Shown: one piece after another, positions 1 through 64,000 of the stretch
Position numbering within the stretch: the stretch's first letter is position 1
Layout: every line of letters starts with the position of its first letter
Source: a virus
Lineage: Duplodnaviria > Heunggongvirae > Uroviricota > Caudoviricetes
Strand: one strand, 5' to 3'
Virus record (IMG/VR): IMGVR_UViG_3300029743_000281
DNA length: 64,000 nt
Notes under the pieces: model-generated
The model's input: the letters and a program-made list of their open reading frames with translations, nothing else
Databases searched by the model: none
What the model was told of the DNA's origin: nothing
Translations under genes and position numbers: made by a program

Positions 1-380
1 TCCTTGTCCACCTTTCCCTCGAAAATGGGAATGGCGCGACACAGGTCGTAATTCACGAGTCTCTGCTGCGGATACTCAACACCCGGCAGCCGGTAGGATC
101 TTGTTCTGTCCCAGCCACAGCTCTGATAGAGCAGCCGCACAAGATTCTTGCTCTTGATCTCATATCGGTCGTCCTGATTTTTCTTTGGAACACGATTGGC
201 CCCCTCTGCATCCATCCCACACGCTTGTATTGCAAACATCTGCTTGGTCGGGTTGTAGAGAAAATGATAGAATTCTGGGCGGCCAATAGATTCAAGGGCG
301 CTCCGGAAGACCGTGATGCGACCGTCTGCATATCGAAATGTAATCCCCAGCATATTCTGCTGCCATGTCTTTGCTGGCAT
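1..380 (-). CDS. Hypothetical protein, 5' part only (continues left of window); carries a module also seen in ORF 440..1177 and in the C-terminus of recombinase 1056..3017
   Basis: ATG at ~380 preceded by GGAAGGAGGAAAAATT. Open to the window edge in a frame absent from the ORF track. Motif 'MFAIQAC...YEI..K.LV' parallels 'FNTAC...' in the neighbours. Confidence 0.45.
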   Translation of the reverse strand, partial: MPAKTWQQNMLGITFRYADGRITVFRSALESIGRPEFYHFLYNPTKQMFAIQACGMDAEGANRVPKKNQDDRYEIKSKNLVRLLYQSCGWDRTRSYRLPGVEYPQQRLVNYDLCRAIPIFEGKVDK

Positions 381-439
381 AATTTTTCCTCCTTCCTGAA
401 AAAGGGTAGACTCCCCCCCTTGGTGCCCAAATTCAATTT

Positions 440-1177
440 TTATAGATTTTGCTGTTGTCCGGGCATACCCGTAAGCATTCCAACCGAGACAAAACCATCC
501 ATTTGCCTCAGCTCAGACTCTTGGCGATGCTGCTCAACAGGCATGCCAAATGTACCCGCGATGTCATCTGGGTAGTAACCCTTCCGAGGATTCACAGGCT
601 GTTCTTCCGTATTCTCTTCGGCCACTGTCGTAGGTTGTTGATCAGCAGACTGCTTCTTTTTACACTCGTGGAACACCTCGGCCGCCACAAGGTCAAACAC
701 ATAGAGAGCTTCGCCCTCGAACTCGATGCGGTATCCGAGGATCTTATACCGGCAGTCACCGGACCAATCCATTTCCTTATAAAGCAATTCTGAAAATAAC
801 CTGCAGGACATTTTCCGACTCTTACGCTTGTCCGGTTTTGCGATACACCAGCGCAGAGCATCCCTGTCATTTTCATTACAGCCTTTAACTACAAGCCGCT
901 TTAAGTCGCTGTTAAACATGATGTTGACGTACACCACATCCTCCAAACCTGCAATGCAGGCCGTGTTGAATGTGATGCTGTCTTTCCTTATTATAATGGC
1001 GGGATCTCGAAGATGTGCAAAAAGTTCCCTCCGGGCGACCTGATAGCCATCATAATCAAAGGTCTGCTCGATCTCCGTTCTCCTCTGTTCCCGCTCCGAC
1101 ATCTGCTCCGCACTCAGTTCCAACACCTGCGGATTCTCCATCTCCATTGTCTGCTGATTCGCCAGCTCCATGTTCAT
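440..1177 (-). CDS. Hypothetical protein with a recombinase-C-terminal-like module (FNTAC..VEYV..MDW..KY)
   Basis: 245-aa ORF whose start overlaps the 3' end of the upstream recombinase by ~120 bp. Its central segment aligns by eye with residues ~410-500 of the 653-aa recombinase. Confidence 0.5.
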   Translation of the reverse strand: MNMELANQQTMEMENPQVLELSAEQMSEREQRRTEIEQTFDYDGYQVARRELFAHLRDPAIIIRKDSITFNTACIAGLEDVVYVNIMFNSDLKRLVVKGCNENDRDALRWCIAKPDKRKSRKMSCRLFSELLYKEMDWSGDCRYKILGYRIEFEGEALYVFDLVAAEVFHECKKKQSADQQPTTVAEENTEEQPVNPRKGYYPDDIAGTFGMPVEQHRQESELRQMDGFVSVGMLTGMPGQQQNL

Positions 1178-3017
1178 CTGGTATAGGCCACCCTTCTATT
1201 ATTTTCTCTGCTTCATGTAAAAGTTCTTCAAGGTCTTCTGAGGTCAATGTACTGTATTCGGCCAGTTCCTTTGCCGGCCGCAAAACATCCCATTCAGCCG
1301 CATAGTGCCTCTGCTCCAGTAGATTAATCTCTCCGATGCTGGTAATCGGTCTTCCAAATGTGTCCTCCCATTCCGGAGGCAAAATGTTAATAATCTGCTT
1401 AACTGTCCTCCCTGCGATTTCAGCTCGGTCATCTGTTTCAGCTTCTTTGGGCGGAAGAACGATGTTCTCCGTCTTTACCATTTCAGGTTCGTCCAGTTGA
1501 AACAGCATAACCTTTTGGTCATCATTCTCGATAAAGTCACCACGGAAACGGTATTTCAGGTCCTGATCCCAATCCATAATGTCAAACAGCGTTTTCGCCA
1601 GTCCACGGCACGACTTGGACAGCGCACACCACCGCCCTTCGCGCAGCTTTCCCCAGTGAATTGCATTTGGATTGTTCCCATCACACGGTCGAACAGCAAT
1701 ACACCTGTTCACTGAATTCAACAGCAGCTCTACATACTCCACATTCTCAAATTTTTTGAGGCAGGCCGTATTAAAGCACAGTTTTCCATCTGCTATTGTC
1801 ATCGCAGGGTTTTGCGTAGTAGAGAAATACTGAGACCGAACCACCTCATAGCCACGCATGTCTAATCCTGCTTTATATTCAATCTGTCGCGTGTCCTCCA
1901 ACTCGCTCATAACACTTTCAGATGCCTTTTGATATTCATCCGTTGAGAATCCGGTCCAGTCTTTATCCAGTGGTACATATCCTCGAAGGATTCCATTGTC
2001 AACAACGCTTAGTACAGGCAAGGGCCTAGCTTTCTTCGCATAGGCACGTGATGCCCGAAGAAAATTTGCTGCTTCATATACAGTTCGAGAAACTATGGCT
2101 TCATGATGATTTTTTCTTCTAAACTGCGTTCTTTCACCATTGTTCTTTTTGGCTTTGTGTGTCAAAAAATTAGGGGTAAATGTCTTCCACGCCCTAATGT
2201 CACCACAATGACGTTCATTTGCAACAATCTCGGCCAGTGTGCTTGCGCTCCACTCATAACTTCCCTGCTTTGTCTTGCGTTTATAGGCTTTAAGCAATTC
2301 TGCAATATCAGAAAATGAAACACCATTCAAGTAAAGATAGTAGATTGCTTTTACAGTTTCAGCTTCGTCCTCATTGACGATAAGGTCACCATCTTCGTCC
2401 CGGTCATAGCCAAGCAGCTCTGGTGTTAAAAACAGTCCCTTCCTAAACCGGCGTTCAATCGACCAGTTCATAATGACCGATTTTGAATGGGATTCTTCTT
2501 CAGCAACCGAGGCCAAAATCGTCAAGATCATTCGTCCATTATTGTCAAGCGTATAAATGTTGTCTGCTTCAAACTGAACACCTACAGGCGGTTCAAGGTT
2601 TTTCAGAAGGTCAATAACAGAAAGGCAATCAACGATGTTTCTTGCAAATCGAGCAATCGACTTGGTCATGATCAAATCTATTTTCCCGGCTTTGCAATCC
2701 TCAATCATCTGGAGCATGCCTTTTCGGTGTGCAATAGATGTTCCGCTTATACCTTCATCTGCATAGATTCCAACAAGTTCCCATCCAGGATGTCCTGTAA
2801 TGTACTCAGTATAATAATTCTTTTGAAGTTCATAAGAAGATGTCTGTTCGTCATTATCCGTTGAGACCCGAACATAGGCCGCCACACGGCGAATTCCACC
2901 GCTCTCCATAAAATCCGCAGTAGGCTTTGCAGGGATTATTTCGATTTCAGACGCATCCGTGCCTTTATATTTATCACGGATTTTCTGCTTACGGTCTTGT
3001 CCACTGTTTTCTTTCAC
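1056..3017 (-). CDS. Large serine recombinase (resolvase/invertase N-domain plus recombinase domain plus C-terminal extension)
   Basis: N-terminal 'RVAAYVRVSTDNDEQ...SIARFARN' serine-recombinase catalytic region; 653 aa. Confidence 0.9.
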   Translation of the reverse strand: MKENSGQDRKQKIRDKYKGTDASEIEIIPAKPTADFMESGGIRRVAAYVRVSTDNDEQTSSYELQKNYYTEYITGHPGWELVGIYADEGISGTSIAHRKGMLQMIEDCKAGKIDLIMTKSIARFARNIVDCLSVIDLLKNLEPPVGVQFEADNIYTLDNNGRMILTILASVAEEESHSKSVIMNWSIERRFRKGLFLTPELLGYDRDEDGDLIVNEDEAETVKAIYYLYLNGVSFSDIAELLKAYKRKTKQGSYEWSASTLAEIVANERHCGDIRAWKTFTPNFLTHKAKKNNGERTQFRRKNHHEAIVSRTVYEAANFLRASRAYAKKARPLPVLSVVDNGILRGYVPLDKDWTGFSTDEYQKASESVMSELEDTRQIEYKAGLDMRGYEVVRSQYFSTTQNPAMTIADGKLCFNTACLKKFENVEYVELLLNSVNRCIAVRPCDGNNPNAIHWGKLREGRWCALSKSCRGLAKTLFDIMDWDQDLKYRFRGDFIENDDQKVMLFQLDEPEMVKTENIVLPPKEAETDDRAEIAGRTVKQIINILPPEWEDTFGRPITSIGEINLLEQRHYAAEWDVLRPAKELAEYSTLTSEDLEELLHEAEKIIEGWPIPDEHGAGESADNGDGESAGVGTECGADVGAGTEENGDRADL

Positions 3018-3026
3018 GGTTTCACC

Positions 3027-3998
3027 TTATTCCCTGAGCGTCCAGTACCACTGGCGCATTTTTCTATAGCTCTGTATTCCTAGCACGCGCTTCGTCTCAG
3101 CTATGGTTCTGCGACTTATTCCAGCTTCTCCAAGCCTTTCATAGATTTCTTTTGATGCCATATCACCTTTTACAAGATACTGCTTCAAAAGAGCGCAAGC
3201 CATTTCCGTTTTTGTCTTATACTCCAAAGTCTGCACTTCTTGTTTTTCATCGCAGCTTTCAGATATGGAATCCAGCCATTGGAACCCGTAATCCTCTGTT
3301 ATCGAGAAACTGATTTTAGACCCATCTGGTCCTAAGCTGTTTTTTATCTGGTGAACGACACGGATATCCATGTTTTCTGCATCGCGCTCAATCTGCAACA
3401 CACTTCTTGCAGCCGCCACCACGTCAATGCTTCCAAGACTTCTATACAAGCCTTTTATGCCTTCCTTTTTGTTCAAGTGCCCTATCAGCACAATGGCGCA
3501 ATCATAGGTAGCCGCCCACATTCCAAGGTGCTGCATCAGCCGCCTTGCTTTTCCAGCAATCTGCAAATCGGAGTCACTGGAGAGGTATGCTTGAATTGGG
3601 TCAATCACAACAAGCCTCGGTCGAAACGCAACGATTGCATCCCTAATGCGTTCATCATCGAGTGTCAGCCCACTGTTGACTTCTTCATTGATAAATGCCA
3701 CTTTGCTGCAGTCTGCGCCCTGTTCTTCCAGACGGGGTTTTATCGTATCCGCAACCCCGTCTTCTGAGCATTGGTAGATAACCCTCTGTGGTTGCTCCAA
3801 TGGTTTTCCGTCAGGAAAGGCACCTCCTGTGGTTATTTCAGCAATCAGATTCATCATCATTGTAGACTTGCCATCACCGGGGTCTCCCTGTAGCAAGGTT
3901 ATTTTTCCAATTGCAATATATGGATACCAGAGCCAGCGGACTGGCGATGATTCGACCTCACTATACAGCGTCAAAAGTCCTTCTTGCACTCGTCCCAA
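3027..3998 (-). CDS. RecA-like AAA ATPase (AAA_25-like), partner of the recombinase module
   Basis: Walker A 'GDPGDGKST', RecA-like core, 323 aa. Confidence 0.75.
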   Translation of the reverse strand: MGRVQEGLLTLYSEVESSPVRWLWYPYIAIGKITLLQGDPGDGKSTMMMNLIAEITTGGAFPDGKPLEQPQRVIYQCSEDGVADTIKPRLEEQGADCSKVAFINEEVNSGLTLDDERIRDAIVAFRPRLVVIDPIQAYLSSDSDLQIAGKARRLMQHLGMWAATYDCAIVLIGHLNKKEGIKGLYRSLGSIDVVAAARSVLQIERDAENMDIRVVHQIKNSLGPDGSKISFSITEDYGFQWLDSISESCDEKQEVQTLEYKTKTEMACALLKQYLVKGDMASKEIYERLGEAGISRRTIAETKRVLGIQSYRKMRQWYWTLRE

Positions 3999-4256
3999 TC
4001 CCCCGTTCCCGCATTGTATAACCCTTAGAGTTCTTCAGTTTTATTATACATCTGCACTGGCGAGTTGACTGTCAAGCAGTAGACGACACGTTTTTCTAAA
4101 TGTCAACTACTGCTTGACATTTGATAGAAAATATTCTCTAAGGATGCAACACCGTAAGGGGAGGAAGGTTGCATCCTTACCGCATTAATTTGCTATGTGT
4201 TTTGTTCGGCGCAATAATTGTCTTGTTCTTATGCGGGCCCGTTTGGAGGTAAAGCC
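3999..4256. promoter_or_regulatory. Divergent control region with paired operator-like inverted repeats and a structured leader upstream of the XRE gene
   Basis: Perfect 13-bp inverted repeat TGTCAAGCAGTAG ... CTACTGCTTGACA ~25 bp apart, each overlapping a TTGAC(A/T) -35-like box. A 9-bp-stem hairpin GGATGCAAC-N17-GTTGCATCC lies in the leader. RBS GGAGGTAAAGCC before ATG 4257. Confidence 0.5.
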
Positions 4257-4598
4257 ATGCCTATAGACTACCCTGCGCTCGGAAAACGTATAGCGTTTTT
4301 TCGGAACCAGTCTCACCTCACGCAAGAATACTTTGCATACGAGGTTCATCTTTCCCGTCAATACATCAGTCAGCTCGAAACCGCTGCCTGCCGACCAAGT
4401 CTTGAAACAATCGTAGAGATTGCAAACACTCTCGGCGTTTCTACAGATGACCTGCTTGTCGATAGTCTGACCCACTCCGTTTCCACATCAGACACCGAAG
4501 TTCATCGGCTTCTGATTGACTGCAACGAACTCGAAGCTGAAATTCTCACTCGTACCTTGAAAGAATTACGCGCCATCCTTTACAGCCTCGGCGTATAA
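4257..4598 (+). CDS. XRE-family HTH transcriptional regulator (candidate prophage repressor)
   Basis: 'LGKRIAFFRNQSHLTQEYFAYEVHLSRQYISQLE' helix-turn-helix. Plus strand, opposite to the lytic genes. Confidence 0.75.
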   Translation: MPIDYPALGKRIAFFRNQSHLTQEYFAYEVHLSRQYISQLETAACRPSLETIVEIANTLGVSTDDLLVDSLTHSVSTSDTEVHRLLIDCNELEAEILTRTLKELRAILYSLGV

Positions 4599-4599
4599 A

Positions 4600-4684
4600 C
4601 AAAAATCGCCCGCATAAGCCACCGCTGCACCTTCTTTGCCAGAGGGTGCTTCTGTGGTCTATGCGGGCTACATGTAACCAAGGT
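4600..4684. terminator. Long imperfect hairpin between the convergent genes 4257..4598 and 4685..5053 (candidate bidirectional terminator)
   Basis: GCCCGCATAAGCCAC ... GTGGTCTATGCGGGC arms. Confidence 0.35.
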
Positions 4685-5053
4685 CTACATTTTAGTTGAA
4701 GTCCAACAATCGTACAGGAAATCTAACAGCCCAGTTCCTATTGTTTGAACTGCGATTGATCCGCTCATTGACTTAAGCCGAGTCTCCATTGTCTGCCGTA
4801 ATTCTGGCGCAAGTTCAGTTCTCTGGCCCATTGCTTCCAGAGAGTATTCTACCGAATTGTTCACTAAGCCAGACAGGGTTCTCCCATCGACCGACACTGC
4901 GTCTCTCTCCAAACTTATCACTGCGTTCATTTTCTTTTTCGCGTCAGACTGCGACAAGTTCATCAAGTACGCTTTGATTGCTGCGGCAACTACCATCTCC
5001 GACCCAGTCAATCCATAGGATTCAATATGTACCTGTTCAAGTTCATGCTTCAT
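4685..5053 (-). CDS. Hypothetical protein
   Basis: GGAGGAAATCGT then ATG (MKHELEQ...). The longer track ORF upstream of this ATG lacks an RBS. Confidence 0.5.
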   Translation of the reverse strand: MKHELEQVHIESYGLTGSEMVVAAAIKAYLMNLSQSDAKKKMNAVISLERDAVSVDGRTLSGLVNNSVEYSLEAMGQRTELAPELRQTMETRLKSMSGSIAVQTIGTGLLDFLYDCWTSTKM

Positions 5054-5198
5054 ACGATTTCCTCCTGATCGTGTGTCTCTGGCACCCAGCATAAAGCAAA
5101 ACTCTATACATAGCAATCCCGTCCAAATAAAAAAGCCCACCGGGTCACCATCTCCCTTTGCATATTCACAAAGCCAGAAAGTGACCCGGTGGGCTGTA

Positions 5199-6413
5199 TC
5201 AGTTCTTCTCAACTTCAATATGGTCTGGATATACTAGTACCTTCGATACTTCCTTTTCAAACCGGTCCTGATCCATGGTCGGCCACTCCAATTCTTGTAG
5301 GATTGCTTCGATAAGTTCCTTTTCCTTAACAAAGCGGTTGCCGCATCGCTCTTTACCTTTCCCCTTTTGCCGATTCCGGCAGTTCCACGCTTTATAGGTA
5401 CTCTGCGTCTTGGAACCACCAGCAGCTTTCAAAGTCCGGCGCAAAAAAGGGGCACCACATTCTCCACAGAATACTTTACCGTAGAGGAAGTGATGCTCCC
5501 TGTTCGTTTTATGAATACCGACCTGTGCCAGCTCTTTTCGTTTTTCCAGAATTTTTTGTGCCTTATCCCAGGTCTCCCGATCTATGATTGCTTCATGGTC
5601 ATCCCACAGATAATTAGATTCCACCTTCTGATTCGGATCGGGCTTCTTGGTCAGGTAGTCCAACGGAGCTTTCTTCTGTAACCGCTTGTCACCCACATAG
5701 GTTTCATTTGAAACCATGTACCGGAGAGTTTCTACTCCAAACCCCTTTTTACTGTGCAACGATTGAGCCCCCAGCTCTCCCAGCTCTTTAGCGATTTGTC
5801 TATAGCTCTCGCCTTCGATGAATCTGCGGAATACTTCCTTTACAATCCAAGCGTCCTTGTTGGGAACCAGTTCGCCATCCACACAGTCGTAGCCGAGAAT
5901 ACGATTATTGCCGAGATTGTACTCACCTCGTGCAAATCGGCTTGCATAAGCAGCCTTTTCATTTTCACTGATAGAATGACTTTCATCCTGTGCCACTGCT
6001 GCCAAGATGGATAGAACGAAATCACAGGTTGGATCATCTGTGCGGATATTTTGTTCCTCAAAAATGATTGTAACCCCCAGCGTTCTAAACCATTTGGCAT
6101 ACTGCTGGCAATCCACCATGTTCCGAGAAAACCGGGAAATACTCTTGCAAATGATAATATCCATCTTCTTGGCTTCGGCGGCCGCCACCATTTCCTGAAA
6201 ACCCGGTCGATTTTTCACTCGTGTAGCAGAATGCCGGTCAGCATATACCTTAACCAGTTCCCAGTCGGGATGACTTTGGATCAGCTCCTCGTAATACTTC
6301 TGCTGAGTTTCAAAGCTTTCATCCTGCTCGTTGCGAAAAGTGCTGACACGGCAATACGCGGCCACACGTTTCTTTGCCACTGGGATTTTTGGCATTACCT
6401 TTTTAATAATCAT
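5199..6413 (-). CDS. Large serine recombinase 2
   Basis: 'VAAYCRVSTFRNEQ...SISRFSRN' plus a C-terminal Cys-rich zinc ribbon. Confidence 0.9.
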   Translation of the reverse strand: MIIKKVMPKIPVAKKRVAAYCRVSTFRNEQDESFETQQKYYEELIQSHPDWELVKVYADRHSATRVKNRPGFQEMVAAAEAKKMDIIICKSISRFSRNMVDCQQYAKWFRTLGVTIIFEEQNIRTDDPTCDFVLSILAAVAQDESHSISENEKAAYASRFARGEYNLGNNRILGYDCVDGELVPNKDAWIVKEVFRRFIEGESYRQIAKELGELGAQSLHSKKGFGVETLRYMVSNETYVGDKRLQKKAPLDYLTKKPDPNQKVESNYLWDDHEAIIDRETWDKAQKILEKRKELAQVGIHKTNREHHFLYGKVFCGECGAPFLRRTLKAAGGSKTQSTYKAWNCRNRQKGKGKERCGNRFVKEKELIEAILQELEWPTMDQDRFEKEVSKVLVYPDHIEVEKN

Positions 6414-7914
6414 TTGCTGCTACTCCATTCTCCTTGGCACGGAGGTTCTTTGCCGTCTGCATGGCAGCATTACGCTGTGCCTCCCGCGTATTCACTGACT
6501 TCTTATCAGCCCGCACCACGCTCACTGGCTTGTTCTCGCTCCGCTGCGCACGGTCCAGCGAGTTCCGATAAAGCTCTGCCACATGGGTCGGTTCCTCAAC
6601 CTTGGATGCATTCAAAGCAACCTCGCTCTCCAGACCACATTTCCAGAACACCCGCATGGTGTCCTGTTTAAATTCAATGTGCCCCACCAAGTCATCCAGC
6701 CAGTAATACTGGACGGTGTCCAGTTTCGGGCTCTCTGCCTTGATTTCCAGCATCCTCTGCATAGCTACCGTCCGCTTCTTTTCCTTGATTTCAAGGGTGT
6801 TGTAGGCTTCCAGCAGGGCAGCATCCACAAGATACCCTTTGACCGCATACCCACGGCAGCCGTCCACATCAAAGCAGCCAAGGATGCGCTTGTGGCTGTT
6901 CACTTTCATGACCCTCGGAATCATCTTCTTCCCACACAGCGGGCAGACAATGTTTGTATCGTAGTAGGGATACCGGCTGTACTCCCCATGCGGAGATTTC
7001 AGTTTCATAATGCGCTGTACCTGCTGGTAGGTATGGCGGTCGATAATAGGAACATGGTGGTTCCTGACGTTGTAGACCGGAATCACAGTCGAGTCGTTCC
7101 GGACACTCCTATGGGAAATATGGTCAACACTGACCCATTTCTGAAGCCGCATATCACCAATGTACTTCTCGTTCTCAAGGAGATACTTAAGGGCGGTCTT
7201 GTTCCACGTCTGCTTACCCCTTGCGGAAGGAGCCTGTATAAAGGTCAGCTCATCCAGAATGTCCGTCATGGGGATGCCGTACTGGTACATTTTGAAAATC
7301 ATCCGCACAATGGCAGCTTCGTCCGGTTCAATGACAATTTCACCGTCCTTGGTCTTCCGATAGCCATAGGTCTTGGTCCAGCGCGACTCACCACTTTCAA
7401 ACCGCTTGCGAATGCCCCATTTCAGGTTTTCGGAGATGGAACGGCTTTCCTCCTGTGCAAAAGCCGCCATGACCGTCAGAATCAGTTCGGACACCGACGT
7501 TGCCGTATCCAGTCCTTCCTTTTCAAAGTAAAGCTGGACACCGATGCTCTGAAGATGGCGCACATAGGACAGACATTCGACCGTGTTGCGGGCAAATCGA
7601 GAGATACTTTTTGCCATGATATAATCGACCTTGCCTGCCTCGCAATCCTCCATCATCCGCAAGAACTCTTTACGCTTTTTCACGCTGGTTCCGCTGATGC
7701 CCTCATCGGCGTAGACATCCACCAACATCCAGCCAGGGTGCTGGGCAATCTTAGCGCGGAAGGCTTTCATCTGCTCCTCCAAGCTGTGGAGCTGAATCTC
7801 CTGGTCCGTGCTGACACGGGCATAGACTGCAACGCGGACTGTTTTCAAGGTTCTAAGTGCCTGAAAGCCAAGCTTCTGTACCCCAGTGTCTACCTTTTCT
7901 ACTGTAATTTCCAT
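6403..7914 (-). CDS. Large serine recombinase 3
   Basis: 'VAVYARVSTDQE...SISRFARN'; 503 aa. Confidence 0.9.
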   Translation of the reverse strand: MEITVEKVDTGVQKLGFQALRTLKTVRVAVYARVSTDQEIQLHSLEEQMKAFRAKIAQHPGWMLVDVYADEGISGTSVKKRKEFLRMMEDCEAGKVDYIMAKSISRFARNTVECLSYVRHLQSIGVQLYFEKEGLDTATSVSELILTVMAAFAQEESRSISENLKWGIRKRFESGESRWTKTYGYRKTKDGEIVIEPDEAAIVRMIFKMYQYGIPMTDILDELTFIQAPSARGKQTWNKTALKYLLENEKYIGDMRLQKWVSVDHISHRSVRNDSTVIPVYNVRNHHVPIIDRHTYQQVQRIMKLKSPHGEYSRYPYYDTNIVCPLCGKKMIPRVMKVNSHKRILGCFDVDGCRGYAVKGYLVDAALLEAYNTLEIKEKKRTVAMQRMLEIKAESPKLDTVQYYWLDDLVGHIEFKQDTMRVFWKCGLESEVALNASKVEEPTHVAELYRNSLDRAQRSENKPVSVVRADKKSVNTREAQRNAAMQTAKNLRAKENGVAANDY

Positions 7915-7926
7915 GTACTTTTCTCC

Positions 7927-8868
7927 TTATTGCCATTTGGGGTCGTTCAGGACCTTCTGCTGTTCATCATTGTATTTTTTTCGTCCGGAGTGGAGCAAGC
8001 CCATCTGAATCATGGTCTGCACATGCTCGAACTGTTCTCTGCTGACAATGCCTTCATGATGGTCCTCCAGATGAACTTGGGCGCGTTCTCCCCTGTTCCG
8101 CTTGCTGTATCGGTGGCCGTTCTTGCCGTAGGCCGTGTAGTAGCAATCCGTCCAGTAATCCCCCATGTATGCGACATTTTTCAGCATATTGGGTAGCCGA
8201 TTTCGATTCTGAGACCATGACACACCGGTATTTTCCTCATCCTCCATCTTATCCAAGCAAGCTCGGATATCTGCGTAGCAGACTCCTTTTGCCGCTTGGT
8301 CAAAGGCATAGCGGACACGGCGGGCCTCGGATTCTTCAATTCTCCATTCACCCTGCTTGTTGACCCTGCGAAAGCCGTAGGTCACACGGCCGGTCGGAAT
8401 GCCCTGGTCATGGAGATAGGCGATGCCTGCTCGAACATTCTCACCGATGCTCTTGGACTCCTCCTCGGCAATGATGGCAAGGATGTGGAAGAACAGCTCG
8501 CTCTGACCATCCATCGTGTTAATGCCCTCTTTTTCAAAAATGACCGGGATGCCCAGCTCTTTCAGCTGACGCACCACGGTCACACAGTCAAGCATATTTC
8601 GGGAGAAACGGGAGATGGACTTGGTGTAGATGACATCGATCTTGCCATCCACACAGTCCTGAATCATCTGTCGGAATTCCGGCCGACGCTGCGTACTGCG
8701 TCCGCTGCCCTCATCCGCATAAACCTTTACGAGTTCTTCATCGGGGTTATTGGAGAGCAGCTCCGTGAAGTAGCTTTTCTGAATCTCATAGGAGCCTTCC
8801 TGACACTCCATACCGGTGCTGACTCGGCAATAAGCCGCCGCCCTTTTGCGTTTCACTACGATTTCCAT
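7927..8868 (-). CDS. Large serine recombinase 4 (start trimmed to MEIVVKRKRAAAYCRVST)
   Basis: 'AAYCRVSTGMECQE...SISRFSRN'. RBS GGAGGATGACGCA before the internal ATG. Upstream TTGCTA-17-CATTAT promoter-like at ~8905-8935. Confidence 0.8.
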   Translation of the reverse strand: MEIVVKRKRAAAYCRVSTGMECQEGSYEIQKSYFTELLSNNPDEELVKVYADEGSGRSTQRRPEFRQMIQDCVDGKIDVIYTKSISRFSRNMLDCVTVVRQLKELGIPVIFEKEGINTMDGQSELFFHILAIIAEEESKSIGENVRAGIAYLHDQGIPTGRVTYGFRRVNKQGEWRIEESEARRVRYAFDQAAKGVCYADIRACLDKMEDEENTGVSWSQNRNRLPNMLKNVAYMGDYWTDCYYTAYGKNGHRYSKRNRGERAQVHLEDHHEGIVSREQFEHVQTMIQMGLLHSGRKKYNDEQQKVLNDPKWQ

Positions 8869-8984
8869 TGCGTCATCCTCCTTTGGGGTAGTCGTATAAT
8901 GCCGCATGTACGGCTGAATAGCAAGTTCTGTCGCCCAGATAAATCGGCATATTACCGACAAACTATCTGCCTGACAGAACGGCT

Positions 8985-9025
8985 GAAATGCAGCAGATGC
9001 GACAAATGTAAAGGGCTTCCCGGTC
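8985..9025 (-). terminator. Intrinsic terminator after the lysis operon
   Basis: Perfect 9-bp stem GGGCTTCCC-N9-GGGAAGCCC followed by TTTACATTTGT on the minus strand. Confidence 0.5.
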
Positions 9026-9110
9026 AAATTGGGAAGCCCAGAGTGCGACGTTTGAATCAGCCCGGTCTATGTGCCAGAGAGTGCTTTTGTGTCATCGCAA
9101 CGAGGTGATA

Positions 9111-10583
9111 TTAGACCTTCTTGACGTAATCGAGGCTGATCCAGCCGTTACGCTTGCTGGCATAGGATTTCAGCAAGCCCCACTTGGATGCGCCCTTGCC
9201 TGTTGCCTCCGCAACAATGGTGAACACACCCTTGCCAGTAAAACCACGGGAACCGTAGTTCGTGCCGGGGCCTTTGCGGATACGTAGGCAGTTAGTGGAC
9301 ACCCGAACCGTGTAAGGCTGGAAGGTAGTGCCGGTGGGATAGACAACCCTGCCATCCTCAGCGAACACAAAATAACCGGGATTCTTATCCGCACATGCCT
9401 TTGCGTTACCAAGGTCACGGAACGCACCCTTCTGGGATGCGGCATCCGACCAGTTCTTGCGCACACGGTACAAGGCCGTAGTGGGCGTAGTGGCTACCGC
9501 CGCATCGTACTGGGTCAGGTTCCACTGCTCAATGACCCGGCAAAGGTTCTGTACATAGTCAAGGCTCGTCGCATAACCGCCGTCCTTGATGATCTGCACG
9601 GCTTTCTTGTAGTCAGTGCAGCCTGCCAGTCCTTCGTACCGCTTTTGGCTGCCGTTCATAGCCCCCAGCAGGTAAGCGGAATGGTCGTTGATAGAGTCCT
9701 CAATGGAACTGTACTTTCGGAAGTCTGCCGTAATGCTCACATAGCTGCCGTCCGTGTTCTGCTCCCCGGTTTTCATCGAATACACGGAATGCCCATCCCA
9801 GGCAGAACCCGACCAGGTATTCCCGGAAAGCGATGCCTTCATGCCAAAACAGTTATTGGCATTCTGTGCCAGCTCAGACTTGCCGTAGCCGGATTCCAGA
9901 ATGAACTGCGCCATGGACACGCTGGCAAGGATGCCAGATTGCTTCTGGTTAGCCATGAACATCGGTGCCACCTTTGCCACGACAGCCGCAGGCTCCATGT
10001 CCTTCAAAGAGGTTGCCTGCAAACCAGTGGACACAGCCGGAGTGCCGAGTGCCGCTGTCACCTTGGCAGCCAGATCACCAAGGCGGCTGTACAGCCAGTC
10101 GCCAGGGCAGGCTTTGTTCGCATACCAGCGGTGGACGGTCAACACCATCTCATCCGGTGCCGGCGCATAGTTCAGCGTCTTGTTCTTGTCCCCCAGCCAG
10201 AGCAGCTTCACCTTACCATTTCGCTTGCAGATATCGGTGCAAAGCTCGATCAGCGAAGTGTACACGGCACTGTTCATAGCATAAGGGTGGGTCAGGTCGC
10301 TGGCGCACTCGATAGTGATAGCCCGCTGGTCGTTTGCCGCACTGGAAGTACACCAGCTCCGGTTCTTCTCCTCGACACAAAGCGACACACGACCGTCCTT
10401 GCCGATGCCGTAGTTACAGCTTGCCTGCCGCGAGGTGCTGATGAAACAGCCACAAATGCTCTCGGCAGAGAGCTGACCCACCACACAGTGCGGGGTGATA
10501 CGGTCGATGCTGTGTGTCCGCAAGCCGGAATGGTTCGGGCTGAGGTTCGTATAAGCCACTAAGGGGCTGTTAGTGTATGCCAT
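9111..10583 (-). CDS. Bifunctional endolysin: N-acetylmuramoyl-L-alanine amidase plus glucosaminidase plus C-terminal SH3-like wall-binding module
   Basis: Amidase_2/PGRP-like 'NYGIGKDGRV...', glucosaminidase 'FILESGYGKSELAQNANNCFGMKA', C-terminal SH3-like. RBS GGAGGAATCTTCT then ATG. Confidence 0.85.
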   Translation of the reverse strand: MAYTNSPLVAYTNLSPNHSGLRTHSIDRITPHCVVGQLSAESICGCFISTSRQASCNYGIGKDGRVSLCVEEKNRSWCTSSAANDQRAITIECASDLTHPYAMNSAVYTSLIELCTDICKRNGKVKLLWLGDKNKTLNYAPAPDEMVLTVHRWYANKACPGDWLYSRLGDLAAKVTAALGTPAVSTGLQATSLKDMEPAAVVAKVAPMFMANQKQSGILASVSMAQFILESGYGKSELAQNANNCFGMKASLSGNTWSGSAWDGHSVYSMKTGEQNTDGSYVSITADFRKYSSIEDSINDHSAYLLGAMNGSQKRYEGLAGCTDYKKAVQIIKDGGYATSLDYVQNLCRVIEQWNLTQYDAAVATTPTTALYRVRKNWSDAASQKGAFRDLGNAKACADKNPGYFVFAEDGRVVYPTGTTFQPYTVRVSTNCLRIRKGPGTNYGSRGFTGKGVFTIVAEATGKGASKWGLLKSYASKRNGWISLDYVKKV

Positions 10584-10651
10584 AGAAGATTCCTCCAATA
10601 GAAAAAAGCCCGGATTTCTCCGGGCCCAGATAGTGTAGATTCGATTCTTGA

Positions 10652-11335
10652 TCAGGGCAGCAGCAGCTTCATGCCAATCAGGATGCAGTTGGACGTCAGC
10701 CCATTCAGCGCCCGGATGTCCGTGTAGCGAGTGCCGCTGCCGAGCTTGCGCTCTGCGATGCGCCAGAGGTTATCACCGGGAGCCACAGTATAGACCTCCC
10801 TGCCAACAAAGGCGTAAGCGTCCTCGGCATTCAGTACATACGCCACGCCGTCTTCTGCCTCCGGGCACTTGATCTTCAGCCAGTCCCCACAGTGTTCCAG
10901 AACATCCACAATGGAGTTCTTGGCGTAAACGGCAACCACTTCTGCATCCAGACTCGGTGTCTTTCGGATGTTCATCAGAGTTTTCAGCTTGCCATAAGCA
11001 ATGGCATCCGGCAAAGGTTCTGCAGACGGAAACTCCTCAAACGGGGTGCCCTCCGAAGGCTGCTCACCTTCCACTGCGGAGTTCTCCTCCGAAGTATTCT
11101 CCTCCGGGAAATCCGTTACAGGCTTCTCCTCAGCGTTCTCCTCCCGGGTCGTAGGCTCATCCGCCGGGTAGATCACCGTGCCGTCCTCGGCGAACACATA
11201 GCTGCCGGGGTTCTCGTCACACTTTGCCTTGGCATTCGCCAGCAGCTTATATGCACCGAGCTGGGATGCGTCATCGTTCCAATCGGCCCGAACACGATAA
11301 TAGCCGGTGTTCAGCTTTGCAGGATATTCGTTCAT
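10652..11335 (-). CDS. Cell-wall-binding protein with SH3-like N-module and C-terminal LysM
   Basis: N-terminal 45 aa nearly identical to the endolysin C-terminal module (YRVRADWND..PGSYVFAEDGTVIYP). LysM 'YTVAPGDNLWRIAERKLGSGTRYTDIRALNGL'. Confidence 0.7.
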   Translation of the reverse strand: MNEYPAKLNTGYYRVRADWNDDASQLGAYKLLANAKAKCDENPGSYVFAEDGTVIYPADEPTTREENAEEKPVTDFPEENTSEENSAVEGEQPSEGTPFEEFPSAEPLPDAIAYGKLKTLMNIRKTPSLDAEVVAVYAKNSIVDVLEHCGDWLKIKCPEAEDGVAYVLNAEDAYAFVGREVYTVAPGDNLWRIAERKLGSGTRYTDIRALNGLTSNCILIGMKLLLP

Positions 11336-11534
11336 AGTCGCTCCTCCATCAAAATTGAGGGAGAGGTTGCCCTCTCCCGATAGACTCCTTCATAAAGCGC
11401 ACAATTTTTTGGCTTTTGGGAGGTACTTTTCAGAAAACTTCTCTCATTATGCTTACTGAAATTCAGCATTTGGTACCCAGTTCTCCAAATTTTCCTCTCA
11501 TAAAGCACAATGAAAATAGCGAAAAGTTGTATAG

Positions 11535-11966
11535 TTACCCTTCTTTTTCGTCATTTTTCTCCGGGACGTGCTTCTCGTTGGTCAGCTGGATCAGCATATC
11601 CTTCAGCTTTTCGGGGATGGGAATACCGATCACAGCAGAATTTTCCAGAATGGACAGACCTTCATTGGACAGGTAGAAGAAGATCACGGCGGTGCGAATC
11701 GCTGCGCCGTTCTGAAGCACCTGCGTATCGATCACATTCGCCATACCTACCAGCAGGAAGATGCACACCTTCTTAGCAATTCCCTTAAAGCCCACTTCGC
11801 TGGACAGTTCCTTGCGGATACCCGCCGCAAGGATGCCGGTGAAGTAGTCGGTCACCACAAAGACGATGAGTGCGTAGAGGAAGCCATCAAAGCCTCCGAA
11901 AAACCAGCCGAGAAAACCGCCCAGTGCCGCAAAAGCAAACTGGAGCTTGTCGATTACATTTTGCAT
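11535..11966 (-). CDS. Phage holin (holin_4_1-like, multi-TM)
   Basis: Hydrophobic 'FAFAALGGFLGWFFGGFDGFLYALIVFVVTDYFTGILAA', immediately upstream of the lysin genes. Confidence 0.7.
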   Translation of the reverse strand: MQNVIDKLQFAFAALGGFLGWFFGGFDGFLYALIVFVVTDYFTGILAAGIRKELSSEVGFKGIAKKVCIFLLVGMANVIDTQVLQNGAAIRTAVIFFYLSNEGLSILENSAVIGIPIPEKLKDMLIQLTNEKHVPEKNDEKEG

Positions 11967-12073
11967 ACTTGTACCTTGCCTTTCCTGCCCTTTGCAGGGC
12001 ATAAAAAATAGGACGGTGCTCCGTCCTTGTGTAATGGTGTTCTATATAAACACAGCCGTGTGGCTGTGGGGTA

Positions 12074-14068
12074 TTAAATGGCGTTCAGCATACGAGCAAG
12101 ACTGGCTCCGATCAGCTCGTGTCCGATGGGATTCGGATGCACACCGTCAACGATATACTCCGCTTTTACCTTGGCATTTTTTGGACTCAGGCCGACCGTC
12201 CAGCCATCCAGTACAGCAAATCCGAACTCATCTCGTGCCACGTCGTAGATAGCCTGTTTGTACTGAGCCAGTGTAGCGCCCACCTTGTTAGCCGCCTCAC
12301 TGGAACGATGGAACGGTGTCAGGAAAACGATGCGCTTGCCGGGATACTTCTCGCAAAGTCCACTGCACAGTACATGAAGGGCTCCATAGAACGATACATC
12401 CGTAGTGTCAGCAATCGTTCCAAGCGCAACGCCTGTGCCGTAATCATTGGTGCCTCCTGCGATCACGACCATGTCTGCCGCAGCGTCCATACTCGAATAT
12501 CGCAGGGAAATTGCACCGGTCGGAGACTGGTACGAGGTACTGGAAATGCTGATGCCAGATACACCATAGTTTCGGCAGGTCGCTCCCAATTGCTCACAGG
12601 CGATTTCGCAATAACGCTTTTCAGCCCGCTTATTGGGAGAAGAACCACCCACAGGGGTATATGCTCCATAAGTGATAGAGTCCCCGATAAAGTTGATGGT
12701 CTTCCCTCTCCAGTTGGAGTTCTGCACCAGCAAAGCCTGTTCAATGGACTCCTTCACGGATTCGTTCCACTGAGCGAGCTTCTCCTCCACAGCCTTGTTC
12801 TGATTGTCAATAGCTGTCTTGTTCTCTGCCACCGCAGTCCGAATCGGCTCCAATTCAGTCTGCTTGTCCTGTTCGATCTTACTCAGAATCGCAGCCTCTC
12901 TCTGGACTGCCCTCCGGTCCCTATCTGCACCCACTCGGTTCAAAAGCTCCGTCAGGCAGTTCATACACGGCGTTCCTTCCGTATCACAAACCACAACCTG
13001 TGCTTTCGCTGCTTCCTCCTCGGTCAGATTGATATAGAGATACTTCGCAGAGCTGCGGTTCCATGCGGCGATCGATGTCAGCATCATAATGCCACCGTCA
13101 TCCATCTCCCTAAAATGCTGAGCAGGAACAATGGACAGTCGTCCGGCATAATGGAAGTCACCCTCCATACCACCCCAATTACCACGCATAATAGCTAGCT
13201 TGCCGCGCAGCCCATAAAAGAGGACATTCAGCTTGGCGTCATGGAGGTTCCCGGTCGGAATCAACAAATAATAGCCTTCGCCATTGGGATCAACACACCC
13301 CGACATATCATCGCTGGTATTCAGCCCACTAACATCAACATGACCCTTGTAAAAGTTACCGTCTCGAATCAAATCATAGTCGTTGCGCCATTCTTCGTGA
13401 ATATACTTTGCAAGACTTCCGTGAGCTACGCCATCCACAGTTTCAGCGTCGGCTCCTGCATAGTAGGCATCCACTGCCTTCAAGCGCTCACTCAGATTGG
13501 CATAGGTTTTTCCATCTGCATCCACACGGGCATCAAGGATTTCCGTATCAGTGGTATTACCACCGACAATACTGTTCATCCGAGCTGTAAGCTGATTCTT
13601 GGTGCTTTCCAGGTCCTTTCTCCCGGTTGCGAGATCATTTCTGGCAGTAGTCACCTGTCCGGTCAGGGTAGTGGTCGTTTCCTGAAGATTTTTGGCAATA
13701 CGCTGCTCGGTAGTTGAGAGTTCCTGACTGATAGCCGTATGCGTATCCGTCAGTTCTTTGCTGATAGCTGTATGAGTTTCCGAAAACTCCCTGCTCATAT
13801 CAGCCTTGGTCTGTGTAAGGTCAGTGTGCATCTGCTCGACATCAGCATCAACATCCTGCTCCAGATTCCGGACCTGTGCGGAATACTCCGAGCAGATTGC
13901 CCAGTATTCCTCGCTGCTCAAAGCAGTACCCGCCGGGACGGACTTACGGCTGATATAGCTGTCGCCTGTCTCCGGCTGATACACGATACTGAGCATCTCG
14001 TACTTGCTTCTCTTATTCCATGTGCCGCAATGCTTCGGCACAATGCGTCCGCCTACGAATTCACCCAT
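12074..14068 (-). CDS. Tail fibre/receptor-binding protein paralog A with C-terminal SGNH/GDSL hydrolase domain
   Basis: Shared N-terminus MGEFVGGRIVPKHCG plus coiled-coil repeats (ETHTAISKELTDTHTAISQELS). C-terminal 'FIGDSITYG...GGTNDY...DGVHPN'. Confidence 0.8.
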   Translation of the reverse strand: MGEFVGGRIVPKHCGTWNKRSKYEMLSIVYQPETGDSYISRKSVPAGTALSSEEYWAICSEYSAQVRNLEQDVDADVEQMHTDLTQTKADMSREFSETHTAISKELTDTHTAISQELSTTEQRIAKNLQETTTTLTGQVTTARNDLATGRKDLESTKNQLTARMNSIVGGNTTDTEILDARVDADGKTYANLSERLKAVDAYYAGADAETVDGVAHGSLAKYIHEEWRNDYDLIRDGNFYKGHVDVSGLNTSDDMSGCVDPNGEGYYLLIPTGNLHDAKLNVLFYGLRGKLAIMRGNWGGMEGDFHYAGRLSIVPAQHFREMDDGGIMMLTSIAAWNRSSAKYLYINLTEEEAAKAQVVVCDTEGTPCMNCLTELLNRVGADRDRRAVQREAAILSKIEQDKQTELEPIRTAVAENKTAIDNQNKAVEEKLAQWNESVKESIEQALLVQNSNWRGKTINFIGDSITYGAYTPVGGSSPNKRAEKRYCEIACEQLGATCRNYGVSGISISSTSYQSPTGAISLRYSSMDAAADMVVIAGGTNDYGTGVALGTIADTTDVSFYGALHVLCSGLCEKYPGKRIVFLTPFHRSSEAANKVGATLAQYKQAIYDVARDEFGFAVLDGWTVGLSPKNAKVKAEYIVDGVHPNPIGHELIGASLARMLNAI

Positions 14069-14148
14069 GATTTCATTCTCCCTTCTGCTTGCTCAAAGGC
14101 TTACCAACGTCTTTTTCGCAAGCAGGGGGGGAGGATGAAAATCAGCTT

Positions 14149-14199
14149 TCAGGAGTACCCCCCCCCGAAAATTTCTTTCACATTATCGTTCATATTCAT
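14149..14199 (-). CDS. Candidate 16-aa upstream ORF (MNMNDNVKEIFGGGYS) spanning the G9 tract
   Basis: RBS GGAGTGATAACA then ATG. The GGG GGG GGG codons coincide with the homopolymer. Confidence 0.3.
   Translation of the reverse strand: MNMNDNVKEIFGGGYS
14158..14166 (-). repeat. Homopolymeric G9 tract (C9 on plus strand) in the fibre A-B intergenic module
   Basis: Read directly. A C7 run on the coding strand 26 nt downstream is its partial complement. Confidence 0.9.
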
Positions 14200-14214
14200 T
14201 GTTATCACTCCATT

Positions 14215-16833
14215 TCACAGAATCAGTCGTTCCAGCAGGCTCTGGAAGGACGCCGCGATGATCTCATGCCCCTTTTCATCGGGATGCACGCCATTGCCAC
14301 CGTCCTTAGAGAATGCGAGCTTGCGGAAATTCTCATCATCGGGTCGCAGGTTGGATTCGTGGTACAGATCCAGGCATGGGATGCTGCGCCGCTTGCAGAT
14401 CTCAACGATTGCCTCCGAGTACTTCGCCATACCGCAGGTTGTCTTAGAAGGCATACTACCGACCCACGGAGTCGGGGTCACGATACCCAGCCGAGCCAGA
14501 GGAATGCGTTCATAGATGGCATCGATGGTTGCGTTGATGCAGCCACATATCGTATCGGTTCCCGTATCCGTAACAGTTCCCAGCGACTGGTCAGACGAGA
14601 GATCGTTGCCGCTGCCAAAGATGGTGATCACATCGGCATCCTCCGGGATATCACTGACGCGCTGGTAAAATGCTCGGTTGATATCTTTCCGACGCATATA
14701 ACCAGTCCCACTGACACCGAGGTTCACAGTCTTAATGCCTGTCTTTTCGGCAATATAATCGAAGTAGTGCTTCGTGGTACGGCTATTGCTTTCCGTCAAG
14801 CTGTCACCAAGGCATACCCATGTGCGACCATACCACTTAGGTTTCATACCGATAAAATAGCCACGAGTCATAGGCTGGATGCCGCAACTCTGCATACCGT
14901 TGATGCAGGCAATCCGAATAGAAGCTGCTCGTGCCGGAGAAGTCACAACCTTATTCTCAATCTTGCGATCAGTATTGCCCGTGTTGTTTTCGCCGCCGAC
15001 TCGATTTCCGTTCACATCGTAAAACGCATAGAGGCCGTACCCTGCTTTTCCGGCTGCGCTGATACAGTACGGTGTATACGGTTCCACAGTGATAGGCTCG
15101 GACAGCCGGTAATTCGTGTTACCAGTCGGATCTTTCACTATAGCACCTGTTGTCGGATTCAGGAGCATTCCGTTGTTTTCGGTAACTTTGACAGCTTCTC
15201 CAATAGCATATTCGTAGTTCTCGTCCACGATTTTGCTTGCCAGATGGTTTTCCAAGCCGGAGATCCTGCTATCGCGTTCTGCCGCCTGTTCTGCTGCTGT
15301 GCCGACCAGCTCTGCCGAAGGATAGCTGATTCGTGTAACCTTTTTGATTACACCCGTGAAATGGTTGTTCTCCACCCATGCGATGCGTACCGTTGCGGCA
15401 GTTGCCGGAACAGGAGAAATGCGGTCACGATAACCCGCAACTCCATCCGTCTTTTCCTGATAGCCGCCAACTACCTTGTCATCCGCATCGTAGAAAGCAT
15501 ACAGATACTTATTCCAGCCGCCGGAAACCGTAAAAGCATACAGTTCACCGGGGTTGACCGGAATCGGATCGGATACACGGAACGCTGTATTCTCGGATGC
15601 CAAGGGATGGACTTCACCCGCCTTCTCATTGATGCAGCGGTTTGCGGTGTAGGTGAACTCCAGTGCCTCACCCTCAACAACGGCGGCACTAAGCAGTGTA
15701 TTCTGCTCCCCGGTTGCCGCTGCAATCAGGTCGGCCTTCGCCTTTTCCAGACCAGTCTCCACCGCAACCATCCGAGATTCAGGTTTCTCGTTTAGCTCAT
15801 TGGTCGGGAAAAGGAAACGAGTCACTTCCTCCACCTTACCCATAAAATTCGAAACCTGAATCCAGGTGATACGCATACTGACTGCCCCACCCGGCGCGAT
15901 TACGATTCGATTCTCGATTTTACCGGACTTGTTATCCGGCGCGATCTCACCAGCGAGAACATTCTCGTCGCTGTCATAGAAGGCATAGTAGTATTTCTTC
16001 CAGCCACTTGACGCGGTGATAATATACACATGGCCTGCCACAACAGGGATCATCTCCGATGTGTGCCAATGGCCGTCGCTTTCATTCGTCAGCGTACCCA
16101 CCGTGCCGTTCAGATTGATGAAGGTCCGGCTCGTGGAAGCAAAGGTCAGTTCCTTTGTCTCACGACCAGTCGCCTCATCCAGAAGCTGGGACACGATTGT
16201 AGTAAGCCAATCATCCCACAGACCGCGTGTCTTTTCCGCAGAGCGCATTGCTTCGCCTAGTGAGGTATGGGTCGTACCCTGGTTGTCCACGCGGGCATCC
16301 AGAATCTCACTGTCAGTGGTCATGCCTCCGGCGATACTGTCCATCCGCTTATTCAGCGTGGTCTTAGCATCATTCAGTTCCTTACGGCCTGTATTCAAAT
16401 CAGTTTGGGCCAGTTCGACCTTGCCGGAAAGAGTTTCTGTAGTCTGCTGCAGGCTCTCCTGCATACGGCTTTCCGTTTCTGTGAGCTCCTGACTGATAGC
16501 CGTATGCGTATCCGTCAGTTCTTTGCTCATGGCTACATGAGTTTCGGAAAACTCCTTGCTCATGTCTGCCTTAGTCTGTGCAAGATCAGTGTGCATCTGT
16601 TGAACATCGGCATCCACATCCAGTTCCAGTTGATGCAGCTGCGCCGAATACTCCGCACAGATAGCCCAGTATTCCGCACTGTCCAACAACGTACCCGCCG
16701 GGACGGACTTGCGGCTGATATAGCTATCGCCCGTCTCCGGCTGGTACACGATACTGAGCATCTCGTACTTGCTGTTCTTGCTCCATACGCCGCAATGCTT
16801 CGGCACAATGCGGCCGCCTACGAATTCACCCAT
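14215..16833 (-). CDS. Tail fibre/receptor-binding protein paralog B (three internal ~100-aa repeat domains plus C-terminal SGNH hydrolase)
   Basis: Same N-terminus. Repeated 'GGWNKYLYAFYD...' domains. C-terminal 'CLGDSLTES...GSGNDL...DGGNGVHPD'. Confidence 0.8.
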   Translation of the reverse strand: MGEFVGGRIVPKHCGVWSKNSKYEMLSIVYQPETGDSYISRKSVPAGTLLDSAEYWAICAEYSAQLHQLELDVDADVQQMHTDLAQTKADMSKEFSETHVAMSKELTDTHTAISQELTETESRMQESLQQTTETLSGKVELAQTDLNTGRKELNDAKTTLNKRMDSIAGGMTTDSEILDARVDNQGTTHTSLGEAMRSAEKTRGLWDDWLTTIVSQLLDEATGRETKELTFASTSRTFINLNGTVGTLTNESDGHWHTSEMIPVVAGHVYIITASSGWKKYYYAFYDSDENVLAGEIAPDNKSGKIENRIVIAPGGAVSMRITWIQVSNFMGKVEEVTRFLFPTNELNEKPESRMVAVETGLEKAKADLIAAATGEQNTLLSAAVVEGEALEFTYTANRCINEKAGEVHPLASENTAFRVSDPIPVNPGELYAFTVSGGWNKYLYAFYDADDKVVGGYQEKTDGVAGYRDRISPVPATAATVRIAWVENNHFTGVIKKVTRISYPSAELVGTAAEQAAERDSRISGLENHLASKIVDENYEYAIGEAVKVTENNGMLLNPTTGAIVKDPTGNTNYRLSEPITVEPYTPYCISAAGKAGYGLYAFYDVNGNRVGGENNTGNTDRKIENKVVTSPARAASIRIACINGMQSCGIQPMTRGYFIGMKPKWYGRTWVCLGDSLTESNSRTTKHYFDYIAEKTGIKTVNLGVSGTGYMRRKDINRAFYQRVSDIPEDADVITIFGSGNDLSSDQSLGTVTDTGTDTICGCINATIDAIYERIPLARLGIVTPTPWVGSMPSKTTCGMAKYSEAIVEICKRRSIPCLDLYHESNLRPDDENFRKLAFSKDGGNGVHPDEKGHEIIAASFQSLLERLIL

Positions 16834-16853
16834 GATTTCATTCTCCTTCCTGC

Positions 16854-16964
16854 TTACATAAAGGCTTCAAAGCGTCTTTGTCGGCAAGCAGGAGGAGGAT
16901 GGAAATCATTTGTCAGGGAGTACCCCCCCCCGGAAATTTTTACCATAATCACGTTCTTATTCAT
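16854..16964 (-). CDS. Candidate 36-aa upstream ORF (MNKNVIMVKISGGGYS...) spanning the second G9 tract
   Basis: RBS AGGAGCTTTC then ATG; homologous to the 14149..14199 uORF. Confidence 0.3.
   Translation of the reverse strand: MNKNVIMVKISGGGYSLTNDFHPPPACRQRRFEAFM
16923..16931 (-). repeat. Homopolymeric G9 tract (C9 on plus strand) in the fibre B-C intergenic module
   Basis: Read directly. The intergenic segment is ~80% identical to 14069..14214. Confidence 0.9.
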
Positions 16965-16977
16965 GAAAGCTCCTATT

Positions 16978-19900
16978 TTAGTTTTGCGGCAGTACACATA
17001 TTGCCATATTTCTAAAAGCAACATCTGCTATCTGCATATATCCTTCAATTGCCGGATGAACACCATTCGTTCCGACTGCCTCGGTAATCTTATTCCTTGT
17101 GTTAACCTGTTTGCTCGTTGCTGGCATATTGTATTCGCTATCAAACTGTGTGGCAACGTTCAAAAACTCCACATAATTCTTAAACTCTTCATCATTTGCC
17201 AAAGACTGATATGCCAAATTCATTCCCATTACGCTCCTACTAAGTGCATAGGGATTAGAATATGCACTATTCGCGCCATAGTTAGCTCCAGTTCCTCCAT
17301 TGAAAGACGGCATTTGAATTCCCATTACCTTTACCTTCGCTTCAGGGAATTCATCATGCAGTTTTCTAATGAACTCTTTCGCATTTTCTACATGAATTTT
17401 GACTGTATAAGCATCGGGTGTAGAGCAATATCCGCCAAGAGCATTCCAGCTGAGCAAGGTATAGACAAAATCTATCCCTGCAAAGCCATTTCTTTCACAA
17501 TATGATTTAAAGCTGATCTTATCTTGCACAGCATCCCAAAACGGATTACCTTCAGCATAACCTGTACTCGTAAAGGCGATTGCTTCCGGGTGAGTCGCAT
17601 TTGACAAATGAGTTAAGTTCCCTCCCCCCACAGGCATTTTACCTGTGTGGTTCTGAAACCTGGTAAACTTAATTCTTTTCTTCTCAATCGTCTCCATTTG
17701 CCAGACATTTCCATTTTCATCACGCCAGAGACTGTGTTGGTCCGTATTGTCTTTGTCATGTGTCGAATACACCCACATTCCGAGACTTGTGTTTGATGGT
17801 TTGGCAAGGTAACTAGCCCAAGTCCAGCCACCATAACCTTCGTAGCCTATTTGGCCTCTTTTCTTTGTTCCAATTAACTCAATATTGTTTCTACCCAGAC
17901 CGCTTGGCGAACCACCCGTTTCGAGGACACGTCTTGCCAATTCAACACACCACTCACCACCTGTCGTCAAGCTGTCCCCTATACATAGAATATTTTTCTT
18001 TTCTATCGGGCTCTGCCCTGCTTTTCTGATAGCAAGAGTAGTCGTTGCAGAGGCAATAATTCGGTCACTGCAATCTCGAACATTCAGCGTCAATTTATGT
18101 TCACCCTCTTGATCAGCTTTAGGTGTCACTTCAAAATAGCGATTTGTATTTTTTCCGATATCACAAATGCACTCCAAATTAAAGTTATATGGATTTGGAT
18201 GTTCTACAATGCCACGGTAGAAAAGTTGCAGTGTATCATCAACAACGCCATATATCTTGTCTGGCAGAACTACTCTCGGAGGAGTTTCAATGTTCAGCTT
18301 TTCAATTTTCTCATCAAAGCCCTGTTTAACACTCGAAATGGTTTCATCGATTGCAAGTTGCTTGATTGCTGCATCAATTCTCTGCTGGACATTTTCGCTT
18401 TGAGGATTGCTCAGTTGGGCTTTATCCAAGAGGTTTTCTACTACCTCAATGACTTGATCAAGCTGATGCTTCCTCAGTTGATATATACTCTCCAGGTACT
18501 CAACAAACATATCAAGTCTATCCTGATTGATCAGCTCTGTATCATGAATTGGAAACCAGTCTTTCAGTTCTTTGTCAACTCTGAACGGTCCATCTCCTGC
18601 CTGACATGTGTAACAGACTGCGCCGTAATCAGGAGGATTAAGATTCTTGCCTGTATTGCCAAACATAACACTAATATGCTGATCACAGGTAAACCCCGCA
18701 TAAAGTTCTACTGAATTCTCATTTTCAATGGGTGTTGAAAAACGAAACTCAATCTTTCTTCTCTCACCAGATTTGATATGGAAACCTTCTCTTGTTTCGT
18801 CTGCAAGAATAGCCCCCTTATGATTGTTTACAGAAACCACACAGCGTATTTTTTCAATATAGGCATTGTTTTCTTTGCGATTTTCTATCGTAAAAACTAG
18901 AGTGTTGAAATGCTTGGCTTTCCCAATTGGAGCTGCCCAACCAGTAAAGGTTGAAGTTGTATAACTCAAAACAGCATAGGATACAGGCACAAGATTTTGC
19001 TCATCCGATACAGCCCATGAATCCTGAAATGAGTTTTTCAGCTTTGCCAAGCTTTCTTTTATATTTTTCTCAACTTCTCGCCACTTTGCTTTATTCGGAT
19101 TATAGCCGGTCAGCCATACAGCCAAATTGTAACGTCCCCCCGTTGAACAATCTTCCATTTTGGCAAACTGACCGTTCGTGGTATACAAACTACCCGAAGT
19201 TGCTTCTTGACTACCAAACACGTTTGTGCAAATCACATCCGCTTGTAGAAGGATGAAGACTTTTCTTCCTTGTTCAAAGAACAACCCATTCACATCACAG
19301 TGAACACGTTTTTCATCGTTAGGCTCAATTGTGACATTGAGGTACTTGTTAAAGGAGATTTTCTCTTCACTAGCATCATCGAATGCTATTGCAACACGAA
19401 TTTGATTGATTCTTTCACTACGTGCCTTGACGATAAATTCAATTCCTGTTACAAGAATACTTTCGTCGATCAAATACGAGGAAACCCAGCCGCTAAAGGT
19501 CGATGAATCATATGGATAGTACAATTCTCCTCCGTGGATTTTCTTTACTTCTGTTTCTAAAAGCTCCTGAACATACTTTTCAGCCAGTTGTTCATGCACA
19601 GCCTCCCGCATCTCACCGGCTCTCAGAGCTCGTATCGCATTTCCAAGAGTATTATGCGTATGACCATACGAATCAACACGAGCATCCAGAATCTCCGCAT
19701 CCGAGGTCTTTCCCCCGGCAATGCTGTCCATCCGTTTGTTCAACGTATCCTTGGCATCCTTCAGTTCCTGCCGGCCGGTGTTCAGGTCGGACTTGGCCTG
19801 TTCGACCTTGCCGGTCAACTCTGAACTGGTCTGTTCCAGATTCTCATTGACTCGCTGTTCTGTTTCCGACAACTCCTGACTGATTGCCTTGTGCGTATCA

Positions 19901-20220
19901 TCCAGTTCCTTGCTGATCGCCGTATGGGTCTCCTTGAACTCCTGACTCATGGCATTTTTGACTGCCGTAACATCACTGTGCATCTGCTGGACATCCACGT
20001 CCACGTCCTGTTCCAGCTTCCGCATCTGTGCGGAATAATGGGCACACAGCGACCAGTAACTCTCATCTGCCAGCGAGATGCCCACAGGCACAGCCTTACG
20101 GCTGATATAGCTGTCACCGGTCTCGCCGTCCAGTACGATCATCAAGGGTTCATAGGTTTTCTTCTGATCCCAGACACCTACATGGTCCGGTACCACCCGT
20201 TTGCCAACAAACTCTCCCAT
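16978..20220 (-). CDS. Tail fibre/receptor-binding protein paralog C (1080 aa) with C-terminal SGNH hydrolase domain
   Basis: Same N-terminus MGEFVGKRVVPDHVG. 'ILCIGDSLTTGG...GVHPAIEGY'. Confidence 0.8.
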   Translation of the reverse strand: MGEFVGKRVVPDHVGVWDQKKTYEPLMIVLDGETGDSYISRKAVPVGISLADESYWSLCAHYSAQMRKLEQDVDVDVQQMHSDVTAVKNAMSQEFKETHTAISKELDDTHKAISQELSETEQRVNENLEQTSSELTGKVEQAKSDLNTGRQELKDAKDTLNKRMDSIAGGKTSDAEILDARVDSYGHTHNTLGNAIRALRAGEMREAVHEQLAEKYVQELLETEVKKIHGGELYYPYDSSTFSGWVSSYLIDESILVTGIEFIVKARSERINQIRVAIAFDDASEEKISFNKYLNVTIEPNDEKRVHCDVNGLFFEQGRKVFILLQADVICTNVFGSQEATSGSLYTTNGQFAKMEDCSTGGRYNLAVWLTGYNPNKAKWREVEKNIKESLAKLKNSFQDSWAVSDEQNLVPVSYAVLSYTTSTFTGWAAPIGKAKHFNTLVFTIENRKENNAYIEKIRCVVSVNNHKGAILADETREGFHIKSGERRKIEFRFSTPIENENSVELYAGFTCDQHISVMFGNTGKNLNPPDYGAVCYTCQAGDGPFRVDKELKDWFPIHDTELINQDRLDMFVEYLESIYQLRKHQLDQVIEVVENLLDKAQLSNPQSENVQQRIDAAIKQLAIDETISSVKQGFDEKIEKLNIETPPRVVLPDKIYGVVDDTLQLFYRGIVEHPNPYNFNLECICDIGKNTNRYFEVTPKADQEGEHKLTLNVRDCSDRIIASATTTLAIRKAGQSPIEKKNILCIGDSLTTGGEWCVELARRVLETGGSPSGLGRNNIELIGTKKRGQIGYEGYGGWTWASYLAKPSNTSLGMWVYSTHDKDNTDQHSLWRDENGNVWQMETIEKKRIKFTRFQNHTGKMPVGGGNLTHLSNATHPEAIAFTSTGYAEGNPFWDAVQDKISFKSYCERNGFAGIDFVYTLLSWNALGGYCSTPDAYTVKIHVENAKEFIRKLHDEFPEAKVKVMGIQMPSFNGGTGANYGANSAYSNPYALSRSVMGMNLAYQSLANDEEFKNYVEFLNVATQFDSEYNMPATSKQVNTRNKITEAVGTNGVHPAIEGYMQIADVAFRNMAICVLPQN

Positions 20221-20237
20221 TTTACTTCCTTTCCGGC

Positions 20238-20987
20238 TTACGCCTCATTGTATCTCACGATCAAGTGACCTTCATCGTCCATCTCAAAAATCAGACCCAG
20301 CGCGTCCCAGCTCTGGAACACCAGATGTCCATCCATATTGATGGACGAGGTGACTATGCCCTCCTCGATATCCTTCGCCACCTTATCAATGGTGCTGGAC
20401 ACAGACCCCTGCGCCAGTCCCAGCTTATCATCCGAGCGCATCACGAGGTATCCGTCATTGGTGATGAGGAATTCCAGGATGCCCTTGGCGGCAGCATTCA
20501 ACGCCTGCTTATAGGTCAGCGTGGCGATTTTACCGTTCTTGACCGCTGCACGGGCCACATTCAGCACCAGACTGAACGAACCAATCACATCTCCCTCATC
20601 GGACAGAAGGTAGATGTCAATCGGGAATCTGCCGTATATTTCGGTCATAAAGGATGTGACCGTCAGGATGACCGCACCGTCATCCACGAACACAAGGTCC
20701 GGGCGGGTCTCGCTGGAATACTGGAACACTGCACCGTCCGGCCGAGTAGCTGAGTAGCTGACGATGGTATCCTTACTGACCTTATACTCCAGCGAGTTCT
20801 GATACAGCCGACACCGCACTTTTCGGGCTTGGTTGTCGTACTGCTTGACCGGGATGTGGGTCGGGATCAGGTTCTCTGTGAATGACAGTTCCACGTCCTG
20901 AAACACCGTGAACGACTTAGTCACCAGTGCCTCCTGCGCCGGTTTCTCCGCTGTCTGTACCACTGCTTTCGCCTTCCTGTTTGCCAT
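20238..20987 (-). CDS. Hypothetical tail/baseplate protein (start taken at MANRKAKAV)
   Basis: Sits between Tal and the fibres. Overlaps the Tal 3' end by ~70 bp. Confidence 0.5.
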   Translation of the reverse strand: MANRKAKAVVQTAEKPAQEALVTKSFTVFQDVELSFTENLIPTHIPVKQYDNQARKVRCRLYQNSLEYKVSKDTIVSYSATRPDGAVFQYSSETRPDLVFVDDGAVILTVTSFMTEIYGRFPIDIYLLSDEGDVIGSFSLVLNVARAAVKNGKIATLTYKQALNAAAKGILEFLITNDGYLVMRSDDKLGLAQGSVSSTIDKVAKDIEEGIVTSSINMDGHLVFQSWDALGLIFEMDDEGHLIVRYNEA

Positions 20988-22857
20988 CTTCTTCGCCTCC
21001 TCCCTCTGTCGGGGTATCCGGGTCGGGCTCAGGTTCCGGTGGCTCATAGCCTACCGTCTGCCAAATTTCTCCGTCCCACAGCTTCAGCCGCAGGGCGGTT
21101 GTATCGACCCAGAGTGCATTTGTTTTCGGATTCTTTGGTGCTGCCTCCTGCGCACAGATGGGCGGAGCATACCGCTCATCCAGTTTCGCCAGCAGCGTGT
21201 CGGACAGCTTATCCGCTGTTCCGTACCGCTCGTCTAGGTTTTTGATGAGTTCTTCCGACAAAGCAGATGCCGTCTTATATCGCTCATCCAACTGTGCAAG
21301 CAGCACCTCGGACAGCTTATCTGCCGTACCGTAGCGTGCGTCCAGGCTTTTGATGAGTTCTTCAGACAAGGCGGATGCCGTCTTATACCGCTCATCCAAC
21401 TGTTCGAGCAGTTCTTCAGTCAGTTCTCCGGCTTTCTTATAGCGTTCATCCAGCTCCTGCAGGGTGTTTTCCAGCAGCAACGCCGTCTTGACCGGGGAAT
21501 CGTCCCGCTCCCAGCCGTAGCCCCATGTCTTACCGCCATCGGTGGAGATGAAAAACCCATCCGGGCTGTTCTTCCACGCAAAGGTGGACTTTGCCAGTGA
21601 CCCGGCATTGAAGGCATACCGCACGGTTTCACCGTTCACCTCGGTCACGTTCTGGTAGTGCAGACCGAACAGACCGGCCAGCAGAGTACCGTCATAGACC
21701 ATCGACACGGAAATGCCGCCGATCTGCTCACCCATGCTGGTTTCCACACGGAGCGCGGTGTTGTAGGCTTCATTGGCTGTGTTTCGGATGTTGCTCAGTG
21801 CTGTAGTCAAAGACGAGTTCCGGCTGCTGACCGTAGAGTTCGACAGCGTAATGCCATCGTACCGTTCCAGCAGACAGTCGTATTGTGTTTCGGTCACCTT
21901 GGAGCTGACCTCGATGCCGAGCTTGGAAATAAACACATGGACGGTATCGCACAGACTCACCTGCTCCGCTTCCACCACATCCTCATAGTCCGGGGTATTC
22001 CAGAGCTGGATAAAGTCGATGTCGATATCCACCTGCGGCTCGGTCAGGCTGGTGTTCTTCAGATAATCCTGTGCAAAAGAGCGCATCATCTCATCCGTGG
22101 GCTTATCCTGAAATCCACTAGTGCAATCTAGTACCGTGATCTTCTGGTACGGAACTGACCGCTGCTCCACCAGCACCACCTTCTCCGGCAACTCCGTCAC
22201 CTCGCCGGTCTCGGAATTCTGCCAGTACGGATGTACACCCGTGATGACGCTCTCAATGTTCTTCTCCATCTTGAAGTCGATGAGGTTTTTGCCGTAAACG
22301 ATATGCACGCCGTGGTCTGAGCCCCGGTGATGATGGAGCTTGACCGTGTATCGGTCCCACTCGTACTCTCCGCCAAAGGTGTCCAGCACCGAGCCGTCGA
22401 TACCGCCGAGGCAGTTCCGAAAAGAGGACGGCACCGAGAGCCGAAAAGAGGCGCTGGAGGAGATATCCGTCCAGACCTCAAAGGGGCACTCGGATGCCGC
22501 GTGGTTTCCCAGCCCCGCCAGCGCACCGGTGCAGCCGGTCGTGGCAAAAGGAGAAACCGTAATGAAGTTTAGCTGATACGAGATGTGCCTTGCCTTGACA
22601 GTCAGCTTGCCATCAATCGGCGTTGCGATTTTGTAGATACGGAACGGCTGCGATCTGCCTGTGTCGGATGGCTTTGCAAGGATGATGCTCCCTTCTTCCA
22701 GCTGATCCGCATGGATACCATCTGCTGGGTAAACCATCTCCAGCTCAAAGCTGCCGTTTCGTTTTTCCGTCACGATGCAGGACTGTGCATCTGCCAGCTT
22801 GCCGATGCCATTGTTGTCAAACTTAGACTCCATGGATGCATACAGACAAGGGATCAT
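20917..22857 (-). CDS. Tail-associated/minor structural protein (Tal-like) with an internal stalk of ~23-aa tandem repeats
   Basis: N-terminal 'SKFDNNGIGKLADAQSCIVTEKRNGSFELEMVYP', typical of the phage minor-structural-protein N-terminal region. Repeats LDERYKTASALSEELIKxLDxRYGTADKLS x4. Confidence 0.75.
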   Translation of the reverse strand: MIPCLYASMESKFDNNGIGKLADAQSCIVTEKRNGSFELEMVYPADGIHADQLEEGSIILAKPSDTGRSQPFRIYKIATPIDGKLTVKARHISYQLNFITVSPFATTGCTGALAGLGNHAASECPFEVWTDISSSASFRLSVPSSFRNCLGGIDGSVLDTFGGEYEWDRYTVKLHHHRGSDHGVHIVYGKNLIDFKMEKNIESVITGVHPYWQNSETGEVTELPEKVVLVEQRSVPYQKITVLDCTSGFQDKPTDEMMRSFAQDYLKNTSLTEPQVDIDIDFIQLWNTPDYEDVVEAEQVSLCDTVHVFISKLGIEVSSKVTETQYDCLLERYDGITLSNSTVSSRNSSLTTALSNIRNTANEAYNTALRVETSMGEQIGGISVSMVYDGTLLAGLFGLHYQNVTEVNGETVRYAFNAGSLAKSTFAWKNSPDGFFISTDGGKTWGYGWERDDSPVKTALLLENTLQELDERYKKAGELTEELLEQLDERYKTASALSEELIKSLDARYGTADKLSEVLLAQLDERYKTASALSEELIKNLDERYGTADKLSDTLLAKLDERYAPPICAQEAAPKNPKTNALWVDTTALRLKLWDGEIWQTVGYEPPEPEPDPDTPTEGGGEEDGKQEGESSGTDSGETGAGGTGD

Positions 22858-22875
22858 CCCGCTCCACCTCCTTCC

Positions 22876-23658
22876 TCACAGCGTCCACCAGCGCGGAGTC
22901 ACCTCCACCGCTGTGATACCGCCCGTCCATGCGATCTGTGTCTTTCCGGCCGGCAGTTCCGGGAAGTCGTCCGAGAGGATGGTCTCATTGCAGAAGCCGC
23001 CCGCATTGTAGGCATTGTGCGTCTCACAGTTCAGCAGGACATAATCCTTGATGCTGTAGATGGTGATGGATTCATCGCCTACATACAGCACACCGCCCGA
23101 ATCTCCGTAGACCTTGAAGATGGGCTGTGCCGGGAATGCGAAGGGGTTCATGAGGTTGCTCCGGCTTTCCAGCCGCATAGTCCTTTGTCCTTCCACGCTC
23201 CACCGCTGGGGCTTGCAATTGAACACCAGATCCATCTTGGCGGCTTTCTGCGCCGTCACATCGAACTCCATCGCTTCGGTGCAAACTGCCATCCGGAAGA
23301 AATCCGGGTCATAGGTATCCTGCAATTTCTGGTAGCCAACCGGAGACAGCAGCCACGACTTGACCGCGGCGGTCTTAGCGGGCAGACCGTTAAAGAAGAA
23401 CGCTTCATACTTGATATCCACATTCTGATACCGCCGCCGACCTGCCCTTGCATTCTCGCTGATGATGTCTCCGTTTCTGCCGGGGACTGAGGTGCTTTCC
23501 ACATCTACTGCCGGGGAATCGTACACACTGGGTCCGGACAAATATAAAAGGAAGTCCTTGCTGGACTTCCCGGCAAAGGACAGATACTGTCGTGCAAACC
23601 TGCCCCTCAAATCAAACTGGGATACTGTCTTTTTCTCAGGCAAATAGCCCATACGCAT
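22876..23658 (-). CDS. Distal tail protein (Dit-like)
   Basis: Position immediately after the TMP; ~260 aa siphovirus tail component. Confidence 0.65.
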   Translation of the reverse strand: MRMGYLPEKKTVSQFDLRGRFARQYLSFAGKSSKDFLLYLSGPSVYDSPAVDVESTSVPGRNGDIISENARAGRRRYQNVDIKYEAFFFNGLPAKTAAVKSWLLSPVGYQKLQDTYDPDFFRMAVCTEAMEFDVTAQKAAKMDLVFNCKPQRWSVEGQRTMRLESRSNLMNPFAFPAQPIFKVYGDSGGVLYVGDESITIYSIKDYVLLNCETHNAYNAGGFCNETILSDDFPELPAGKTQIAWTGGITAVEVTPRWWTL

Positions 23659-23665
23659 CACCTTC

Positions 23666-26600
23666 TTACTTATAGACCGAATCGTCCTGGTCGATCATCT
23701 CATTGATCTTGTCAGCCACGATCTGTGCCAGTTCGTTATCGTTCCGGGCGTTGTAGCCGTTCACTGTGATGTGAACGCCACCCAGATTCGTGTTCTTTGT
23801 TGTTCCGCCGCCGGCCAGAGCAGCCTGCGGAAAATTCCAACCGCTTGTGTTCAGCCGGGGAATATTGATCTCCGGCAGGCTAAAGGAGCAGATTCCCGCC
23901 ATCCCCTGCTGAACCTTAGAGGCCATAGACCGGATCTGCTTCAGCAGACCGCCCTCGCTGGCCTTGATGCCGCCAGTCAGCAGCTTCATGAAGTCAGGCA
24001 TATAGGTGTCGGCATCTGCCAGCGGTCCTTCGTCCGGCACCGAGAAGTGCAGGAAACTGCGGATGCCGTTTGCCACGCTCTTGGCGGCATTACCGACCCA
24101 CGACACGCCTTTCTTGATGCCTCCAGCGATACCACTGACCACATCCTTGCCCCAGTTTACCGCCGAGGAAGCCACGTTCTTGACGCCGCTCCAGATAGAG
24201 GATGCCACGTTGCCGATGGCAGACGCCGCATTGGAGATGCCATTCTTAATGGCAGTCACACCATTGGAGAACACAGAAGTGACCTTATTCCAGATGTTGG
24301 TCACACCCTCCCGGAAACCATCACAGTTTTTCCAGAGAGCAGTCAGTCCCAGACCGATGCCGCCGACTGCTGCCACTGCGATACCCGCAGGACCGGCCAG
24401 ACCTGCAAGTGCTGTACCCGCCGAGGCAAGCACACCGCCAGCCGAAGAAGCGATACCAGCCAATGCACTGCCTGCACCGGCAGCAAGACCAGACACCGTT
24501 GTGCCAACAGAACCGAACAGCCCCGCAATCGCAGAACCAGCCGAGCCAGCGATACCGCCCAGCGTGGAGCCCACACTGGAGAGCAGCCCGGACAGGCTGC
24601 TGCCAACACCGCCGAGTTTTGAGAGGACACCGGTCGCCACACTGCCGAGGTTCGACAAGATGCCGGTCCCGCTGCTGCCAAGGCCGCCCAGCTTCGAGAT
24701 GACACCGGTGATCCCTTGTCCCAGACCACCCATCTTAGAGGTCAGCCCGGAGATCAGGTTTCCGAAGTTCGAGACGATCTGTCCGCCATCGGCGTTGCCG
24801 ATCTTCGACAGGAAACCACCCATCTTTGTCAGCAGACCACCGCCGCCATCCGTTCCCAGTGCATTGCCGAGGTTCGTGAGCGTCTCGCCCAAGCTGCCGA
24901 AGGTACTCTTCATAGAGCCGAGCTTATCCACGATGCCGGTGACCGTGCTGACAGTATCGCCCACCTTGCTGAAGCCCTCGCCCAGTCCCTTAAGGAAATC
25001 CGAGTTGAAGGTATCACCGAGGCTGTGGATTGCATTGCCCAGAGAACTGGTCTGGTCGCTCAAGTCTCCGATGGAGGTCTTCATGTCGGAGAACCCCTGC
25101 TTCACCTCATCGCTCATGCTGCTGACCGATGTTTTGGTGATCTTTTCAAGGTCACTCCAGACAGACTTAAACTCGCTGGACATGCCTTCCAGACCGTTCA
25201 TAAGCCCAGTTCGGATGTCGGATGCCAGTCCGCTTGCAGCAGACCGTACTCTGTTGGTGCTGCCAGTGATCGTTGAAGCAAATCCGCTCACCACAGACCT
25301 CACCTTATCGCTCATGTCTCCCACGGGCGTGTTCAGGTTGGTTTTCATGGAGCCGGACAGGGTCTTGACTGCCTTGACGACCTTGCCTTGATTCTTCTTG
25401 ATACCACTCGCCAGCAGCTTCATGAAGTCCGGCATATACTCATCCGCATCGGACAAAGGACCGGTATCAGGCACAGAGAAATGCAGCAGACTTCTGACCT
25501 TACTTGCCACATTCTCTGCGGCCCGGACGACCGATCCTGCCGCCGCACGAACACCGGCCGCCATCTGGGAGCAGATGTCACTGCCCCAGCTGTATGCCGA
25601 AGAAGCAATGGAGCTGAGAGAGTTGAAGCTGTTCTTGATGCCGGACACACCGGAAGAAACCGTGGAGCGCAGATTGGACATAGCGCCGGACACCGCCGAC
25701 TGCACACTGGAAAAGGTGGAGCTGGTCGTGGATTTCACACCGTTCCAGCCCGTTGATACCGTGGACTTCACAGAGTTCACAGCCGAAGATGCCGTGCTGC
25801 GGATGGTATTCCAGCTAGAACTGAGTACCGACTGGATGCTCGACCAACTGCTGCTGGTCAGGCTGCGGAGATTGTTCCAGCCAGCCGTGACTGCGCTCTT
25901 GACCGCATTGACTGAGCTGGTGGTTGCACTCTTGATGCTGTTCCAGCTCGTATTCAGCACGGTCTGGATGGAATTCCAACTGGACGTTGTCAAACTGCGC
26001 AGATTCGTCCACCCGGTCGTGACGGAAGTTTTCACTGCGTTGACCGAGGCTGTCGTTGCGCTCTTGATGCTGTTCCAGCTTGTGTTCAGTGCCGTCTGGA
26101 TGGAACTCCAACTGGATGTTGTCAACGTGCGCAGGTTAGTCCAGCCATTGGTGACAACCGTTTTGACTGCACTGACCGCAGTTGTGCTTGCGGATTTGAT
26201 GGAATTCCAGCTTGCCGTCAGGCTCGACTGGATGCCGGACCAGCTGGATATTGTAAGGGTGTGGAGTTGCGTCCAGCCATTGGTGACAGCGGTTTTCACG
26301 CTGTTCAGGCTGGTTGTCACGGAAGTCGTGATGCCGGTCCATGCAGTTGCGAGGTTGGTCTTGACCGCATTCCATGCCGTAGCGGTGTCCGATGCAATAC
26401 CGGACCATGCCGCAGACATGGATGCCTTGATGCTGTCGATCTGACTCGTCACAGACTGTGCCATGCCAGTGCAGGCAGTTGATACGGAATCAGACACACC
26501 CGACCATGCGGTCTGGGCTTCTGTCTCCACGCCGGACCATGCGTTAGAGGTATCCGTTTTCATCTGGGTGGTAGAGTCGCTGGTCTTGCCGGTGATGGCA

Positions 26601-29491
26601 TCCCAGATACCACCAAAAAATCCGGAGATTCCTTCCCATGCGCTGGAAATGCCAGACTTGATACCCTCCCACGCAGTGCTTGCCGTAGACTGGATGCCTT
26701 CCCATGCCCCGGACAGTCCGGTCGCCACCGTATCGACCGCAGATGTCACACCCGACTGGATACTATCCCAAGCTGTAGAAATCGCACCCTTGATGCCATC
26801 CCATGCAGACGAGGCAGTGGACTGGATTCCCGTCCATGCAGTCGAAAGCCCAAAGCCGAGCGTCTCAACCGCGCCGGACACAAAGGAGGAGATTCCCTCC
26901 CATGCGCCGGAGATGACACCCGAAATACCCTCCCACACAGTCGATGCCGCCGACTTGATATTTTCCCAAGCTGTAGACCAGTCGCCGGAGATGACGCTCA
27001 TGACAGTCGAAATGACCGCCGAGATCGCATCCATAACCCCGCTGACCACGCCGGAGATTGCCTCCCAGACCGTAGAGAACACAGTCTGCAAGCCGGTCAG
27101 GATACCGCCGAGGAAATCGGAGATTCCACTGAAGGTGGACTGTGCGTTCTCGTCCATCTCCCCGGTTTTCCCCGTGAAGAACGAGACGATGCCGTTCCAG
27201 ATGCCCTCGAAGAAATCCTTGATCCCCGTCCAGACCCCGGTACAGAAATCCGAGATCCCGGTCCAGATGTTGGACGCGGTGGTCTGGATGCCTGTCAGGA
27301 TGCCGGAGAAGAAATCGCTGATTCCCGTCCAGATTCCTTCAAAGAATCCTTGGATGCTCTCCCAGACCGAGTTCCAGTCCGTACCGAACCAGCCGAGGAA
27401 CACATCTGCTACAGCCTTCAAGGTGTCCAGCACCGTGGAGAAGATGGACTTGATGCCGTCCCAAATTCCGGAGAAGATACCCTTGACGGCCGCCCATGCG
27501 CCGCTCCAGTTGCCCTGGAAGAGATTGGAGAACACATCGAACAGACCAATCAGCGTGTCGAGGACTGTTCCCAGTACCGTGGATACAACCTGAAAGGCAC
27601 CCTCAAACACAGGAGCCAAAACCTGACAGAAGCCGTCCCAGACAGCTTTCAGCACCTCTACGATATCCTTGAAATCAAAGCCGAGGGCATTGAGCCGCTG
27701 GGTCAGCTGGTCGCAGAAGCCGCGCACTTTTTCGACGATGCCATTCCAGATGTTAGTAATAGCTGTACGGAACTCTTCATTGGTATTCCAGAGGTGCATG
27801 AATGCAGCCACCAGCGTACCGATCACGGCAACCACTGCCATGACGGGAGCCGAAATGCCGCCGAGAGCTGCGCCCAGCTTCCCGAACAGTCCGCTTGCGC
27901 TGCCCACACGGGTGGAGAGCAGCCGGATGCCCTTAGCCAGCGAACTGAAGCCCTTTAATGCTGTGCCCGCTGTCGATATGGTTTTACCCAGCACGATAAG
28001 CAGCGGTCCAATGGCCGCAGCCAGAGCCGCCACCTTGAGGATGGTCTCTCTGGTGCTGTCGTCCATACTGTTGAGCTCGTCCACGAATGCCTGCACCGCC
28101 GACACGATTTTGCGGATGGTGGGCATCAAGAGGTCGCCAAAGGAAATAGCCAGCTCCTCCAACTGAGATTTCAGAATGGTAAGCTGGCCGTTGAGGTTAT
28201 CCTGCATGGTCTCTGCCATGCTCTCCGCAGAACCGTCACAGTTCTCAATGGCACCACGGAGCTTGTCGATGTCACCTTCGCCGGCATTCATCAGGGCAAG
28301 GAAACCGGACATAGCGTTCTTGCCGACCAGCGATTCGGCATTGGCTGCCTTTTCAGATTCGGTCAGACCGGAGAAAGCCACACGGCAGTCCGCAAGGATA
28401 TCGTTCAGGCTTCTCATACTGCCGTCCGCATTGCTGGTGGCAATCGTGACCTCTCCGATGTTCTTGCCTGCAAAGGTCACTTCACCGGCAAGGTTGTTCA
28501 TGATGGAACGCAGCGAAGTACCTGCCTGTGATGCCTTGATACCGCTGTTTGCCATGAGGCCGATAGCTTCCGCCGTATCCTCTGCACTGAAACCCAGCGC
28601 ACCGGCGATAGGCGCACAGTACTTGAAGGTCTCGCCCATCATGCTGACGTTGGTGTTTGCATTGGACGATGCCGCAGCAAGAATGTCCGCAAAGTGTCCA
28701 GAATCCGCGGCCGACAAACCAAAGGCAGTCAGCGCATCCGTGACGATATCAGAGGTAGTCGCCAAGTCCTCACCGGATGCAGCAGCAAGGTTCATGATAC
28801 CTTCGATGCCATCCAGCATATCCCCGGTCTTCCAGCCGGCCATCGCCATATATTCCATAGCGGAGGCGGCTTCGGAGGCAGAGAACTTGGTCTTGGCACC
28901 CATCTCGCGGGCTTTGGCACGGAGCTGGTCAAAGTCATCCCCTGTTGCACCGGAAATAGCAGAGACCTTGCTCATTTCCTGGTCGAAGTCTGCTGCGGTC
29001 TTTACCGCCGCTGTGCCTAAGCCAGTAACTGCCGCCGTAACCGGCAGGAACTTCTTACCCACACTTTCGACCTGAGAGCCAACCGTCTGGAGCTTTTCTC
29101 CCACCGCATCGATCTTGGCAAGGGTCACATTGGTGACCGCCGCCTGTTCCTGCAGGGATTTAAGGTTCTGCTCCGTCTCCACGATCTCACGCTGGAGTGC
29201 ATCGTACTGGTCCTGCGTGATCTTGCCATCTGCAAGCTGCTGATTGGCCTGCTCTGCCGCCGTCTTTAAGGTGGTGAGCTTCTCCTTGGTGGCTTCGATA
29301 GCCTCCTTCAGCATCCTCTGCTTCTGGGTGACAGCCTCGGTGTTGGAAGGGTCCAGTTTCAGGAGCTTGTTGACATCCTTCAGCTCAGACTGCGTTTTTT
29401 TGATGGTTTTGTTGACGCTTTCCAGTGCCTTGGATAATTTTGTAGTGTCGCCGCCGATCTCAACGGTAATGCCTGCGATTCTGGATGCCAT
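23666..29491 (-). CDS. Tail tape measure protein (~1940 aa)
   Basis: N-terminal coiled coil. Long arrays of W/T-rich ~35-aa repeats (TAWTGITTSVTTSLNSVKT...). Duplicated 'LHFSVPDxGPLxDADxYMPDFMKLL' motif. RBS GGAGGAGGTGG. Confidence 0.9.
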   Translation of the reverse strand: MASRIAGITVEIGGDTTKLSKALESVNKTIKKTQSELKDVNKLLKLDPSNTEAVTQKQRMLKEAIEATKEKLTTLKTAAEQANQQLADGKITQDQYDALQREIVETEQNLKSLQEQAAVTNVTLAKIDAVGEKLQTVGSQVESVGKKFLPVTAAVTGLGTAAVKTAADFDQEMSKVSAISGATGDDFDQLRAKAREMGAKTKFSASEAASAMEYMAMAGWKTGDMLDGIEGIMNLAAASGEDLATTSDIVTDALTAFGLSAADSGHFADILAAASSNANTNVSMMGETFKYCAPIAGALGFSAEDTAEAIGLMANSGIKASQAGTSLRSIMNNLAGEVTFAGKNIGEVTIATSNADGSMRSLNDILADCRVAFSGLTESEKAANAESLVGKNAMSGFLALMNAGEGDIDKLRGAIENCDGSAESMAETMQDNLNGQLTILKSQLEELAISFGDLLMPTIRKIVSAVQAFVDELNSMDDSTRETILKVAALAAAIGPLLIVLGKTISTAGTALKGFSSLAKGIRLLSTRVGSASGLFGKLGAALGGISAPVMAVVAVIGTLVAAFMHLWNTNEEFRTAITNIWNGIVEKVRGFCDQLTQRLNALGFDFKDIVEVLKAVWDGFCQVLAPVFEGAFQVVSTVLGTVLDTLIGLFDVFSNLFQGNWSGAWAAVKGIFSGIWDGIKSIFSTVLDTLKAVADVFLGWFGTDWNSVWESIQGFFEGIWTGISDFFSGILTGIQTTASNIWTGISDFCTGVWTGIKDFFEGIWNGIVSFFTGKTGEMDENAQSTFSGISDFLGGILTGLQTVFSTVWEAISGVVSGVMDAISAVISTVMSVISGDWSTAWENIKSAASTVWEGISGVISGAWEGISSFVSGAVETLGFGLSTAWTGIQSTASSAWDGIKGAISTAWDSIQSGVTSAVDTVATGLSGAWEGIQSTASTAWEGIKSGISSAWEGISGFFGGIWDAITGKTSDSTTQMKTDTSNAWSGVETEAQTAWSGVSDSVSTACTGMAQSVTSQIDSIKASMSAAWSGIASDTATAWNAVKTNLATAWTGITTSVTTSLNSVKTAVTNGWTQLHTLTISSWSGIQSSLTASWNSIKSASTTAVSAVKTVVTNGWTNLRTLTTSSWSSIQTALNTSWNSIKSATTASVNAVKTSVTTGWTNLRSLTTSSWNSIQTVLNTSWNSIKSATTSSVNAVKSAVTAGWNNLRSLTSSSWSSIQSVLSSSWNTIRSTASSAVNSVKSTVSTGWNGVKSTTSSTFSSVQSAVSGAMSNLRSTVSSGVSGIKNSFNSLSSIASSAYSWGSDICSQMAAGVRAAAGSVVRAAENVASKVRSLLHFSVPDTGPLSDADEYMPDFMKLLASGIKKNQGKVVKAVKTLSGSMKTNLNTPVGDMSDKVRSVVSGFASTITGSTNRVRSAASGLASDIRTGLMNGLEGMSSEFKSVWSDLEKITKTSVSSMSDEVKQGFSDMKTSIGDLSDQTSSLGNAIHSLGDTFNSDFLKGLGEGFSKVGDTVSTVTGIVDKLGSMKSTFGSLGETLTNLGNALGTDGGGGLLTKMGGFLSKIGNADGGQIVSNFGNLISGLTSKMGGLGQGITGVISKLGGLGSSGTGILSNLGSVATGVLSKLGGVGSSLSGLLSSVGSTLGGIAGSAGSAIAGLFGSVGTTVSGLAAGAGSALAGIASSAGGVLASAGTALAGLAGPAGIAVAAVGGIGLGLTALWKNCDGFREGVTNIWNKVTSVFSNGVTAIKNGISNAASAIGNVASSIWSGVKNVASSAVNWGKDVVSGIAGGIKKGVSWVGNAAKSVANGIRSFLHFSVPDEGPLADADTYMPDFMKLLTGGIKASEGGLLKQIRSMASKVQQGMAGICSFSLPEINIPRLNTSGWNFPQAALAGGGTTKNTNLGGVHITVNGYNARNDNELAQIVADKINEMIDQDDSVYK

Positions 29492-29539
29492 GCGGATAAC
29501 CACCTCCTCCGGGGCATAAGTAAAGACCCATCCGCACAA

Positions 29540-29729
29540 GGCGAATAGGCCGAAAGTTCTAAACTTGAAATTGCTCGTTAGTTTTTAGCATTGAAATTTC
29601 AGAAAACTCGGTTTTTCTGAAATTTCTTAATTTTTGCAATTTCAAATTATCTTGATTTTCTGAAATTTCTATGGTAAAATCTCTACAGTAATTTCATTTT
29701 CCTGCTTTTCAGGAAAGAAAGGAGCATCT
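29540..29729 (+). promoter_or_regulatory. AT-rich promoter/operator region for fic with three copies of the 8-bp palindrome GAAATTTC
   Basis: TTGATT - 17 bp (containing GAAATTTC) - TAAAAT with TG extension, giving an operator between -35 and -10. Further GAAATTTC copies at ~29590 and ~29615. Confidence 0.55.
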
Positions 29730-30875
29730 ATGAGCAATCGAGCTGGTACACTTGTCAGCAATCTGTCTGGCGATATGGCATACCAATCTTTTCGTCCTGC
29801 ACCCCTTCCTCCTTACCCTCCCATCGAGCTTAGTGGAGAATTAGTCACCAAACTTATTGATGCCAACAAAAAGCTGGCTACGCTAGATGGTCTTTCTTCA
29901 CGCATTCCGAATATGGATCTTTTTGTGTCCATGTATGTTCGGAAAGAAGCCCTTCTCTCCTCGCAAATTGAAGGTACACAATGCACACTGGATGATATTC
30001 TGAATCCTCTAATGGAGGAGAACACGAATCTGAACGTTTCCGATGTTGTCAATTACATTAAGGCAACAGAATTCGCACTGAACCGTCTCCACACCCTCCC
30101 ACTGTGCAATAGACTCATCAAAGAAACTCACGCTGTTCTCATGGAAGGGGTACGGGGGCAGGAAAAAAGCCCTGGTGAATTCCGCTATTCTCAAAACTGG
30201 ATTGGCGGTCAGGGCAGCACCATACGAAACGCTCGTTATATTCCTCCAAATCCTGATGATATGCAAACCGCCATGTCTGATTTGGAAAAATACATGAATA
30301 GCGATGACGCTCTCGATCCATTGATTCAGGCCGCTTTGATTCACTATCAGTTCGAGACAACTCACCCATTTCTGGATGGTAACGGTCGTGTTGGACGACT
30401 GCTGATCACGCTATTCTTAATGGAAAAAGGGATCTTATCTCGTCCGGCACTGTATATCTCCTACTTTTTGAAAATGAACCGCGTTGAGTATTACGACAGA
30501 ATGACTCAGGTTCGCAAAACCGGCGACTATGAACAATGGGTCATCTTTTTCCTGCAAGCACTCTCCGATTCTGCCAGCGATGCTATTCAAACCATCGACA
30601 AGCTCACAGTGCTTCACAATAAAAGCATTGCTCAGTTCGATGACCTCTCAAAACGTCAAAAGACCAATGTCCTCAAGGTGTTTAGCTATATCGAGACTAA
30701 TCCGATTATTGACATCCAGAAAACAGCGACTGCTGTTGACCTTTCCTACAACACAGTCTCTAAGATTGTCTTGCTCCTTGTTGAAAAGGGCATTCTTCAG
30801 CAGACGGACAAATCCGGAAAGGCAAAGATTTTCTCTTATCCTGAATACCTCGATATTCTTCGCAAAGACACCTGA
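29730..30875 (+). CDS. fic: Fic/Doc family protein (AMPylation-type motif HPFxDGNGR)
   Basis: 'HPFLDGNGRVGRLLITLFLM' canonical Fic motif; 381 aa; local GC visibly lower than the flanks; opposite strand to the tail genes. Confidence 0.9.
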   Translation: MSNRAGTLVSNLSGDMAYQSFRPAPLPPYPPIELSGELVTKLIDANKKLATLDGLSSRIPNMDLFVSMYVRKEALLSSQIEGTQCTLDDILNPLMEENTNLNVSDVVNYIKATEFALNRLHTLPLCNRLIKETHAVLMEGVRGQEKSPGEFRYSQNWIGGQGSTIRNARYIPPNPDDMQTAMSDLEKYMNSDDALDPLIQAALIHYQFETTHPFLDGNGRVGRLLITLFLMEKGILSRPALYISYFLKMNRVEYYDRMTQVRKTGDYEQWVIFFLQALSDSASDAIQTIDKLTVLHNKSIAQFDDLSKRQKTNVLKVFSYIETNPIIDIQKTATAVDLSYNTVSKIVLLLVEKGILQQTDKSGKAKIFSYPEYLDILRKDT

Positions 30876-30884
30876 TATCACTTT

Positions 30885-30925
30885 CCCGCCCAGCACACGC
30901 TGGACGGGATTTTTCTTTATCCTCA
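30885..30925 (+). terminator. Intrinsic terminator after fic
   Basis: CCCGCCCAGC-acac-GCTGGACGGG then TTTTTCTTTAT. Confidence 0.6.
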
Positions 30926-30972
30926 CAAGCTTTCATGCTAATTTCGTAATCAATATAAGCACGAAAGCTTGG

Positions 30973-31514
30973 TTAGAACCGGTCAAAGTCAGCCTGCGAT
31001 GCCAGCTCCTGATACGGATACTCATCGTTCTGCCGCTCTGTGAACATGTCATTGACCAACCCGATGGTCAGCAAGTCGAGGTCGGCGATGCTGATACCGA
31101 GCTGCACACAGCGCAGCATGAAGAGCGGGGTGGTCATTACCCGCTCACTTTTGCGAGGTTTTTTCTTGCCTCTACCTCCGTCTGGACATTCAGACCCCAC
31201 AGTTCGATCAGCTGAGGCAGAATCTGGTAGATAGAGAAGGTATTGAAGTTTTCCAGCCACTCATCCGGGGTGTCCGGCACCTGGTCCGGATGGGCGTGCT
31301 TCGCCATAATATAGGCGATATTCTCGAACATCTCCAGACTAAACAGGTCAAGGCTGGAGCTTTCCTCATCGTTATCCCCCACGCTCTTTTCCAGAGAACG
31401 CAGGTCTTTGTAGATATCCCGGCCGAACTTAATGCGATACAGCCTCGGCACGGCTGCGCTGGCGCGGAAATCAACCTGCTGTCCATCGATCTCGATTTTC
31501 TTCGTAATAGCCAT
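30973..31514 (-). CDS. Tail assembly chaperone G-T fusion product made by programmed -1 frameshift
   Basis: The G frame ends at 31137; the overlapping -1 frame stays open to 30973. A slippery heptamer lies 20 nt before the G stop. Confidence 0.5.
31137..31514 (-). CDS. Tail assembly chaperone (gpG-like)
   Basis: 125 aa, acidic, between the major tail protein region and the TMP. Confidence 0.65.
   Translation of the reverse strand: MAITKKIEIDGQQVDFRASAAVPRLYRIKFGRDIYKDLRSLEKSVGDNDEESSSLDLFSLEMFENIAYIMAKHAHPDQVPDTPDEWLENFNTFSIYQILPQLIELWGLNVQTEVEARKNLAKVSG
31158..31164 (-). other. -1 ribosomal frameshift slippery site A_AAA_AAC (plus strand GTTTTTT)
   Basis: Codons AGA|AAA|AAC in the G frame; the shifted frame reads AAA AAA CCT. 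Confidence 0.55.
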
Positions 31515-31580
31515 AAGTCAAATCCTCCATTTCATGTAGAAAGGGCAGAGCCTCCGCCCTGCCCTCAGTTCGTGTCGTGC
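31515..31580 (-). repeat. ~50-bp intergenic element (hairpin GGGCAG..CTGCCC plus CTACATGAAAtGGAG), copy 1
   Basis: Near-identical copy at 32423..32470; the two copies bracket the SPFH gene. Confidence 0.6.
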
Positions 31581-32414
31581 TTACTCTGCCGGGTCGATAC
31601 TGACCAGTGCATTGCTGCCGCTGACGGTGGGCAGCTTGCCATCCCATTTCTGGATCTTCTGGTACTCGATCAGGGTATCAGACAGGCTTTCTGCAATCTT
31701 GCGGTTTGCCTCAGCCTGAGCATCTGCGGCAATGGAGGTCTTCTGTGCCTCCGCCTCGGCATTGGTGATTGCCACTTGCTTGTCGGCTTCTGCCTTTGCA
31801 ATGGCGGCCTCATTCTCGATTTTCTGCTTGTCAGCGTTCTGCTGGGCAATGGACTTCTGCTGGATGGCAGTGTTGTATGCCTCTTCAAAATCCATGTTGT
31901 TGATGACCACCTTATTGATGAACACAGCACCCTCGCCATACTTCTGGTTCAGGGACTCTGCCAGCTTCTGCTGTGCCAGCGGCTCGATCTTGGTGCGGTT
32001 GGTGACCTCATTGGGGCCAAGCTCGGCCATGGCAGACTTGATGGCAGATGCCACCAACTCGTCACCAACCAGATTCTTGGTGTCGGATACATTGGCATAC
32101 AGCCATGCACTCCTTTCGGGAAGCACCTGATAGGTCACGATCACATCTGCGGCATACACAGGAGTCTTGTCGGAGGCTTCGCCCCAGATCTGTGCCTCGA
32201 TGTGCTTGTCCTGCTGCTTGTTGGACACGGTATGGATGCTCTGGACAAACGGAATGGTGAAGTTGAGCTTGCCACTCTGGATGGTGGCCTCCTGAATCTG
32301 GCCGAAGCTGGTCTTCACGCCCGTGTAGCTGGTTGGGACGATGGTCACCGACTGGAACAGCAGGAAGGCCACAAAGATGACAGTAAACAGAGAAAATACA
32401 CGACGACTCTTCAT
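31581..32414 (-). CDS. SPFH/band-7 (stomatin/prohibitin/HflK-C-like) membrane protein
   Basis: N-terminal TM 'VFSLFTVIFVAFLLF', then an SPFH core, then a C-terminal coiled coil 'AEADKQVAITNAEAEAQK'. Confidence 0.75.
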   Translation of the reverse strand: MKSRRVFSLFTVIFVAFLLFQSVTIVPTSYTGVKTSFGQIQEATIQSGKLNFTIPFVQSIHTVSNKQQDKHIEAQIWGEASDKTPVYAADVIVTYQVLPERSAWLYANVSDTKNLVGDELVASAIKSAMAELGPNEVTNRTKIEPLAQQKLAESLNQKYGEGAVFINKVVINNMDFEEAYNTAIQQKSIAQQNADKQKIENEAAIAKAEADKQVAITNAEAEAQKTSIAADAQAEANRKIAESLSDTLIEYQKIQKWDGKLPTVSGSNALVSIDPAE

Positions 32415-32422
32415 AATTCATA

Positions 32423-32470
32423 AACTCCTTTTCATGTAGTGGCAGAGCCGAAGCCCTGCCTCGTTTTCAT
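32423..32470 (-). repeat. ~50-bp intergenic element, copy 2
   Basis: GGCAGGGCTTCGGCTCTGCC hairpin plus ACTACATGAAAAGGAG. Confidence 0.6.
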
Positions 32471-33078
32471 CAGCCCTGAGGATCAGACTCTTCAGTCACC
32501 ACACTGGATGCCTCAGACTGCGGCTCGTAGACCTTCTCGTACCACTTGTTGTAGACATCATCGCTGGTATTGGTGCTGGTCTTGGCCTTGACATAACCGT
32601 TTGCCAGCGGCGTTGCCTGCAATGTCAGGGTGTCGGTCTTGACCTCCTTGCTGTCCTCGTTGGTATCACCTTCGATGGACGGACGGCTTGCCACACAGTT
32701 GTACATAACATGGCGGATATGCCGCTGGTCGCCATCGAACTCGAACAGGAATGCGAAGTGCTCCAGCTCGGCATTGGCGTTTTCCGCCAGAACGCCGTTG
32801 CCATCCAGTTCCTCGTGCATAATGTCCGTGAGGAAGGACTCCGGAATCAGGGCGATTTCCAGATCACCCTCATAGCCGGAGTTGTTATTCACGACATAGT
32901 AGGCGATATTGTCCGCATAGAACGGCTCAATATCACCATTGGCATCCAGGGACAGACTGACCGCACCGGGGATGCGTACCGGGGTATCGTAGGTAACGCC
33001 GCCGTCCTCGTCAAAGGTTGCCTTGGCGTAATGGCAGTTTTTCAGGCCGTACTTGACCTTGTTGCTTTTCTTACCCAT
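32470..33078 (-). CDS. Major tail protein (phi13/TP901-1-like family)
   Basis: 'MGKKSNKVKYGLKNCHYA...' characteristic N-terminus; 202 aa. Confidence 0.8.
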   Translation of the reverse strand: MGKKSNKVKYGLKNCHYAKATFDEDGGVTYDTPVRIPGAVSLSLDANGDIEPFYADNIAYYVVNNNSGYEGDLEIALIPESFLTDIMHEELDGNGVLAENANAELEHFAFLFEFDGDQRHIRHVMYNCVASRPSIEGDTNEDSKEVKTDTLTLQATPLANGYVKAKTSTNTSDDVYNKWYEKVYEPQSEASSVVTEESDPQG

Positions 33079-33115
33079 TGCTTTCTCCTCTCGTGAAAAA
33101 AGTCCTGCGGCTGAC

Positions 33116-33433
33116 TCAGACGGTCAGCTCATACAGGACTTCATACATCTTTTCCGTCTCAATCCAAACCTCGCTCTTTTCATAGAAAAGCTCGTGGGCG
33201 GTCAGGACTTCTTCGATTGCTGCCTCCGTATCCGGATCTTTGTAATCGGTGTACACCTCAATGTCCAGCCGATTGAAGTGGTGGTACACGATGCCGTCCG
33301 CACTAAAATTTGCGGCTTTCGGATACAGAAAACAGATGAATGGCGGATCAGGGCTTTCCCCTTCTGCAAAATGGTCATACGCATAGGGCAGCCCCATTTC
33401 TTCCACCATCGCTTTGACTTCTGCGTGGGTCAT
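33116..33433 (-). CDS. Hypothetical tail-module protein
   Basis: 105-aa ORF in the tail-completion position. Confidence 0.45.
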   Translation of the reverse strand: MTHAEVKAMVEEMGLPYAYDHFAEGESPDPPFICFLYPKAANFSADGIVYHHFNRLDIEVYTDYKDPDTEAAIEEVLTAHELFYEKSEVWIETEKMYEVLYELTV

Positions 33434-33442
33434 GGCATCCTC

Positions 33443-33823
33443 CTACTTCAGTGCTTTCTCGATGAGGCTTTGGAGCAGCTCGACCCCCTCCTGCTCGGCA
33501 GGAGCAATGTGCGGTCTTGCCGCCACACGCCCACCGCCGCGCTTGGCGTGGCCCTTTTCCAAAAGATGCGCCAGCTGGTATCGGTCTTTGGAATGGACGA
33601 CCATCTGAAGGCTCTGACTGGATTCCTCCTGCTTGGTCGCCACCCAGCTCGACTTATACCGACCGGTCCGGGATGGCGCGCCGGCCTCGATTTCCTCCTT
33701 GACCGTCTTTGCTGATTTCCGAACCGCTCGTTTGACCTCGGAGGATGCCAGCTTCGCATATTCCTGCAAGCCCTCATTGACGGCCGCCGCAAGCCCGTCC
33801 ACGCTGACGGTTTTACTGCTCAT
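33443..33823 (-). CDS. HK97 gp10-like tail-component/neck protein
   Basis: 'SSKTVSVDGLAAAVNEGLQEYA...' resembles the HK97 gp10 family. Confidence 0.6.
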   Translation of the reverse strand: MSSKTVSVDGLAAAVNEGLQEYAKLASSEVKRAVRKSAKTVKEEIEAGAPSRTGRYKSSWVATKQEESSQSLQMVVHSKDRYQLAHLLEKGHAKRGGGRVAARPHIAPAEQEGVELLQSLIEKALK

Positions 33824-34152
33824 CTCTGCCTCCGTTCCAGCCTGCAATGCAGCTTTGTGGTTTTCTTGTTGTAGTTCATGGGGTCAACTGACGTGATGTC
33901 ATAAAGCTCACCACGAAACAGTACCCGGAACCCGGTAGAAGTCAGCTTATTGACCTCGCTGCACCAACGTACCGTGAACACCACGCTTTTCTGTTCGGCC
34001 GTGACTTCACCTTCATCCTCCTGCGCCTCAAAGGTCGAAGCGTAGGCGAAGCAGGTGTAATAATCCACCCATGCGTTCCGATGATTGCCGACCTTATCGG
34101 TCATGTGCTTACTTTGCTGGATCGTGATCCTCTCATTCAGCTTATCGATCAT
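33820..34152 (-). CDS. Head-tail adaptor/head closure protein (SPP1 gp16-like)
   Basis: 110 aa with 'ITIQ...VDYYTCFAY...FRVLFRGELYDITSV'. Confidence 0.65.
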   Translation of the reverse strand: MIDKLNERITIQQSKHMTDKVGNHRNAWVDYYTCFAYASTFEAQEDEGEVTAEQKSVVFTVRWCSEVNKLTSTGFRVLFRGELYDITSVDPMNYNKKTTKLHCRLERRQR

Positions 34153-34490
34153 CAGAACACCCCCTCCCTCACAGCAAACAGAATCGAACGGAGCGTCAGC
34201 ATCAACTGCTTATGGTCCGCTTCGTCCCGGTGTTCGTACAAATAGCCCAGCGCATACAGAATTGCCACACGGCAAGTGCTGCGGAGGGCTTCCAGCTCCC
34301 TCGTCGGTGTGACCCCGTTCTCGGCATCCCGGTCAGCGGCATTGACTGCCTCCCACTGGTCGTCCGTGAGCCGGCCCACATCCTTACACATCTGCTCGGC
34401 CGAGGAAAGCATAATGCCGATCAGGGCATCTTCATCCCCGCTGTCCACGCGCAGATAGGTCTTCGCTTCAAAAAGCGGGATCAGTGCCAT
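34152..34490 (-). CDS. gp6-like head-tail connector protein
   Basis: 112 aa; 'AKTYLRVDSGDEDALIGIMLSSAEQMCKD' resembles the gp6-like family. Confidence 0.65.
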   Translation of the reverse strand: MALIPLFEAKTYLRVDSGDEDALIGIMLSSAEQMCKDVGRLTDDQWEAVNAADRDAENGVTPTRELEALRSTCRVAILYALGYLYEHRDEADHKQLMLTLRSILFAVREGVF

Positions 34491-34512
34491 GATCGGTCAT
34501 CCCCCTCTCTTA

Positions 34513-35718
34513 TCAGCCGCCGGCAGCCATCTGAAGGAGCTGCACGGACTCGGGCAGGATCAGCTTGCCATCGACACGCTGGGTGGTCAGGAAGCCGACC
34601 TGATCCGTGCGGGCATACAGCTCGTTCAGGCGACGGAAGGTGCGGTTCTGGCGGTCAGCCACCCAGTAGTAGCTGTAGTCACCAAAGGCCATGACCTTGT
34701 TACCGCCCTTGATCTCCGGCATAAAGGCGGAGGTCTTCAGGGGACGGTTCAGCAGAGTATCGGGCTTGCCGATCTCCAGACCCGGCTTCCAGATATAGTT
34801 GCCGTTGTTGTCCTTGATGGTCATCAGCTGCAGCACCAGTGCCTCGTTGCAGAGGAACTGCGCCTTCTTGCGGTAAGGAGCCTTCAGTGCGTAGTACAGC
34901 TTGAAAATCTCATCAAAGGTGACAGCATCCTGCTTGGCAGCCTTGACACCGACCTTTGCGCCGCCGGTCTCAGCCAGCAGACCCAGAGGCTTACCAACAC
35001 CGTCACCGGTGATGAAGGCGCGCTCCTCCGCATTACCCATACGCACACCGAAACGGCGGGCAATATAGGTGGCGAGGTCAAAGGCGGAATCGTTCAGCAG
35101 CTCGTTGGAAATCTTGATCATGGTGCCCAGCTTGTAGGCGGACAGCATAGTCTGGCCGAAGGTCGCATCGCTTTCGGGGATCTCCTCGCCCTCATCGATC
35201 CAGCTTGCCTCGCCGGTATCCTCTGCGATGGGGATCTTGCGGGTTCCGGAGCTGGTACGGATGACAGTCGCCATGCCGCGGAAGATGTTGTTCTCCTCCA
35301 GTGCCTCCACCAGCTTCTTCTCGAACTCATCAGGAACGGTAAAGCCGCCCTCGGTGTCCTCGCCCACGGACAGAGCGTTGCGAACCTCACCGTAATGACC
35401 ACGGTTGCGGATCATGTTCCAGAAGTTCTCGGCGTACTCGGCAGTAGCAGTCGGCTTCACATCCTTCTTGCTGCCGTTCTTGGGATCGGCATGGACGGGG
35501 TTGGAAGTGGGCGCAGACAGCTGTGCCTCGATCTGTGCCTGCTGTTCCAGCCGCTCGATCTCAGCACCCAGGTCCTTGACCTCCTGTGCCATCTTGTTGT
35601 ACTGCTCCACAGCCTCGGCCTTGACCAGACCGTTATCGCCGCGGTTCTTTTCCAGGAAATCCTTGGTCTGCTCCCAGAGGGTATTGCGCTTGGTGCGCAG
35701 TTCCAGAATCTTACTCAT
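34513..35718 (-). CDS. Major capsid protein, HK97 fold
   Basis: RBS GGAGGTACAACACT then ATG (MSKILELR). ~400 aa with an N-terminal coiled-coil delta domain. Confidence 0.85.
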   Translation of the reverse strand: MSKILELRTKRNTLWEQTKDFLEKNRGDNGLVKAEAVEQYNKMAQEVKDLGAEIERLEQQAQIEAQLSAPTSNPVHADPKNGSKKDVKPTATAEYAENFWNMIRNRGHYGEVRNALSVGEDTEGGFTVPDEFEKKLVEALEENNIFRGMATVIRTSSGTRKIPIAEDTGEASWIDEGEEIPESDATFGQTMLSAYKLGTMIKISNELLNDSAFDLATYIARRFGVRMGNAEERAFITGDGVGKPLGLLAETGGAKVGVKAAKQDAVTFDEIFKLYYALKAPYRKKAQFLCNEALVLQLMTIKDNNGNYIWKPGLEIGKPDTLLNRPLKTSAFMPEIKGGNKVMAFGDYSYYWVADRQNRTFRRLNELYARTDQVGFLTTQRVDGKLILPESVQLLQMAAGG

Positions 35719-35772
35719 AGTGTTGTACCTCCATGAATTTCGTGTTTTCGGCATGAAAAAAGCCGGGGCGCA

Positions 35773-36624
35773 TTATTTCATGCACTCCAGCTGTTTCATC
35801 AGGACGTTATAGGAGTAATCCCCTTCCTCCGTCTTACCGTCCATGTCAAGGACAGGACCGGCCTCCGCAGGGGGATCACTGGGCGGCTCCGTTTGAGCCG
35901 CAGGGGTATCAGGCTTGACTCCCAGACGATTCAGGACGATTAGATCCATCTGACGACTGGAGAAAAGGTGCCCTGCCGCATCCTGCTGGAACGGCTTCTT
36001 TTCTTCGCCCTCGCCCGGTTCCTCATCGGGAGTCTCCTCCAGCTTATCGGGGTCCGCCGGGTCACTGTCAGGTTCATCCTCTTTCTTTGAGAAAAGGATC
36101 TCATCCGCAAAGCCCAGCTCCACTGCTTTCTTGGCATTCATCCACGTTTCGTTGGACATGAGGTTTGCAATGCGGGCATGGGTCAGACCGCTTTTGGCTG
36201 CATAAGCGTTGATGATGCTTTCCTTGACCTCATTCAGCACCTCGATGGCTTTCTCCATATCCTTGGTGTTCCCCATCGCAACGGTACTGGGGTCGTGGAT
36301 CATCAGCATAGCAACCGGGCTCATCTGGACGGTATCTCCGGCCATGGCAACAACGGATGCCGCAGATGCAGCAATCGCATCGATCTTGACCGTGATGCTG
36401 CCCTTGTAGTCCTTGAGCATGGTATAGATTTCGGCAGCAGCAAACACATTGCCGCCCGGACTGTTGATCCAGACGGTCACATCACCCTCACCGGCATTTA
36501 GCTCATCCCGGAACATCTGCGGTGTAATTTCATCACCCCAGAAAGATTCCTCGTCGATGGGACCTTCCAGCCGGAGGGTTCTGGTCTCGTCACTGTCCTT
36601 GATCCAGTTCCAGAACTTTTTCAT
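35773..36624 (-). CDS. Prohead protease (ClpP/S14-like)
   Basis: 'VWINSPGGNVFAAAEIYTML...ASAASVVAMAGD' ClpP-like Ser/His region. Confidence 0.8.
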   Translation of the reverse strand: MKKFWNWIKDSDETRTLRLEGPIDEESFWGDEITPQMFRDELNAGEGDVTVWINSPGGNVFAAAEIYTMLKDYKGSITVKIDAIAASAASVVAMAGDTVQMSPVAMLMIHDPSTVAMGNTKDMEKAIEVLNEVKESIINAYAAKSGLTHARIANLMSNETWMNAKKAVELGFADEILFSKKEDEPDSDPADPDKLEETPDEEPGEGEEKKPFQQDAAGHLFSSRQMDLIVLNRLGVKPDTPAAQTEPPSDPPAEAGPVLDMDGKTEEGDYSYNVLMKQLECMK

Positions 36625-38021
36625 ATTGCTCTCCTTTCTTTCTGTCGTTTTGGCGTACTCTCACTCTGCCGGTTTTCGCTGTCAGGGGTTTCTTCCTCCG
36701 GCTGTGTCTGCTGAGGCTGATTCTGCTGGGCCGCGGCAGCCTTGTTCTGCTGCGCCAGTCCAGCATCCTTCAGCTTCACATAGCCACCGTTGAGGTAGTA
36801 GTCATCACCGCCCTGGTCAGCCGGGATCAGATCCATGTTTTCCAGACGATGGATATCGTTGGGAGACAGAAAACCATTGCTGATGCCGGTGGCATAGCCG
36901 TTCATCCGGCTCTGGTAGTCGCCGCGCAGCAGACCGTCCACATTGAACTTCGGAAAGTAGGTATCCTGCTCTTCCTCCAGCAGCAGATCCTTGATGATGC
37001 TCTGCTCAATGCGGACGAGCCACGGAGTCAGGGAATGCATCACGAAGTTCAGCGACTGGTATTCGATGTTGGAGAAGGTCGCATGGGACAGATCCGCTAC
37101 CAGATGCGGAGGCACACGGAAAATGCGACATATCTCCGTGACGGAGAACTGCTTGGATTCAAGGAACTGACTGTCTTCCGGCGGCAGCGATACAGGCTTG
37201 TAGGTCATGCCTTCTTCGAGAACCGCCACACGATGGGCGTTGGCTGCGCCACCGTATGCCGCTTCCCAGTTATCCCGGACACGATTCGGGTCCTTGATGA
37301 CCCCGGGATGTTCCAGCACACCGCTGGGCTGAGCGCCGTTCTTGAAGAACGCCGAGCCGTACTTATCCACCGCAATGGAGGTGCCAAGGCTGTTTTTCAT
37401 CATGGCAATCGGTGAGAAACCGATCAGGCCATTGAAGCCCAACCCCGGCACATGGAATATCTCATCCCGGCGAAAGTAGATATCCTTGTTCTGCTCTCCC
37501 GGAACTTCATCCGTATAGGCGTGGTAGATGTAGTACAGTTCTCCGCTTTCATCGCGATCCACTTCGACGTTTTCCGGCAGCAGCGGATACAGACCCAGTA
37601 CCGTGTTCTTTCCATCCCGGACGATCTGTGCGTAGGCATTGCCCCAGAGGAGCAGATGGGTCATCAGGGTCTCCCAGAAGACGAAAGCCGTCATCTCCGG
37701 GTTCGGCTGCCGATACAGGATTTTGTACAGCGGATGATCCCGTGCCTTTTCCTTGTTGCCGTTGTCATCCGTCACCCGATACAGATGCAGCGGCAGGGCC
37801 GCAATGGACTCTGCCAGCAGTCGAACACAGGCATACACGGTCGGGATCTGCATGGCGGCTTTTTCGTCCACCTGCTCTCCTGCATTGGAACGACCAAACA
37901 CAAAGGTCTGCCCGGAATCGCGGACATTGTCCGTGACCTCTGGCAGACCTTGTTTGGGTGGTGATTCTGTTTTGGGGGAGTCCCTTGGGTTTTCAAAACC
38001 TAGCCATTCCCAGAATGTCAT
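36621..38021 (-). CDS. Portal protein (HK97 family)
   Basis: 466 aa between TerL and the protease. Confidence 0.8.
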   Translation of the reverse strand: MTFWEWLGFENPRDSPKTESPPKQGLPEVTDNVRDSGQTFVFGRSNAGEQVDEKAAMQIPTVYACVRLLAESIAALPLHLYRVTDDNGNKEKARDHPLYKILYRQPNPEMTAFVFWETLMTHLLLWGNAYAQIVRDGKNTVLGLYPLLPENVEVDRDESGELYYIYHAYTDEVPGEQNKDIYFRRDEIFHVPGLGFNGLIGFSPIAMMKNSLGTSIAVDKYGSAFFKNGAQPSGVLEHPGVIKDPNRVRDNWEAAYGGAANAHRVAVLEEGMTYKPVSLPPEDSQFLESKQFSVTEICRIFRVPPHLVADLSHATFSNIEYQSLNFVMHSLTPWLVRIEQSIIKDLLLEEEQDTYFPKFNVDGLLRGDYQSRMNGYATGISNGFLSPNDIHRLENMDLIPADQGGDDYYLNGGYVKLKDAGLAQQNKAAAAQQNQPQQTQPEEETPDSENRQSESTPKRQKERRAI

Positions 38022-38049
38022 TTTTCAGCAAATCCTTTCATTTTTTCTT

Positions 38050-38109
38050 TCCTTGTGTTCCAACAAGTGGTATAATATAGTCTATACTGTTGCTTACGGA
38101 GGTTTTTCC
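38050..38109 (+). promoter_or_regulatory. Promoter for abi (extended -10 TGgTATAAT)
   Basis: cttgtgttccaacaagTGgTATAATatag, then RBS GGAGG. Confidence 0.5.
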
Positions 38110-39081
38110 ATGCTGACGATAAATCAGTTGATGCGATATCTGCGTTCCAAACATCATATTACTGTCAAAAGCAATCAGTCCCAGTCATTGCGCAACATGG
38201 GCTACTATCATGGTTTTAAAGGCTATCGGTTTATCCGAACCCCGAACCAAAGGATTGCTTTTTCTTCGTTTGATGAAGTCTCTGCTTTAAACAATTTCGA
38301 TATGAAGTTGAAAGCGTTGTTTTACCCTAAGGTCATGTTTATCGAAACTGCATTAAAGAGCTATGTGATTGAAGCCACACTTAAGGATTCTCATTCTGAG
38401 AACATCGACACAATCTTCGGTAAATCAATCACAAACTACCGTTCCTTCACTCCAGGTAGCAGAAACTATCATCAGGAATACGCAAAACGTATGTCGCTTC
38501 GTAGCAAAATCAATAGTGCTTTGCTTCGTGATTATGGAAACAAAAAGCAAACCGTCAATCATTTTTTTGACACTGACCGGTCCATACCTATTTGGGCGGC
38601 TTTTGAATCCCTGGCACTAGGTGAATTCGGAACTTTCTTTGCGTGTGCAAACGCGAATGTCAAAAAGAGTACTTCTGCAATACTTCACCTGCCCAGTCAA
38701 CTTGACGCTGATGGAAGAATTACAGAGTTCATTATTTATTCAATCAAAGACCTCCGTAATGCTGTTGCTCACAACAACACTATTTTCGACACGCGGTTCC
38801 AAACTGGTGAGATCAATCAGCGTCTTGTTGCACTTTTAGAAACCGAAATAGGCATTTCAAATCTGGATTTCAAATATATTTATTCATACGTCATACTCCT
38901 AACCTACGTTCTCAGAAAAATGGGTGAAACCAAAACATCCTGCAAGCAATTTTTGAATGCGTATATTGCCTTGACCGATGAATTGCGCACACAACTCCCG
39001 GCAAATGTCTGCAATCAAATTCTAGGCACTCAGCAACGTCCACATCTGCGCCAGCTGCAAAATTTCATTTCCAATTCGTAA
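38110..39081 (+). CDS. Abortive-infection protein, Abi_2 (AbiD/AbiF-like) family
   Basis: Low-GC, plus-strand gene inserted between portal and terminase. Layout 'FDMKLKALFYPKVMFIETALKS...NAVAHNNTIFD' typical of Abi_2. Confidence 0.75.
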   Translation: MLTINQLMRYLRSKHHITVKSNQSQSLRNMGYYHGFKGYRFIRTPNQRIAFSSFDEVSALNNFDMKLKALFYPKVMFIETALKSYVIEATLKDSHSENIDTIFGKSITNYRSFTPGSRNYHQEYAKRMSLRSKINSALLRDYGNKKQTVNHFFDTDRSIPIWAAFESLALGEFGTFFACANANVKKSTSAILHLPSQLDADGRITEFIIYSIKDLRNAVAHNNTIFDTRFQTGEINQRLVALLETEIGISNLDFKYIYSYVILLTYVLRKMGETKTSCKQFLNAYIALTDELRTQLPANVCNQILGTQQRPHLRQLQNFISNS

Positions 39082-39099
39082 GATTCTCTTGCATAATTT

Positions 39100-39186
39100 C
39101 TTTTCTTGTGGTATAGTATAGCTATGAATTGCGGTGGTCGTCTTCGGACAACACCTTGAAAGAGCCTGATGCGTCGGGCTCTTTTT
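39100..39186 (+). ncRNA. Candidate short transcript (sRNA or micro-ORF MNCGGRLRTTP): promoter, ~60 nt, terminator
   Basis: TTGCAT-17-TATAGT at 39096-39124. Terminator AGAGCC-N9-GGCTCT then TTTTTCTTTTTG at ~39150-39186. Confidence 0.3.
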
Positions 39187-39197
39187 CTTTTTGTCTT

Positions 39198-39404
39198 TTA
39201 TTCTTTCTCCAGCTCCGGCAGACCGGCCAGGCTGGTGCCGAGAGATGCCACGCCAGCCACGATCGCTGCGCTGCCTACCGCCATCCAGTCCACCGTACCG
39301 CTGGGCATCTGGGTCACGACCAGAGCTGCACCGGTCTGGAACATGGTCTTTGCGGCGCGGATACTTGCTGCGCGCCACCAGTCTGCACTCATTAGATACT
39401 TCAT
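39198..39404 (-). CDS. Small membrane protein (holin-like?)
   Basis: RBS GGAGGATAAGAAT then ATG. Hydrophobic 'AALVVTQMPSG..WMAVGSAAIVAGVASLG'. Confidence 0.4.
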   Translation of the reverse strand: MKYLMSADWWRAASIRAAKTMFQTGAALVVTQMPSGTVDWMAVGSAAIVAGVASLGTSLAGLPELEKE

Positions 39405-39430
39405 ATTCTTATCCTCCATGATTTTGTATA

Positions 39431-41056
39431 TCAAAAAACGATCATGTCACGTTCATCGTAGATGCTGCCCTGCTGCTGTCCTTCATTTCGGATGCAGCGG
39501 TCCAGTGCCATGATCGCAGCGACGATACCGTCAATTTTCTCCGGCGACTTTGCCTTGGTAGGCTTAATATTGCCGGCCGGATCAGTGTCCACGACCACAT
39601 TGCCGGCCATCCATGCCATGATGGGGTTGCCGCCGTGAACGATACGTCCTTCCATCAGGAGCTTATAGAACTCCTTGGTGGGTGGACTCATATCCTTAAA
39701 CCCTTGTCCGAAAGGCACAACGGTAAAGCCCATCCCCTCTAGGTTCTGGGTCATCTGCACCGCTCCCCATCGGTCGAAGGCGATTTCCCTAATGTGGTAT
39801 GTGTTTCCAAGTTCCTCAATGATCTTCTCTATGAATCCGTAGTGGATGACATTTCCCTCGGTCGCCATCAGATACCCTTGCCGGTACCAGACATCGTATG
39901 GCACAGATGCCCTGCGCACCCGCTGCGGAATCGTATCCTCCGGAATCCAGAAGAACGGCATCATGATGTACTTTTCATCCGAGGTTCTGGGTGGGAACAT
40001 CAGCACAAAAGCCGTGATGTCACCGGTGCTGGACAAGTCCAGTCCACCGTAGCAGTCACGGCCTTTGAGAGCTTCCATATCGATTGGTTGGTTGCCGAGG
40101 TCATAGATGTGTTCCGGGATAAATCGGGTCAGTGAGGACACCCACATATTCAAACGGAGCTGCTTGAACACATTCTCCTCTGCGGGATTATCCAATGCCT
40201 CCTGAAACGCATCCCGGACACGCTGGATCTGGATGGTCTGTCCCAGTGAGGGATTGGCCTTGTACCAGTTGGCTTCATCATGCCAGTCATCTTCATCGGT
40301 CAATCCATAGACCACCGGATAGAATGTGTGGTCTATCTTGCGACCGGCAAGAAGATCAAGGGCTTTCATATGCAGCTCATAGCAGATGCTCTCCTTGTCC
40401 GTGCCGGCCGTGGTGATCAGGAAGAACAGCGGCTGTTCACGGGCATCACCGGAACCTTTGGTCAGGACATCGTAGAGCTTGCGATTGGGCTGGGCATGGA
40501 CTTCGTCCAGCACCAGACCGGACACGTTCAAGCCGTGCTTCGTGCCGACTTCCGCCGACAACACCTGATAGAACCCGGCGTTGCTGTAATTCACAATGCG
40601 TTTGGTTGCCGCCATAATCTTGCAGCGCTTCATGAGTGCCGGCGTCATCTGCACCATCTGGTTGGCAACGTCAAAGACGATGGATGCCTGCTGCCGGTCG
40701 GCGGCAGCGCCATAGACTTCTGCGGAGGGCTCGTTATCGGCAAACAGCAGATACAATGCCACCGCAGCGGCCAGCTCCGACTTGCCGTTCTTCTTTCCGA
40801 TTTCGACATAAGCTGTGCGGAACTGTCTGTTTCCGCGCTCATCCACAATACCGAAAACATCCCGGATGATCTGCTCCTGCCAAGGGAGCAGCCAGAACCG
40901 CTTGCCCGCCCACTTGCCTTTGGTGTGTCGGAGGTTTTCGATAAAGCGCACGGCGCGGTCGGCCTTGGCTTTATCGTAGTGACAGGTCGGCAGCATGAAG
41001 CGGCTGGGCTTGTAGTCTTTGAGTTTTGGGTAGTTCTTCGGTCTGCTCTCCATCAT
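39431..41056 (-). CDS. Terminase large subunit
   Basis: Terminase_1-like ATPase 'GKKNGKSELAAAVALYLL' plus a nuclease domain; 541 aa. Confidence 0.9.
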   Translation of the reverse strand: MMESRPKNYPKLKDYKPSRFMLPTCHYDKAKADRAVRFIENLRHTKGKWAGKRFWLLPWQEQIIRDVFGIVDERGNRQFRTAYVEIGKKNGKSELAAAVALYLLFADNEPSAEVYGAAADRQQASIVFDVANQMVQMTPALMKRCKIMAATKRIVNYSNAGFYQVLSAEVGTKHGLNVSGLVLDEVHAQPNRKLYDVLTKGSGDAREQPLFFLITTAGTDKESICYELHMKALDLLAGRKIDHTFYPVVYGLTDEDDWHDEANWYKANPSLGQTIQIQRVRDAFQEALDNPAEENVFKQLRLNMWVSSLTRFIPEHIYDLGNQPIDMEALKGRDCYGGLDLSSTGDITAFVLMFPPRTSDEKYIMMPFFWIPEDTIPQRVRRASVPYDVWYRQGYLMATEGNVIHYGFIEKIIEELGNTYHIREIAFDRWGAVQMTQNLEGMGFTVVPFGQGFKDMSPPTKEFYKLLMEGRIVHGGNPIMAWMAGNVVVDTDPAGNIKPTKAKSPEKIDGIVAAIMALDRCIRNEGQQQGSIYDERDMIVF

Positions 41057-41529
41057 CCGCCACCTCCCAGCAGGTTTTCCATCTCATCAGCAGCATCCGC
41101 AGGGCTGCAATCCGAGGCAATGATCCGGCTTCGGGAGGATGGGGTCAGACCGAACTGCTCGGCAAAGCGGTTCATGATTTTCAGATAGGTCTGTGCAATG
41201 GAGACCTGCGGCACCTGCTGCCAATAGCCGGAGGGCGTTTTGACGATGGTGCCGTGCTGGGTGATGAATTCTTCTGCTTCTTTCCATCGTGCGTATGCCT
41301 GACAATAGCCGGCGAAGGCAGCCATGTCCACTTCGGTCAGGATGCCGATGGCTTCCATCTGCTTGGCAAGACGCCGCCATTCTTTTTTTGCTTCCGGCTC
41401 CAGCCATTTCGGACACGCCGGTGCTTTCTTTGTGGGCTTCGGTTCGCTGGTATTCAGCGGATGCTTGCCCGGATTGCCTTCCAGTTCCTTCATGGCGGTC
41501 GGCTTCGGTTTTCTGCCTCTGGTAGCCAT
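41053..41529 (-). CDS. Terminase small subunit (P27 family)
   Basis: 'MATRGRKPKPTAMKELEGNPGKHPLN' typical P27-family N-terminus. Confidence 0.8.
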   Translation of the reverse strand: MATRGRKPKPTAMKELEGNPGKHPLNTSEPKPTKKAPACPKWLEPEAKKEWRRLAKQMEAIGILTEVDMAAFAGYCQAYARWKEAEEFITQHGTIVKTPSGYWQQVPQVSIAQTYLKIMNRFAEQFGLTPSSRSRIIASDCSPADAADEMENLLGGGG

Positions 41530-41554
41530 TGGCTATCCCTCCCTTCTGTAAAAA

Positions 41555-41605
41555 TGGGCAAAAGAAAAAGGACCTCCGAAGAAGTCCTTTGTATATCAAA
41601 CACGG
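41555..41605 (-). terminator. Intrinsic terminator separating the early small genes from the packaging operon
   Basis: Minus strand AGGACTTCTTCGGAGGTCC then TTTTTCTTTTGCCCATTTTT. Confidence 0.5.
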
Positions 41606-41650
41606 CGGATACGAGACACAGCCCCCTGCGGGGCGTGTGTCCTTTATTGG

Positions 41651-42028
41651 TTATGCGTTGGGGTTGGCTTCTTTCCAAGCCTCGTACTCATCGACCAGCT
41701 CTGCCTCCTCGATGACCTGCCAGACCGCGCAGAATCGGATGCGCTGGCGTTCTATGTCCTCGGCCGTCCAGCTCTCCGGCTTGTGGCTCATGTCGTGGTA
41801 GGCATCCATCTCGGCTCTCGTCCGCTGGAAAAGGATGTCCTTGAGCTGCAGGGTTTCGGCGTTGTTCCGCAGGGTGTACCGCTTGTCCTCGGCTGCCCGG
41901 CAAAGTTTGCCAAGGTCATCGCAGTTGATGCTCATGTCCTGCTTGAACATGAGCTCAATGCCGGTCAGCTCTCGCTCGGTGGCAGCCGCCTGAATGCTGG
42001 CAAGGTAGGTTTTGGCTTTCTTCATCAT
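41651..42028 (-). CDS. Hypothetical protein
   Basis: RBS GGAGGATACAGACC then ATG ATG. Confidence 0.5.
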   Translation of the reverse strand: MMKKAKTYLASIQAAATERELTGIELMFKQDMSINCDDLGKLCRAAEDKRYTLRNNAETLQLKDILFQRTRAEMDAYHDMSHKPESWTAEDIERQRIRFCAVWQVIEEAELVDEYEAWKEANPNA

Positions 42029-42034
42029 GGTCTG

Positions 42035-42231
42035 TATCCTCCGTATGCTTTGTTTTCCGTGGGGCTTCTCCCCTTCGGTGTGACTGTATATTACCGTCAC
42101 TGGGGAAGTATATCAAGCGGCTATGATACACGATCATTCGCCCACAGTCTTGTCGGATATGTGTATATCCTGCGCACGGAAGATCTGCCGCAACGAGCAA
42201 AAGCCCCCCGCAGGGAGCCCCCGCCCATATC
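42035..42231 (-). repeat. Repeated promoter-leader module, copy 1
   Basis: Coding strand TTGATA - 17 bp - TAATAT, conserved upstream GGGCGAATGATCGTGTATCATAGCCGC, leader hairpin GGGG..CCCC, RBS. Confidence 0.7.
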
Positions 42232-42516
42232 TCAGTGTGCGTTCCGGATGCACCATTCGATGGCGTGTCCGGCATCCGAGAAGACCTCATCCGAAATCTT
42301 CAGCAGTTCCAGTCGGCACTCGATCGATGAAAGCCCTTCCTTGGGGTCCTCAGCGAATCCGTAAACCGCAGCCTCCACGCCGCCCTTCCAGTTCGTTTTG
42401 GCAACCAGAACCCGGTCGCCAAACTGCAGGATGCTGTCGTTGCAGGGACTGAGCAGGTCGTAGTAGCTCTCAATGCTGATGCTGTGTTCCGGGAAGTTGT
42501 TCAGATGCTTCTTCAT
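42232..42516 (-). CDS. Hypothetical protein
   Basis: 94-aa ORF, RBS present. Confidence 0.5.
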   Translation of the reverse strand: MKKHLNNFPEHSISIESYYDLLSPCNDSILQFGDRVLVAKTNWKGGVEAAVYGFAEDPKEGLSSIECRLELLKISDEVFSDAGHAIEWCIRNAH

Positions 42517-42649
42517 GGTGAAATCCTCCGTGTTTTTTCATTCCGTAGGGTCTTCCCCTTTCGGTATGCACATATTACCGTCATGTGGGGAGGATAGCAA
42601 GCGGCTATGCTGCACGATCATCCGCCCGGAATACCGGGCAGAATGTACA
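42517..42649 (-). repeat. Repeated promoter-leader module, copy 2
   Basis: TTGCTA-17-TAATAT; same conserved core. Confidence 0.7.
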
Positions 42650-42868
42650 TCACTCTCCGTCCTCGGCATCCTGTTCAATGAATTCCCGGATTACTTCATA
42701 AAAGAGCTGGGGGTCGTATTCCAGCGGCTCACGACCTTGGGAAAAATCAATTTCAATCTGGTCCTTGACCATCTCCTTGGCAGCTTCCAGCGTGAAGCCA
42801 GCCTTATCCTCGTCATTCATATTGTTGTAGATGTCCACGATAAGGTCCATGACTCTTTCGTCGTTCAT
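42650..42868 (-). CDS. Hypothetical acidic protein
   Basis: RBS GGAGGAATGAGT then ATG (MNDERV). Confidence 0.5.
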   Translation of the reverse strand: MNDERVMDLIVDIYNNMNDEDKAGFTLEAAKEMVKDQIEIDFSQGREPLEYDPQLFYEVIREFIEQDAEDGE

Positions 42869-42987
42869 ACTCATTCCTCCGTTGCCCCACCACCTCGCCA
42901 CACAGCCCCTGTGTGGGGCTTGTGCGGTTTGGTTGGGGGAGTTTGTTGGCTTGCATCTGCGCCCCCTTTGTGGGGGCTGTGTCGGGC

Positions 42988-43182
42988 TTACTTCTCCGCC
43001 TTGCCCAGAAGGTAGGCTTCCTCCATGGCTTTCTGGATGCCCCAGACGGGAACCTCGATGAAATCCTCGCTGTCGCAGCCGCGCGCTTCAAGGTCGCCTC
43101 GGTTTTCCACCTCCACCATCAGGCGCTTTGCGATGTCCAGCAGGGCTTTCTGCTGCTTCCTGGTCAGGGTCTGCTTTTTCAT
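42988..43182 (-). CDS. Hypothetical protein
   Basis: 64-aa ORF directly downstream of repeat copy 3. Confidence 0.45.
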   Translation of the reverse strand: MKKQTLTRKQQKALLDIAKRLMVEVENRGDLEARGCDSEDFIEVPVWGIQKAMEEAYLLGKAEK

Positions 43183-43350
43183 GTCTATGTACCTCGCTTT
43201 CGTTTTTGTGACTGTATATTACCGTCACGTCCCGCAGATAGCAAGGCCGCAGATTACACGATCATTCACGCCAGGATCGGTGTATATTTGAGAGCCCTAG
43301 CACAGGAAAAGGGGCCGCCCTTTCAGGCAAGCCCCCCCGCAGTTTTCTGC
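43183..43350 (-). repeat. Repeated promoter-leader module, copy 3
   Basis: Same conserved core (ttaccgtcac ... gatagcaaggc ... acacgatcattc). Confidence 0.7.
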
Positions 43351-43800
43351 TCAGTAGTCTTCTTCCTCATCGTAGTCGTCTTCGCAGTCGTCGTAGTCCT
43401 CTTCCTCATCGCAGCTGTCGTCCCAGTCTTCCGCCATATCGCGGTAATCCCACATATCCTTGGTGGGCTGGCTGCGAAGGTCGGGGTTCTGCTTGATGTA
43501 GTCGGCAACCGCACCCTCAAGGGTATCCAGAACCTTTTCGTAGGCATCCTCGCTGAAGATCTCCCAAAGGGCTACGGTCAGGCTGCTGATTTCTGCGTTG
43601 CCCTTGGCGATCAGGAACCGGGCCGCGGGGTTGCAGGTTTCTTTGCCGTAGCCCTGGTTGACCATGTCGCCGTCGTTGAAGAATCGGTACCCGATCCGTG
43701 CGGTGGCTCTGACCAGTTCTCCGGCGAGGCTATCCGCCTTGCCGCTCGTGGGAACCAGTTCCTCGAAAAGCTTATTGATGCGGTTTTCATTCTTCGTCAT
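43351..43800 (-). CDS. Hypothetical protein with an extremely acidic C-terminal tail
   Basis: RBS GGAGGATACAAAA then ATG; C-terminus DSCDEEEDYDDCEDDYDEEEDY. Confidence 0.5.
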   Translation of the reverse strand: MTKNENRINKLFEELVPTSGKADSLAGELVRATARIGYRFFNDGDMVNQGYGKETCNPAARFLIAKGNAEISSLTVALWEIFSEDAYEKVLDTLEGAVADYIKQNPDLRSQPTKDMWDYRDMAEDWDDSCDEEEDYDDCEDDYDEEEDY

Positions 43801-43970
43801 TTTTGTATCCTCCAGCGTGTTTTTTGTGTTTTCCGTGGGGTTTTCCCTTTCGGTATGCACATATTACCGTCACTTTCGCACACTATCAAGCGGCTATGAT
43901 ACACGATCATTCGCCCCTAGATTTGTGTACATTCGGGCGGTATGACATTGGATGGACACGAGCAAAGGGC
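43801..43970 (-). repeat. Repeated promoter-leader module, copy 4
   Basis: Same conserved core. Confidence 0.7.
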
Positions 43971-44004
43971 CGGTTTCCCAGCCCCTTGCCCCTATCCATC
44001 CGGT

Positions 44005-44265
44005 TTATTTGCGGATTTCGAGGTAGCTTATATTGCCCCAGCAATCGGTGGTCTTGAACCGCACCTTCTGTTCGGTTTCCCGGTCGAGGGCTACCTTCCT
44101 CAGAAGTTTCATCTTCTGGATGCGCCGCAGAAGGTCTGCTGCGTTCTTGGCATCTTCAATGGCGTCTTGGATCTCGACCACCGAGCAGTCGGTACCGTAC
44201 CAAAGGTTGCTGAGTGCCTCCGGAATGCCGTTGGCAGTGAAAAGTCGGATGTTCGTATAGGTCAT
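44005..44265 (-). CDS. Hypothetical protein
   Basis: RBS AAGGAGATAAACACC then ATG. Confidence 0.5.
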   Translation of the reverse strand: MTYTNIRLFTANGIPEALSNLWYGTDCSVVEIQDAIEDAKNAADLLRRIQKMKLLRKVALDRETEQKVRFKTTDCWGNISYLEIRK

Positions 44266-44371
44266 GGTGTTTATCTCCCTTCGTTTTTGTGACTGTATAT
44301 TACCGTCACTCAGGGCTGATAGCAAGCGGCTAATGTACACGATCATCTGGCTCTTCACTCCGGAAAATGTG
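44266..44371 (-). repeat. Repeated promoter-leader module, copy 5 (shorter)
   Basis: Same conserved core. Confidence 0.65.
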
Positions 44372-44926
44372 TCACTTTATGCCGCCGTGGTATTCCTCGA
44401 TATACTGCCTTCCGTCCGGTTCGGTGACCACCGCAGGGTAGCGCACACGGCTGCCGTGCCGGGTCAGGAGCTCGGCGGCAAGGTCTGCCAGTTCTCCGAG
44501 AATCTCCATGTTCCACTCGAGGCGGTCATCCTCCGCCATGACCTTGCAGAATTCATACGCAGCGTTGTAGATCTCATCGTTGCGGGCACTCTGGGCATCC
44601 GAAAGTTCCAGTTCCTCCTCCGTCTCCGGCACCGTAGGCTTCGGGCACTCCGCCCAGCGCCCTTCGTAGGTCTCGCCGGCCTCACAGCCGTCGGCGTCGT
44701 ATTCGTTGACCCGAACCCACCGGTTCGACTGGAACACTCGCTCGGTGATGCCATTCTTCCGGATGCTGAGCATCACCTTCTCTCCATTTTCATTGACACC
44801 CCACAGGGCGTCCGGGTAATCCCCGAACTCCTGAATCATCTGACGGCGAGTGGCAAGGTCGCCAAAATTGGCGGCCAATACATTGAGCCGGATCGTGTCC
44901 AGCTTCTTGTCCAGTTCCATTTTCAT
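44372..44926 (-). CDS. Hypothetical protein
   Basis: 185-aa ORF with RBS. Confidence 0.5.
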   Translation of the reverse strand: MKMELDKKLDTIRLNVLAANFGDLATRRQMIQEFGDYPDALWGVNENGEKVMLSIRKNGITERVFQSNRWVRVNEYDADGCEAGETYEGRWAECPKPTVPETEEELELSDAQSARNDEIYNAAYEFCKVMAEDDRLEWNMEILGELADLAAELLTRHGSRVRYPAVVTEPDGRQYIEEYHGGIK

Positions 44927-44943
44927 ATTCGTTCTCCCCTTTC

Positions 44944-45150
44944 TCAAAAATCCAAGGTCTCCAGAACCTCGTCCGTGCCGGTCTCCCAGTCGTGGCGGGT
45001 CAAGCGGATGCGGCTGTACAGCTCGGTGCTGTCCGGCTCATCGAAAAGCCGGAAGCATTCCCTGGCAAACCCCTCGTCGGTGTACTGCTGGGTCTCGTCG
45101 GGCTGGCCGTCCAGCCGGGTGAAGGTGATCTCGTAGGTGTAGCGTTCCAT
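44944..45150 (-). CDS. Hypothetical small protein
   Basis: RBS GGAAAGGAAGGAAAAAC then ATG. Confidence 0.45.
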   Translation of the reverse strand: MERYTYEITFTRLDGQPDETQQYTDEGFARECFRLFDEPDSTELYSRIRLTRHDWETGTDEVLETLDF

Positions 45151-45355
45151 GTTTTTCCTTCCTTTCCGTTTCGGTATGTGCATATTACCGTCGTTTCGGC
45201 ATAATAGCAAGGCCATAAAACGTCATATTATCGACGATCATCAGCCCATATCTTTGGTGGATCTATGTCGATAAATGGCCTTGATAAATATGTGTTTTAG
45301 AGCGAATATACAGACACCGAAAGGAAAACACACACAGAAAACGGAGGCAAACACC
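45151..45355. repeat. Repeated promoter module, copy 6, arranged as a divergent pair
   Basis: The minus-strand copy serves 44944..45150. A plus-strand TTGATA-17-GAATAT plus a similar leader serves 45356..45604. Confidence 0.6.
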
Positions 45356-45604
45356 ATGAAAAAGACCATCAGCGAGATCGAAAGCATCATCGAGGACCAC
45401 ATTGCAGAGCTTGAAGAAGAATACGAGCTGGACATTTTCGACCGCAACGACATCCGGGAAGAAGAATACCGCAAGGGCGGTTGGAAGCACGACCCCTTCC
45501 CCGAAGAGCTGGAGGAGGAAGAGGACGAGGAAGAAGAATGGCATTACATGAGCCTTGAGCAGCAGCTCTACGAAGTCGGCATGAGCATGCGGGATTTCCT
45601 TTAA
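45356..45604 (+). CDS. Small acidic protein (plus strand)
   Basis: RBS GGAGGCAAACACC then ATG; EEEEDEEEE stretch; terminator hairpin CCCCAGC-AAG-GCTGGGG at ~45623-45640. Confidence 0.5.
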   Translation: MKKTISEIESIIEDHIAELEEEYELDIFDRNDIREEEYRKGGWKHDPFPEELEEEEDEEEEWHYMSLEQQLYEVGMSMRDFL

Positions 45605-45714
45605 GAGAATCCGCCAAGGAACCCCCAGCAAGGCTGGGGCTGTTCCCCGTTGTCCCCGTTTTCCGTTGACCATATACACAGTTCTGCCGCCTAAAGATCG
45701 TGGAAGATCCTGCT

Positions 45715-45840
45715 CTTTCCCGGCTTGCTATTCTTGCAAACCAGAGCTAATATACAGTAAACTGGGAAAGGATTCTCGATGATCCGAGGCCCCCCACCAG
45801 CCCACAAGCCAGCCCCTCCTGCCTAGGCAGAAGGGGCCGT
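45715..45840 (+). ncRNA. Candidate short plus-strand transcript (sRNA or micro-ORF MIRGPPPAHKPAPPA)
   Basis: TTGCTA-17-TAATAT at 45715-45750. Terminator: near-palindrome CCCCTCCTGCCTAGGCAGAAGGGG then CCGTTTTCTTTATT. Confidence 0.3.
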
Positions 45841-45845
45841 TTTCT

Positions 45846-46217
45846 TTATTCGGGCTGTGTGCCGTCGCTTGTTTGGATGGCCGCAAGTCCCGATGCGGTG
45901 CGAACGAAAAGCTCCGGATTCCAGAACCGTTTTCTGAACCTGTCCATGAGTTCCTGCGGCAAGTCCGTGAAGTCTTCCTTGCCCAACCCGCAGAGGAAGA
46001 AGCGGCCGCGGATCGGCTGTCTCAGTTCCCGGATATACCGGCTGAACAGCTTGTCCGTAAACAGTCCGTTGTCATCCGTGACCAGGGCGACCGGTTCCGG
46101 CCACGGGTAGGTTGCCGTGATGCAGTCGCAGTCCAGCACCTTATAGTACTCTTCCAGCGTGGGCTGGATATCGATCTCCTTCGGATGTTCCATCGGCTCG
46201 ATCAAAAGCACCTTCAT
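45846..46217 (-). CDS. Hypothetical protein
   Basis: Start MKVLLIEPMEHPKE overlaps the upstream stop. Confidence 0.5.
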   Translation of the reverse strand: MKVLLIEPMEHPKEIDIQPTLEEYYKVLDCDCITATYPWPEPVALVTDDNGLFTDKLFSRYIRELRQPIRGRFFLCGLGKEDFTDLPQELMDRFRKRFWNPELFVRTASGLAAIQTSDGTQPE

Positions 46218-46672
46218 TCGACCCACCCCGCTTTCACGATTGCCCAGTCGGTCAGCGATGTCTTTTCCCCAAGAAAGTCTTCCATCGCTTCGACCGTACC
46301 GCAAGTGTTGCACACCATGATCTCTGCGTAGCGGCTGATGGCTTGCTGTTGGTGGTCGTAACAGTCCGGCTCAGCGCCGCACCGTGGGCAACGTGGGCCC
46401 GTCTGTCGCGTCTTACCGAGGTGGTCGAGCGATTCCTTTACCTCGGCCTCGGACGCCACACGGTGGCAACTGTCCGCGCCGTAAGCAACGTTCAGGCTGC
46501 CGCCTGTATCCCAGGAAACCATCACATTGCCGGCATCGTCCACACCACGGCAGGTTCCCTGCGTGCCCAAGGCCGGTGCCTGGGCATCTTCCATTCGGTC
46601 CAGCACCACACGGCAGCCGACCGGGAACTGTGTCCGCAGAGTTTCTACGGTCTTTCTATCCGGAAATCTCAT
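46214..46672 (-). CDS. Hypothetical protein with C-terminal Cys4 zinc ribbon
   Basis: RBS AAGGAGGTGCAGGG then ATG; 'CPRCG...CNTCG'. Confidence 0.5.
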   Translation of the reverse strand: MRFPDRKTVETLRTQFPVGCRVVLDRMEDAQAPALGTQGTCRGVDDAGNVMVSWDTGGSLNVAYGADSCHRVASEAEVKESLDHLGKTRQTGPRCPRCGAEPDCYDHQQQAISRYAEIMVCNTCGTVEAMEDFLGEKTSLTDWAIVKAGWVE

Positions 46673-47151
46673 CCCTGCACCTCCTTGATCATCTTCTCCG
46701 CGAGTTTCTTGTTGTTGGTACACTTCTTCAGTGCGCCCTCCAAGATGTGCATCGGGAAATGAAATGCTTTATAGCCATCGTGAAGGACTCGATAGTAGTA
46801 CAGACTCGGCATTTTCTGCCCATAGTCGTGTTCCATGATGTAGACCATGGCGATGACGGTCATGGGCTCCGCATCCTTGCTCACCACCTCGACCGTCATA
46901 TTTTCCTTGCGGTAGTAGTGCGGGAAGCCCTCATAGATGTCGAGGTTCTTCTCATCGCCAGCGGAGATTTCCCACACCAGGACCGGTGTGTTCTTTCCCT
47001 TGTTCGGCAGGATGGTCGCGCAGCCGTGGAAGGCCAGCTCCCAGTCTTCCAGAACAGCCTGGCCCACAATGCGGGCATCCGGGCACCGCTGTGCCATCTG
47101 CTCCACCGACAAGTTGCTGCCGTATGCGATGTAATACTTCTTTTCGTTCAT
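46669..47151 (-). CDS. Gamma-glutamyl cyclotransferase-like (GGCT/AIG2 family) protein 1
   Basis: 'YYIAYGSNLSVEQM' signature N-terminus; 160 aa. Confidence 0.75.
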   Translation of the reverse strand: MNEKKYYIAYGSNLSVEQMAQRCPDARIVGQAVLEDWELAFHGCATILPNKGKNTPVLVWEISAGDEKNLDIYEGFPHYYRKENMTVEVVSKDAEPMTVIAMVYIMEHDYGQKMPSLYYYRVLHDGYKAFHFPMHILEGALKKCTNNKKLAEKMIKEVQG

Positions 47152-47283
47152 AGTCGCTTGCTTCTTTCGTTTCCGCTGTTGTCTGGCGGTATGCTATATA
47201 TGCCTCTGTTTTGCCCGAATAGCAAGGCCAATGTGCATCATATCCTGCACAATGATTTCCTCACAGGATCGGCAAAATTGTAC
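47152..47283 (-). repeat. Repeated promoter-leader module, copy 7
   Basis: Same conserved core. Confidence 0.65.
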
Positions 47284-47820
47284 TCAGTCGATTTCTTTGA
47301 GGAACTCCACCGCTGCCGCCTTTCCGATGCTGGAAGACAGCCCGCTGTGCAATGTATCTGTCGGGAATCCCCACTCCGTATACCCGTCTGCCAACAAGTC
47401 GAAGTACTCATGGCTGGGGCAGCCGAGCTGCCTTTCTTCGTGCAAGATGTATGCCATACAGGTTTTCAGCTTCTTCATCCGATGCCCATCCAGATTCCAG
47501 ACGGGAAGCTGGAACTGCTTCTTGTAATAGTACCGAGGGCAGCCCTCATACCGATCCAGCAGCAGTTCATCAAACTCGGAAAGCAGCCATACCACAGCTG
47601 GGACGCTTTCATTGGCATCCTGCTCGATGGTGGCGTAGCACCCGGTCTTACTTTTCTTGAACAGGAGTCGGTATCCGTAGATCTCGGTAACACCGACCGG
47701 CACCGCATAGGGGCATCTGTGCCCCATCCGTTCCATGTCAAGGTTGCTGCCGTAGGCAAGATAGTACCGAGACGGCTTTCTGCTGATCCCGCCCTTGTCG
47801 AACCGGAAGTGATCAATCAC
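47284..47820 (-). CDS. Gamma-glutamyl cyclotransferase-like (GGCT/AIG2 family) protein 2 (GTG start)
   Basis: 'YYLAYGSNLDMERM'. Proposed GTG start overlaps the upstream stop (GGTGATTGA). The longer ATG ORF would overlap gene 47813..48043. Confidence 0.65.
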   Translation of the reverse strand: MIDHFRFDKGGISRKPSRYYLAYGSNLDMERMGHRCPYAVPVGVTEIYGYRLLFKKSKTGCYATIEQDANESVPAVVWLLSEFDELLLDRYEGCPRYYYKKQFQLPVWNLDGHRMKKLKTCMAYILHEERQLGCPSHEYFDLLADGYTEWGFPTDTLHSGLSSSIGKAAAVEFLKEID

Positions 47821-48043
47821 CGACCTCACCGCCTTCCGCTGCGGAAAAGTCCACGCCGTCAAAGTCCTCAGCTTCCAGAACGATCTGTCCGTTGTGCCAC
47901 CAGTCGCTGACCGCCTGGACGGCCTCATCCATCGTGGGTTCCTTGATCTCAGATTCGTTGACCTCGACCACCCGTTTGAGGGTCTCGGTGATGACCACCC
48001 GGAACGTTCTGCCGGGTGCGGTTTCTCTGGTTTCATTTTTCAT
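47813..48043 (-). CDS. Small acidic protein (76 aa)
   Basis: RBS AGAAGGAGGGCGATACGCC then ATG. Confidence 0.55.
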   Translation of the reverse strand: MKNETRETAPGRTFRVVITETLKRVVEVNESEIKEPTMDEAVQAVSDWWHNGQIVLEAEDFDGVDFSAAEGGEVGD

Positions 48044-48113
48044 GGCGTATCGCCCTCCTTCTACCGCCTAAAGGGCGGTTGCCCGCCCGATAGGTGCCCG
48101 TGCAAGTCGGCGC

Positions 48114-49049
48114 TTATGCGTTGCGCCAGCTTGCGTTGCCCTCCATATTCCGCAGAAGGATCTCCCGTGCTGTTTTGAACTCGTCCCCGATGAAGCCCAG
48201 CCGAAGCATCCAGCACCGCATTGCGTATTTCTCATTGTCAGTCTGCTGGGGCTTGGGGCTTGCGGTCTTCACCATCTTGGCAAGCTGGCTCATTGCGAGG
48301 CAAAGCTGGATGTAGGCTTTCAGCTCACCGGCGTGAAGTCCGTTCTGCTTGCCGTCGCTGGGGTCGGCAAACTGGAAAAGCCGGAATTCAATCGTGCCCT
48401 TGGTGAAGGTGGCGTGGAGGTTCAGCATATGGTATCGGCTTTCATTGTAATGTGCCGTTCTGCCGTAGTTTGCGTGGTTGCCGGCGTACCAGATGTCGGC
48501 AAGCTCGGTCATGGTCGTCGGCTTTCTCTTGTTCAGCTGGTCAAGGAATCGGGGGTCGACCACTCGGCAGTACTGTCCGGTTCTGCCTGCATCGATGCGA
48601 ATCGCTCTGCCGATCTGTTCTTCGTGGGCGGCCATGATGTTGACCAGATTCCGCAGAGTCTTGGGGGTGTGGCTGCCCTTGCCGATGTGGATGTGAACGC
48701 CGCATCCCCGGCTGGGGCTGGACTTTGCGCCAGCCTTGCGGAGCAGTCGGATGATCGCCTGCAAGGTCTCGATGTCCTCGTAGGTAAGGATGGGGGTCAC
48801 CATCTCGCACTTTTCAGCTTCCGGTCCGTGGATGCTGATGTCTCGCTGGAATTTCCAAACCCTGCCCTGCTGGTCCTTGCAAGCCCAGCTCATGTACCCG
48901 TACTCGCCGGCTGCGTACCATGCGGTCGTTCCGAAGAACTCGGCAACCTTTCTGGCTGCTTTCTCGCGGGTGATGTTGTTCATCTCAACCTCGACCCCGA
49001 TGGTCTGCATCTTCATGGCTTCGATCTGCTCTCTGGTCTTATCGTTCAT
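48114..49049 (-). CDS. Amidoligase (Amidoligase_2-like, glutamine-synthetase-like fold)
   Basis: 'QTIGVEVEMNNITR...GCGVHIHIG'; RBS AAAAGGAGATAAACACC then ATG. Confidence 0.7.
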   Translation of the reverse strand: MNDKTREQIEAMKMQTIGVEVEMNNITREKAARKVAEFFGTTAWYAAGEYGYMSWACKDQQGRVWKFQRDISIHGPEAEKCEMVTPILTYEDIETLQAIIRLLRKAGAKSSPSRGCGVHIHIGKGSHTPKTLRNLVNIMAAHEEQIGRAIRIDAGRTGQYCRVVDPRFLDQLNKRKPTTMTELADIWYAGNHANYGRTAHYNESRYHMLNLHATFTKGTIEFRLFQFADPSDGKQNGLHAGELKAYIQLCLAMSQLAKMVKTASPKPQQTDNEKYAMRCWMLRLGFIGDEFKTAREILLRNMEGNASWRNA

Positions 49050-49240
49050 GGTGTTTATCTCCTTTTGTCTTGTTCTGTTCCCCTTGCGGTATGTGCATAT
49101 TACCGTCATGTGGGGAGGATAGCAAGGCCATAAAGGGTCAAATAATCACCGATCATTCAGGGCAAAGATCGTGTACATTATGGCGAGAAATACACTTGAT
49201 ACTGTACATTTTCAGAGTTAATATCGGTACAATGGAAGAA
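49050..49240 (-). repeat. Repeated promoter-leader module, copy 8
   Basis: Same conserved core. Confidence 0.7.
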
Positions 49241-49364
49241 GCTCTCTCTTATCCGGCGGCCCCCATAAGGGGTCAGGAGCTTACGCTCCCGCCTCCTGCG
49301 CCTGGGGTGCGCCGTCAGCCCCACAGTCGGGCTGTGTGGGGGCTTCCGCTGCCGCTTCGGCCGT

Positions 49365-50411
49365 TTAAACGCCGCCGTGTGTCGCCTGTTTTGCGACTTT
49401 CAGCGCATCTCGTTTTGCCTTTTCCTTGACCCGGAACTTTTCGGCATCTTCCTTGGTGCGGAATGCCGCATGACCGGTAAGGTTCTGCATCAGGAGCTTG
49501 CGGATGGTCTTGTGTTCATCCCCGTTCAGACCCAGTCGGATCAGCCAGATGCGAAGTGCGTACTTCTCATTGGCATCGTTGACGGTCTTTGCCTGAATCC
49601 GCTTTTGGGTAACTGCCATCCGGTTCATAGCGGAACAAAGTTCTGTGTATGCACTCACCTTCTCCTGCGTCAGCGGACCGGCAAAGGTCAGGCTGATTTT
49701 TTCTGCCGTGATAGAGATTCCAGTCATGCCGGTTGTGCCGGCACCCAGGCGGTACTCTTCCAGCTCATCCAGCATCTCCTCCACCGTGCGGGTAGATGCC
49801 TGTTCCAAGGCATCCAGCAGGCTGTTCGATACCGAGAAGTTCGTGCCCATTGCTTTGTTCAACAAAGGACCGCGGCTGTACATCAGGTTCAGGAAGTTGC
49901 GGATGCTCTGGGCTGTATGCCCCGCCATCGGTAGGCTGATGGTCAGTTCGTCCACATCCTGCAAGGTCGGCTGTTCGGTCGGAACAGGCGCCTCATCCGC
50001 ATCGGTGTCGTTCACGGTGTCCATCGGCTCATCCTCGTCCACCGGTTCCTGAACTTCCGGGGATTCCTCGGCAGTTGCGCCCGACTCCTCAGTGGGCTGA
50101 GTATCCTCTGTGCTGTCCACGGTCTCATCTGACTCTTCACACTCCGATTCCGTGGTCTCCCCGCAGGCAGCTTCGGTCTCCGGGGTCTCCACGCCTTCTT
50201 CACGGATGATGCCCTCGTCCAGCAGCGTCCGGATGATCTCCGGCGCAGCGTTATCTTCGATCACAAGCGTCCCCTCCTTTTCTACGGTGTAGCTGCCGAC
50301 AATGTAAGCGCACCGCGGCATGAAAGTGTACCGGGAATGAAGCCCGGTCAACTCCATCAGGCGGCTTACCAGCACCTTGCGATCCTCGATGTTCAATGCG
50401 TACTTTTTCAT
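49365..50411 (-). CDS. Amidoligase-like paralog with a long acidic insert
   Basis: C-terminal 80 aa align with amidoligase 48114..49049 (NEKYALRIWLIRLGLNGDEHKTIRKLL vs NEKYAMRCWMLRLGFIGDEFKTAREIL). Confidence 0.55.
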   Translation of the reverse strand: MKKYALNIEDRKVLVSRLMELTGLHSRYTFMPRCAYIVGSYTVEKEGTLVIEDNAAPEIIRTLLDEGIIREEGVETPETEAACGETTESECEESDETVDSTEDTQPTEESGATAEESPEVQEPVDEDEPMDTVNDTDADEAPVPTEQPTLQDVDELTISLPMAGHTAQSIRNFLNLMYSRGPLLNKAMGTNFSVSNSLLDALEQASTRTVEEMLDELEEYRLGAGTTGMTGISITAEKISLTFAGPLTQEKVSAYTELCSAMNRMAVTQKRIQAKTVNDANEKYALRIWLIRLGLNGDEHKTIRKLLMQNLTGHAAFRTKEDAEKFRVKEKAKRDALKVAKQATHGGV

Positions 50412-50619
50412 AGCTTTGTGCTCCTTTGCCTTTGTTTTTTCGGTAGCACATATATCGCTCTAATTCGATAATATAGCAAGGCCATTTAGCGACATTTCTC
50501 ATATTCGACCCATTACACAAACCGTGCCAAACACGACTGTGCAGGATCGTCCGATATGTATGCCCACTGTATCACGGGGGCATTCTAACCTCGCAATACG
50601 GTGGGCCGTTTTATAGGAT
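50412..50619 (-). repeat. Repeated promoter-leader module, copy 9
   Basis: TTGCTA-17-GATATA; same conserved core. Confidence 0.65.
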
Positions 50620-51429
50620 TCAGCCAGCTCCGCCCTCCAGCACAGCGATGCGACGCTCAAACTCTGCCGCCTGGTTTTCCAGTGCTCCGAGTCTCTCGGC
50701 ATCCGTCTTGGGCTTTTCCTCGGTTTCTCCGTCAAGGATCAGGTAGCGTTCCATGACATATCCGGGAATGGTGTCGTAGGTTACAGCACACCAGCCGTCT
50801 CCCTGCCCGGTCACATCCAGCCGGGTACCATTGGGAATCCATGCCAGCCGGTCTGCGGTCTTGGACGGAGCTTGACGCAGACTCAATCGCCCGCCCGTGA
50901 CGGTCGCCTTGTTTCGGGTCTCCTGCATCTTGACTTCGCTCATGTCTGTTTCCTCCTGAGTCGTTCCATAGTCGATGCCCTTCAGCCGGCCACCGTATTT
51001 CCACTTACCGAGCGTTGCATCCCGGTGGATGCTGTTGCCGTTCACCGTAGTGGAACAGTGGGTGATTTCCAGCGGACGCACCTTGGTGACGATGCCTACA
51101 TGATAGTAGTCCAGCAGATCACCGCCATCCGCCTTGTAGCGGTCCGGCAGATTGTAGCTGCTGTCTCCCGGTTTTCGGGCTTTGTAGACGATCTCACCCA
51201 CAAACAGATCAGCAGATTTGATCTCTGCAAAGTCGGTCATCTGTTTCCGGGCTGCGTAGTTACTGCCGTGGATGCCATTCCAGCCTCCACCAGCCCTGCG
51301 GACCGCACCGATGATGAGACCGATGCAGTCACAGGTGCCATCCGTGCCGCTGCCGCCGATGCGATAGTCCGGTTTCGTAGCACAGATGGCTTCGAGCTGC
51401 TCCAGAAAAGCAGCTAGTTTGATGCTCAC
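50620..51429 (-). CDS. NlpC/P60-like cysteine peptidase with C-terminal SH3b domain
   Basis: 'GTCDCIGLIIGA' resembles the NlpC/P60 Cys motif DCSGLV. 'DYYHVGIVTKV' resembles the His motif. C-terminal SH3b-like region. Confidence 0.55.
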   Translation of the reverse strand: MSIKLAAFLEQLEAICATKPDYRIGGSGTDGTCDCIGLIIGAVRRAGGGWNGIHGSNYAARKQMTDFAEIKSADLFVGEIVYKARKPGDSSYNLPDRYKADGGDLLDYYHVGIVTKVRPLEITHCSTTVNGNSIHRDATLGKWKYGGRLKGIDYGTTQEETDMSEVKMQETRNKATVTGGRLSLRQAPSKTADRLAWIPNGTRLDVTGQGDGWCAVTYDTIPGYVMERYLILDGETEEKPKTDAERLGALENQAAEFERRIAVLEGGAG

Positions 51430-53678
51430 TCCGATTCACTTCCGTTCACGGGCAATCCGGCCGCCCATGCGATGCCGGACAGTACAAAAAAGACACACGG
51501 CAGCGCGACACCATTGCCCCAGAGCTTATACTCTGCGGCATCCGAATACGGATCAGCCAGCCACTTACGGATCTGCTTTTCCGTTTTCGGTTTCTTGGCA
51601 TGGGTCACAAGTCTGCGGTGTGTTTCAAACGCATCCTGCCAGAAGGCAAGTTCCTCCTCGGTGGGGTTCTCTGTAGCGAGGTCATGGCACCACCAGTCCG
51701 GAAAACCTTGCAGCCGTGCGCACTCGGTCGGGGTCAGACGGCGGACAGTATAGGATACGGGAGCCGGCTGTGCCTCCGGGTTGTCGATGACCAGCCGGTC
51801 ATTGAAAGCATCCTGCCCGTTGAAGCCGCTGGGATGCGCCCCAGTCGCCACCGTTCCCGACACGCCATCGTTCAGGTGCGGCACCGGTGCTATGGTAGTG
51901 GGGTCCTTAAAGTCCCGGGCCATAAGGGTGGGAGATACATTCTCCTCGACCCTCATGAAGGAGCCGGTGGTCATAGCGTAGACATCTTCCGGTGCGCAGA
52001 CTGCGTGACGGTCAGTGGCATCCAGCGTAAAGCAGACATCTTCGTTGATGCCGTCGCCTTGCGGACCATTCTCGTCTTTGCGACCGATCATGTTGCCCTG
52101 CAGTACGAAGGTCTGCATCTGATCGCTCCGGGTCGCCATGAGCGCACCGGACTTTCCGTGCAGGTCGATCAGCTCATTGCGCTGATTTACATGGAATGCC
52201 GTCACGTCATCCGGCTGCGCCACAAAGGTCTGCTGTTTCATTCCCGGCTGTGCAGACAGCGAACCCGCCGTCTCGCCCAGATCCCGGACTTCATCCCGCT
52301 GGTTCTGGGTAAAGGCAACCGTCTCGACCACACAGATGCCGCCCTGGTTACAGGTCGGGTCACCGCCGCTGCGATCCAGCGTCCGGGAAGTTTCCGCTTC
52401 ATAGAATCCGCTGTGGGGGTTATCCGACATCATGGAATGGCTGGCTTTCGAGCAGACACCGTAGCACTTCGGGACGAATACAGTTTGGTCATTGTTGCAG
52501 CCGAGGGTGGCGGACTTATCCTCCTGCCAGATGGCGCCCTTGCCGCCTCCTTCACACCCAGAGCGAATCTTCAGCGTGACGGCCGGCAAGTTTTCCACCC
52601 CTTCCCTACTGTTTTCCACGCCATCCAGAACCAGCGGAACATTGCCGCCGCCCGTACCGCATCTACTGGTCAGAGTCTGTACCTTGCCATCCTTGGAAAT
52701 TTTCACTCGACTGTCAGTCGGATGATTTTCCAAAGCGATGGCGGCAGGCACGACTCCGGCCCGGAGTGTAGGAGAACGTTCTTCCTCATATCCGATGCTC
52801 CTCGCATTGGCGGAGTGTTCGGTGCAAAAACCTGCGGATTCCAAAACGCAAGGCGGGTGATGTGCCTCTGCACGGAGAATGGAGGTCACCTCTTCGGTCA
52901 CATCCATCCTCTCCCCACCCTGATCGTTCAGGCATATTCTTCCGCAGCAGCCTGCCGTTCCAGTGCCGCCTTCAGCACCGGAGGCAGCTCTTTGCCACGC
53001 ACGGAAGCTCTCCGCAGAATACCCAGACACGCCTTCGGACTCAAATAATACTTTTGGAGCACCGTGGTCTGCAAAATCTGCGACAAGGTAGATGCGTTTT
53101 CTCCTTTGGGGTACGCCCCACCATTGAGCGTCAAGAACTCGATATGCGACGCTCCATCCGTCTCCCAGATAGTAATCTGCATCGGGCCAGCCTTTTTTGT
53201 CAGGCGCAGGCACCTCGGTGGACGGTTCCTTAACACCGATGACGGCTTCGAGGACTGCCTTGAAGTCCTGTCCTTTGTTTGAGGAGAAGGCCCCCGGCAC
53301 ATTCTCCCACACGATAAATCTTGGTTTTGCTCCATTGGTCTTACACCTCATTTCCTTCACGATTCGAATCGCTTCATAGAACAGGCTGGACCGTGAACCA
53401 TCCAGACCGTCTCTTTTACCGGCAATGGACATATCCTGACAAGGACTGCCAAAGGTGATGATATCCACCGGCGGCAAGTCTGCGCCGTTGATGGCGGACA
53501 CATCTCCGTAGTGCTTCACCTCCGGCAGACGCTTGGTCGTGACCCGGATGGCGAAGGGCTCCACTTCGCTGCTCCACAGCGGCGTGATACAGCCTGTCAG
53601 TAAACCGCCCAAAGGAAAACCCCCGGAGCCATCAAAGAGGCTGCCGAGGGTCAGTTGGATATTCGATTCGGTGCTCAT
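51426..53678 (-). CDS. DNA (cytosine-5)-methyltransferase, large (750 aa)
   Basis: Motif I 'FDGSGGF', motif IV 'GSPCQDMSIAG', motif VI 'ENVPG'. Confidence 0.85.
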   Translation of the reverse strand: MSTESNIQLTLGSLFDGSGGFPLGGLLTGCITPLWSSEVEPFAIRVTTKRLPEVKHYGDVSAINGADLPPVDIITFGSPCQDMSIAGKRDGLDGSRSSLFYEAIRIVKEMRCKTNGAKPRFIVWENVPGAFSSNKGQDFKAVLEAVIGVKEPSTEVPAPDKKGWPDADYYLGDGWSVAYRVLDAQWWGVPQRRKRIYLVADFADHGAPKVLFESEGVSGYSAESFRAWQRAASGAEGGTGTAGCCGRICLNDQGGERMDVTEEVTSILRAEAHHPPCVLESAGFCTEHSANARSIGYEEERSPTLRAGVVPAAIALENHPTDSRVKISKDGKVQTLTSRCGTGGGNVPLVLDGVENSREGVENLPAVTLKIRSGCEGGGKGAIWQEDKSATLGCNNDQTVFVPKCYGVCSKASHSMMSDNPHSGFYEAETSRTLDRSGGDPTCNQGGICVVETVAFTQNQRDEVRDLGETAGSLSAQPGMKQQTFVAQPDDVTAFHVNQRNELIDLHGKSGALMATRSDQMQTFVLQGNMIGRKDENGPQGDGINEDVCFTLDATDRHAVCAPEDVYAMTTGSFMRVEENVSPTLMARDFKDPTTIAPVPHLNDGVSGTVATGAHPSGFNGQDAFNDRLVIDNPEAQPAPVSYTVRRLTPTECARLQGFPDWWCHDLATENPTEEELAFWQDAFETHRRLVTHAKKPKTEKQIRKWLADPYSDAAEYKLWGNGVALPCVFFVLSGIAWAAGLPVNGSESE

Positions 53679-54445
53679 ACAGCCTCCTCTCCGAGCATCT
53701 GCTCTTTGGCTTTCAGGTAGAAATCCCTTGACACTTCAAATCCGTAGCTGTCACGTCCCAGTTCTCTGGCAGCCCGGAGCGTTGCACCGCTGCCGGCGCA
53801 AGGGTCGATGACCACATCTCCGGGATCGGTAAAGATCTTGATCAGGCGTTTCAGCACGGACACCGGTTTCTGGGACGGATGGATCTTCGGATAGTCCTTG
53901 CCATCCCGTTTCCAGTCAAACCAATTGAAGATCATGTGGGACTTGCCGTCCTCGCCGACGTTGTTGAACTTCGGGAGCTTGCCCCGGTACAAGACCAGCG
54001 CATACTCCGTTGCACCCACGATCTTCATGTTGGCTTTCAAAACCTGCGGGCTGTAGTTCTTACAGAAGGTCAGCGGGATATAGTTCTTGAAGCCGTACTT
54101 CTCAGCTTCCGTGATGACCTTGGGGATCTGCTGGAACGCACAGAACACGATCATGCACGGTGCGCCCTTTTCCCCTTTCATGGGTTCTTTCTTCAGCAGC
54201 CGGTTACAGAAATGGAAATATTCTGCGATATTGAAAGTGAAGTCGGTGTTGAATGCCGCTTTCCGGGCCTTATCGCTCTCTCCATTCCGGTTATCTCCGT
54301 CCACATACCAATCCGGGCGGCTGGCGTAGAAGTCCGACCCGATGTTATACGGGATGTCGGCGATCACCAGCTGTGCCTTGGGGATGTTGTAGGACTTGAA
54401 GTTCTGGAAGTTGTTATGGAACAGGACACATCTGGGTTCAGTCAT
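53675..54445 (-). CDS. DNA N6-adenine/N4-cytosine methyltransferase (N6_N4_Mtase family)
   Basis: 'LVIADIPYN' DPPY-type motif and C-terminal 'VIDPCAGSGATL'. Confidence 0.8.
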   Translation of the reverse strand: MTEPRCVLFHNNFQNFKSYNIPKAQLVIADIPYNIGSDFYASRPDWYVDGDNRNGESDKARKAAFNTDFTFNIAEYFHFCNRLLKKEPMKGEKGAPCMIVFCAFQQIPKVITEAEKYGFKNYIPLTFCKNYSPQVLKANMKIVGATEYALVLYRGKLPKFNNVGEDGKSHMIFNWFDWKRDGKDYPKIHPSQKPVSVLKRLIKIFTDPGDVVIDPCAGSGATLRAARELGRDSYGFEVSRDFYLKAKEQMLGEEAV

Positions 54446-55706
54446 CTGCGTCCTCCTGTTCCGGCTGAAAGGACGCCACCTCATCGAACTTCAGCTTTTG
54501 ACCGTCACGGAGGACATACACATCCTCGTAGCGACCTTCGCTGTGTTCGATATAGCGCTTGACGATAACATCCACGAACTTGGGGTCAAGCTCAATGCCC
54601 CGGCACACCCGGTCAGTCTCCTCACAGGCGATCAAGGTCGAGCCGCTGCCGAGGAAGGGGTCAAGGACGATGCCGTTGGTCATGGTGGAGTTGCGGATGG
54701 GATAGCTCATCAGGCCGATGGGCTTCATGGTCGGGTGATCTTTGTTTGCTTTGGGACGGTCGTACTCCCAGATGGTGGTCTGCTTACGGTCGGAGTACCA
54801 CTGGTGCTTGCCCTTCAGTTTCCACCCATAGAGGCAGGGTTCATGCTGCCACTGATAGGGACTGCGACCCAGCACCAGAGCATTCTTTTTCCAGATGCAG
54901 CAACCGGACAGATAGAATCCCGCATCCTTGAACGCCTTTCGGAAATTCAGACCTTCCGTATCGGCGTGGAAGATGTAGATGGAACCGTCATCCGCCAGAT
55001 GACCGTGCATCTGCTTAAACGCCGCCAGCAGGAACTCGTAGAATTCCGAGTCGCCCATGTTGTCGTTCATGATCTTACCGGCCGATTCTTCCACATCTAC
55101 ATTGTACGGGGGATCGGAAAGCACAAGGTTGGCCTTCACGCCGTCCATCAGGGTATCGTAGCACTCAGCCTTCGTAGAATCACCGCACAGAACACGGTGC
55201 CGGCCCAGCATCCAAAGGTCACCTGCCTGCGAGAAGGTCGGCTGCTTCATCTCAGATTCCACATCGAAGTCATCTTCCTTGATGTCCTTGTCGTGGACCT
55301 TGTTGAACAGCGTCTCGATCTCAGGCGGCTCAAAGCCCGTCTTGCCCAGGTCGAAGTTGGAGTTCTCGATATCCTTCAGCAGGTCAGCCAGCAGGGAATC
55401 ATCCCACGCGCCGGTGATCTTGTTGAGCGCAATGTTCAGAGCTTTTTCTCGGTTCTTGTCGATGTCCACCACCGCACAAGGCACTTCGGTATAACCCAGT
55501 GCCATCGCAACGGTCAGGCGTTGATGGCCGCCGATGATCGTCATATCGGCATTGACCACCAGCGGATCGGCAAAACCAAACTCCTCAATGGAGTTCTTAA
55601 TCTTCTCGTACTCCTTGTCCCCCGGCTTCAGCTTTTTTCGGGGATTGTATGCAGCCGGCTTGAGTACGGTCACCGGCAGCATTTTCAGTTCAGCAGTTGC
55701 TTTCAT
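54438..55706 (-). CDS. ParB-like nuclease domain fused to a DNA methyltransferase
   Basis: N-terminal ParB-like 'LKPAAYNPRK...GGHQRL'; C-terminal 'LVLSDPPYN' and 'VLDPFLGSGSTLIAC'. Confidence 0.8.
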   Translation of the reverse strand: MKATAELKMLPVTVLKPAAYNPRKKLKPGDKEYEKIKNSIEEFGFADPLVVNADMTIIGGHQRLTVAMALGYTEVPCAVVDIDKNREKALNIALNKITGAWDDSLLADLLKDIENSNFDLGKTGFEPPEIETLFNKVHDKDIKEDDFDVESEMKQPTFSQAGDLWMLGRHRVLCGDSTKAECYDTLMDGVKANLVLSDPPYNVDVEESAGKIMNDNMGDSEFYEFLLAAFKQMHGHLADDGSIYIFHADTEGLNFRKAFKDAGFYLSGCCIWKKNALVLGRSPYQWQHEPCLYGWKLKGKHQWYSDRKQTTIWEYDRPKANKDHPTMKPIGLMSYPIRNSTMTNGIVLDPFLGSGSTLIACEETDRVCRGIELDPKFVDVIVKRYIEHSEGRYEDVYVLRDGQKLKFDEVASFQPEQEDADD

Positions 55707-55950
55707 GTAGTTCCTCCCAGTTCAGATTCACACACGCATGACCTCGGAGAACGGTACGAAAAAGGAGCCGAACTCAAAGCCCGACTCCAATTCATCGCTG
55801 TCCCCGCCCATCTCCGACTGCGGTTTTTCCGTAATCGGATACCATTCCGGGTCTTTCTCGTTCATGGATGCAAGGACCCTGTCCTCTGCATGGTCAATCG
55901 CGTGTACACAGATGCCTGCGGTGTTGCAGACTGCAAATACGCCAATCACT

Positions 55951-56253
55951 TTATTTTCCAATGCTGCTCTCTCCCTTCGCCCTGCCTTTATTGGCACAGG
56001 CTCGACTGCAATATTTTCTCGGAAGTCCGTACTGGTGCCGATAGGAAAACTCTCTGCCGCACATCGGGCAGACCTTTGACCACACGGTCTTCCAGTTCTG
56101 CGGTCTTGGGTGGGTGTTGTTCCACTTGGATCGGCATTCCGGGGAACAGAATTTTCTCGGTCGTCCCCGATGGTTCGGAACGATGGCAGCACCACACTGC
56201 GGACAGAAGGAAAATGCCATGTCCTTGATCATCTCGGCCGTGTAATCTTCCAT
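55951..56253 (-). CDS. Zinc-ribbon protein (two CxxC pairs x2)
   Basis: 'CPQCG...CSPEC...CPMCG...CSRAC'. Confidence 0.5.
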   Translation of the reverse strand: MEDYTAEMIKDMAFSFCPQCGAAIVPNHRGRPRKFCSPECRSKWNNTHPRPQNWKTVWSKVCPMCGREFSYRHQYGLPRKYCSRACANKGRAKGESSIGK

Positions 56254-56362
56254 CCATCCTCACCCCGTCCTCATTTTTCGCCGTTTCTATGTCAGTTCCA
56301 GTGGAAAATCTCAAAAAGCATACGAAAAGAATCGAAGCGGCAGCCGGCCCTGCCCCGCCGGG

Positions 56363-57013
56363 TTAGCTTGTTTTTGCGGCGTCCGGCTGCTGCTGGCTTC
56401 TCCATGTCCCGGAACAAGCTAAAACGTGCGAAAAAGCCCATGTTGCAAGGGTTTTCACACGCTTTGGTTCATTTCGGGGGAAAACAAAAGGCACCGGAGC
56501 GTTCACCCCGATGCCATCATCTTCACCTTGTTCATTTTGCGCCGTTAATTCCGGGACCCCCGGCCTATGAATTTTGCGTTTTTTTACACGAAAGGGGCCA
56601 CCGGTCTTCTGTTGACTTCGCCACAGAGAAGTGACCCCGGCCCCCGGTGGGGGTCTGTAGCGGTACACCGGGTGGATGTCTTTGGTCAGAGTCTTGCGGT
56701 CATGGCAGGCTTTGCACATCGGCTGCCAGTTTGCTTCGTCCCAGAATAGTCCGGAATCGCCACGGTGCGGTGTGATATGGTCTACCACGGTGGCTTTCGT
56801 GTATCTCCCCTGCCTCATGCACTCGGCGCAGAGCGGATGGGCTTGGAGGTACTGCCTGCTTATTTTTTGCCACTGTCTTGTATAGCCACGCTTACCCGCT
56901 GGGCGTGTGACTTCCGGGTGCAGCGGCAGATGCTTCGCACAGTAAAGGCTGCCCGGCTCAACCAGCTCCGGGCAACCGGGGTGTCGGCACGGCACCTTGG
57001 GTCTGCGGGGCAT
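56363..57013 (-). CDS. HNH endonuclease
   Basis: 'CAECMRQGRYTKATVVDHITPHRGD...NWQPMCKACHDRKT'. Confidence 0.75.
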   Translation of the reverse strand: MPRRPKVPCRHPGCPELVEPGSLYCAKHLPLHPEVTRPAGKRGYTRQWQKISRQYLQAHPLCAECMRQGRYTKATVVDHITPHRGDSGLFWDEANWQPMCKACHDRKTLTKDIHPVYRYRPPPGAGVTSLWRSQQKTGGPFRVKKRKIHRPGVPELTAQNEQGEDDGIGVNAPVPFVFPRNEPKRVKTLATWAFSHVLACSGTWRSQQQPDAAKTS

Positions 57014-57016
57014 GGG

Positions 57017-58084
57017 TCATTCCTCCCACGGCAGACCGGGCTTGCCGAAGTGACCGTAGGCACTGACCTTGTTGTAGTCCACGTCCAGCAGACCCAGACG
57101 CTGGATGATACCCTGCGGGGTCAGGTCGTAGCTGTCCTTGACGTAAGCCTGGATGAAGTCCAGCGGCTGGTGTTCCGTGCCGAAACACTCCACCGCCACG
57201 CCCACCGGCTGTACCACACCGATGGCATACGCCAGCTGGACTTCGCACTTGTCAGCGTAGCCGGCCTGCACGATGTCCTTGGCGATCTTCCGTGCCATAT
57301 ATGCTGCGGACCTGTCCACCTTGGTGGGGTCTTTGCCACTGAGGGCACCGCCGCCCATTCGACCGATACCGCCGTAGGTATCGCACGCCAGCTTACGGCC
57401 GGTGACACCACAGTCGGCGTAGCTGCCACCCAGCACGAACCGACCGGTGGGGTTCACCAGTTTCTGGAAGTTCCCGTCCAGACCGTACTCACAGGCAGCC
57501 AGCACCATCATGGATTCGATGATGTGGCGGAAGTCGCTGACCTCCACGTCCGGGCTGTGCTGCACGGAGCAGAGGAACGTAGTGATTCGGCCGGTGTCGT
57601 AGTCGTAGCTGACCTGCGCCTTGGCATCTGCCCGGAACATCTTGCTCGGATGGTTCTTCAGCAGTTGCAGGAACTTGGTGGCGACCATGTAGGGGATCGG
57701 CATCTGTTCGGCAGTCTCGTTGGTGGCATAACCGTACATGATGCCCTGGTCACCGGCACCGCCCTTATCCACGCCCAGTGCAATATCCGGCGACTGCTTA
57801 TCGACCAGGATGCCGATGCGGAGCAGTTCCCGGAAATCAAAGCCCATCTTGTCTGCACCGATACGGGTGATGACCTCATGGACGATCTGCTGGTAGTTGG
57901 GCTGGTAATCGGTGGTGACCTCGCCAGCGATAAAGAGCTGGCTGCGTTTCAGCAGACACTCGGTTGCCACACGGGCGTTCTTGTCGTGCTGGAGGATGTC
58001 GGTCACAATGGCATCTGCGATCTGGTCGCAGATCTTGTCCGGGTGGCCGTTGCTGACCTGCTCACAGGTGATAATCTTGCTCAT
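57017..58084 (-). CDS. metK: S-adenosylmethionine synthetase (MetK homolog, short form ~355 aa)
   Basis: Signatures 'GHPDKICDQIADA', 'GAGDQGIMYGYA', 'DTYGG', 'GGGALSGKDPTKVDRSAAY'. Confidence 0.85.
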   Translation of the reverse strand: MSKIITCEQVSNGHPDKICDQIADAIVTDILQHDKNARVATECLLKRSQLFIAGEVTTDYQPNYQQIVHEVITRIGADKMGFDFRELLRIGILVDKQSPDIALGVDKGGAGDQGIMYGYATNETAEQMPIPYMVATKFLQLLKNHPSKMFRADAKAQVSYDYDTGRITTFLCSVQHSPDVEVSDFRHIIESMMVLAACEYGLDGNFQKLVNPTGRFVLGGSYADCGVTGRKLACDTYGGIGRMGGGALSGKDPTKVDRSAAYMARKIAKDIVQAGYADKCEVQLAYAIGVVQPVGVAVECFGTEHQPLDFIQAYVKDSYDLTPQGIIQRLGLLDVDYNKVSAYGHFGKPGLPWEE

Positions 58085-58099
58085 AGCTGTTCCTCGCTT

Positions 58100-58560
58100 T
58101 CATGTATCACAAAGCAGGCCGCCTTTGCCGTTGCCCACAAACGTAGGCTCCCACAAAAGCTGCCTGCTCAGTATCGTGTGGTTTTCATCTTTTTGTTGCT
58201 GGTCTGTTGCCAGTTCTTCCCTCACAAAATGAGGGGTCAGATTCTTAAAAAGCATTGTTATTACGATGTTTTCAAGGCTTTCATTCTACTCTTTTTATCT
58301 TTTGTTGCTAATGTTGCTGGTAAAAAGTAAATCGCATATAAAAGAAAAGAATAATAAAAAAATAGGGTTTTGAGTCGCAACATCAGCAACACGTCCAAAA
58401 GCGCCGATATATCAGCGTTTTTCTGTTGCCGGTCTGTTGCCGATGTTGCTGGTCGAGGCTCAGAAGTGGTCTTGCAGTTCTGTAAAACCCAACTTTTGTG
58501 GCCATGGTGAGTCGCTTTCACGACTGAGCCGTGCCGCCCTTGTGTTCACTCTGCGGTCAC
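58100..58560. promoter_or_regulatory. AT-rich region with clustered TGTTGC iterons (candidate replication origin and/or operator array)
   Basis: At least 9 copies of TGTTGC in paired arrangements (TGTTGCtggtcTGTTGCcag; TGTTGCtaaTGTTGCtggt; TGTTGCcggtcTGTTGCcgaTGTTGCtggtcg) around an A-rich tract. Lies directly upstream of the primase-helicase gene. Confidence 0.5.
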
Positions 58561-60965
58561 TCCGGCACTACATTGAAGTCGCCTTTTGTGGTTTCGGAGA
58601 GGCAGAATTCCACGCCCAAAACGATCTGTGTTGTACTGCCGACACCATCCGCCGGACGCTTTTTCTGCACTGTGTACCTCTTGTCGATCTCGGCATTCAG
58701 CACCTTGGCCGAGTCTGCCCTGTACCCGTTTTCAGCACACCATTCCTTGTAGCGTGTATAAACGGCAGCACGGCGAAGCTCACTATCTGCTTTCGGTTGG
58801 AGACATTCACTGAAGAACTGCCCCATCTTATCCGAGAACATCTGGTAGTCCATGGTGGCCTGCACGACAGAATCCGGCATCTCCAGACCCTGACTGCGAA
58901 ACAACTTATACCCTTCCAGCATCCAGTTCAGGATACCAGACATATTTTCCGGTTCCGCAAAGAAGCCCTTCAATCCCTTATCCTGCTCTTTTTCATCAAA
59001 GTGGCGGTCAAAGGGAATGATTTTGATACGACCGGACTCGAACAAGGTCAGGTCCGTGATGTTCGGACGGTGGTTCGTGTTGATGAAGATCTTGAAGTTC
59101 GGACGGAACTCGAAGCTATTCTCATGCAAATATCGGGCCGTGATGGTGTCGTTACCAGTCAGGCGTTTGGTCAGGGCTGCATCCAACGTGATCTTCTTCT
59201 CCGGCTCAGAGATATTAACAAACCGGGAGCCGGCAAGGCGTGCAATCTCCTCAGACGGTCCGCCACTTTGGGCATTGAACTTTGCCTGCAGCATAGTCGG
59301 GTCGGCGTTTTTGCCGTACTCGCCCATGATCCGCAGGATGCTTTCCATGGTGGTGCCCTTGCCGTTTCGGGAAGTAGGACCATAGAGGATGAACAGACAT
59401 TCCATCCTCGTATCACCGGTCAAGGCGTATCCGATGGCTTTTTGCAGATAGTCGGCTCTCGCCTTATCCCCTTGCATGATCTCTGTGATGAAAGTCCGCC
59501 AGCGAGGGCAGTCTGCTTTCGGGTCATAGATGACCGGGGACACCTTTGTGAGGTAGTCGTCCGGGCGGTGTTCCCGGAACTCCATCGTCCGCAGATCCAG
59601 CGTTCCGTTCTGGCAGTTGAACAGGTAGATATCCCGGTCGTAGTGTTTCATGGACAGTGGGAACACAGACTTTGCATCCTTCAGCATGGTTTCCCGATGC
59701 TTTCTGAGCTGGAGCTTCCGCACCCTGTCGATGAATCGCTTTCGGGCATCTTCCTCTGTGATCGTCAGGGCAAACACATACAGCTTGTCTGCCAGCAGCT
59801 TCGCTAGTTCCGCCACCTTGAGGTTTTCTGTGTCCGGCTGCCAGACCTTCCCGTCATAAACATACCAGATGCCGCGCTCACTGTTATACCGGGCGATGGG
59901 CTTGAAGAAATCGGCAAACATATTGCCCATGCCGATCTCATCCCTGCCGTATCTGGGATTGGTGTGCGGAGCCATCTCATCCAACGACAGGGTGAGCTTT
60001 GTGATGTCCGGCTGGAACTCCGGGGATTTAGACTCCGGGTCAAGGTTTGTGAACTCCTCGTCCACGATGTCCTGTGCGTTGACCGGAACGTACACCGCTG
60101 CACAGGTGTTGACGGTGTTCCGAATGGAGATCGCACCGTAAGTCGTACCGGCCTGCCGGCGATCCCACTTGTCACGCATCAGGCCGGAGGTGCGAAAGAT
60201 GCGGTCCATCTGTTCTTCATCGCAGCCGCACCAGAACGCAAGGATGGACAGAAGTGCCATGTCCGCATCCGACTGGCTGTCATAGAGTTCTTCCCAGTCA
60301 CCGGCGTAGAGCTTCTTGAACTTGTCGCTGTTGCTGGCCTCCTCTGCATGGGCAATGACCGCGTCATCGTCCAGATACGAATGATGCCGAAGCTGTGTGT
60401 TCTGCACCTGCTTGTTGCGCTTCATCAGCGAATCCAGCAAGGTGGTCATAGCCGTCTCATCGTTGGGGATCTCCCCTGTGCGGTAAACATCTCCCGTCAC
60501 GGTGACGAAGCGGTTTGTCGCACCGGGCATGTACACTTCCAGCCCTTTGCTTCGGTTGTTGATGTAATAGACCGTCTTGTCATAGACAAAATCTTCCGGC
60601 ACACAGAAAAAGCCTCGCAGTCCCTTGCCGGACGGAGACTTCTCAACGTATGCCGTGGGGAAAATAGAAAGGACGGTCGCCGCTGTGTCATTCAGCGTAC
60701 CGTCCTCTCGGATACAGTGGTCTATATCGAATGCGCCGATGCCGTTTCCAACTGCAATGCCGATGCCGTCATAACCACCCATCGCGTAAGCCATGAGGGT
60801 GGTTTTGAAATCGGCAAATGTGCGCAGGTCGTTGATTCTGGCCCGGTCTCCATTGACCGGGTTGTACGGCATCTTGGTCTTCTGACCGCTGCGCTTTTCA
60901 AACTTCCAGACGCAGAACCGGCAGTCACTCTTCAGTTTCGCCGGAATGTTCTTGATGTCTACCAC
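58557..60965 (-). CDS. Replicative primase-helicase (PrimPol-like N-terminus, primase C-terminal domain, D5/P4-type SF3 helicase)
   Basis: 802 aa; Walker A 'GPTSRNGKGT'; N-terminal PrimPol-like 'GIAVGNGIGAFDIDH'. Confidence 0.8.
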   Translation of the reverse strand: MVDIKNIPAKLKSDCRFCVWKFEKRSGQKTKMPYNPVNGDRARINDLRTFADFKTTLMAYAMGGYDGIGIAVGNGIGAFDIDHCIREDGTLNDTAATVLSIFPTAYVEKSPSGKGLRGFFCVPEDFVYDKTVYYINNRSKGLEVYMPGATNRFVTVTGDVYRTGEIPNDETAMTTLLDSLMKRNKQVQNTQLRHHSYLDDDAVIAHAEEASNSDKFKKLYAGDWEELYDSQSDADMALLSILAFWCGCDEEQMDRIFRTSGLMRDKWDRRQAGTTYGAISIRNTVNTCAAVYVPVNAQDIVDEEFTNLDPESKSPEFQPDITKLTLSLDEMAPHTNPRYGRDEIGMGNMFADFFKPIARYNSERGIWYVYDGKVWQPDTENLKVAELAKLLADKLYVFALTITEEDARKRFIDRVRKLQLRKHRETMLKDAKSVFPLSMKHYDRDIYLFNCQNGTLDLRTMEFREHRPDDYLTKVSPVIYDPKADCPRWRTFITEIMQGDKARADYLQKAIGYALTGDTRMECLFILYGPTSRNGKGTTMESILRIMGEYGKNADPTMLQAKFNAQSGGPSEEIARLAGSRFVNISEPEKKITLDAALTKRLTGNDTITARYLHENSFEFRPNFKIFINTNHRPNITDLTLFESGRIKIIPFDRHFDEKEQDKGLKGFFAEPENMSGILNWMLEGYKLFRSQGLEMPDSVVQATMDYQMFSDKMGQFFSECLQPKADSELRRAAVYTRYKEWCAENGYRADSAKVLNAEIDKRYTVQKKRPADGVGSTTQIVLGVEFCLSETTKGDFNVVPE

Positions 60966-61363
60966 GTTCTCGCCTCCTTCTTGGTAATAGTGTCGGCAGT
61001 GCCCATGTTAAAGAACACCGCGATTGCCTGCTCCACTTCCCGCTGCTTGGCGGTAGAGGTCAGGCTTCCCAGCTTGTTCAGCAGGGCGTTCTTTCCGATG
61101 GTCGTGACCTGCTCTGCCAGTGCGACAGAGTTGCGCAGATACGCATGGTCATTGATCATTTGACAGTCTGCCTCTGCGATCTGAATGTGCGTGGGCAGAC
61201 CCTGCTTCTTCTGCACGGTGGTCAGGGGGATCACCGTCAGGGTGCTGGAGAAGCGGTTTGCCACATCGTTGCTGATGACCAGCACCGGGCGGCTGCCGCT
61301 CTGCACGGAACTGCCGTAATGGTCGCCCAGCTCGGCAAACCAGATTTCAAACCGCTGCACCAC
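60959..61363 (-). CDS. MazF/PemK/EndoA-family endoribonuclease toxin (GTG start proposed)
   Basis: 'FEIWFAELGDHYGSSVQSGSRPVLVISNDVANRFSSTLTVIPLTT' closely parallels B. subtilis EndoA/MazF. The track ORF extends 100 codons upstream as basic low-complexity sequence with no ATG. Confidence 0.7.
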   Translation of the reverse strand: MVQRFEIWFAELGDHYGSSVQSGSRPVLVISNDVANRFSSTLTVIPLTTVQKKQGLPTHIQIAEADCQMINDHAYLRNSVALAEQVTTIGKNALLNKLGSLTSTAKQREVEQAIAVFFNMGTADTITKKEARTW

Positions 61364-61689
61364 CTGCTGCGGAGAATCCTGCTGCGGTATGTCCTGCCGC
61401 AACGCTTCCTTCTGGGCAGACTTTTCAGATCGGGCAGTGTGCTGCTTGCGGAGCAGCCGCCCTTTCTGGTTGATGTATTTATTCACATGAGGTCTTGAAC
61501 GACCGTTCTTATTCTTGCGACCCAATGAAAACTCACCTCTTTTTCCCGGTCGATAGACCTTGGGTTGATGTAAAAGTAAAAAGCCGGACAGAGAAGTCAC
61601 AGCTTTGGCGGCGAATCGATCGCCGCAACAAAAAAGCCGAAGCAAAGTCATTTCTGACCGCCTCGGCAATACGCTTCTCTATCCAGCTT

Positions 61690-61730
61690 TTCCAGTATAA
61701 ATTATACCAAATTGAGGGCGTACCGTAAAG
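61690..61730 (-). promoter_or_regulatory. Near-consensus sigma-A promoter driving the mazF-primase operon
   Basis: Minus strand TTTACG-17-TGgTATAAT (with TTGACA further upstream). Followed by a ~330-nt leader with a hairpin GCCGAGGC-N16-GCTTCGGC then TTTTTTGTTG. Confidence 0.5.
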
Positions 61731-61791
61731 AAATGATTTTGTCAAGAAACCCTTGAAAATGTCAATAAACTACTGTAATGTGCGGTCTATT

Positions 61792-62229
61792 TCAACTTTT
61801 TTCTTCAAGTTTTCGCAGCTCCAAAGCAAGCAGCTCCAAGCCCAACTTTTTGAAGTGTCGGGCACGATTTACTCCAAGTACATGATCTTGCAAATCACAG
61901 ATTTCTTTGAGTGCTTTACCGTCCAAATAAAAGCCAACAACAGCCTCTCTTGCATTGGCATGTGGAATTGCCCATATCGCACGGATCAGCTTCTCCAGTG
62001 ACTCCCATTTCTGCTGACACTTCTTTTCCTTTTCTTCGAGCATGAATTGATACAGTTCTTGCTCGTTCTGGCTCTCGGCTTTACCCAGACTTTCCTTGAT
62101 GTCTGACATTTCCTGCTCCATAGCCAGCAGTTCCTCTCGAATGTGGGGAATCGCCTTGCAACATTCAAGAGCGTGGTTCACCTCCGCCTCAGTTGGCGGA
62201 TGATTTCCCAGAATACTCGGTCTTGCCAT
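61792..62229 (-). CDS. Hypothetical protein (possible small regulatory protein)
   Basis: 145-aa ORF, helical, no assignable family. Confidence 0.45.
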   Translation of the reverse strand: MARPSILGNHPPTEAEVNHALECCKAIPHIREELLAMEQEMSDIKESLGKAESQNEQELYQFMLEEKEKKCQQKWESLEKLIRAIWAIPHANAREAVVGFYLDGKALKEICDLQDHVLGVNRARHFKKLGLELLALELRKLEEKS

Positions 62230-62794
62230 TCTGTTTTCCTCCTCTCATGCGGTCTTTGTACTCCAAGACGACCGCAATTTTCTCTAGTGCCCTCTCCCGT
62301 TCAGCCTCCACAGTCTTCCGCCCCAGCACCTTGCCGGAGCTATCCTCCACCGTAGGGATGGCTTTCCGCTGCACAAAGAGCTGATGGGCAACAAGCTGTG
62401 TCCGTCCTCGCAGACTGCGCAGCCCGATTTCAAACAACTCGATCTCCTCACAGACCCGGCGGTACGGAGTGATCAGTTCTTCCTCCCGGCGCTCCTGAAT
62501 CTCTCGGTTCATGGATGCCAGTACCTTGTCGCAGTTGAGGACGGTGCGTTCCACCGGGTTGGACGTACCGCTTGTTTTAACTCGCTCGCCCTGCTCATGC
62601 GCTCCCTGCGACAGCTTGTAGATGACCTCGTCCCGGGTATAAAACCAGGCGTGGGATTCGTCGATCTGCCGCTTGAGTTCCTGCTTTCTCGCCAGAAGCT
62701 GTGGATAGGAATCGGCCAGTTCTCTGGCTTTTTCCATATAATCCGGTGTCCCAACAGAGGTCTGCGCCTCACCGGGATGTGTTTCTTCGCTCAT
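62189..62794 (-). CDS. Hypothetical protein
   Basis: RBS AAAGGAGGGCTTGACC then ATG (MSEETHPGEAQ). Confidence 0.5.
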   Translation of the reverse strand: MSEETHPGEAQTSVGTPDYMEKARELADSYPQLLARKQELKRQIDESHAWFYTRDEVIYKLSQGAHEQGERVKTSGTSNPVERTVLNCDKVLASMNREIQERREEELITPYRRVCEEIELFEIGLRSLRGRTQLVAHQLFVQRKAIPTVEDSSGKVLGRKTVEAERERALEKIAVVLEYKDRMRGGKQNGKTEYSGKSSAN

Positions 62795-62827
62795 GGTCAA
62801 GCCCTCCTTTCTGACCGATGTTCTGTA

Positions 62828-63157
62828 TCACATGACTGCCGCAGCCGAGAGATTCCTTTTAGCAGCTTTTCTCTCGGCTCGTTCCCGTGCCTTTGCCCTG
62901 CCTCGCTCCCAGCGTTCAACATTGATATCTGCCTGCCGCTTTGCCTCCTGCATCAGGATTTCCGGGTCCAGTTCAGTCAAAGTCCGATACCACTTCGAGT
63001 GGAAGAATCGCTCCAGTTTCTTTTTGCTGGACCGGTGTTTCCATTCCTCCGGCTCCTGCACCAGCTTGAACAGTGCTTTCCGATAATCCTTGAATGCCTG
63101 CAAAACGATGGCGTTTGCCAGTTCTGCGTAGCACTCGGCATACTCAACATTTCCCAT
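62828..63157 (-). CDS. Hypothetical basic protein
   Basis: 109-aa ORF; K/R-rich C-terminus. Confidence 0.45.
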   Translation of the reverse strand: MGNVEYAECYAELANAIVLQAFKDYRKALFKLVQEPEEWKHRSSKKKLERFFHSKWYRTLTELDPEILMQEAKRQADINVERWERGRAKARERAERKAAKRNLSAAAVM

Positions 63158-63860
63158 CGCCACTCTCCTTTGTGTCGTACCACGGCTTCACGAGCCGCTT
63201 GCCCTCAAGGCTGCAAGGATAGAGCTGGATGTCGTACCACGCCAGCTCATACATCTCATCCAGCAGACGGCGGTTGGGTTCCGGCAGGTTTGCGGCATAC
63301 TGGATGAACGCCTCGATAAACCGGGACTGGCTCGTTTCATCCTTCATCTGCCGTGCATAAACCGCCTCAGCGAACCGAAAGCACTGTTTCTTGTGCTGCT
63401 GAATCCAGTCGTACTTCCAAGTGATGGCTTTGAGGAGCGTTTTGCGGCTCTCATCCGACGTGACCTTGGGCATGGCCGCCTGCTGGCCCTTTTCTCGCAG
63501 ACGGGTGTAGCGTTCCCACGCTCTGTCCTCACTGCTGAAAATCAGCCGACAGCGTAGTTCCTCCAGTCGGACGACATACATAAGCCGACTGATTTCATTT
63601 TCGTAGAGGTCTTTGACCAGAAAGTCAAAGTTCATTTTGAGGTCAGCGGTGCGGCGCACCGGATTGTCCCCCAGCAGCTCACAGAGCAAGCCGGGTTCCC
63701 GGATGGGACGGAACATCGCATACGGAATTGTGAAGCCAACTTCATCGTGCTTGGGCTTGGTTGTTGCCACCGGCTTGGCAGTTTTATAGCGGTAATCGCT
63801 GTGTTCAAGGCTCAGACCAGTATTGCGGTCTTTCTCGTTCAAAAACAAAATCTTATCCAT
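63144..63860 (-). CDS. Hypothetical protein
   Basis: RBS GGAGGAATGAGA then ATG (MDKILFLNEK). Confidence 0.5.
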   Translation of the reverse strand: MDKILFLNEKDRNTGLSLEHSDYRYKTAKPVATTKPKHDEVGFTIPYAMFRPIREPGLLCELLGDNPVRRTADLKMNFDFLVKDLYENEISRLMYVVRLEELRCRLIFSSEDRAWERYTRLREKGQQAAMPKVTSDESRKTLLKAITWKYDWIQQHKKQCFRFAEAVYARQMKDETSQSRFIEAFIQYAANLPEPNRRLLDEMYELAWYDIQLYPCSLEGKRLVKPWYDTKESGDGKC

Positions 63861-63865
63861 TCTCA

Positions 63866-64000
63866 TTCCTCCAGCCGTGCTTTGACGGCAGAAATCAGCT
63901 TTTCCTGTGTCATGTCTTTCTGTTCCAAGGCTGCCATCACATCCTCGTCCACTGTGTCCTTTGTGATGATGTGGTGGATGGTGACCACCTGTGTCTGGCC
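63866..64000 (-). CDS. SNF2-family helicase, C-terminal fragment (gene continues right of window)
   Basis: 'GQTQVVTIHHIITKDTVDEDVMAALEQK' resembles the conserved SNF2 helicase C-terminal motif region. Stop at ~63866. Confidence 0.5.

Follow-up and report, generated by a model that had tools for sequence, protein, structure and literature searches.

Lambdoid phages are known for accessory genes, termed morons, that have been inserted between neighbouring late genes; gene 15 of HK97, in the tail region, is one example. The product of this moron, gp15, is an inner-membrane protein that excludes superinfecting phage, and its gene occupies a tail-operon region corresponding to that of the gene considered here; the outer-face lipoproteins Ltp and Llp likewise have a role in superinfection exclusion. 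In T4-type phages, variable genes are bracketed by PeSL elements, which are repeated regulatory stem-loop cassettes that mediate shuffling. Genes for SPFH proteins are also already known in phages, where they make up a large family (PHROG 200), and homologues of the protein described below are present in 111 GenBank phage records, all with less than 60% identity.

Here, we describe an SPFH gene in the tail region of a 64 kb stretch of phage DNA, which is referred to as the window. In our view, the most consistent interpretation, to which we give a probability of roughly 0.6, is that a temperate siphophage infecting gut Clostridia carries an in-line accessory-gene cassette at this locus, within its late (tail) operon.

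Gene order and the encoded protein

All of the features of the locus lie on the minus strand. The major tail (tube) protein gene (32470-33078; phrog_88, E = 7.9e-60; TIGR01603, 5.2e-37; PF06488, 3e-06) has its stop codon 10 nt before hairpin 1 (32441-32460), which has an 8-bp stem and reads GGCAGGGC-UUCG-GCUCUGCC in the mRNA sense. The first copy of a repeated leader follows (32412-32440), comprising the Shine-Dalgarno sequence and start codon of the SPFH gene (ACTACATGAAAAGGAGTTTATGAATTATG). The gene itself (31581-32414) encodes an SPFH/Band_7 membrane protein of 277 residues (PF01145; phrog_200), and its stop codon is 16 nt before hairpin 2 (31543-31564), which reads GGGCAGGGC-GGAG-GCUCUGCCC in the mRNA sense. 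The second leader copy (31512-31542) contains the Shine-Dalgarno sequence and start codon (TTTCTACATGAAATGGAGGATTTGACTTATG) of a 125-residue protein (31137-31514; phrog_709, E = 2.7e-38) which, from its position and frame layout, is probably tail assembly chaperone G. The end of this gene is overlapped by a further open reading frame (30973-31260; phrog_3033, 2.3e-23), the putative T part of a G/GT frameshift product, which is in the -1 frame with respect to the chaperone [(31514-31260) mod 3 = 2]. A G/GT pair upstream of the tape measure gene, here of 1957 residues, is the usual layout, and the chaperone reading frame, between the tube and tape measure genes, is 80-100% conserved and syntenic in relatives. 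The interval 31515-32470 thus holds the SPFH gene together with both junctions, the coding sequence alone being 31581-32414. The SPFH gene stands alone, and no other member of the superfamily is encoded nearby. A second cargo site adjoins the locus and contains a gene for a Fic protein (PADLOC SoFic match, 5.8e-118). The placement of an SPFH protein between the major tail protein and the G/GT chaperone, as given in the initial annotation, is confirmed by the Band_7, phrog_88 and phrog_709 matches.

Membership of the SPFH/Band 7 superfamily is settled by the match to the Pfam Band_7 profile (PF01145), which scores 59 bits against a cut-off of 23.6 (E = 8.1e-16) and aligns residues 25-211 with profile positions 2-175 of 176. 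The match to phrog_200, a family annotated as 'lipoprotein', covers residues 6-268 (E = 3e-37, 129.6 bits). Sequence matches in the PDB are remote (prohibitin-2, 4.3e-06; HflC, 2e-04; QmcA, 2.9e-03). The only matches in NCBIfam are to HflC models, and both equivalogs fall below their cut-offs over partial stretches (NF008259, 28.5 bits against 427; TIGR01932, 23.7 against 134.4).

The N-terminus consists of MKSRR followed by approximately 20 hydrophobic residues, which form the signal-anchor, a transmembrane segment identified from sequence. The positively charged residues precede this segment, and the protein is predicted to be oriented N-in with the SPFH domain outside the cytoplasmic membrane. 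A lipobox cysteine is absent from the N-terminal segment of the window protein (MKSRRVFSLFTVIFVAFLLFQSVTIV); an LVSC lipobox is found in three orthologues (P0059, P0064 and P0070), and LAVC, LAIC or none in most. Approximately residues 176-255 are rich in Ala, Glu and Gln, and a long C-terminal helix occupies this segment in a low-confidence AlphaFold2 model (pLDDT 47.6, pTM 0.22), which was computed from a 32-sequence alignment with every row at least 69% identical to the query. At this pLDDT the model is unusable, so that any expectation of ring formation is drawn solely from family membership. The C-terminus carries a conserved KWDGKLP motif. Of the architecture originally proposed, the SPFH core is upheld and the transmembrane segment is visible in the sequence; the coiled coil corresponds to a helix suggested by the sequence and the low-confidence model.

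The repeated junctions and their hairpins

A repeat search pairs 31512-31539 with 32412-32439 (28 nt, 82%) and 31544-31563 with 32441-32460 (20 nt, 85%), the second pair being offset by 3 nt from the first. Local alignment of the two junctions gives 31 identities in 36 positions with one 3-nt gap and a score of 38; shuffled controls averaged 12.0 (sd 2.1, maximum 27) and none of 5000 reached this score. Junction 1 is the best non-self match of junction 2 in the whole 64 kb window. The hairpin pattern occurs in the window at these two places only, with 0.13 occurrences expected, and exact copies of CTACATGAAAWGGAG are likewise confined to the two junctions. The bracketing direct repeats reported in the initial annotation therefore withstand formal alignment. 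The repeated unit had been described there as an element of approximately 50 bp, in which the hairpin is followed by CTACATGAAAwGGAG. The hairpin copies stand, but the second part is a minority allele in the upstream copy, and most relatives have CTACATTATTGTATAAGGAG at that spot.

The two copies co-vary within lineages. In one divergent phage (L162) the two hairpins share the sequence GGGGYGGGGAAACCYGCCCC and the two leaders the sequence CTACATTTTRGGAGGAAAACGACTATG, and in the 87% clade the hairpin cores of both copies are identical across 18 nt. This pattern indicates that the flanking elements are homologous copies of one intergenic element. We do note that the exact 18-nt hairpin core is also found, with different flanks, in at least 58 IMG/VR contigs with no similarity to the tube or chaperone. 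In these unrelated phages it lies 6-30 nt past the stop codons of open reading frames, nearly always just after them and often with a T-run next to it. The possibility that the hairpin is the signature of a specific mobile element was rejected on this ground; the core by itself is a generic terminator-type stem-loop. Its recurrence is to be expected in a collection of this size, since a 7-bp stem with a UUCG loop carries little independent information. As the core is generic, likeness of the hairpins is in itself weak evidence for duplication, and the case for duplication rests instead on the similarity of the leaders and on the lineage-specific co-variation.

Several observations suggest that the hairpins act as RNA. 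The stem of hairpin 1 includes a conserved G-U pair and its loop is UUCG; the fold is more stable in the sense than in the antisense direction (-14.2 vs -9.4 kcal/mol), as is the extended stem of hairpin 2 (-20.9 vs -15.1 kcal/mol); the same preference is seen in nearly all hairpin variants. Junction 1 as a whole folds at -18.1 kcal/mol (z = -2.85). Across 48 hairpin variants 93.5% of cells are paired, compared with 38-55% when the partners are slid, four pairs show changes on both sides and at one stem position G-U is the commonest pair (41 of the 48). A terminator scan called none at either hairpin; the nearest approach to a T-run is a TTT behind hairpin 2, hairpin 1 has none, and any terminator activity is for this reason putative. 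A search of 31000-33200 against Rfam 15 gave only one chance-level miRNA match (E = 0.58), which lies outside the hairpins and junctions.

No sigma-70-type promoter was found at 32415-32469 with a consensus that may miss Clostridia promoters. Other alleles of the upstream junction contain a TATAAA-like AT-rich stretch, which we discount as a promoter of the gene: it abuts or overlaps the Shine-Dalgarno sequence, and a transcript starting from it would consequently lack that sequence. Recoding, in which the tube and SPFH proteins would be fused by frameshifting or read-through with the hairpin as stimulator, was rejected for the window since an in-frame TGA lies two codons ahead of the SPFH ATG. 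In our proposal the hairpin, acting from the sense strand, would either be a leaky terminator or stabilise 3' ends, and would set high expression of the tube relative to low expression of the chaperone and tape measure proteins. Read-through transcripts would in that case be the source of the SPFH protein, which would appear late and at the same level as the products of the downstream genes.

Occupancy of the site and history of the cassette

A megablast search of GenBank phages with 29500-35800 returned no match, and relatives were found through their proteins; approximately 230 related loci were compared. At tube identities of 83% or more, the IMG/VR set contains 69 loci in which the site is full, two in which it is full and holds an extra gene, three in which the gene is damaged and two in which it is absent; among species-representative genomes in the same range, eight of nine are occupied. 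Below 68% tube identity the site is empty in 38 of 39 loci, and in relatives with 60-67% identity the tube and chaperone genes are adjacent. Relatives with 59-63% tube identity that lack the SPFH gene have one hairpin, and others have no spacer whatever; most of the distant relatives have a single copy of this hairpin at the tube-chaperone junction. The ancestral junction, as reconstructed from these comparisons, consists of the tube stop codon, one GC-rich UUCG hairpin, a Shine-Dalgarno sequence and the chaperone start codon. In the window's clade the SPFH gene lies inside this junction, with the hairpin and part of the leader on both sides, and this arrangement with two hairpin copies is nearly always present, the gene itself being found in approximately 95% of members. 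An SPFH gene is also present at the same site in four more divergent phages (L161, L162, L209 and L212).

Two close relatives (L042 and L058) have a single-copy site. Their flanks of 2040 and 2060 nt are 100% identical to those of five SPFH-bearing prophages (L153, L154, L144, L055 and L048), and they lack exactly 889 nt, which is the hairpin-to-hairpin spacing or one repeat period. This is a recent and precise deletion across the hairpins, in which recombination between the copies removes the gene as part of exactly one repeat period. With such flanks and such a deletion, the two loci were rejected as examples of an ancestral empty site: the single-copy site anticipated in the initial annotation does exist in close relatives, but as a secondary deletion and not as the pre-insertion state. 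Elsewhere, the SPFH gene is truncated or frameshifted (L037, L070 and L005), and in three relatives (L026, L029 and L152) the same junction took up a further mobile gene, encoding an HNH_3 and AP2 endonuclease, behind hairpin 2.

The composition of the SPFH gene (GC 0.542, GC3 0.716) is close to that of the tube gene (0.544, 0.709); the values for the SoFic gene are 0.449 and 0.471. The dN/dS ratio is approximately 0.04-0.17, which indicates purifying selection, and the gene is evidently a long-standing resident of the lineage. Against one relative (L019) dS is 0.63 for the SPFH gene, 0.13 for the tube gene and 0.09 for the chaperone gene; this excess points to mosaic exchange. The suggestion that a cassette was inserted by duplication of the intergenic site is thus sustained as regards a non-ancestral gene, homologous flanking copies and a single copy in relatives without the gene. 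A recent insertion is contradicted by its presence in almost every member of the clade, by GC and GC3 values equal to those of its neighbours and by the purifying selection. Originally, the hairpin could have been duplicated by an insertion, or the gene could have arrived with a similar hairpin of its own, the two being homogenised later. Arrival of the gene together with the hairpins is not supported, as they are missing around two homologues, one of 70% identity in a different setting (L210) and one of 43% identity (L149).

Among gut Firmicutes prophages the group considered here is very common, and its late operon contains the SPFH gene as a fixed component that is under purifying selection. 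Cultured lysogens, with the loci L153 and L154, include Blautia faecis DFI.3.66 and Faecalibacterium intestinale CLA-AA-H281. Because such lysogens exist and the natural knock-outs differ by nothing else, the function of the gene is experimentally approachable.

Possible functions and comparison with known systems

By analogy with prohibitin and HflK/C, we tentatively propose that the SPFH protein may fence off a membrane client late in infection, a role that we regard as possible but fall well short of asserting. As is typical of the superfamily, the protein would form a ring or cage; its client might be a protease of the FtsH type or else belong to the lysis and secretion machinery. Fencing would shield the membrane functions of the phage as the cycle ends, or set their timing, and would not serve to control lysogeny. 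Outside the clade, the closest homologue (MT835486, 43% identity) is preceded by two endolysin-like genes, and Kayvirus MbpS is located between lysK and tgl (PMC7150955). A general late or lysis role is nevertheless not favoured, since the SPFH gene is found in early or replication regions in several other phages.

An unlikely alternative is superinfection exclusion or protection of progeny, in which an outer-face membrane protein blocks DNA entry by related phages, for example by sequestering a membrane component used by the tape measure protein, either in lysogens or late in infection; late exclusion would spare progeny from loss on lysing cells. The predicted extracytoplasmic membrane location, the 'lipoprotein' annotation of phrog_200 and the precedents of HK97 gp15, Ltp and Llp are in keeping with this, as is the position of the gene beside the chaperone and tape measure genes and the cargo site with the defence gene SoFic. 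Against it, PADLOC-DB 2.0 gave no defence family for the SPFH protein at E values up to 0.01, and the composition of the gene is core-like, unlike that of the SoFic moron. Furthermore, no promoter of its own was found, which makes expression in the lysogen, where exclusion pays, doubtful.

We consider distinctly unlikely a combined scheme in which an outer-face cage like those of prohibitin or HflKC captures FtsH or the membrane component through which the tape measure protein mediates DNA entry, with the hairpins as tunable attenuators and recombination handles. If the cage reading were true, a cellular scaffold fold would be used as a late membrane take-over or exclusion device, and one that members of a prophage group among the most prevalent in human-gut Firmicutes could exchange or lose.

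Less likely again is the modulation of host FtsH in the manner of HflK/HflC, affecting the lysis/lysogeny decision or general host proteolysis. Prohibitins and HflC are the best of the solved relatives, they have FtsH-type protease partners and the same N-in, domain-out topology, and in NCBIfam only HflC models are matched. These HflC matches are, however, fragments far below the cut-offs, and the single SPFH gene has no HflK-like partner. Since the gene lies in the late tail operon and no promoter was found for it, the protein would be made after the lysogeny decision, which is the wrong time to influence it.

That the gene is no cassette at all and instead an ancestral, essential part of the tail module flanked by independent terminators of a common type would suit its near-universal presence in the clade, its core-like composition and selection and the convergent recurrence of the hairpin core in unrelated phages, but is very improbable given that the site holds no gene in relatives with 60-67% tube identity or in canonical siphophages, that the gene is missing from contigs otherwise 100% identical and broken in three others, that the likeness of the co-varying copies extends past the hairpin into the leader and that a tail part assembled in the cytoplasm cannot be an exported membrane protein.

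Comparison of the in-line cassette with described systems indicates both shared features and differences. As in the HflK/HflC and prohibitin cages, the SPFH domain would be followed by a long helix, and the window protein shares their N-in, domain-out orientation by prediction; the similarity is remote only (E = 4e-06 to 2e-04), there is one gene and not a hetero-pair, and the scores lie under the HflC thresholds. The PHROG 200 proteins of Streptococcus phage phi3396 (phb1), Faecalibacterium phage FP_Toutatis, Fusobacterium phages and Kayvirus (MbpS) belong to the same family, and all have a single transmembrane segment or a lipoprotein anchor. In contrast to the present gene, the GenBank homologues that we inspected lie in early or replication regions or in lysis modules and not at a tube-chaperone junction.

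As with the morons, the SPFH gene is an extra, dispensable-looking gene in a late structural operon and separates two genes that lie side by side in related phages; its product is a membrane protein, and a stem-loop lies behind it. It differs in having no detected promoter, in being co-oriented and in line with the operon, in a composition that is not foreign (the neighbouring SoFic gene fits the classical moron picture) and in being flanked by a duplicated hairpin and leader in place of a promoter/terminator pair. The PeSL elements also differ from the repeat described here, which has only two copies in 64 kb and does not form a genome-wide family, has no internal promoter and places its hairpin behind a late gene and not in an early region. 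In both systems, short direct repeats with a stem-loop flank an accessory reading frame, and recombination between the repeats removes or exchanges it; at the SPFH locus this deletion is directly seen. The locus is a fairly ordinary case of the gain and loss of accessory genes in phages and reveals no new kind of system, but it provides a clear worked example of a short conserved stem-loop that would act as an expression element and that serves as the substrate through which accessory genes inside a structural operon are gained, exchanged and precisely lost.

The SPFH gene and its flanking repeats

The late genes of the window lie on the minus strand. Portal, ClpP-type protease, capsid and connector genes precede, in that order, the tail terminator (33116-33433) and the major tail (tube) protein (32470-33078), which are followed by a 277-residue ORF (31581-32414), a 125-residue chaperone ORF (31137-31514) with an overlapping ORF in the −1 frame (30973-31260), and the tape measure gene (23666-29539). 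The product of this last gene is very long (1957 residues as listed from a TTG start; the likelier ATG is 16 codons in) and contains many Ser/Thr/Trp-rich tandem repeats. Lysis genes for a holin and an endolysin follow further downstream, together with three genes for large serine recombinases, which marks the window as a temperate siphophage or prophage. The three recombinase genes (Resolvase and Recombinase domains) are consecutive and occupy 5199-9027 on the minus strand, downstream of the lysis genes.

The initial annotation placed an SPFH/band-7 protein between the major tail protein and the chaperone and described repeats around it, and both observations are borne out. In profile searches the 277-residue protein matches Pfam Band_7 with 59 bits (threshold 23.6) and PHROG 200 with an E value of 3e-37. 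Prohibitins, HflC and QmcA are its remote kin among solved structures, but it scores below the HflC family cut-offs; it belongs to the SPFH superfamily and to PHROG 200 and is not an HflC/HflK orthologue. None of the PADLOC defence models was matched, and the AlphaFold model was of too low quality for use. Comparison of orthologues indicates strong conservation of the SPFH domain, a long Ala/Glu/Gln-rich segment and a C-terminal KWDGKLP motif. The N-terminus starts with MKSRR and continues with some 20 hydrophobic residues, an arrangement that, under the positive-inside rule, predicts an SPFH domain outside the membrane. Some orthologues carry an LVSC lipobox in place of the anchor, which implies the same side of the membrane for the domain; LAVC, LAIC or a sequence without cysteine is found in most others. 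The predicted topology is like that of HflK/C and prohibitin and unlike that of stomatin, flotillin and QmcA.

The tube-SPFH and SPFH-chaperone spacers (55 and 66 nt) have in common a hairpin and the leader that ensues. In the mRNA sense the upstream hairpin is GGCAGGGC-UUCG-GCUCUGCC, the downstream hairpin is GGGCAGGGC-GGAG-GCUCUGCCC and the shared leader is CTACATGAAA(A/T)GGAG. A repeat search returned two matches, one 20 nt long with 85% identity and one 28 nt long with 82%, with a 3-nt offset between them. Local alignment of the two junctions gave 31 identities in 36 positions with one gap, a score equalled by none of 5000 shuffles and the best non-self match within the window. The hairpin pattern has no further site in the 64 kb, and the repeat observation stands.

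Occupancy of the site and the junction without SPFH

At the DNA level nothing close to the window was found among GenBank phages. Many relatives are present in IMG/VR and in a set of species-representative genomes, where Faecalibacterium, Lawsonibacter, Blautia and Clostridium fessum are among the recorded hosts. Of the annotated phages, the human-gut 'Ca. Heliusvirales' NatCom phages are nearest (tube 60-67% identical). Two relatives, L153 (Blautia faecis DFI.3.66) and L154 (Faecalibacterium intestinale CLA-AA-H281), are 99.27% identical across all 12,612 nt and come from different host families. This fits the broad host range claimed in publications for Heliusvirales/GuFi phages, but would also fit contamination or mis-assignment.

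Loci were retrieved through the tube protein, so that the occupancy count is unbiased as to SPFH. At a tube identity of at least 83%, the IMG/VR loci comprise 69 with a full SPFH gene at the site, two with SPFH and a further 777-nt insert, three with a damaged copy and two with none; in the genome set the gene is present in eight of nine. Below 68% it is absent from 38 of 39 loci. At intermediate identities it occurs in L161 (72%) and L162 (68%) and is missing from L160 (78%). An independent look-up found two SPFH homologues (73% and 77% identity) at the same site, while a 70% homologue (L210) and a 43% homologue (MT835486) occupy other contexts without hairpins.

Junctions without SPFH take three forms. 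In the NatCom phages and Butyrivibrio prophages, tube and chaperone are 1-13 nt apart with a Shine-Dalgarno sequence only. Most of the distant clade (tube 59-63%) has a spacer of about 55 nt with one hairpin copy, GGGCAGGGCTTCGGCTCTGCCC, running from the tube stop to the chaperone ribosome-binding site. The third form is confined to L042 and L058, inside the 87% clade. Their flanks match those of five SPFH-bearing loci (L153, L154, L144, L055 and L048) at 100% identity, across 2040 nt on the upstream side and 2060 nt on the downstream side. The sole difference is 889 missing nucleotides, a length that exactly equals the distance between the two hairpin cores, identical over 18 nt, of those five. 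The single junction that remains consists of upstream flank, hairpin and downstream leader. These two loci are recent precise deletions by recombination across the repeat, not pre-insertion sites; as a candidate for the ancestral state, the distant clade's junction with one hairpin is to be preferred. Many distant relatives (L164-L180 and L194; tube 59-63%) gave a first impression of an extra gene in the junction, which is really a C-terminal extension of about 88 residues on the tube protein (286 rather than about 198 residues).

Cassette insertion with duplication, as first proposed, holds in substance, with the expected empty site more likely to be seen in the distant clade than in the deletions. 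The insertion is an old one: in GC and GC3 the SPFH gene is no different from the tube gene, and its dN/dS against orthologues is about 0.04-0.17, comparable to the values for the terminator gene and the chaperone. Copies are damaged or absent in about 6% of the clade (L005 chimeric, L037 frameshifted, L070 internally deleted, L042 and L058 deleted). Together with the low dN/dS, these metagenomic contigs suggest a gene that is selected for and probably dispensable for making particles. In L005 (5669-6865) the first 149 or so SPFH residues run on in frame into sequence with a sigma-70 region 4 domain, which reflects either rearrangement of the prophage or a chimeric assembly.

Turnover of the junction and nature of the hairpin

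The hairpin cores of both copies are identical in the 87% clade; the copies in the window's clade agree in the stem and vary in the loop. L162 has another stem in both hairpins, GGGGYGGGG-AAA-CCYGCCCC, and its two leaders are alike up to the start codon save at one position. Such co-variation within lineages calls for either several duplications or, as the simpler explanation, gene conversion from one copy to the other. The window carries a minority allele of the upstream leader, in place of the CTACATTATTGTATAAGGAG of most close relatives, and diverges from L004 and L014 only at about 32370-32480. The extended similarity originally noted therefore reflects in part a local conversion-like event.

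The SPFH gene is also exchanged as a mosaic. Against L019, the flanks are 98-100% identical and identity falls to 80-92% in the block between about 32600 and 31700, with dS of 0.63 for SPFH, 0.13 for tube and 0.09 for chaperone; the breakpoints are near the hairpins, not exactly on them. Three loci (L026, L029 and L152) carry a 231-residue HNH_3 + AP2 homing-endonuclease-type gene directly 3' of the downstream hairpin (5520-6215 in L152), which marks the junction as a recurrent landing site. This gene uses the chaperone's original leader, and the chaperone has a new ribosome-binding site with no hairpin ahead.

The mRNA-sense strand folds better than the antisense strand in nearly every variant (for example −14.2 versus −9.4 and −16.0 versus −7.3 kcal/mol). 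In the 48 distinct variants compared, pairing holds for 93.5% of cells, against 38-55% when partners are slid, and four of nine pairs have changes on both sides, the structure having been derived from the same sequences. At one stem position the commonest pair is G-U, possible on the sense strand only; the loop is mostly UUCG. At least 58 viral contigs unrelated to the window phage (IMG/VR loci L216-L328) share the exact 18-nt core, GCAGGGCTTCGGCTCTGC, nearly always 6-30 nt past an ORF stop and within longer stems with varying flanks, often with a T-run next; L256, L273 and L289 have two copies each, 0.9-2.4 kb apart. Recurrence in so large a collection is unsurprising, because a 7-bp stem with a tetraloop holds too little independent information. 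We read the hairpin as a generic terminator-type stem-loop. Neither window copy has a proper T-run, and neither was called in a terminator scan. The hairpins might act as leaky terminators or 3' stabilizers after the abundantly needed tube gene, with SPFH translated from read-through transcripts.

Possible function and comparison with known systems

We found no tested function for any phage SPFH protein in the searchable literature, and a 2026 paper states explicitly that there is none (PMC13239085). Positional hints are mixed. Phage SPFH genes occur in early or replication regions (FP_Toutatis, Lelie, Javan576 and phiFN37) and in lysis modules, as for the Kayvirus protein MbpS (PMC7150955) and for MT835486, the closest homologue outside the clade; that of the window lies in a late tail operon. 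Our tentative reading (probability about 0.3) is a late-acting SPFH ring on the outer face of the membrane that would fence off a client there; the client would be an FtsH-type protease or the lysis and secretion machinery. There are two main alternatives. A role in superinfection exclusion seems rather doubtful. The initial suggestion of an action on FtsH and lysogeny is weakened by the timing that the gene position implies, and we consider it improbable.

A second cargo hot spot, next to the SPFH site and more variable than it, is the chaperone-tape measure gap (29540-30972 in the window), which in relatives L001-L208 spans anything between about 0 and 4 kb. The gap's plus-strand Fic gene (29730-30875; Fic_N and Fic domains) matches the SoFic defence model (PADLOC, 5.8e-118) and is found among the relatives in L001/L081 and L115 only. 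With its clearly foreign composition (GC 0.449, GC3 0.471) and a promoter-like site of its own (29652-29680), it is a classical moron.

The architecture of the SPFH cassette is also closest to that of a moron, of which the adjacent SoFic gene is a textbook example, but it departs from the classical picture in three of four features: no promoter was found, its composition is not foreign and no clear terminator was called. A further resemblance is to cassettes of T4-type phages in which stem-loops mediate the shuffling of accessory ORFs; the SPFH cassette differs from these in having two copies only and no promoter. The interest of the locus lies mainly in its natural knock-outs and cultured lysogens for an uncharacterized phage protein family, and the cassette adds a well-documented case to a type of feature that is already known.

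Follow-up and report, generated by a model that had tools for sequence, protein, structure and literature searches.

The locus examined here raises the question of what a low-GC gene, read against the late operon of a phage, is doing beside the portal gene, and of what kind of product, if any, is made from the short unit of promoter, micro-ORF and terminator that follows it. The window is the whole stretch of viral DNA that was analysed, 64 kb in length, and the coordinates of the features in it are collected in Table 1.

Table 1. Features of the cassette and its neighbours (positions in the window; predicted functions are those favoured by the evidence in the last column).
Feature	Position	Strand	Evidence or remark
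Inserted low-GC cassette (moron)	38022..39197	.	Empty-site comparison and GC dip
Phage portal gene	36621..38021	-	Pfam Phage_portal, E = 2e-122; directly left of the insert
abi extended -10 promoter (predicted), TGgTATAAT, weak -35	38068..38076	+	Sequence reading
abi Shine-Dalgarno sequence, GGAGG, 7 nt before the ATG	38098..38102	+	Sequence reading
abi gene, 323-aa Abi_2/AbiD-F HEPN protein, putative RNase toxin/abortive-infection effector	38110..39081	+	Pfam, PADLOC, fold
Codons of the HEPN catalytic motif R216-N-A-V-A-H221 (Rx4H)	38755..38772	+	Homologue alignment
ncRNA promoter (predicted): -35 TTGCAT (39089-94), 17-nt spacer, extended -10 TGgTATAGT (39109-17)	39089..39117	+	Conservation
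Structured ncRNA of ~68 nt, candidate type III antitoxin	~39124..39191	+	Covariance model, folding, covariation
Micro-ORF MNCGGRLRTTP-stop, judged not a gene	39124..39159	+	Comparison of 47 copies
Hairpin 1: GGUG / internal loop / GUC-UUCG-GAC / AA / CACC	39133..39155	+	7/7 pairs covary or are kept
Hairpin 2, intrinsic terminator: stem 39158-39185 (12 bp) and U-tract	39158..39197	+	Terminator scan
Holin-like membrane ORF, 78 aa	39198..39434	-	Pfam Phage_r1t_holin, E = 8.9e-5, below gathering score; directly right of the insert
Terminase region: large subunit 39431..41056, small subunit 41053..41529	39431..41529	-	Pfam

The boundaries of the insert were obtained by comparison with 77 related viral contigs. 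In 63 of these the site is empty and the stop codon of the holin-like ORF lies 12-15 nt from the portal ATG, while 11 carry an insert of 1177-1191 nt at the same portal/holin-like site. The 1.18-kb cassette of the window contains, in order, abi preceded by its promoter, the ncRNA preceded by a promoter of its own, and the terminator, all read in the direction opposed to the phage late operon, and its GC content is 39-42% over 38050-39100 compared with 52-61% in the flanks. The original prediction of a low-GC gene carried as prophage cargo is borne out by the empty sites and by this composition. That gene had also been placed between portal and terminase genes; the portal side is correct, but the terminase genes (TerL_nuclease, 2e-50; TerL_ATPase, 2e-26; Terminase_4, 2e-31) do not adjoin it, as the holin-like ORF intervenes after TerL. 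The cassette has its own predicted promoter, gene and terminator, lies between conserved phage genes, is missing from close relatives and is atypical in composition. It thereby resembles phage morons in having a promoter and terminator of its own, odd GC content, a late-gene position and the opposite orientation, and no difference from them was noted. A near-identical cultured phage was not found, the best match being 74% identical and limited to TerL. A 7-codon mini-ORF at the left junction, sharing an ATGA overlap with the portal ATG, was considered and rejected as part of the cassette: it is present in L001 and L034, which have the window-type junction, and absent from the junction variants L160 and L006.

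The abi product belongs to the Abi_2 family (PF07751), whose profile is matched over positions 2-184 of 184 with 97.2 bits (E = 1.9e-27; cut-off, 25.6 bits), and its best PADLOC model is AbiD (E = 6.8e-23). Both matches support the Abi_2-like plus-strand gene of the AbiD/AbiF family that had been read from the DNA. The AlphaFold2 model of Abi, built with database homologues, has a pLDDT of 82.9 and a pTM of 0.82. Its sole significant fold match in the PDB by Foldseek is 8vz6_A, PbAbiF bound to ncRNA (E = 9.8e-5, probability 1.00, TM 0.57/0.61), through which the all-helical fold of AbiF is recognised in the model; the second-best match has E = 0.09, and a PDB search with the Abi sequence again gave 8VZ6 as the single match. 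Among 15 homologues of 29-100% identity, R216, N217, H221 and N222 are invariant, and the HEPN motif aligns with RNQCAH of AbiFCd, the toxicity of which needs R202 and H207 (PMC12373285). The protein has 1480 related clusters and is 18-19% identical to characterised AbiFs. The abi product is thus shown to be a HEPN protein of the Abi_2/AbiD-F family, and by analogy with the characterised AbiFs we infer that it would be toxic as an RNase and would act in phage defence.

An extended -10 promoter had been assigned to abi itself, and the TGgTATAAT element is indeed located upstream of the gene; TGnTATAAT is found at the matching position in relatives, consistent with a promoter function. The resulting 5' UTR has a length of only ~27 nt, and GGAGG or AGGAG precedes abi in most Firmicutes homologues. 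The abi ribosome-binding site (38094-38107) is complementary over 14 nt, at 93%, to the KDLRN codons (38746-38759). AbiD1-like translational control by sequestration of the ribosome-binding site was considered for this pairing and rejected: 12 of 13 homologues lack the complementarity, which is therefore attributed to chance.

The ncRNA starts ~43 nt after the abi stop codon, with a transcription start predicted near 39124 from the position of the -10 element, and consists of a 5' single-stranded GAAUUGC leader (39126-32), hairpin 1 and hairpin 2. Covariance model R1 matches at 39119-39191 with 90.5 bits (E = 1e-23), and this is the single copy in the window. The folding z-score is -3.6, pairing is kept in 94.7-97% of the cells compared, and compensatory changes occur at 15-16 of the 19 pairs; none of 500 shuffles was as good, and slid controls paired at 41-60%. 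The leader and hairpin 1 form the most conserved core, and hairpin 1 is kept in RNA copies that stand without abi and in the Javan277 homologue, which has no hairpin 2. The stem of hairpin 2 covaries at 10 of its 12 pairs and its apical GAUGCGUC is nearly invariant; the intrinsic terminator noticed earlier after the micro-ORF is confirmed as this 12-bp hairpin followed by a T-run. The abi and ncRNA transcripts are predicted to end together at hairpin 2, just before the holin-like stop codon. The needs of helix formation do not account for the degree to which the invariant 5' GAAUUGCGG leader and the apical GAUGCGUC are conserved. No variable spacer-like segment is present in the ncRNA, all non-helical parts being conserved rather than hypervariable. 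One terminator-like site was found by the scan against 2.0 expected from shuffles, and none on the minus strand.

The RNA is closely tied to the gene. Of the 124 homologous loci that could be evaluated, which come from Clostridia, Bacilli and Spirochaetes and reach down to ~29% protein identity, 120 have it 12-53 nt after the abi stop codon (47/47 genome and viral loci, and 73 of the 77 evaluable metagenome loci). The four loci without an adjacent intact RNA are L068, L109, L128 and L121, the last having a displaced RNA, and a transposase insertion accounts for one of the four. In the held-out plasmid homologues from Enterococcus and Streptococcus (30-33% identity) the RNA was detected in 4/4, with 34-59 bits, and it is also present beside the homologues of Streptococcus phages and satellites (29-33% identity). 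Strong stray copies are absent from the flanks of abi-bearing loci, except at L085, which has one of 68 bits ~1 kb upstream of abi. Neither R1 nor RF03085 matched at Abi_2 proteins of 21-26% identity (Javan62, Javan333, IME197, SE-1 and a Pseudomonas plasmid), which places the clade boundary near 29% identity. A blastn search of GenBank phages with the RNA gave no matches because the query is short, and the diverged copies in cultured phages were located through protein searches only. The RNA also occurs by itself: it stands without abi in 12 of 31 viral contigs, as do 3 of the 14 RNA copies at portal-related loci, and it persists with its promoter where abi has been deleted or replaced. The candidate sRNA of the original prediction is thus upheld, by covariation and by its presence at more than 120 loci, as a small-RNA gene with a separate predicted promoter; its probable partnership with the HEPN protein as an RNA antitoxin and its solo occurrence in phages go beyond that prediction.

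Upstream of the RNA, at a constant distance from it, nearly all Firmicutes loci have cTTGCATA..N..TG(G/A)TATA(T/G)TA with a spacer of varying length. The strong TTGCAT-17-TATAGT promoter that had been proposed after the abi stop codon is therefore present and conserved, but a generic promoter scan flagged neither it nor the abi promoter; the ncRNA promoter was overlooked because TTGCAT matches TTGACA at 3/6 positions. Since the local promoter and terminator scans are unremarkable, the significance of the unit rests on conservation and not on the local pattern. Both promoters have in common CTT(T/G)CAT..TTTCTTT(C/T)CTTGTG and GTGGTATA(A/G)TATAG (repeat families D2 and D11), matching over 23 nt (83%) and over 14 nt (93%) at a spacing of 1.04-1.05 kb, and these had been taken for flanking repeats of the cassette. 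That a mobile cassette, on inserting, left them behind as its terminal direct repeats has, in our view, a very slight probability: the insert ends given by the empty sites, ~38022 and ~39197, lie outside both copies, the second copy is internal to the cassette, upstream of the RNA, no recombinase is found among the ORFs of the cassette, and the TGnTATAaT extended -10 consensus is all that the two regions have in common in diverged homologues. Judged by sequence, the shared stretch is a promoter consensus, not the cassette ends. Even less can be said for an 11-aa regulatory micro-peptide, MNCGGRLRTTP, as the product of the unit, an option raised earlier by the ATG-to-TGA frame of the window and its closest relatives, which we consider negligible and have discarded. 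The ATG is kept in 20/47 RNA copies and replaced elsewhere by AAG, ACG, AUU and others, the stop position and the ORF length vary, there is no Shine-Dalgarno sequence, and the predicted transcription start falls on the ATG itself. The substitutions are compensatory in the stems rather than synonymous, keeping base pairs instead of codons; the conserved start, frame, stop and ribosome-binding site that mark a small-ORF gene are thus not seen.

Searches with Rfam returned only noise and no family match, at E<=10 on the region, at gathering thresholds on the whole window, and in the homologous loci. The abiF motif RF03085 had no match at E<=10 in 37800-39500 or 39060-39210, nor in the homologous loci; as a positive control it was detected in phage phiC2 with 37.6 bits, and model R1 had no match in phiC2. 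The ncRNA is a conserved, covarying, abi-linked element distinct from the abiF motif, and the best reading of this comparison, which covered the Rfam models, is that the putative RNA partner is new relative to Rfam. In the type III toxin-antitoxin systems AbiF/AbiFr and AbiFCd/RCd22, an ncRNA encoded in cis neutralises the HEPN toxin by binding to it (PMC12373285, PMC12737573, PMC13064643). The Prevotellaceae system PbAbiF/AbiFr (PDB 8VZ6) and the C. difficile phi027/phiC2 system AbiFCd/RCd22 share with our locus the Abi_2 HEPN protein, the Rx4H motif and the overall fold, a single, tightly linked, cis-encoded structured ncRNA with a sigma-A promoter (predicted here) and a terminal terminator, and carriage by a prophage in the vicinity of lysis or packaging genes. 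However, the RNA family is different here and the protein is only 18-19% identical, and the RNA of the characterised AbiD/F systems lies upstream, in the 5' UTR, whereas here it is found downstream and has a conserved promoter of its own. A structured ncRNA is thus found in cis beside abi, as in AbiF-type systems, but neither the abiF motif nor the upstream 5'-UTR attenuator position is found, and an RCd22-style transcription attenuation of the toxin therefore cannot apply.

[quoted passage not shown] The lactococcal group is described as comprising two-component abortive-infection systems of protein and RNA with a conserved RNA region upstream of the gene (PMC13064643), in contrast to the downstream RNA found here. 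Lactococcal plasmids are absent from the tblastn matches at E<=1e-3, and the relationship to the lactococcal AbiD/F proteins is therefore remote. The antitoxins of ToxIN/AbiQ, CptIN and TenpIN are tandem repeat arrays upstream of the toxin, by which they are processed, and the toxins are not HEPN proteins. The logic proposed for our locus would be alike, an RNA antitoxin neutralising an endoribonuclease in abortive infection, but the RNA is here a single non-repeated copy downstream of the gene with no tandem family, a second copy in tandem occurring only at L016.

We consider that the locus is probably a type III toxin-antitoxin/abortive-infection module of the AbiF-like kind in which the RNA partner is new, and that it was acquired horizontally as a two-gene moron. 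The moron would have entered the late operon in head-on orientation, in a prophage of an Oscillospiraceae (Lawsonibacter-like) host. From the homology with AbiF systems, the RNA would most likely be a type III antitoxin that binds the Abi dimer and blocks its HEPN active site. A constitutive extended -10 promoter of its own would supply the RNA in excess, and the abi mRNA would contain it as well, at the 3' end. A superinfecting phage may then disturb the RNA supply or displace the RNA, and the RNase set free would cleave cellular or phage RNA, leading to aborted infection or growth arrest; the lysogen population would be protected and the prophage stabilised. Counting against the antitoxin reading are the missing RF03085 match, the downstream position of the RNA, the 18-19% identity to AbiF and the 4/124 loci without an adjacent intact RNA.

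It is rather unlikely, though worth weighing, that the RNA serves instead as a positive cofactor, sensor or guide-like partner of Abi in the manner of a Cas13e/Cas13 crRNA, or that it has a dual role. AbiF has been proposed as the ancestor of Cas13, and the Cas13e crRNA inhibits as well as guides (PMC12737573). The upstream region that contains the RNA is reported to be essential for the antiphage effect of lactococcal AbiF (PMC13064643), which for this reason leaves a place for a cofactor role, and the leader and apical loop, with conservation exceeding the needs of the helices, are also consistent with one. On the other hand, every non-helical part of this RNA is conserved and nothing in it resembles a spacer, and an RNA that inhibits the toxin is the easier explanation of the solo phage copies. 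Quite improbable is the reading of the element as only the abi 3' UTR and terminator, concerned with mRNA stability or insulation from the late genes and without any function in trans. It would fit the classical intrinsic terminator common to abi and the RNA and the constant position of the element just after the stop codon; but it leaves unexplained why a conserved promoter lies between the stop codon and the RNA, why hairpin 1 and the leader, which a terminator does not need, are conserved and covarying, why the RNA with its promoter outlasts the loss or replacement of abi, and why a tandem second copy exists at L016.

If the RNA is a toxin inhibitor, as the favoured type III reading has it, the solo RNAs are, by analogy, possible antitoxin mimics engaged in counter-defence. 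Phage PhiTE reportedly carries an antitoxin-like RNA, the pseudo-ToxI described by Blower in 2012, and a phage with such an RNA alone would parallel the solo copies. A further parallel is offered by the RNA anti-CRISPRs (Racrs), which are solitary CRISPR-repeat mimics in viruses that act against Cas proteins (PMC10651486). They too are stand-alone viral copies of an RNA that partners an RNA-binding immune effector; they differ in that their targets are Cas proteins, and the solo RNAs here are putative mimics only. We tentatively suggest, as a conjecture that is more doubtful than the module itself, that the locus represents a second, uncatalogued lineage of RNA partners of AbiF-like HEPN toxins, located 3' of the gene and autonomously transcribed, and that phages exploit the RNA as an antitoxin mimic that disarms host AbiD/F abortive infection, carrying it by itself and either with its promoter or lacking it. 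If true, such mimicry would amount to RNA-based anti-defence comparable to pseudo-ToxI and the RNA anti-CRISPRs.

The AbiD/F (Abi_2) proteins, which have been proposed as the ancestors of Cas13, rank with the most abundant defence genes of the single-protein kind. That they depend on RNA was demonstrated only in 2025, and for loci in which the abiF motif lies upstream. The present analysis indicates that another RNA, at another position, is kept by a large clade of more than 1,400 protein clusters, which occurs in gut Clostridia, on enterococcal and streptococcal plasmids, in phage satellites and in Treponema. Abi_2 genes annotated as single genes may therefore generally be two-component systems, and cloning of the ORF only would give toxic or misleading results. 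The covariance model R1, the targets for mutagenesis (the stems of hairpin 1, the GAAUUGCGG leader and the GAUGCGUC loop) and the natural phages with solo RNAs make the putative anti-Abi counter-defence directly testable.

We found that the abi product matches the Pfam family Abi_2 across the whole profile (97.2 bits, E=1.9e-27), as well as the AbiD model of PADLOC (6.8e-23), which bears out the Abi_2-family assignment of the original prediction. The blocks GYYHG.K.Y, P.WA.FE..G, and R216-N-x3-H221-N are invariant in an alignment of 15 homologues (29-100% identity), and the last of them is the HEPN Rx4H catalytic motif. Identity to the characterised C. difficile AbiFCd is only 19%, with the PIW/E..G and RN..AH blocks aligned. 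A phmmer search of the PDB gave one match, 8VZ6 ('Abi family protein', E=0.019). The sole significant PDB fold match to the AlphaFold2 model (pLDDT 82.9, pTM 0.82) was 8vz6_A, 'PbAbiF dimer bound to ncRNA', over the full length (E=9.8e-5, probability 1.00, TM 0.57/0.61; second-best E=0.09). Family, motif, and fold evidence thus place the protein, remote as it is, genuinely within the AbiD/F HEPN group. In its known family, for which 1480 protein clusters were retrieved at E<=1e-3, the gene itself is unremarkable, and the small unit that follows it is the more interesting part.

The GC content across abi is 39-42%, against 52-61% on either flank, as the low-GC claim had it; the location "between portal and terminase" needs amending, since abi is flanked by the portal gene and the small holin-like ORF that comes after TerL. 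The neighbouring genes are all on the minus strand, so that abi is placed head-on within the late packaging operon. The r1t-holin-like membrane ORF is kept between TerL and portal throughout this phage group; its Pfam score is sub-threshold and the TerL-portal gap is an unusual location for a holin. Within the 5' portion of the portal gene is an inverted repeat of 24 nt (37903-37951), near-perfect and with a gap of 1 nt; its weak mir-584 matches in Rfam are at chance level.

Features of the abi region in the window, and contexts of RNA copies without abi in the stretch looked at (solo copies; coordinates on each fetched contig)
Feature	Position	Strand	Remark
Portal gene	36621..38021	-	
abi extended -10 element	38068-38076	+	TGgTATAAT
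abi ribosome-binding site	7 nt 5' of start		GGAGG
abi ORF	38110..39081	+	323 aa
RNA promoter	39089-39117		TTGCAT / 17 nt / TGgTATAGT; 3' of abi stop
12-bp hairpin and T-run	39158-39185		~35 nt past RNA promoter
Holin-like ORF	39198..39434	-	78 aa; Phage_r1t_holin match under Pfam threshold
TerL	39431..41056	-	
TerS	41053..41529	-	
Solo copy	L160:3374-3446, L161:3374-3446, L204:1292-1364		Portal site
Solo copy	L231:1723-2579		Portal/TerL gap, abi replaced by MazE-like + PIN pair
Solo copy	L219:27-99		abi 3' remnant
Solo copy	L211:2588-2659		Directly after amidase endolysin, without promoter
Solo copy	L212:1448-1520, L218:12363-12435, L221:11048-11120, L223:6919-6991, L227:5374-5444		AT-rich phages, 5' of small ORF and PIN-PhoH gene
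Solo copy	L213:10464-10536		Between GIY-YIG endonuclease and integrase-like gene
Solo copy	L226:32-103		L226

Eighty viral contigs were fetched whose portals are at least 91% identical to that of the window, 77 of which include the upstream junction. The site is empty in 63 of the 77, where the holin-like stop lies 12-15 nt from the portal ATG and an AGGAGGA ribosome-binding site lies within the holin-like 3' end; 11 carry a 1177-1191-nt insert with abi, in two variants (~100/91% and ~76% identical) at one site, and three carry a 135-145-nt insert. Comparison of filled with empty sites places the insert at ~38022..39197 and thereby fixes the ends of the abi cassette, a moron. Both promoter-region sequences that had been likened to cassette-flanking repeats lie inside these ends, and in diverged loci only the extended -10 consensus is left of them. 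The region has a single terminator-like site, on the plus strand, so cassette transcription should end before it becomes antisense to TerL and the holin-like gene; transcripts of the late operon can presumably pass through the cassette. The insertion replaced the AGGAGGA site of the portal gene. A 7-codon minus-strand mini-ORF, MKGFAEK* (38022-38045), has its own AAGGA site and ends in ATGA, which overlaps the start of the portal gene; this mini-ORF is confined to the window-type junction (contigs L001 and L034) and is not in the variants L160 and L006.

The local sequence pattern by itself proves little about the unit downstream of abi: a generic promoter scan flags neither the abi nor the RNA promoter, and a terminator scan gives a count no higher than in shuffled sequence. 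The 74-nt downstream stretch has a folding z-score of -3.6. We therefore rely on comparative evidence, which upholds the small-RNA option of the original prediction: the unit is a conserved, covarying, structured RNA with its own conserved promoter (cTTGCATA-N-TG(G/A)TATA(T/G)TA, at a fixed distance with a variable spacer). Behind the promoter lie the leader GAAUUGCGG, a hairpin in two tiers that CUUCGG closes, and a terminator hairpin whose apex carries GAUGCGUC. For 29 distinct copies, RNAalifold predicted a structure of two hairpins; of its 19 pairs, 15 show compensatory changes. An explicit count on the MAFFT alignment found 94.7% of cells paired versus 41-57% with partners slid, and none of 500 shuffles matched the real alignment on any measure. 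A 47-sequence model-based alignment gave 97% of cells paired and compensatory changes at 16/19 pairs (slid controls 51-60%), but it is biased towards the model and the independent MAFFT figure is the fairer one. The covariance model R1 has a single match in the 64-kb window (39119-39191, 90.5 bits, E ~1e-23). The alternative of a regulatory peptide (MNCGGRLRTTP) fails, and the micro-ORF is ruled out as a gene: 20 of the 47 RNA copies have its ATG and the others AAG, ACG, AUU, GUG, GAG, etc., its stop position varies, and no Shine-Dalgarno sequence precedes it.

The DNA 3' of the abi stop was read in 46 genome or viral loci and 80 metagenome loci fetched by homologous protein. Almost every locus has the RNA unit, among them loci at 35-51% protein identity in Treponema and other Spirochaetes, Anaerovorax, Sarcina, Psychrobacillus, and Clostridium, and loci in MAG bins labelled Desulfovibrionaceae and Bacteroidaceae. 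R1 detects the RNA in 47/47 genome, viral, and GenBank-phage loci and in 73 of the 77 evaluable metagenome loci, 12-53 nt past the stop. The exceptions are L068 and L128, without RNA; L109, where it is broken after GAAUUGC; and L121 (2271-5542), where a 454-aa transposase-like ORF separates the abi stop from the RNA and abi is 5'-truncated beside a tyrosine-recombinase/integrase ORF. Among homologues outside model building, the RNA is present on plasmids of Enterococcus gilvus, E. faecalis, and Streptococcus salivarius (30-33% identity, 34-59 bits) and in phage phi-SgaBSJ31 (29% identity); the Streptococcus satellite Javan277 (33%) has hairpin 1 only.

Several loci show further variation. L019 and L020, from Desulfovibrionaceae and Bacteroidaceae MAGs of one study, are near-identical across abi and RNA, which suggests a mobile element or else mis-binning. 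The Spirochaetes MAG locus L016 has tandem RNA copies after abi (4084-4155 and 4156-4239; 52 and 27.6 bits), recalling the two abiF motifs of RCd22. A 5'-cut copy ~1 kb upstream of another abi gene (L085:1-61) may be the end of a neighbouring tandem cassette. In the Treponema and L019 clades, abi lacks a Shine-Dalgarno sequence, and its ATG is preceded at 6-7 nt by a -10-like box, TAAACT or TATACT (L017:5975-6003, L019:5975-6003), which suggests a leaderless abi mRNA in these lineages.

AbiF systems are type III toxin-antitoxins in which a cis-encoded ncRNA binds and blocks the HEPN dimer, such as PbAbiF with AbiFr (8VZ6) and C. difficile AbiFCd with RCd22; the RNA lies upstream in these and in lactococcal AbiD/D1/F (PMC12373285, PMC12737573, PMC13064643). 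RCd22 has the abiF motif of Rfam and, in addition, attenuates the transcription of abiF (PMC12373285). A search of the window RNA region against Rfam gave no family at E<=10, RF03085 included, and the identical search, run on phage phiC2, detected RF03085 (37.6 bits) upstream of its abiF; R1 had no match in phiC2. The abi 5' UTR in the window is ~27 nt, too short for an RNA element. The window RNA is therefore a separate family, in another position and with its own promoter, and the putative partner of a distinct clade within the AbiF protein superfamily; in both RNA motif and RNA position the window system departs from AbiF/AbiFr. Zilberzwige-Tal et al. 2025, according to another paper, reportedly released two covariance models, 'AbiF5_iter3' and 'diverse_rna'; the window RNA is new relative to Rfam and may have been captured earlier by these models. 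Elsewhere in the full-text literature, we found no account of a downstream Abi_2 RNA. In the human faecal phage MT835668 (L240), an Abi_2 gene 23% identical to that of the window is flanked on both sides (228-301, 1318-1391) by a near-identical ~70-nt RNA different from the window's, each copy with a TTGACA-type promoter and a terminator, whose loop CAUGCGUG resembles the GAUGCGUC of the window RNA; where the RNA partner lies may thus be fluid among Abi_2 clades.

A pattern search of IMG/VR with the hairpin-1 core gave 31 contigs; abi lies directly upstream in 19, and 12 have no abi in the stretch examined, which covered only parts of the contigs. Solo copies occupy at least seven contexts (Table), and all retain the leader and hairpin 1 (R1 scores 42-91 bits). 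The three 135-145-nt inserts (L160, L161, and L204; portals at least 92% identical) occupy the same site as 38022..39197 and are made up of the full cassette's left junction, a promoter (TTGAAC-17-TGgTATTAT), the RNA, and the terminator, without abi; because they share that junction, they look like abi-deletion derivatives that retained the RNA. In contig L231, from a related phage, the cargo was swapped and the RNA unit kept: genes for a MazE-like antitoxin of 97 aa and a PIN toxin of 133 aa come first, and after them the final ~20 nt of abi, the RNA promoter, and the RNA. Solo copies could be decay products of toxin-antitoxin modules, as toxin loss is tolerated and antitoxin loss is not. They could also be anti-addiction elements, or phage-borne antitoxin mimics that would defeat Abi in the manner of RNA anti-CRISPRs or of pseudo-ToxI. 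Their structure is intact in phage backbones that are unrelated, which argues in favour of a retained function.

By analogy, the window system would operate like AbiF/AbiFr: the RNA would bind the Abi dimer and mask the HEPN site, and infection would free the RNase, with the infection aborted or growth arrested. The anatomy of the unit suggests two sources of the RNA, its own promoter and the 3' end of the abi mRNA, so that every toxin transcript would carry the antidote and extra RNA would be supplied constitutively. The main alternative to this antidote role is that the RNA acts as a cofactor of Abi, or has a dual role. The RNA is thus a widespread putative partner of a large Abi_2 clade, previously uncatalogued in Rfam; unlike in the characterised AbiF systems, its arrangement is 3' and autonomous, and it also occurs in phages as stand-alone copies.

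Follow-up and report, generated by a model that had tools for sequence, protein, structure and literature searches.

Arrangements similar in kind to the one considered here are known from other phages and plasmids, and its closest analogues are the establishment promoters repeated on plasmid p576 and the promoter-early stem-loop (PeSL) cassettes found in T4-type phages. PeSL cassettes have been described by Arbiol et al. (2010, PMC2839356) and Comeau et al. (2014, PMC4122927). As at our locus, they are repeated motifs of ~100 bp that join a host sigma-70-type promoter with stem-loop terminators, directly precede small genes with no known function where the genome is plastic, and coincide with differences among close relatives; late genes downstream are protected from read-through, as they would be here. 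However, the repeats studied here belong to a temperate tailed phage of Gram-positive Clostridia and not to a virulent T4-type myovirus, no sequence homology connects the two, a GC-containing box in 10-bp phasing replaces the AT-rich upstream element, the stem-loop is not constant in the motif, and the backbone of units is lineage-conserved rather than hyperplastic. The EGeRS2 establishment promoters of p576 (pLS20 family), with their repressor Reg576 (Val-Calvo et al., 2021, PMC8708921), also come from a Firmicute. They too consist of partly identical sequences, each with a sigma-A promoter, upstream of several clustered small operons, many rather than one, of variable accessory and candidate anti-defence genes. 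Unlike p576, a conjugative plasmid, our element is a phage; its regulon yielded no repressor gene, of the ribbon-helix-helix kind or any other; and transient expression, known from the p576 system, would be hypothetical here. Morons, reportedly described in lambdoid and other temperate phages by Juhala et al. and Hendrix et al. in 2000, resemble our units as autonomous promoter-gene-terminator insertions among phage genes. Morons are sporadic, have unrelated promoters, and often deviate in base composition, whereas the twelve units here share one promoter family and the phage's own composition. Among actinobacteriophages, the stoperators of Cluster A are 13-bp repressor sites and the start-associated sequences (SAS) of Cluster K are translation-associated. 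Both are, like our repeats, short conserved motifs in many copies at gene starts that imply one shared factor, but neither is a complete promoter cassette limited to one island. Finally, the Frpo-driven anti-defence islands of plasmid leading regions (Samuel et al., 2024, PMC11541004) also contain small accessory genes near methyltransferases and a dedicated promoter type repeated across the island; Frpo promoters, however, are single-stranded DNA hairpins, and those described below are ordinary duplex promoters.

The window, the whole 64-kb stretch of DNA under analysis, comes from a tailed phage that is temperate, a prophage of gut Clostridia, and is close to Ca. Heliusvirales, its nearest annotated relatives. 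Between its DNA methyltransferases and small terminase gene lies a ~9-kb island of accessory genes tiled by twelve units. Hundreds of IMG/VR contigs share this array, as do prophages of Faecalibacterium, Lawsonibacter, Blautia, Wujia, Acetatifactor, and rumen Clostridia, where the gene order methylase - island - TerS/TerL is constant; a description of a repeated promoter array was not found in the literature on this very common phage group. An earlier note had recognized nine copies on the minus strand and a tenth promoter facing the other way. All nine were confirmed in place, the coordinates listed there being those of the base adjoining each start codon (the start codons 3' of these copies are at 42028, 42516, 43182, 43800, 44265, 45150, 47151, 49049, and 50411), and the tenth was borne out as a plus-strand copy at 45725-45753, but the total of ten was too low. 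Aligning the nine copies gave an nhmmer profile that recovers twelve (E 5e-19 to 4e-9), nine on the minus and three on the plus strand, all within 42.0-50.5 kb, with zero matches at E<1e-3 elsewhere in the window. The two plus-strand copies absent from the note have their -35 elements at 45281 and 49196. The motif GACGGTAATAT occurs exactly seven times, always within 42088-49107, and nine times with at most one mismatch, against 0.45 expected. Every copy points at a gene or a terminator: ten are followed by a ribosome-binding site and start codon, and the other two, both on the plus strand, run straight into a hairpin and T-run.

It is proposed, with a probability of about 0.7 for the reading as a whole, that the repeats are sigma-A (sigma-70-type) promoter cassettes which tile the accessory island, are read by host RNA polymerase, and double as homology patches. 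The core of each unit consists of CTTG(A/C)TA as the -35, a 17-bp spacer whose last bases are GACGG or AGAG(C/T/G), and a -10 that is usually TAATAT. Among 352 distinct copies from 80 IMG/VR relatives, the C-TTG of the -35, G -14, and A -11 show no exception (352/352), the predicted +1 is A in 98%, and spacer positions 6-17 vary freely, with almost no information. Fixed TTG, G -14, and A -11, together with A at +1 and a free spacer, form the signature of a sigma-A promoter, and this conservation supports the description of the repeats as promoter-leader modules in the earlier note. Relatives whose TerL is merely 60-75% identical still retain the -35, GACGG, the -10, and ACCGAAAGG. A Shine-Dalgarno-like sequence and an ORF follow within 120 nt in 687 of the 816 module instances in the window and the relatives' loci (median distance from predicted start site to start codon, 41 nt); the remaining instances are mostly two conserved non-coding units. 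Some observations count against the sigma-A reading: the hexamers match the consensus at just 8-9 of 12 positions, and copies 7 and 9 are missing the T at -7. The pattern TTG(A/C)TA-17-TAATAT ascribed to all nine minus-strand copies holds in seven, copies 7 and 9 having CATATA and GATATA. A generic promoter scan flags 3 of the 12 copies and finds five promoter-like sites in the region, no excess over the 5.5 expected from shuffles.

The units are described here from the highest coordinate downwards, on the minus strand unless stated otherwise. Module c9 (50412-50521; -35 TTGCTA 50479-50474, -10 GATATA 50456-50451, predicted start ~50444), a member of the AGAGC sub-class with a weaker -10, would drive g1 (49365-50411, 348 aa), in which most relatives have another sequence in place of the acidic N-terminal part and the C-terminal ~100 aa resemble an amidoligase C-terminus. 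On the plus strand, module p49196 (49151-49300; -35 TTGATA 49196-49201, -10 TAATAT 49219-49224, predicted start ~49231) is divergent from c8 and has no conserved ORF; its predicted transcript enters the hairpin region facing the g1 3' end. Module c8 (49050-49179; -35 TTGCTA 49125-49120, -10 TAATAT 49102-49097, predicted start ~49090) is the probable promoter of the operon g2-g3-g4 (47284-49049), encoding Amidoligase_2 (g2, 48114-49049), DpnD/PcfM (g3, 47813-48043), and GGACT/AIG2-like (g4, 47284-47820) proteins. Next, c7 (47152-47270; -35 TTGCTA 47225-47220, -10 CATATA 47202-47197, predicted start ~47190) would drive the operon g5-g6-g7 (45846-47151), with GGACT (g5, 46669-47151), DUF4314 (g6, 46214-46672), and DUF3846 (g7, 45846-46217) products. 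The plus-strand module c11 (45680-45850; -35 TTGCTA 45725-45730, -10 TAATAT 45748-45753, predicted start ~45760) has no ORF; 3' of it lie a hairpin (~45771-45793) and a terminator hairpin (45812-45837) with TTTTCTTTATT, and in relatives the T-run is on the first hairpin itself, giving a predicted RNA of ~40 nt. The third plus-strand module, c10 (45236-45355; -35 TTGATA 45281-45286, -10 GAATAT 45304-45309, predicted start ~45316), is divergent from c6 and probably drives gP (plus strand, 45356-45604), the sole plus-strand protein gene of the island, with a very acidic product of 82 aa, followed by the hairpin CCCCAGCAAGGCTGGGG at ~45624-45640. Module c6 (45151-45245; -35 TTGCTA 45210-45205, -10 TAATAT 45187-45182, predicted start ~45175) would serve g8 and g9 (44372-45150; g8, 68 aa, 44944-45150; g9, 184 aa, 44372-44926).

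Module c5 (44266-44350; box GATCGTGTA 44344-44336, -35 TTGCTA 44325-44320, -10 TAATAT 44302-44297, predicted start ~44290) is predicted to drive g10 (44005-44265; 86 aa, no family match), after which a terminator-like hairpin with TTTGCTCG is located at ~43960-43986. In c4 (43801-43935), a TGTACAC distal box (~43932-43920), box GATCGTGTA (43908-43900), -35 TTGATA (43889-43884), -10 TAATAT (43866-43861), a predicted start at ~43854, and a 5' leader hairpin precede g11 (43351-43800), its putative target gene, which encodes 149 aa with an extremely acidic D/E/Y-rich tail and is followed by a GC hairpin with TTTT (~43307-43339). Module c3 (43183-43270; box GATCGTGTA 43263-43255, -35 TTGCTA 43244-43239, -10 TAATAT 43221-43216, predicted start ~43209) would drive g12 and g13 (42650-43182; g12, DUF6900, 42988-43182; g13, 72 aa, 42650-42868). 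Module c2 (42517-42631; -35 TTGCTA 42600-42595, -10 TAATAT 42577-42572, predicted start ~42565), with a 5' leader hairpin, probably drives g14 (42232-42516), which has an Nmad4 domain and a terminator with its stem at 42204-42217 and GCTTTTGCTC. Module c1 (42029-42143; box GATCGTGTA 42135-42127, -35 TTGATA 42116-42111, -10 TAATAT 42093-42088, predicted start ~42081), also with a 5' leader hairpin, would drive the last gene of the island, g15 (41651-42028; 125 aa, no family match). A double hairpin (41567-41640) lies between the island and the small terminase gene (41529-41053), and its second hairpin (41590-41567 with TTTTTCTTTTG) is the strongest intrinsic-terminator match of the region. Units are separated by terminators, of which the one preceding TerS is strong, and several cassettes are completed by the terminator hairpin that belongs to the gene before them.

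The predicted transcripts begin with A at the start site and the purine-rich, Shine-Dalgarno-like ACCGAAAGG, which folds as a 5'-terminal hairpin in a subset of copies, the true ribosome-binding site being further 3'. Leaders fold at -5 kcal/mol or better in 42% of cases, against 16% of shuffles. In the non-coding units, the pairing of the hairpin is kept by compensatory changes (pair 19-26 is GC in 10, AU in 9, and UA in 1). Several sequence details had been attributed to the modules in general and hold for part of them: only copies 1, 2, and 4 have the GGGG-N-CCCC leader hairpin; the conserved 27-mer GGGCGAATGATCGTGTATCATAGCCGC is exact in copies 1 and 4 and partial in 2, 3, and 5, copies 6-9 having ..TATGGCC immediately 5' of the -35 in its place; and an ATAGC..GCTAT inverted repeat covers the -35 only where this is TTGCTA with an AGCCGC prefix, in a register that is inconsistent among copies.

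The upstream box raises the question of a phage-encoded regulator. The box (A/G)ATGATCGTGTA is found in about half of the copies; in 191 copies ATCGTGTA begins 18 bp before the -35 and in 67 copies 28 bp before it, two registers that differ by one helical turn. It is possible, though doubtful, that the array is a repressor-gated burst regulon, in which strong promoters fire on entry and a phage DNA-binding protein at the boxes then silences all twelve, also in the lysogen, on the pattern of the EGeRS2 promoters and Reg576 of p576, for which there is a precedent (PMC8708921), or of Aca-controlled anti-CRISPR promoters. Consistent with this, the GATCGTGTA and TGTACATT boxes are confined to the island (5/5 each, against 0.22 and 1.13 expected), the box is phased in 10-bp steps from the -35, the inverted distal half RTACAC accompanies 191 of 551 copies (24 in shuffles), mostly ~53 bp upstream of the -35, TGTACATT lies within the spacer of the p49196-type copy, a typical repressor position, and the -10 of copies 1, 3, and 5 lies within the palindrome GTGACnGTAnTnTACnGTCAC. 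However, no island protein, most of them being acidic, has a recognisable DNA-binding domain, the sole HTH protein found in the window is encoded far off (4218-4598) with no adjoining box, the -10 palindrome shows no compensatory changes in relatives, and the box is missing from about half of the copies; no regulator was identified. The same box, at ~-53 or -63 from the start site, has the placement and one-turn phasing usual for class I activators, and with -10 elements matching at just 3-4 of 6 positions and an island immediately upstream of the late packaging genes, one could consider activator-dependent middle or late promoters, where a phage protein on the box recruits RNA polymerase and the island is switched on after the early genes. 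This is quite improbable, given the good, invariant -35 at optimal 17-bp spacing, which activator-dependent promoters usually lack, the many copies without a box, and the strong terminator between the island and the late operon.

Three further explanations concern the origin or form of the units. Under the first, the units are morons that are transcribed from the repressed prophage and help the lysogen, e.g., by excluding other phages. At least five units show the promoter-gene-terminator layout that defines morons, relatives differ in the presence of some units, and the double terminator before TerS would stop spill-over into late genes if prophage units were transcribed. Morons are nevertheless an unlikely account, as the GC content of the island is no different from that of the remaining phage, a backbone of ~10 units is conserved across the lineage and not sporadic, and the gene families are of the conjugative-element and DNA-modification type, not those classically linked to lysogenic conversion. 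A mobile repeat (MITE) or a recombinase site of the integron attC kind, with incidental promoter likeness, is suggested by multiple dispersed copies of 100-200 bp at gene boundaries and by the several serine recombinases of the phage. The earlier note had seen no terminal inverted repeats or target-site duplications by eye, and on the sequence evidence this alternative is rejected here: single copies have no terminal inverted repeats, the only long inverted repeats in the array being the divergent c6/c10 pair; all copies face a start codon or terminator; conservation peaks at promoter positions and not at the ends; zero copies occur beyond the island; and the copies, rather than being recent insertions, are old positional orthologues that match the corresponding slot in relatives at 75-85% identity, whereas paralogues within the window share 32-81%. 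[quoted passage not shown] As ssDNA, the nine minus-strand modules give small, mutually different hairpins (z -0.45 to -3.1), no fold pairs the -35 with the -10 in a duplex, and a tailed phage with terminase and portal injects double-stranded DNA; with no conserved long hairpin holding both hexamers, this identity was rejected as well.

The modules had also been suggested to mark recombination-prone cassette boundaries, and a comparison of 38 relatives bears this out in part. Break points of the alignment lie within 50 bp of a module in 427 of 614 cases, the modules making up 22% of the region, and the module sub-variants, or halves, paired with a given gene family differ across relatives, with one documented chimera (L026). 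Cassette presence and absence was likewise found, g9 being missing in about half of the relatives. However, a 3.1-kb deletion in L011 starts within the amidoligase gene, and the g9+c5 insertion/deletion has no module at its left edge. With module sub-variants reassorted among genes, gene shuffling is moderately supported. Under selection alone, break points would be expected in intergenic DNA anyway.

In the sigma-A cassette reading, ten copies would each drive one small gene or an operon of two to three genes, and two plus-strand copies would fire into a terminator hairpin shared with the end of a convergent operon. Host RNA polymerase alone would read the promoters, with start sites, strength, and timing as predicted from their sequence, and since it would need no phage factor, the island could be transcribed gene by gene once the DNA enters the cell. 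The double terminator before the terminase gene would shield the late operon from this transcription. The island gene families are common to conjugative elements and phage DNA-modification systems, and family names and position suggest a putative anti-defence role. As homology patches resembling the PeSL cassettes of T4-type phages in this respect, the conserved modules may allow accessory genes and promoter halves to be swapped between related phages.

One island of the window holds twelve conserved cassettes of promoter type, together with their ribosome-binding sites, genes and terminators; judged by comparison with relatives, they are under selection across a broad phage lineage. A direct-repeat search of the window recovered the repeat families, and all nine minus-strand copies that an earlier note had placed there (copies 1–9) were found at their positions, each ending at a start codon. 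The sequence GACGGTAATAT occurs exactly seven times in the window, always within 42088–49107, and with at most one mismatch it gives nine matches vs 0.45 expected. A two-hexamer pattern finds 12 sites in the window, all at 42.1–50.5 kb, and an nhmmer profile built from them recovers the same 12 (E from 5e-19 to 4e-9) and no copy at E<1e-3 in the rest of the window. Besides the nine minus-strand copies and the “tenth promoter” on the plus strand (45725–45753), which the earlier note had listed, two more plus-strand copies exist, bringing the total to 12. One (45281–45309) drives the island’s only plus-strand protein gene, gP (45356–45604); the other (49196–49224) is divergent from copy 8. Several features that had been attributed to every copy hold for some of them. 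Copies 1 and 4 alone carry the 27-mer GGGCGAATGATCGTGTATCATAGCCGC without a mismatch, and TATGGCC stands before the −35 in copies 6–9. The −10 element, given as TAATAT for all minus-strand copies, reads CATATA in copy 7 and GATATA in copy 9, and the GGGG/CCCC leader hairpin is present in copies 1, 2 and 4 and absent from the others. The inverted repeat ATAGC..GCTAT over the −35, described as operator-like, shows no compensatory change in relatives and is not called an operator here. A palindrome over the −10 of copies 1, 3 and 5 was rejected as an operator on the same ground.

Searching with the large terminase (TerL) gave 327 confirmed IMG/VR relatives, and 80 loci, 95–98% identical in TerL, were fetched. 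Most of those with enough upstream sequence carry 5–7 exact copies of GACGGTAATAT upstream of TerL. The profile gives 597 module matches across the 80 loci and the window; full-length loci have at most 12 modules each, in the same order as in the window. All 12 window copies have TTGCTA or TTGATA as −35 and a spacer of 17 bp, and 10 of the 12 have TAATAT or GAATAT as −10, copies 7 and 9 being without T at −7. Among 352 distinct copies, the C and TTG of the −35, A at −11 and G at −14 (two bases before the −10 hexamer) are invariant, T at −7 is kept in 88% and the remaining hexamer positions in 80–97%; the base 7 nt after the −10, the predicted +1, is A in 98%. Spacer positions 6–17 carry <0.6 bit in the same set, leaving twelve positions essentially free. 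In 687 of 816 instances (window and all fetched loci), the next 120 nt downstream contain a Shine–Dalgarno-like sequence and the start codon of an ORF of 35 codons or more, with a median of 41 nt from predicted start site to start codon. The other 129 include 15 at contig ends, and most of the remaining 114 belong to two conserved non-coding units. On this comparative evidence, the bases are constrained as in a sigma-70-type promoter that has a partial extended −10, and not as in a repeat that was copied recently. Only 8–9 of 12 hexamer positions agree with the E. coli consensus, and a generic promoter scan flags only 3 of the 12 copies and does not show the region to be enriched in promoter-like sites, so that the argument for promoters is built on comparative conservation and not on consensus strength. 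A phage sigma factor was considered and rejected: the window encodes none, and in both hexamers and spacing the copies conform to the housekeeping factor. Host sigma-A polymerase probably initiates ~7 nt after each −10.

A core of the same style is found at 8866–8925, before the minus-strand serine-recombinase gene that starts at 8866 (TTGCTA, 17 bp ending in CGG, CATTAT, an A start and GGAGG). Its score does not reach the profile threshold, and it has neither the box nor the leader of the island; the core is thus generic in its features, and it is the box and leader that define the island family. The search pattern also matches a conserved stretch upstream of ORFs starting MDR(V/I)IEKV.. or MPK.. 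in unrelated Clostridia loci (L089, L100, L102, L110, L131, L134 and L156). From the reading frame, this stretch looks like the 3′ end of the preceding gene, and the matches in these loci were discarded as not being the module. By eye, the ORF of L131 looks like a large serine recombinase.

The transcribed 5′ end is conserved as well, as ACCGAAAGG(G/A)A or ACA(A)AAACGAAGGGAG. This start is a purine-rich, Shine–Dalgarno-like element at the extreme 5′ end. In short-leader copies it is the actual ribosome-binding site; long-leader copies have, after it, an optional hairpin from +2 and further on a second site, GGAGG, which is the true one. Leaders fold at −5 kcal/mol or lower in 42% of cases vs 16% of shuffles, and at −8 kcal/mol or lower in 22% vs 4%. 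RNAalifold on 46 hairpin-type leaders, a set pre-selected for folding whose stems MAFFT placed out of register, gave no consensus structure; this result is flawed, and leader structure is therefore argued from the shuffle comparison only. In Firmicute mRNA, 5′-terminal stem-loops and 5′-proximal STAB-SD-type sequences protect from 5′-end-dependent nucleases, and the leaders may act as transcript stabilisers.

Upstream of the −35, the box ATCGTGTA starts at 18 bp (191 copies) or 28 bp (67 copies), two positions one helical turn apart. The inverted half RTACAC is found in 191 of 551 copies vs 24 in shuffles and is concentrated ~53 bp before the −35. In the window, GATCGTGTA and TGTACATT occur five times each, all in the island, vs 0.22 and 1.13 expected, respectively. 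A full inverted copy of the box was found by weight-matrix search in ~11% of copies, only where two modules stand back to back as divergent pairs; a strict palindromic operator is thus not general, and only the short half RTACAC is enriched. The upstream boxes look like protein-binding sites. Pfam and PHROGs detect no DNA-binding domain in the window’s island proteins or in 35 cluster representatives from relatives, and a regulator search with the same databases over the island genes and 61.8–63.9 kb gave nothing convincing. The sole helix-turn-helix protein found in the window (4218–4598) has no box nearby. Small orphan proteins of the island could bind DNA.

The modules split the island into ten gene units. 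On the minus strand, copy 9 drives g1 (49365–50411), copy 8 the amidoligase gene g2 (48114–49049) with DpnD/PcfM and GGACT genes, copy 7 genes for GGACT, DUF4314 and DUF3846 proteins, and copy 6 g8 and g9. These are followed by copy 5 with g10, copy 4 with g11, whose product has a very acidic tail, copy 3 with a DUF6900 gene and g13, copy 2 with the Nmad4 gene (g14), and copy 1 with g15 (41651–42028); on the plus strand, the copy at 45281–45309 (c10) drives gP. Sequence searches against solved structures with g9, g11 and g15 gave nothing below E = 0.1. The products of g1 and g2 have a common C-terminal segment of ~100 aa, NEKYA(L/M)R.W..RLG..., and PHROGs labels g1 “amidoligase enzyme”. Hairpins with a T-run follow g15, g14, g11, g10 and gP, and terminator-like hairpins lie upstream of copies 1, 3 and 4; copies 2, 5 and 6 have no T-run terminator upstream. 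The terminator tail TTTTGCTCG is present in 17% of copies in relatives. Between g15 and the small terminase gene (TerS) there is a double hairpin, the second part of which (41590–41567) is the region’s strongest terminator match, and no recognisable promoter was found in this gap (41530–41650), including none for the late operon. Late transcription may use antitermination or an unconventional promoter, and a cos site may lie within 41530–41650. It is fairly likely that the terminators keep the units independent of one another and act as a shield for the late operon.

The two non-coding units (45760–45850 and 49231–49300, both plus-strand) are paralogous and consist of a module promoter with a GC-rich hairpin and a T-run close behind it and no ORF. 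In most relatives ~10 nt separate the start site from the hairpin, behind which comes ATTTT, giving a predicted RNA of ~40 nt; the hairpin also faces the 3′ end of the convergent operon. In the stem alignment 83% of cells are paired, a value reached by 0 of 500 shuffles, and the stem pair 19–26 is GC in 10, AU in 9 and UA in 1. The stem is kept via compensatory changes, with the reservation that the structure itself was derived from the same sequences. The units have no Rfam match. At gathering thresholds, Rfam gave no family in the whole window, and at E<=1 in the island the sole match was a terminator hairpin weakly like ctRNA_p42d; identity with a known RNA family was rejected accordingly. 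The units are possibly insulators or small RNAs.

The window is a temperate tailed phage or prophage, and almost all its genes are on the minus strand. In transcription order, the primase/D5-type helicase gene (60965–58557) comes first, followed by those for S-adenosylmethionine synthetase and an HNH endonuclease, three DNA methyltransferases (55706–51426) and an SH3-domain protein (51429–50620), which lies between the methyltransferases and the island. After the island come TerS (41529–41053), TerL (41056–39431), portal, ClpP-type protease, HK97-type capsid, tape-measure protein (29539–23666), tail proteins and lysin, and last the serine recombinases (9027–5199). One of the three methyltransferases directly upstream of the island has a fused ParB-like domain, and this upstream region (51426–58084 and 60959–61669) also encodes the S-adenosylmethionine synthetase and a PemK/MazF-like toxin domain. 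Methyltransferase and SAM synthetase are the lineage’s commonest auxiliary genes according to the Heliusvirales paper. The nearest annotated records are “NatCom” phages from human faeces, filed under Ca. Heliusvirales. At 1–5300, GC content is lower (45–48%), and the genes are those of a large serine recombinase (1056–3017), an AAA_25 protein (3027–3998) and, on the plus strand, the XRE-type helix-turn-helix protein (4218–4598); this part may be a lysogeny module or a separate integrated element adjoining the phage. No tRNA genes were found in the window, and the genome ends (cos or pac) were not located from the contigs.

Sequence relationships among the copies indicate that the array is old and positionally stable. 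Window copies match the same-slot copies of relatives best, at 75–85% identity over 75 nt, whereas paralogues within the window are 32–81% identical over the same length. Concerted evolution among the copies was rejected because orthologous slots are the best matches. In relatives with TerL only 60–75% identical, the −35, GACGG, −10 and ACCGAAAGG start are all retained. A pattern scan of one genome per species found arrays in prophages of Faecalibacterium intestinale, Lawsonibacter asaccharolyticus, several Blautia, Wujia, Acetatifactor, Clostridium fessum, Eubacterium and rumen Clostridia, always between methylase or amidoligase genes and the terminase. Two fetched Ca. Heliusvirales regions with only short stretches similar to the window have 2–3 copies each, which fits an expansion of the array in the window’s sub-lineage. 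TerS and TerL of the window (39431–41529) have near-identical counterparts (95–100% aa) in isolates that belong to different families, where they lie on large contigs: Faecalibacterium intestinale CLA-AA-H281, Blautia faecis DFI.3.66, Blautia sp. BIOML-A1, Clostridium fessum SNUG30386 and Blautia sp. HCP28S3_G10 (loci L145, L177/L094, L137, L179 and L155). Either an unusually broad host range or carriage by another vehicle would account for this (compare PMC12934698 and PMC12247996).

Divergence is far greater in the island proteins than in the packaging genes, as in L145, where TerS is 100% identical and the island proteins 52–86%. Amino-acid identity to relatives falls sharply at the terminator before TerS (41651–50411 vs 39431–41529). 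Either the island is exchanged, or its evolution is much faster than that of the structural module. The first genes behind the modules fall into about ten common families and roughly 35 rare ones, the latter including LPD28 (mentioned in PMC5512222), DUF4313, DUF7678 and DUF7698. In most relatives the SH3 gene, g9 and the acidic N-terminal two-thirds of g1 are either absent or replaced, with the flanking modules retained. The proposal of the earlier note that the modules are cassette boundaries for gene shuffling gains from these comparisons in part. Alignments end within 50 bp of a module in 427 of 614 cases (70%), against 22% expected by length. Module halves are reassorted: the g8 family has an AGCCGC-type upstream half in 29 relatives and a TGGCC-type in 23, and the g11, g12 and g14 families are each found with both leader types. 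The L026 module before g8 is chimeric, with an upstream half like window copy 5 and colinearity with copy 6 from the −10 on. However, the 3.1-kb deletion of L011 starts inside the amidoligase gene and not at a module, and the insertion or deletion of g9 with copy 5 has no module at its left edge. Selection alone would also place surviving junctions in intergenic DNA. Mediation of gene shuffling by the modules is partly supported.

Among known systems, the PeSL cassettes of T4-type phages are functionally closest. They are repeated strong sigma-70 early promoters with stem-loop terminators, upstream of ORFans in plastic regions, and act as recombination points (PMC2839356; PMC4122927). The window likewise has, in a variable region, a repeated ~100-bp motif that contains a host-type promoter and precedes ORFans. 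The stem-loop terminator, part of the PeSL motif, is found here before copies 1, 3 and 4 and in the two non-coding units, but not before copies 2, 5 and 6. As to motif-bounded differences between close relatives, the observations here are mixed: 70% of breaks lie at modules, which make up 22% of the region, module halves are reassorted and one module is chimeric, but the L011 deletion and the left edge of the g9 insertion or deletion lie away from modules, and intergenic position is a confounder. Unlike PeSL, the upstream region of the window array has the box GATCGTGTA and no AT-rich tract, and the phage, with its HK97-type capsid, tape-measure and serine-recombinase genes, differs from those carrying PeSL. 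Second closest is EGeRS2 of plasmid p576, a set of repeated sigma-A promoters that a repressor from within the same regulon switches off (PMC8708921). Partly identical sequences upstream of clustered operons, each with a sigma-A promoter, are common to both. EGeRS2 has inside its regulon the gene of a repressor that binds all the promoters, its own included; in the island proteins Pfam and PHROGs detect no DNA-binding domain, although small orphan proteins among them could bind DNA. EGeRS2 resides on a conjugative pLS20-family plasmid, whereas the island stands in a phage context of terminase, portal, capsid, tail and lysin. By analogy, then, the array would work like PeSL and EGeRS2 without being, by descent, a member of either.

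The earlier note had named a MITE as the alternative to look for; single copies are not flanked by terminal inverted repeats, each copy faces a gene or a terminator, and the copies are positional orthologues, so the MITE was rejected. A single-strand promoter of the Frpo or ssi kind was rejected too, the DNA folds of the nine modules being weak, short, local and different between copies, with no −35/−10 duplex. The promoter–gene–terminator layout of morons is seen in five units (copy 1 with g15, copy 2 with g14, copy 4 with g11, copy 5 with g10, and c10 with gP), each with a T-run hairpin. No description of the array was found in the searchable literature, and the main Ca. Heliusvirales paper has no mention of promoters or intergenic repeats.

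In the proposed working of the array, transcripts started by host sigma-A polymerase ~7 nt past each −10 would be kept as separate units by the terminators. Expression of the island might, tentatively, be immediate on phage entry and possibly cut back later by a box-binding factor. A role of the island genes in counter-defence or establishment is suggested, with low confidence, by family names (PcfM, Nmad4, amidoligase/GGACT, LPD28), acidic proteins and the neighbouring methylases. Lambda-like phages with this gene order package from a cos just upstream of the small terminase gene. If the same held here, the island would be packaged last and injected first; that it is the first DNA injected is speculative. 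Taken together, these elements could make the island a phage counterpart of a plasmid leading region, injected first and governed by one factor as a counter-defence regulon, a joint reading that we consider unlikely as a whole (roughly one chance in five). Under this leading-region reading, the genes would point to the entering end, and a promoter per gene would allow transcription after only a few hundred more bp had entered. One putative factor reading phased GATCGTGTAC boxes would govern all twelve promoters, and the promoter-into-terminator units would yield abundant ~40-nt RNAs, serving as insulators or RNA decoys. If the leading-region reading were true, the motif would define a counter-defence regulon across a very widespread human gut phage group.

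Ca. Heliusvirales has been described as a widespread, ancient intestinal phage lineage (PMC11283538). For this group, a searchable promoter motif would help to delimit the accessory island and list its gene repertoire in hundreds of uncultured genomes, and the shared promoter offers a way to find candidate counter-defence genes, much as the establishment regulon of p576 was delimited. The promoters and leaders come in natural variants that are presumably functional in Lachnospiraceae as well as Oscillospiraceae, hosts that are hard to engineer. Whether gene reassortment in temperate phages is driven by repeated regulatory cassettes, an idea put forward for T4-type phages, could be examined on the array as a concrete case. 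The array is real and conserved, and its mechanism is ordinary; its value is practical rather than conceptual, in that the motif defines an accessory regulon in a very common group of gut phages.
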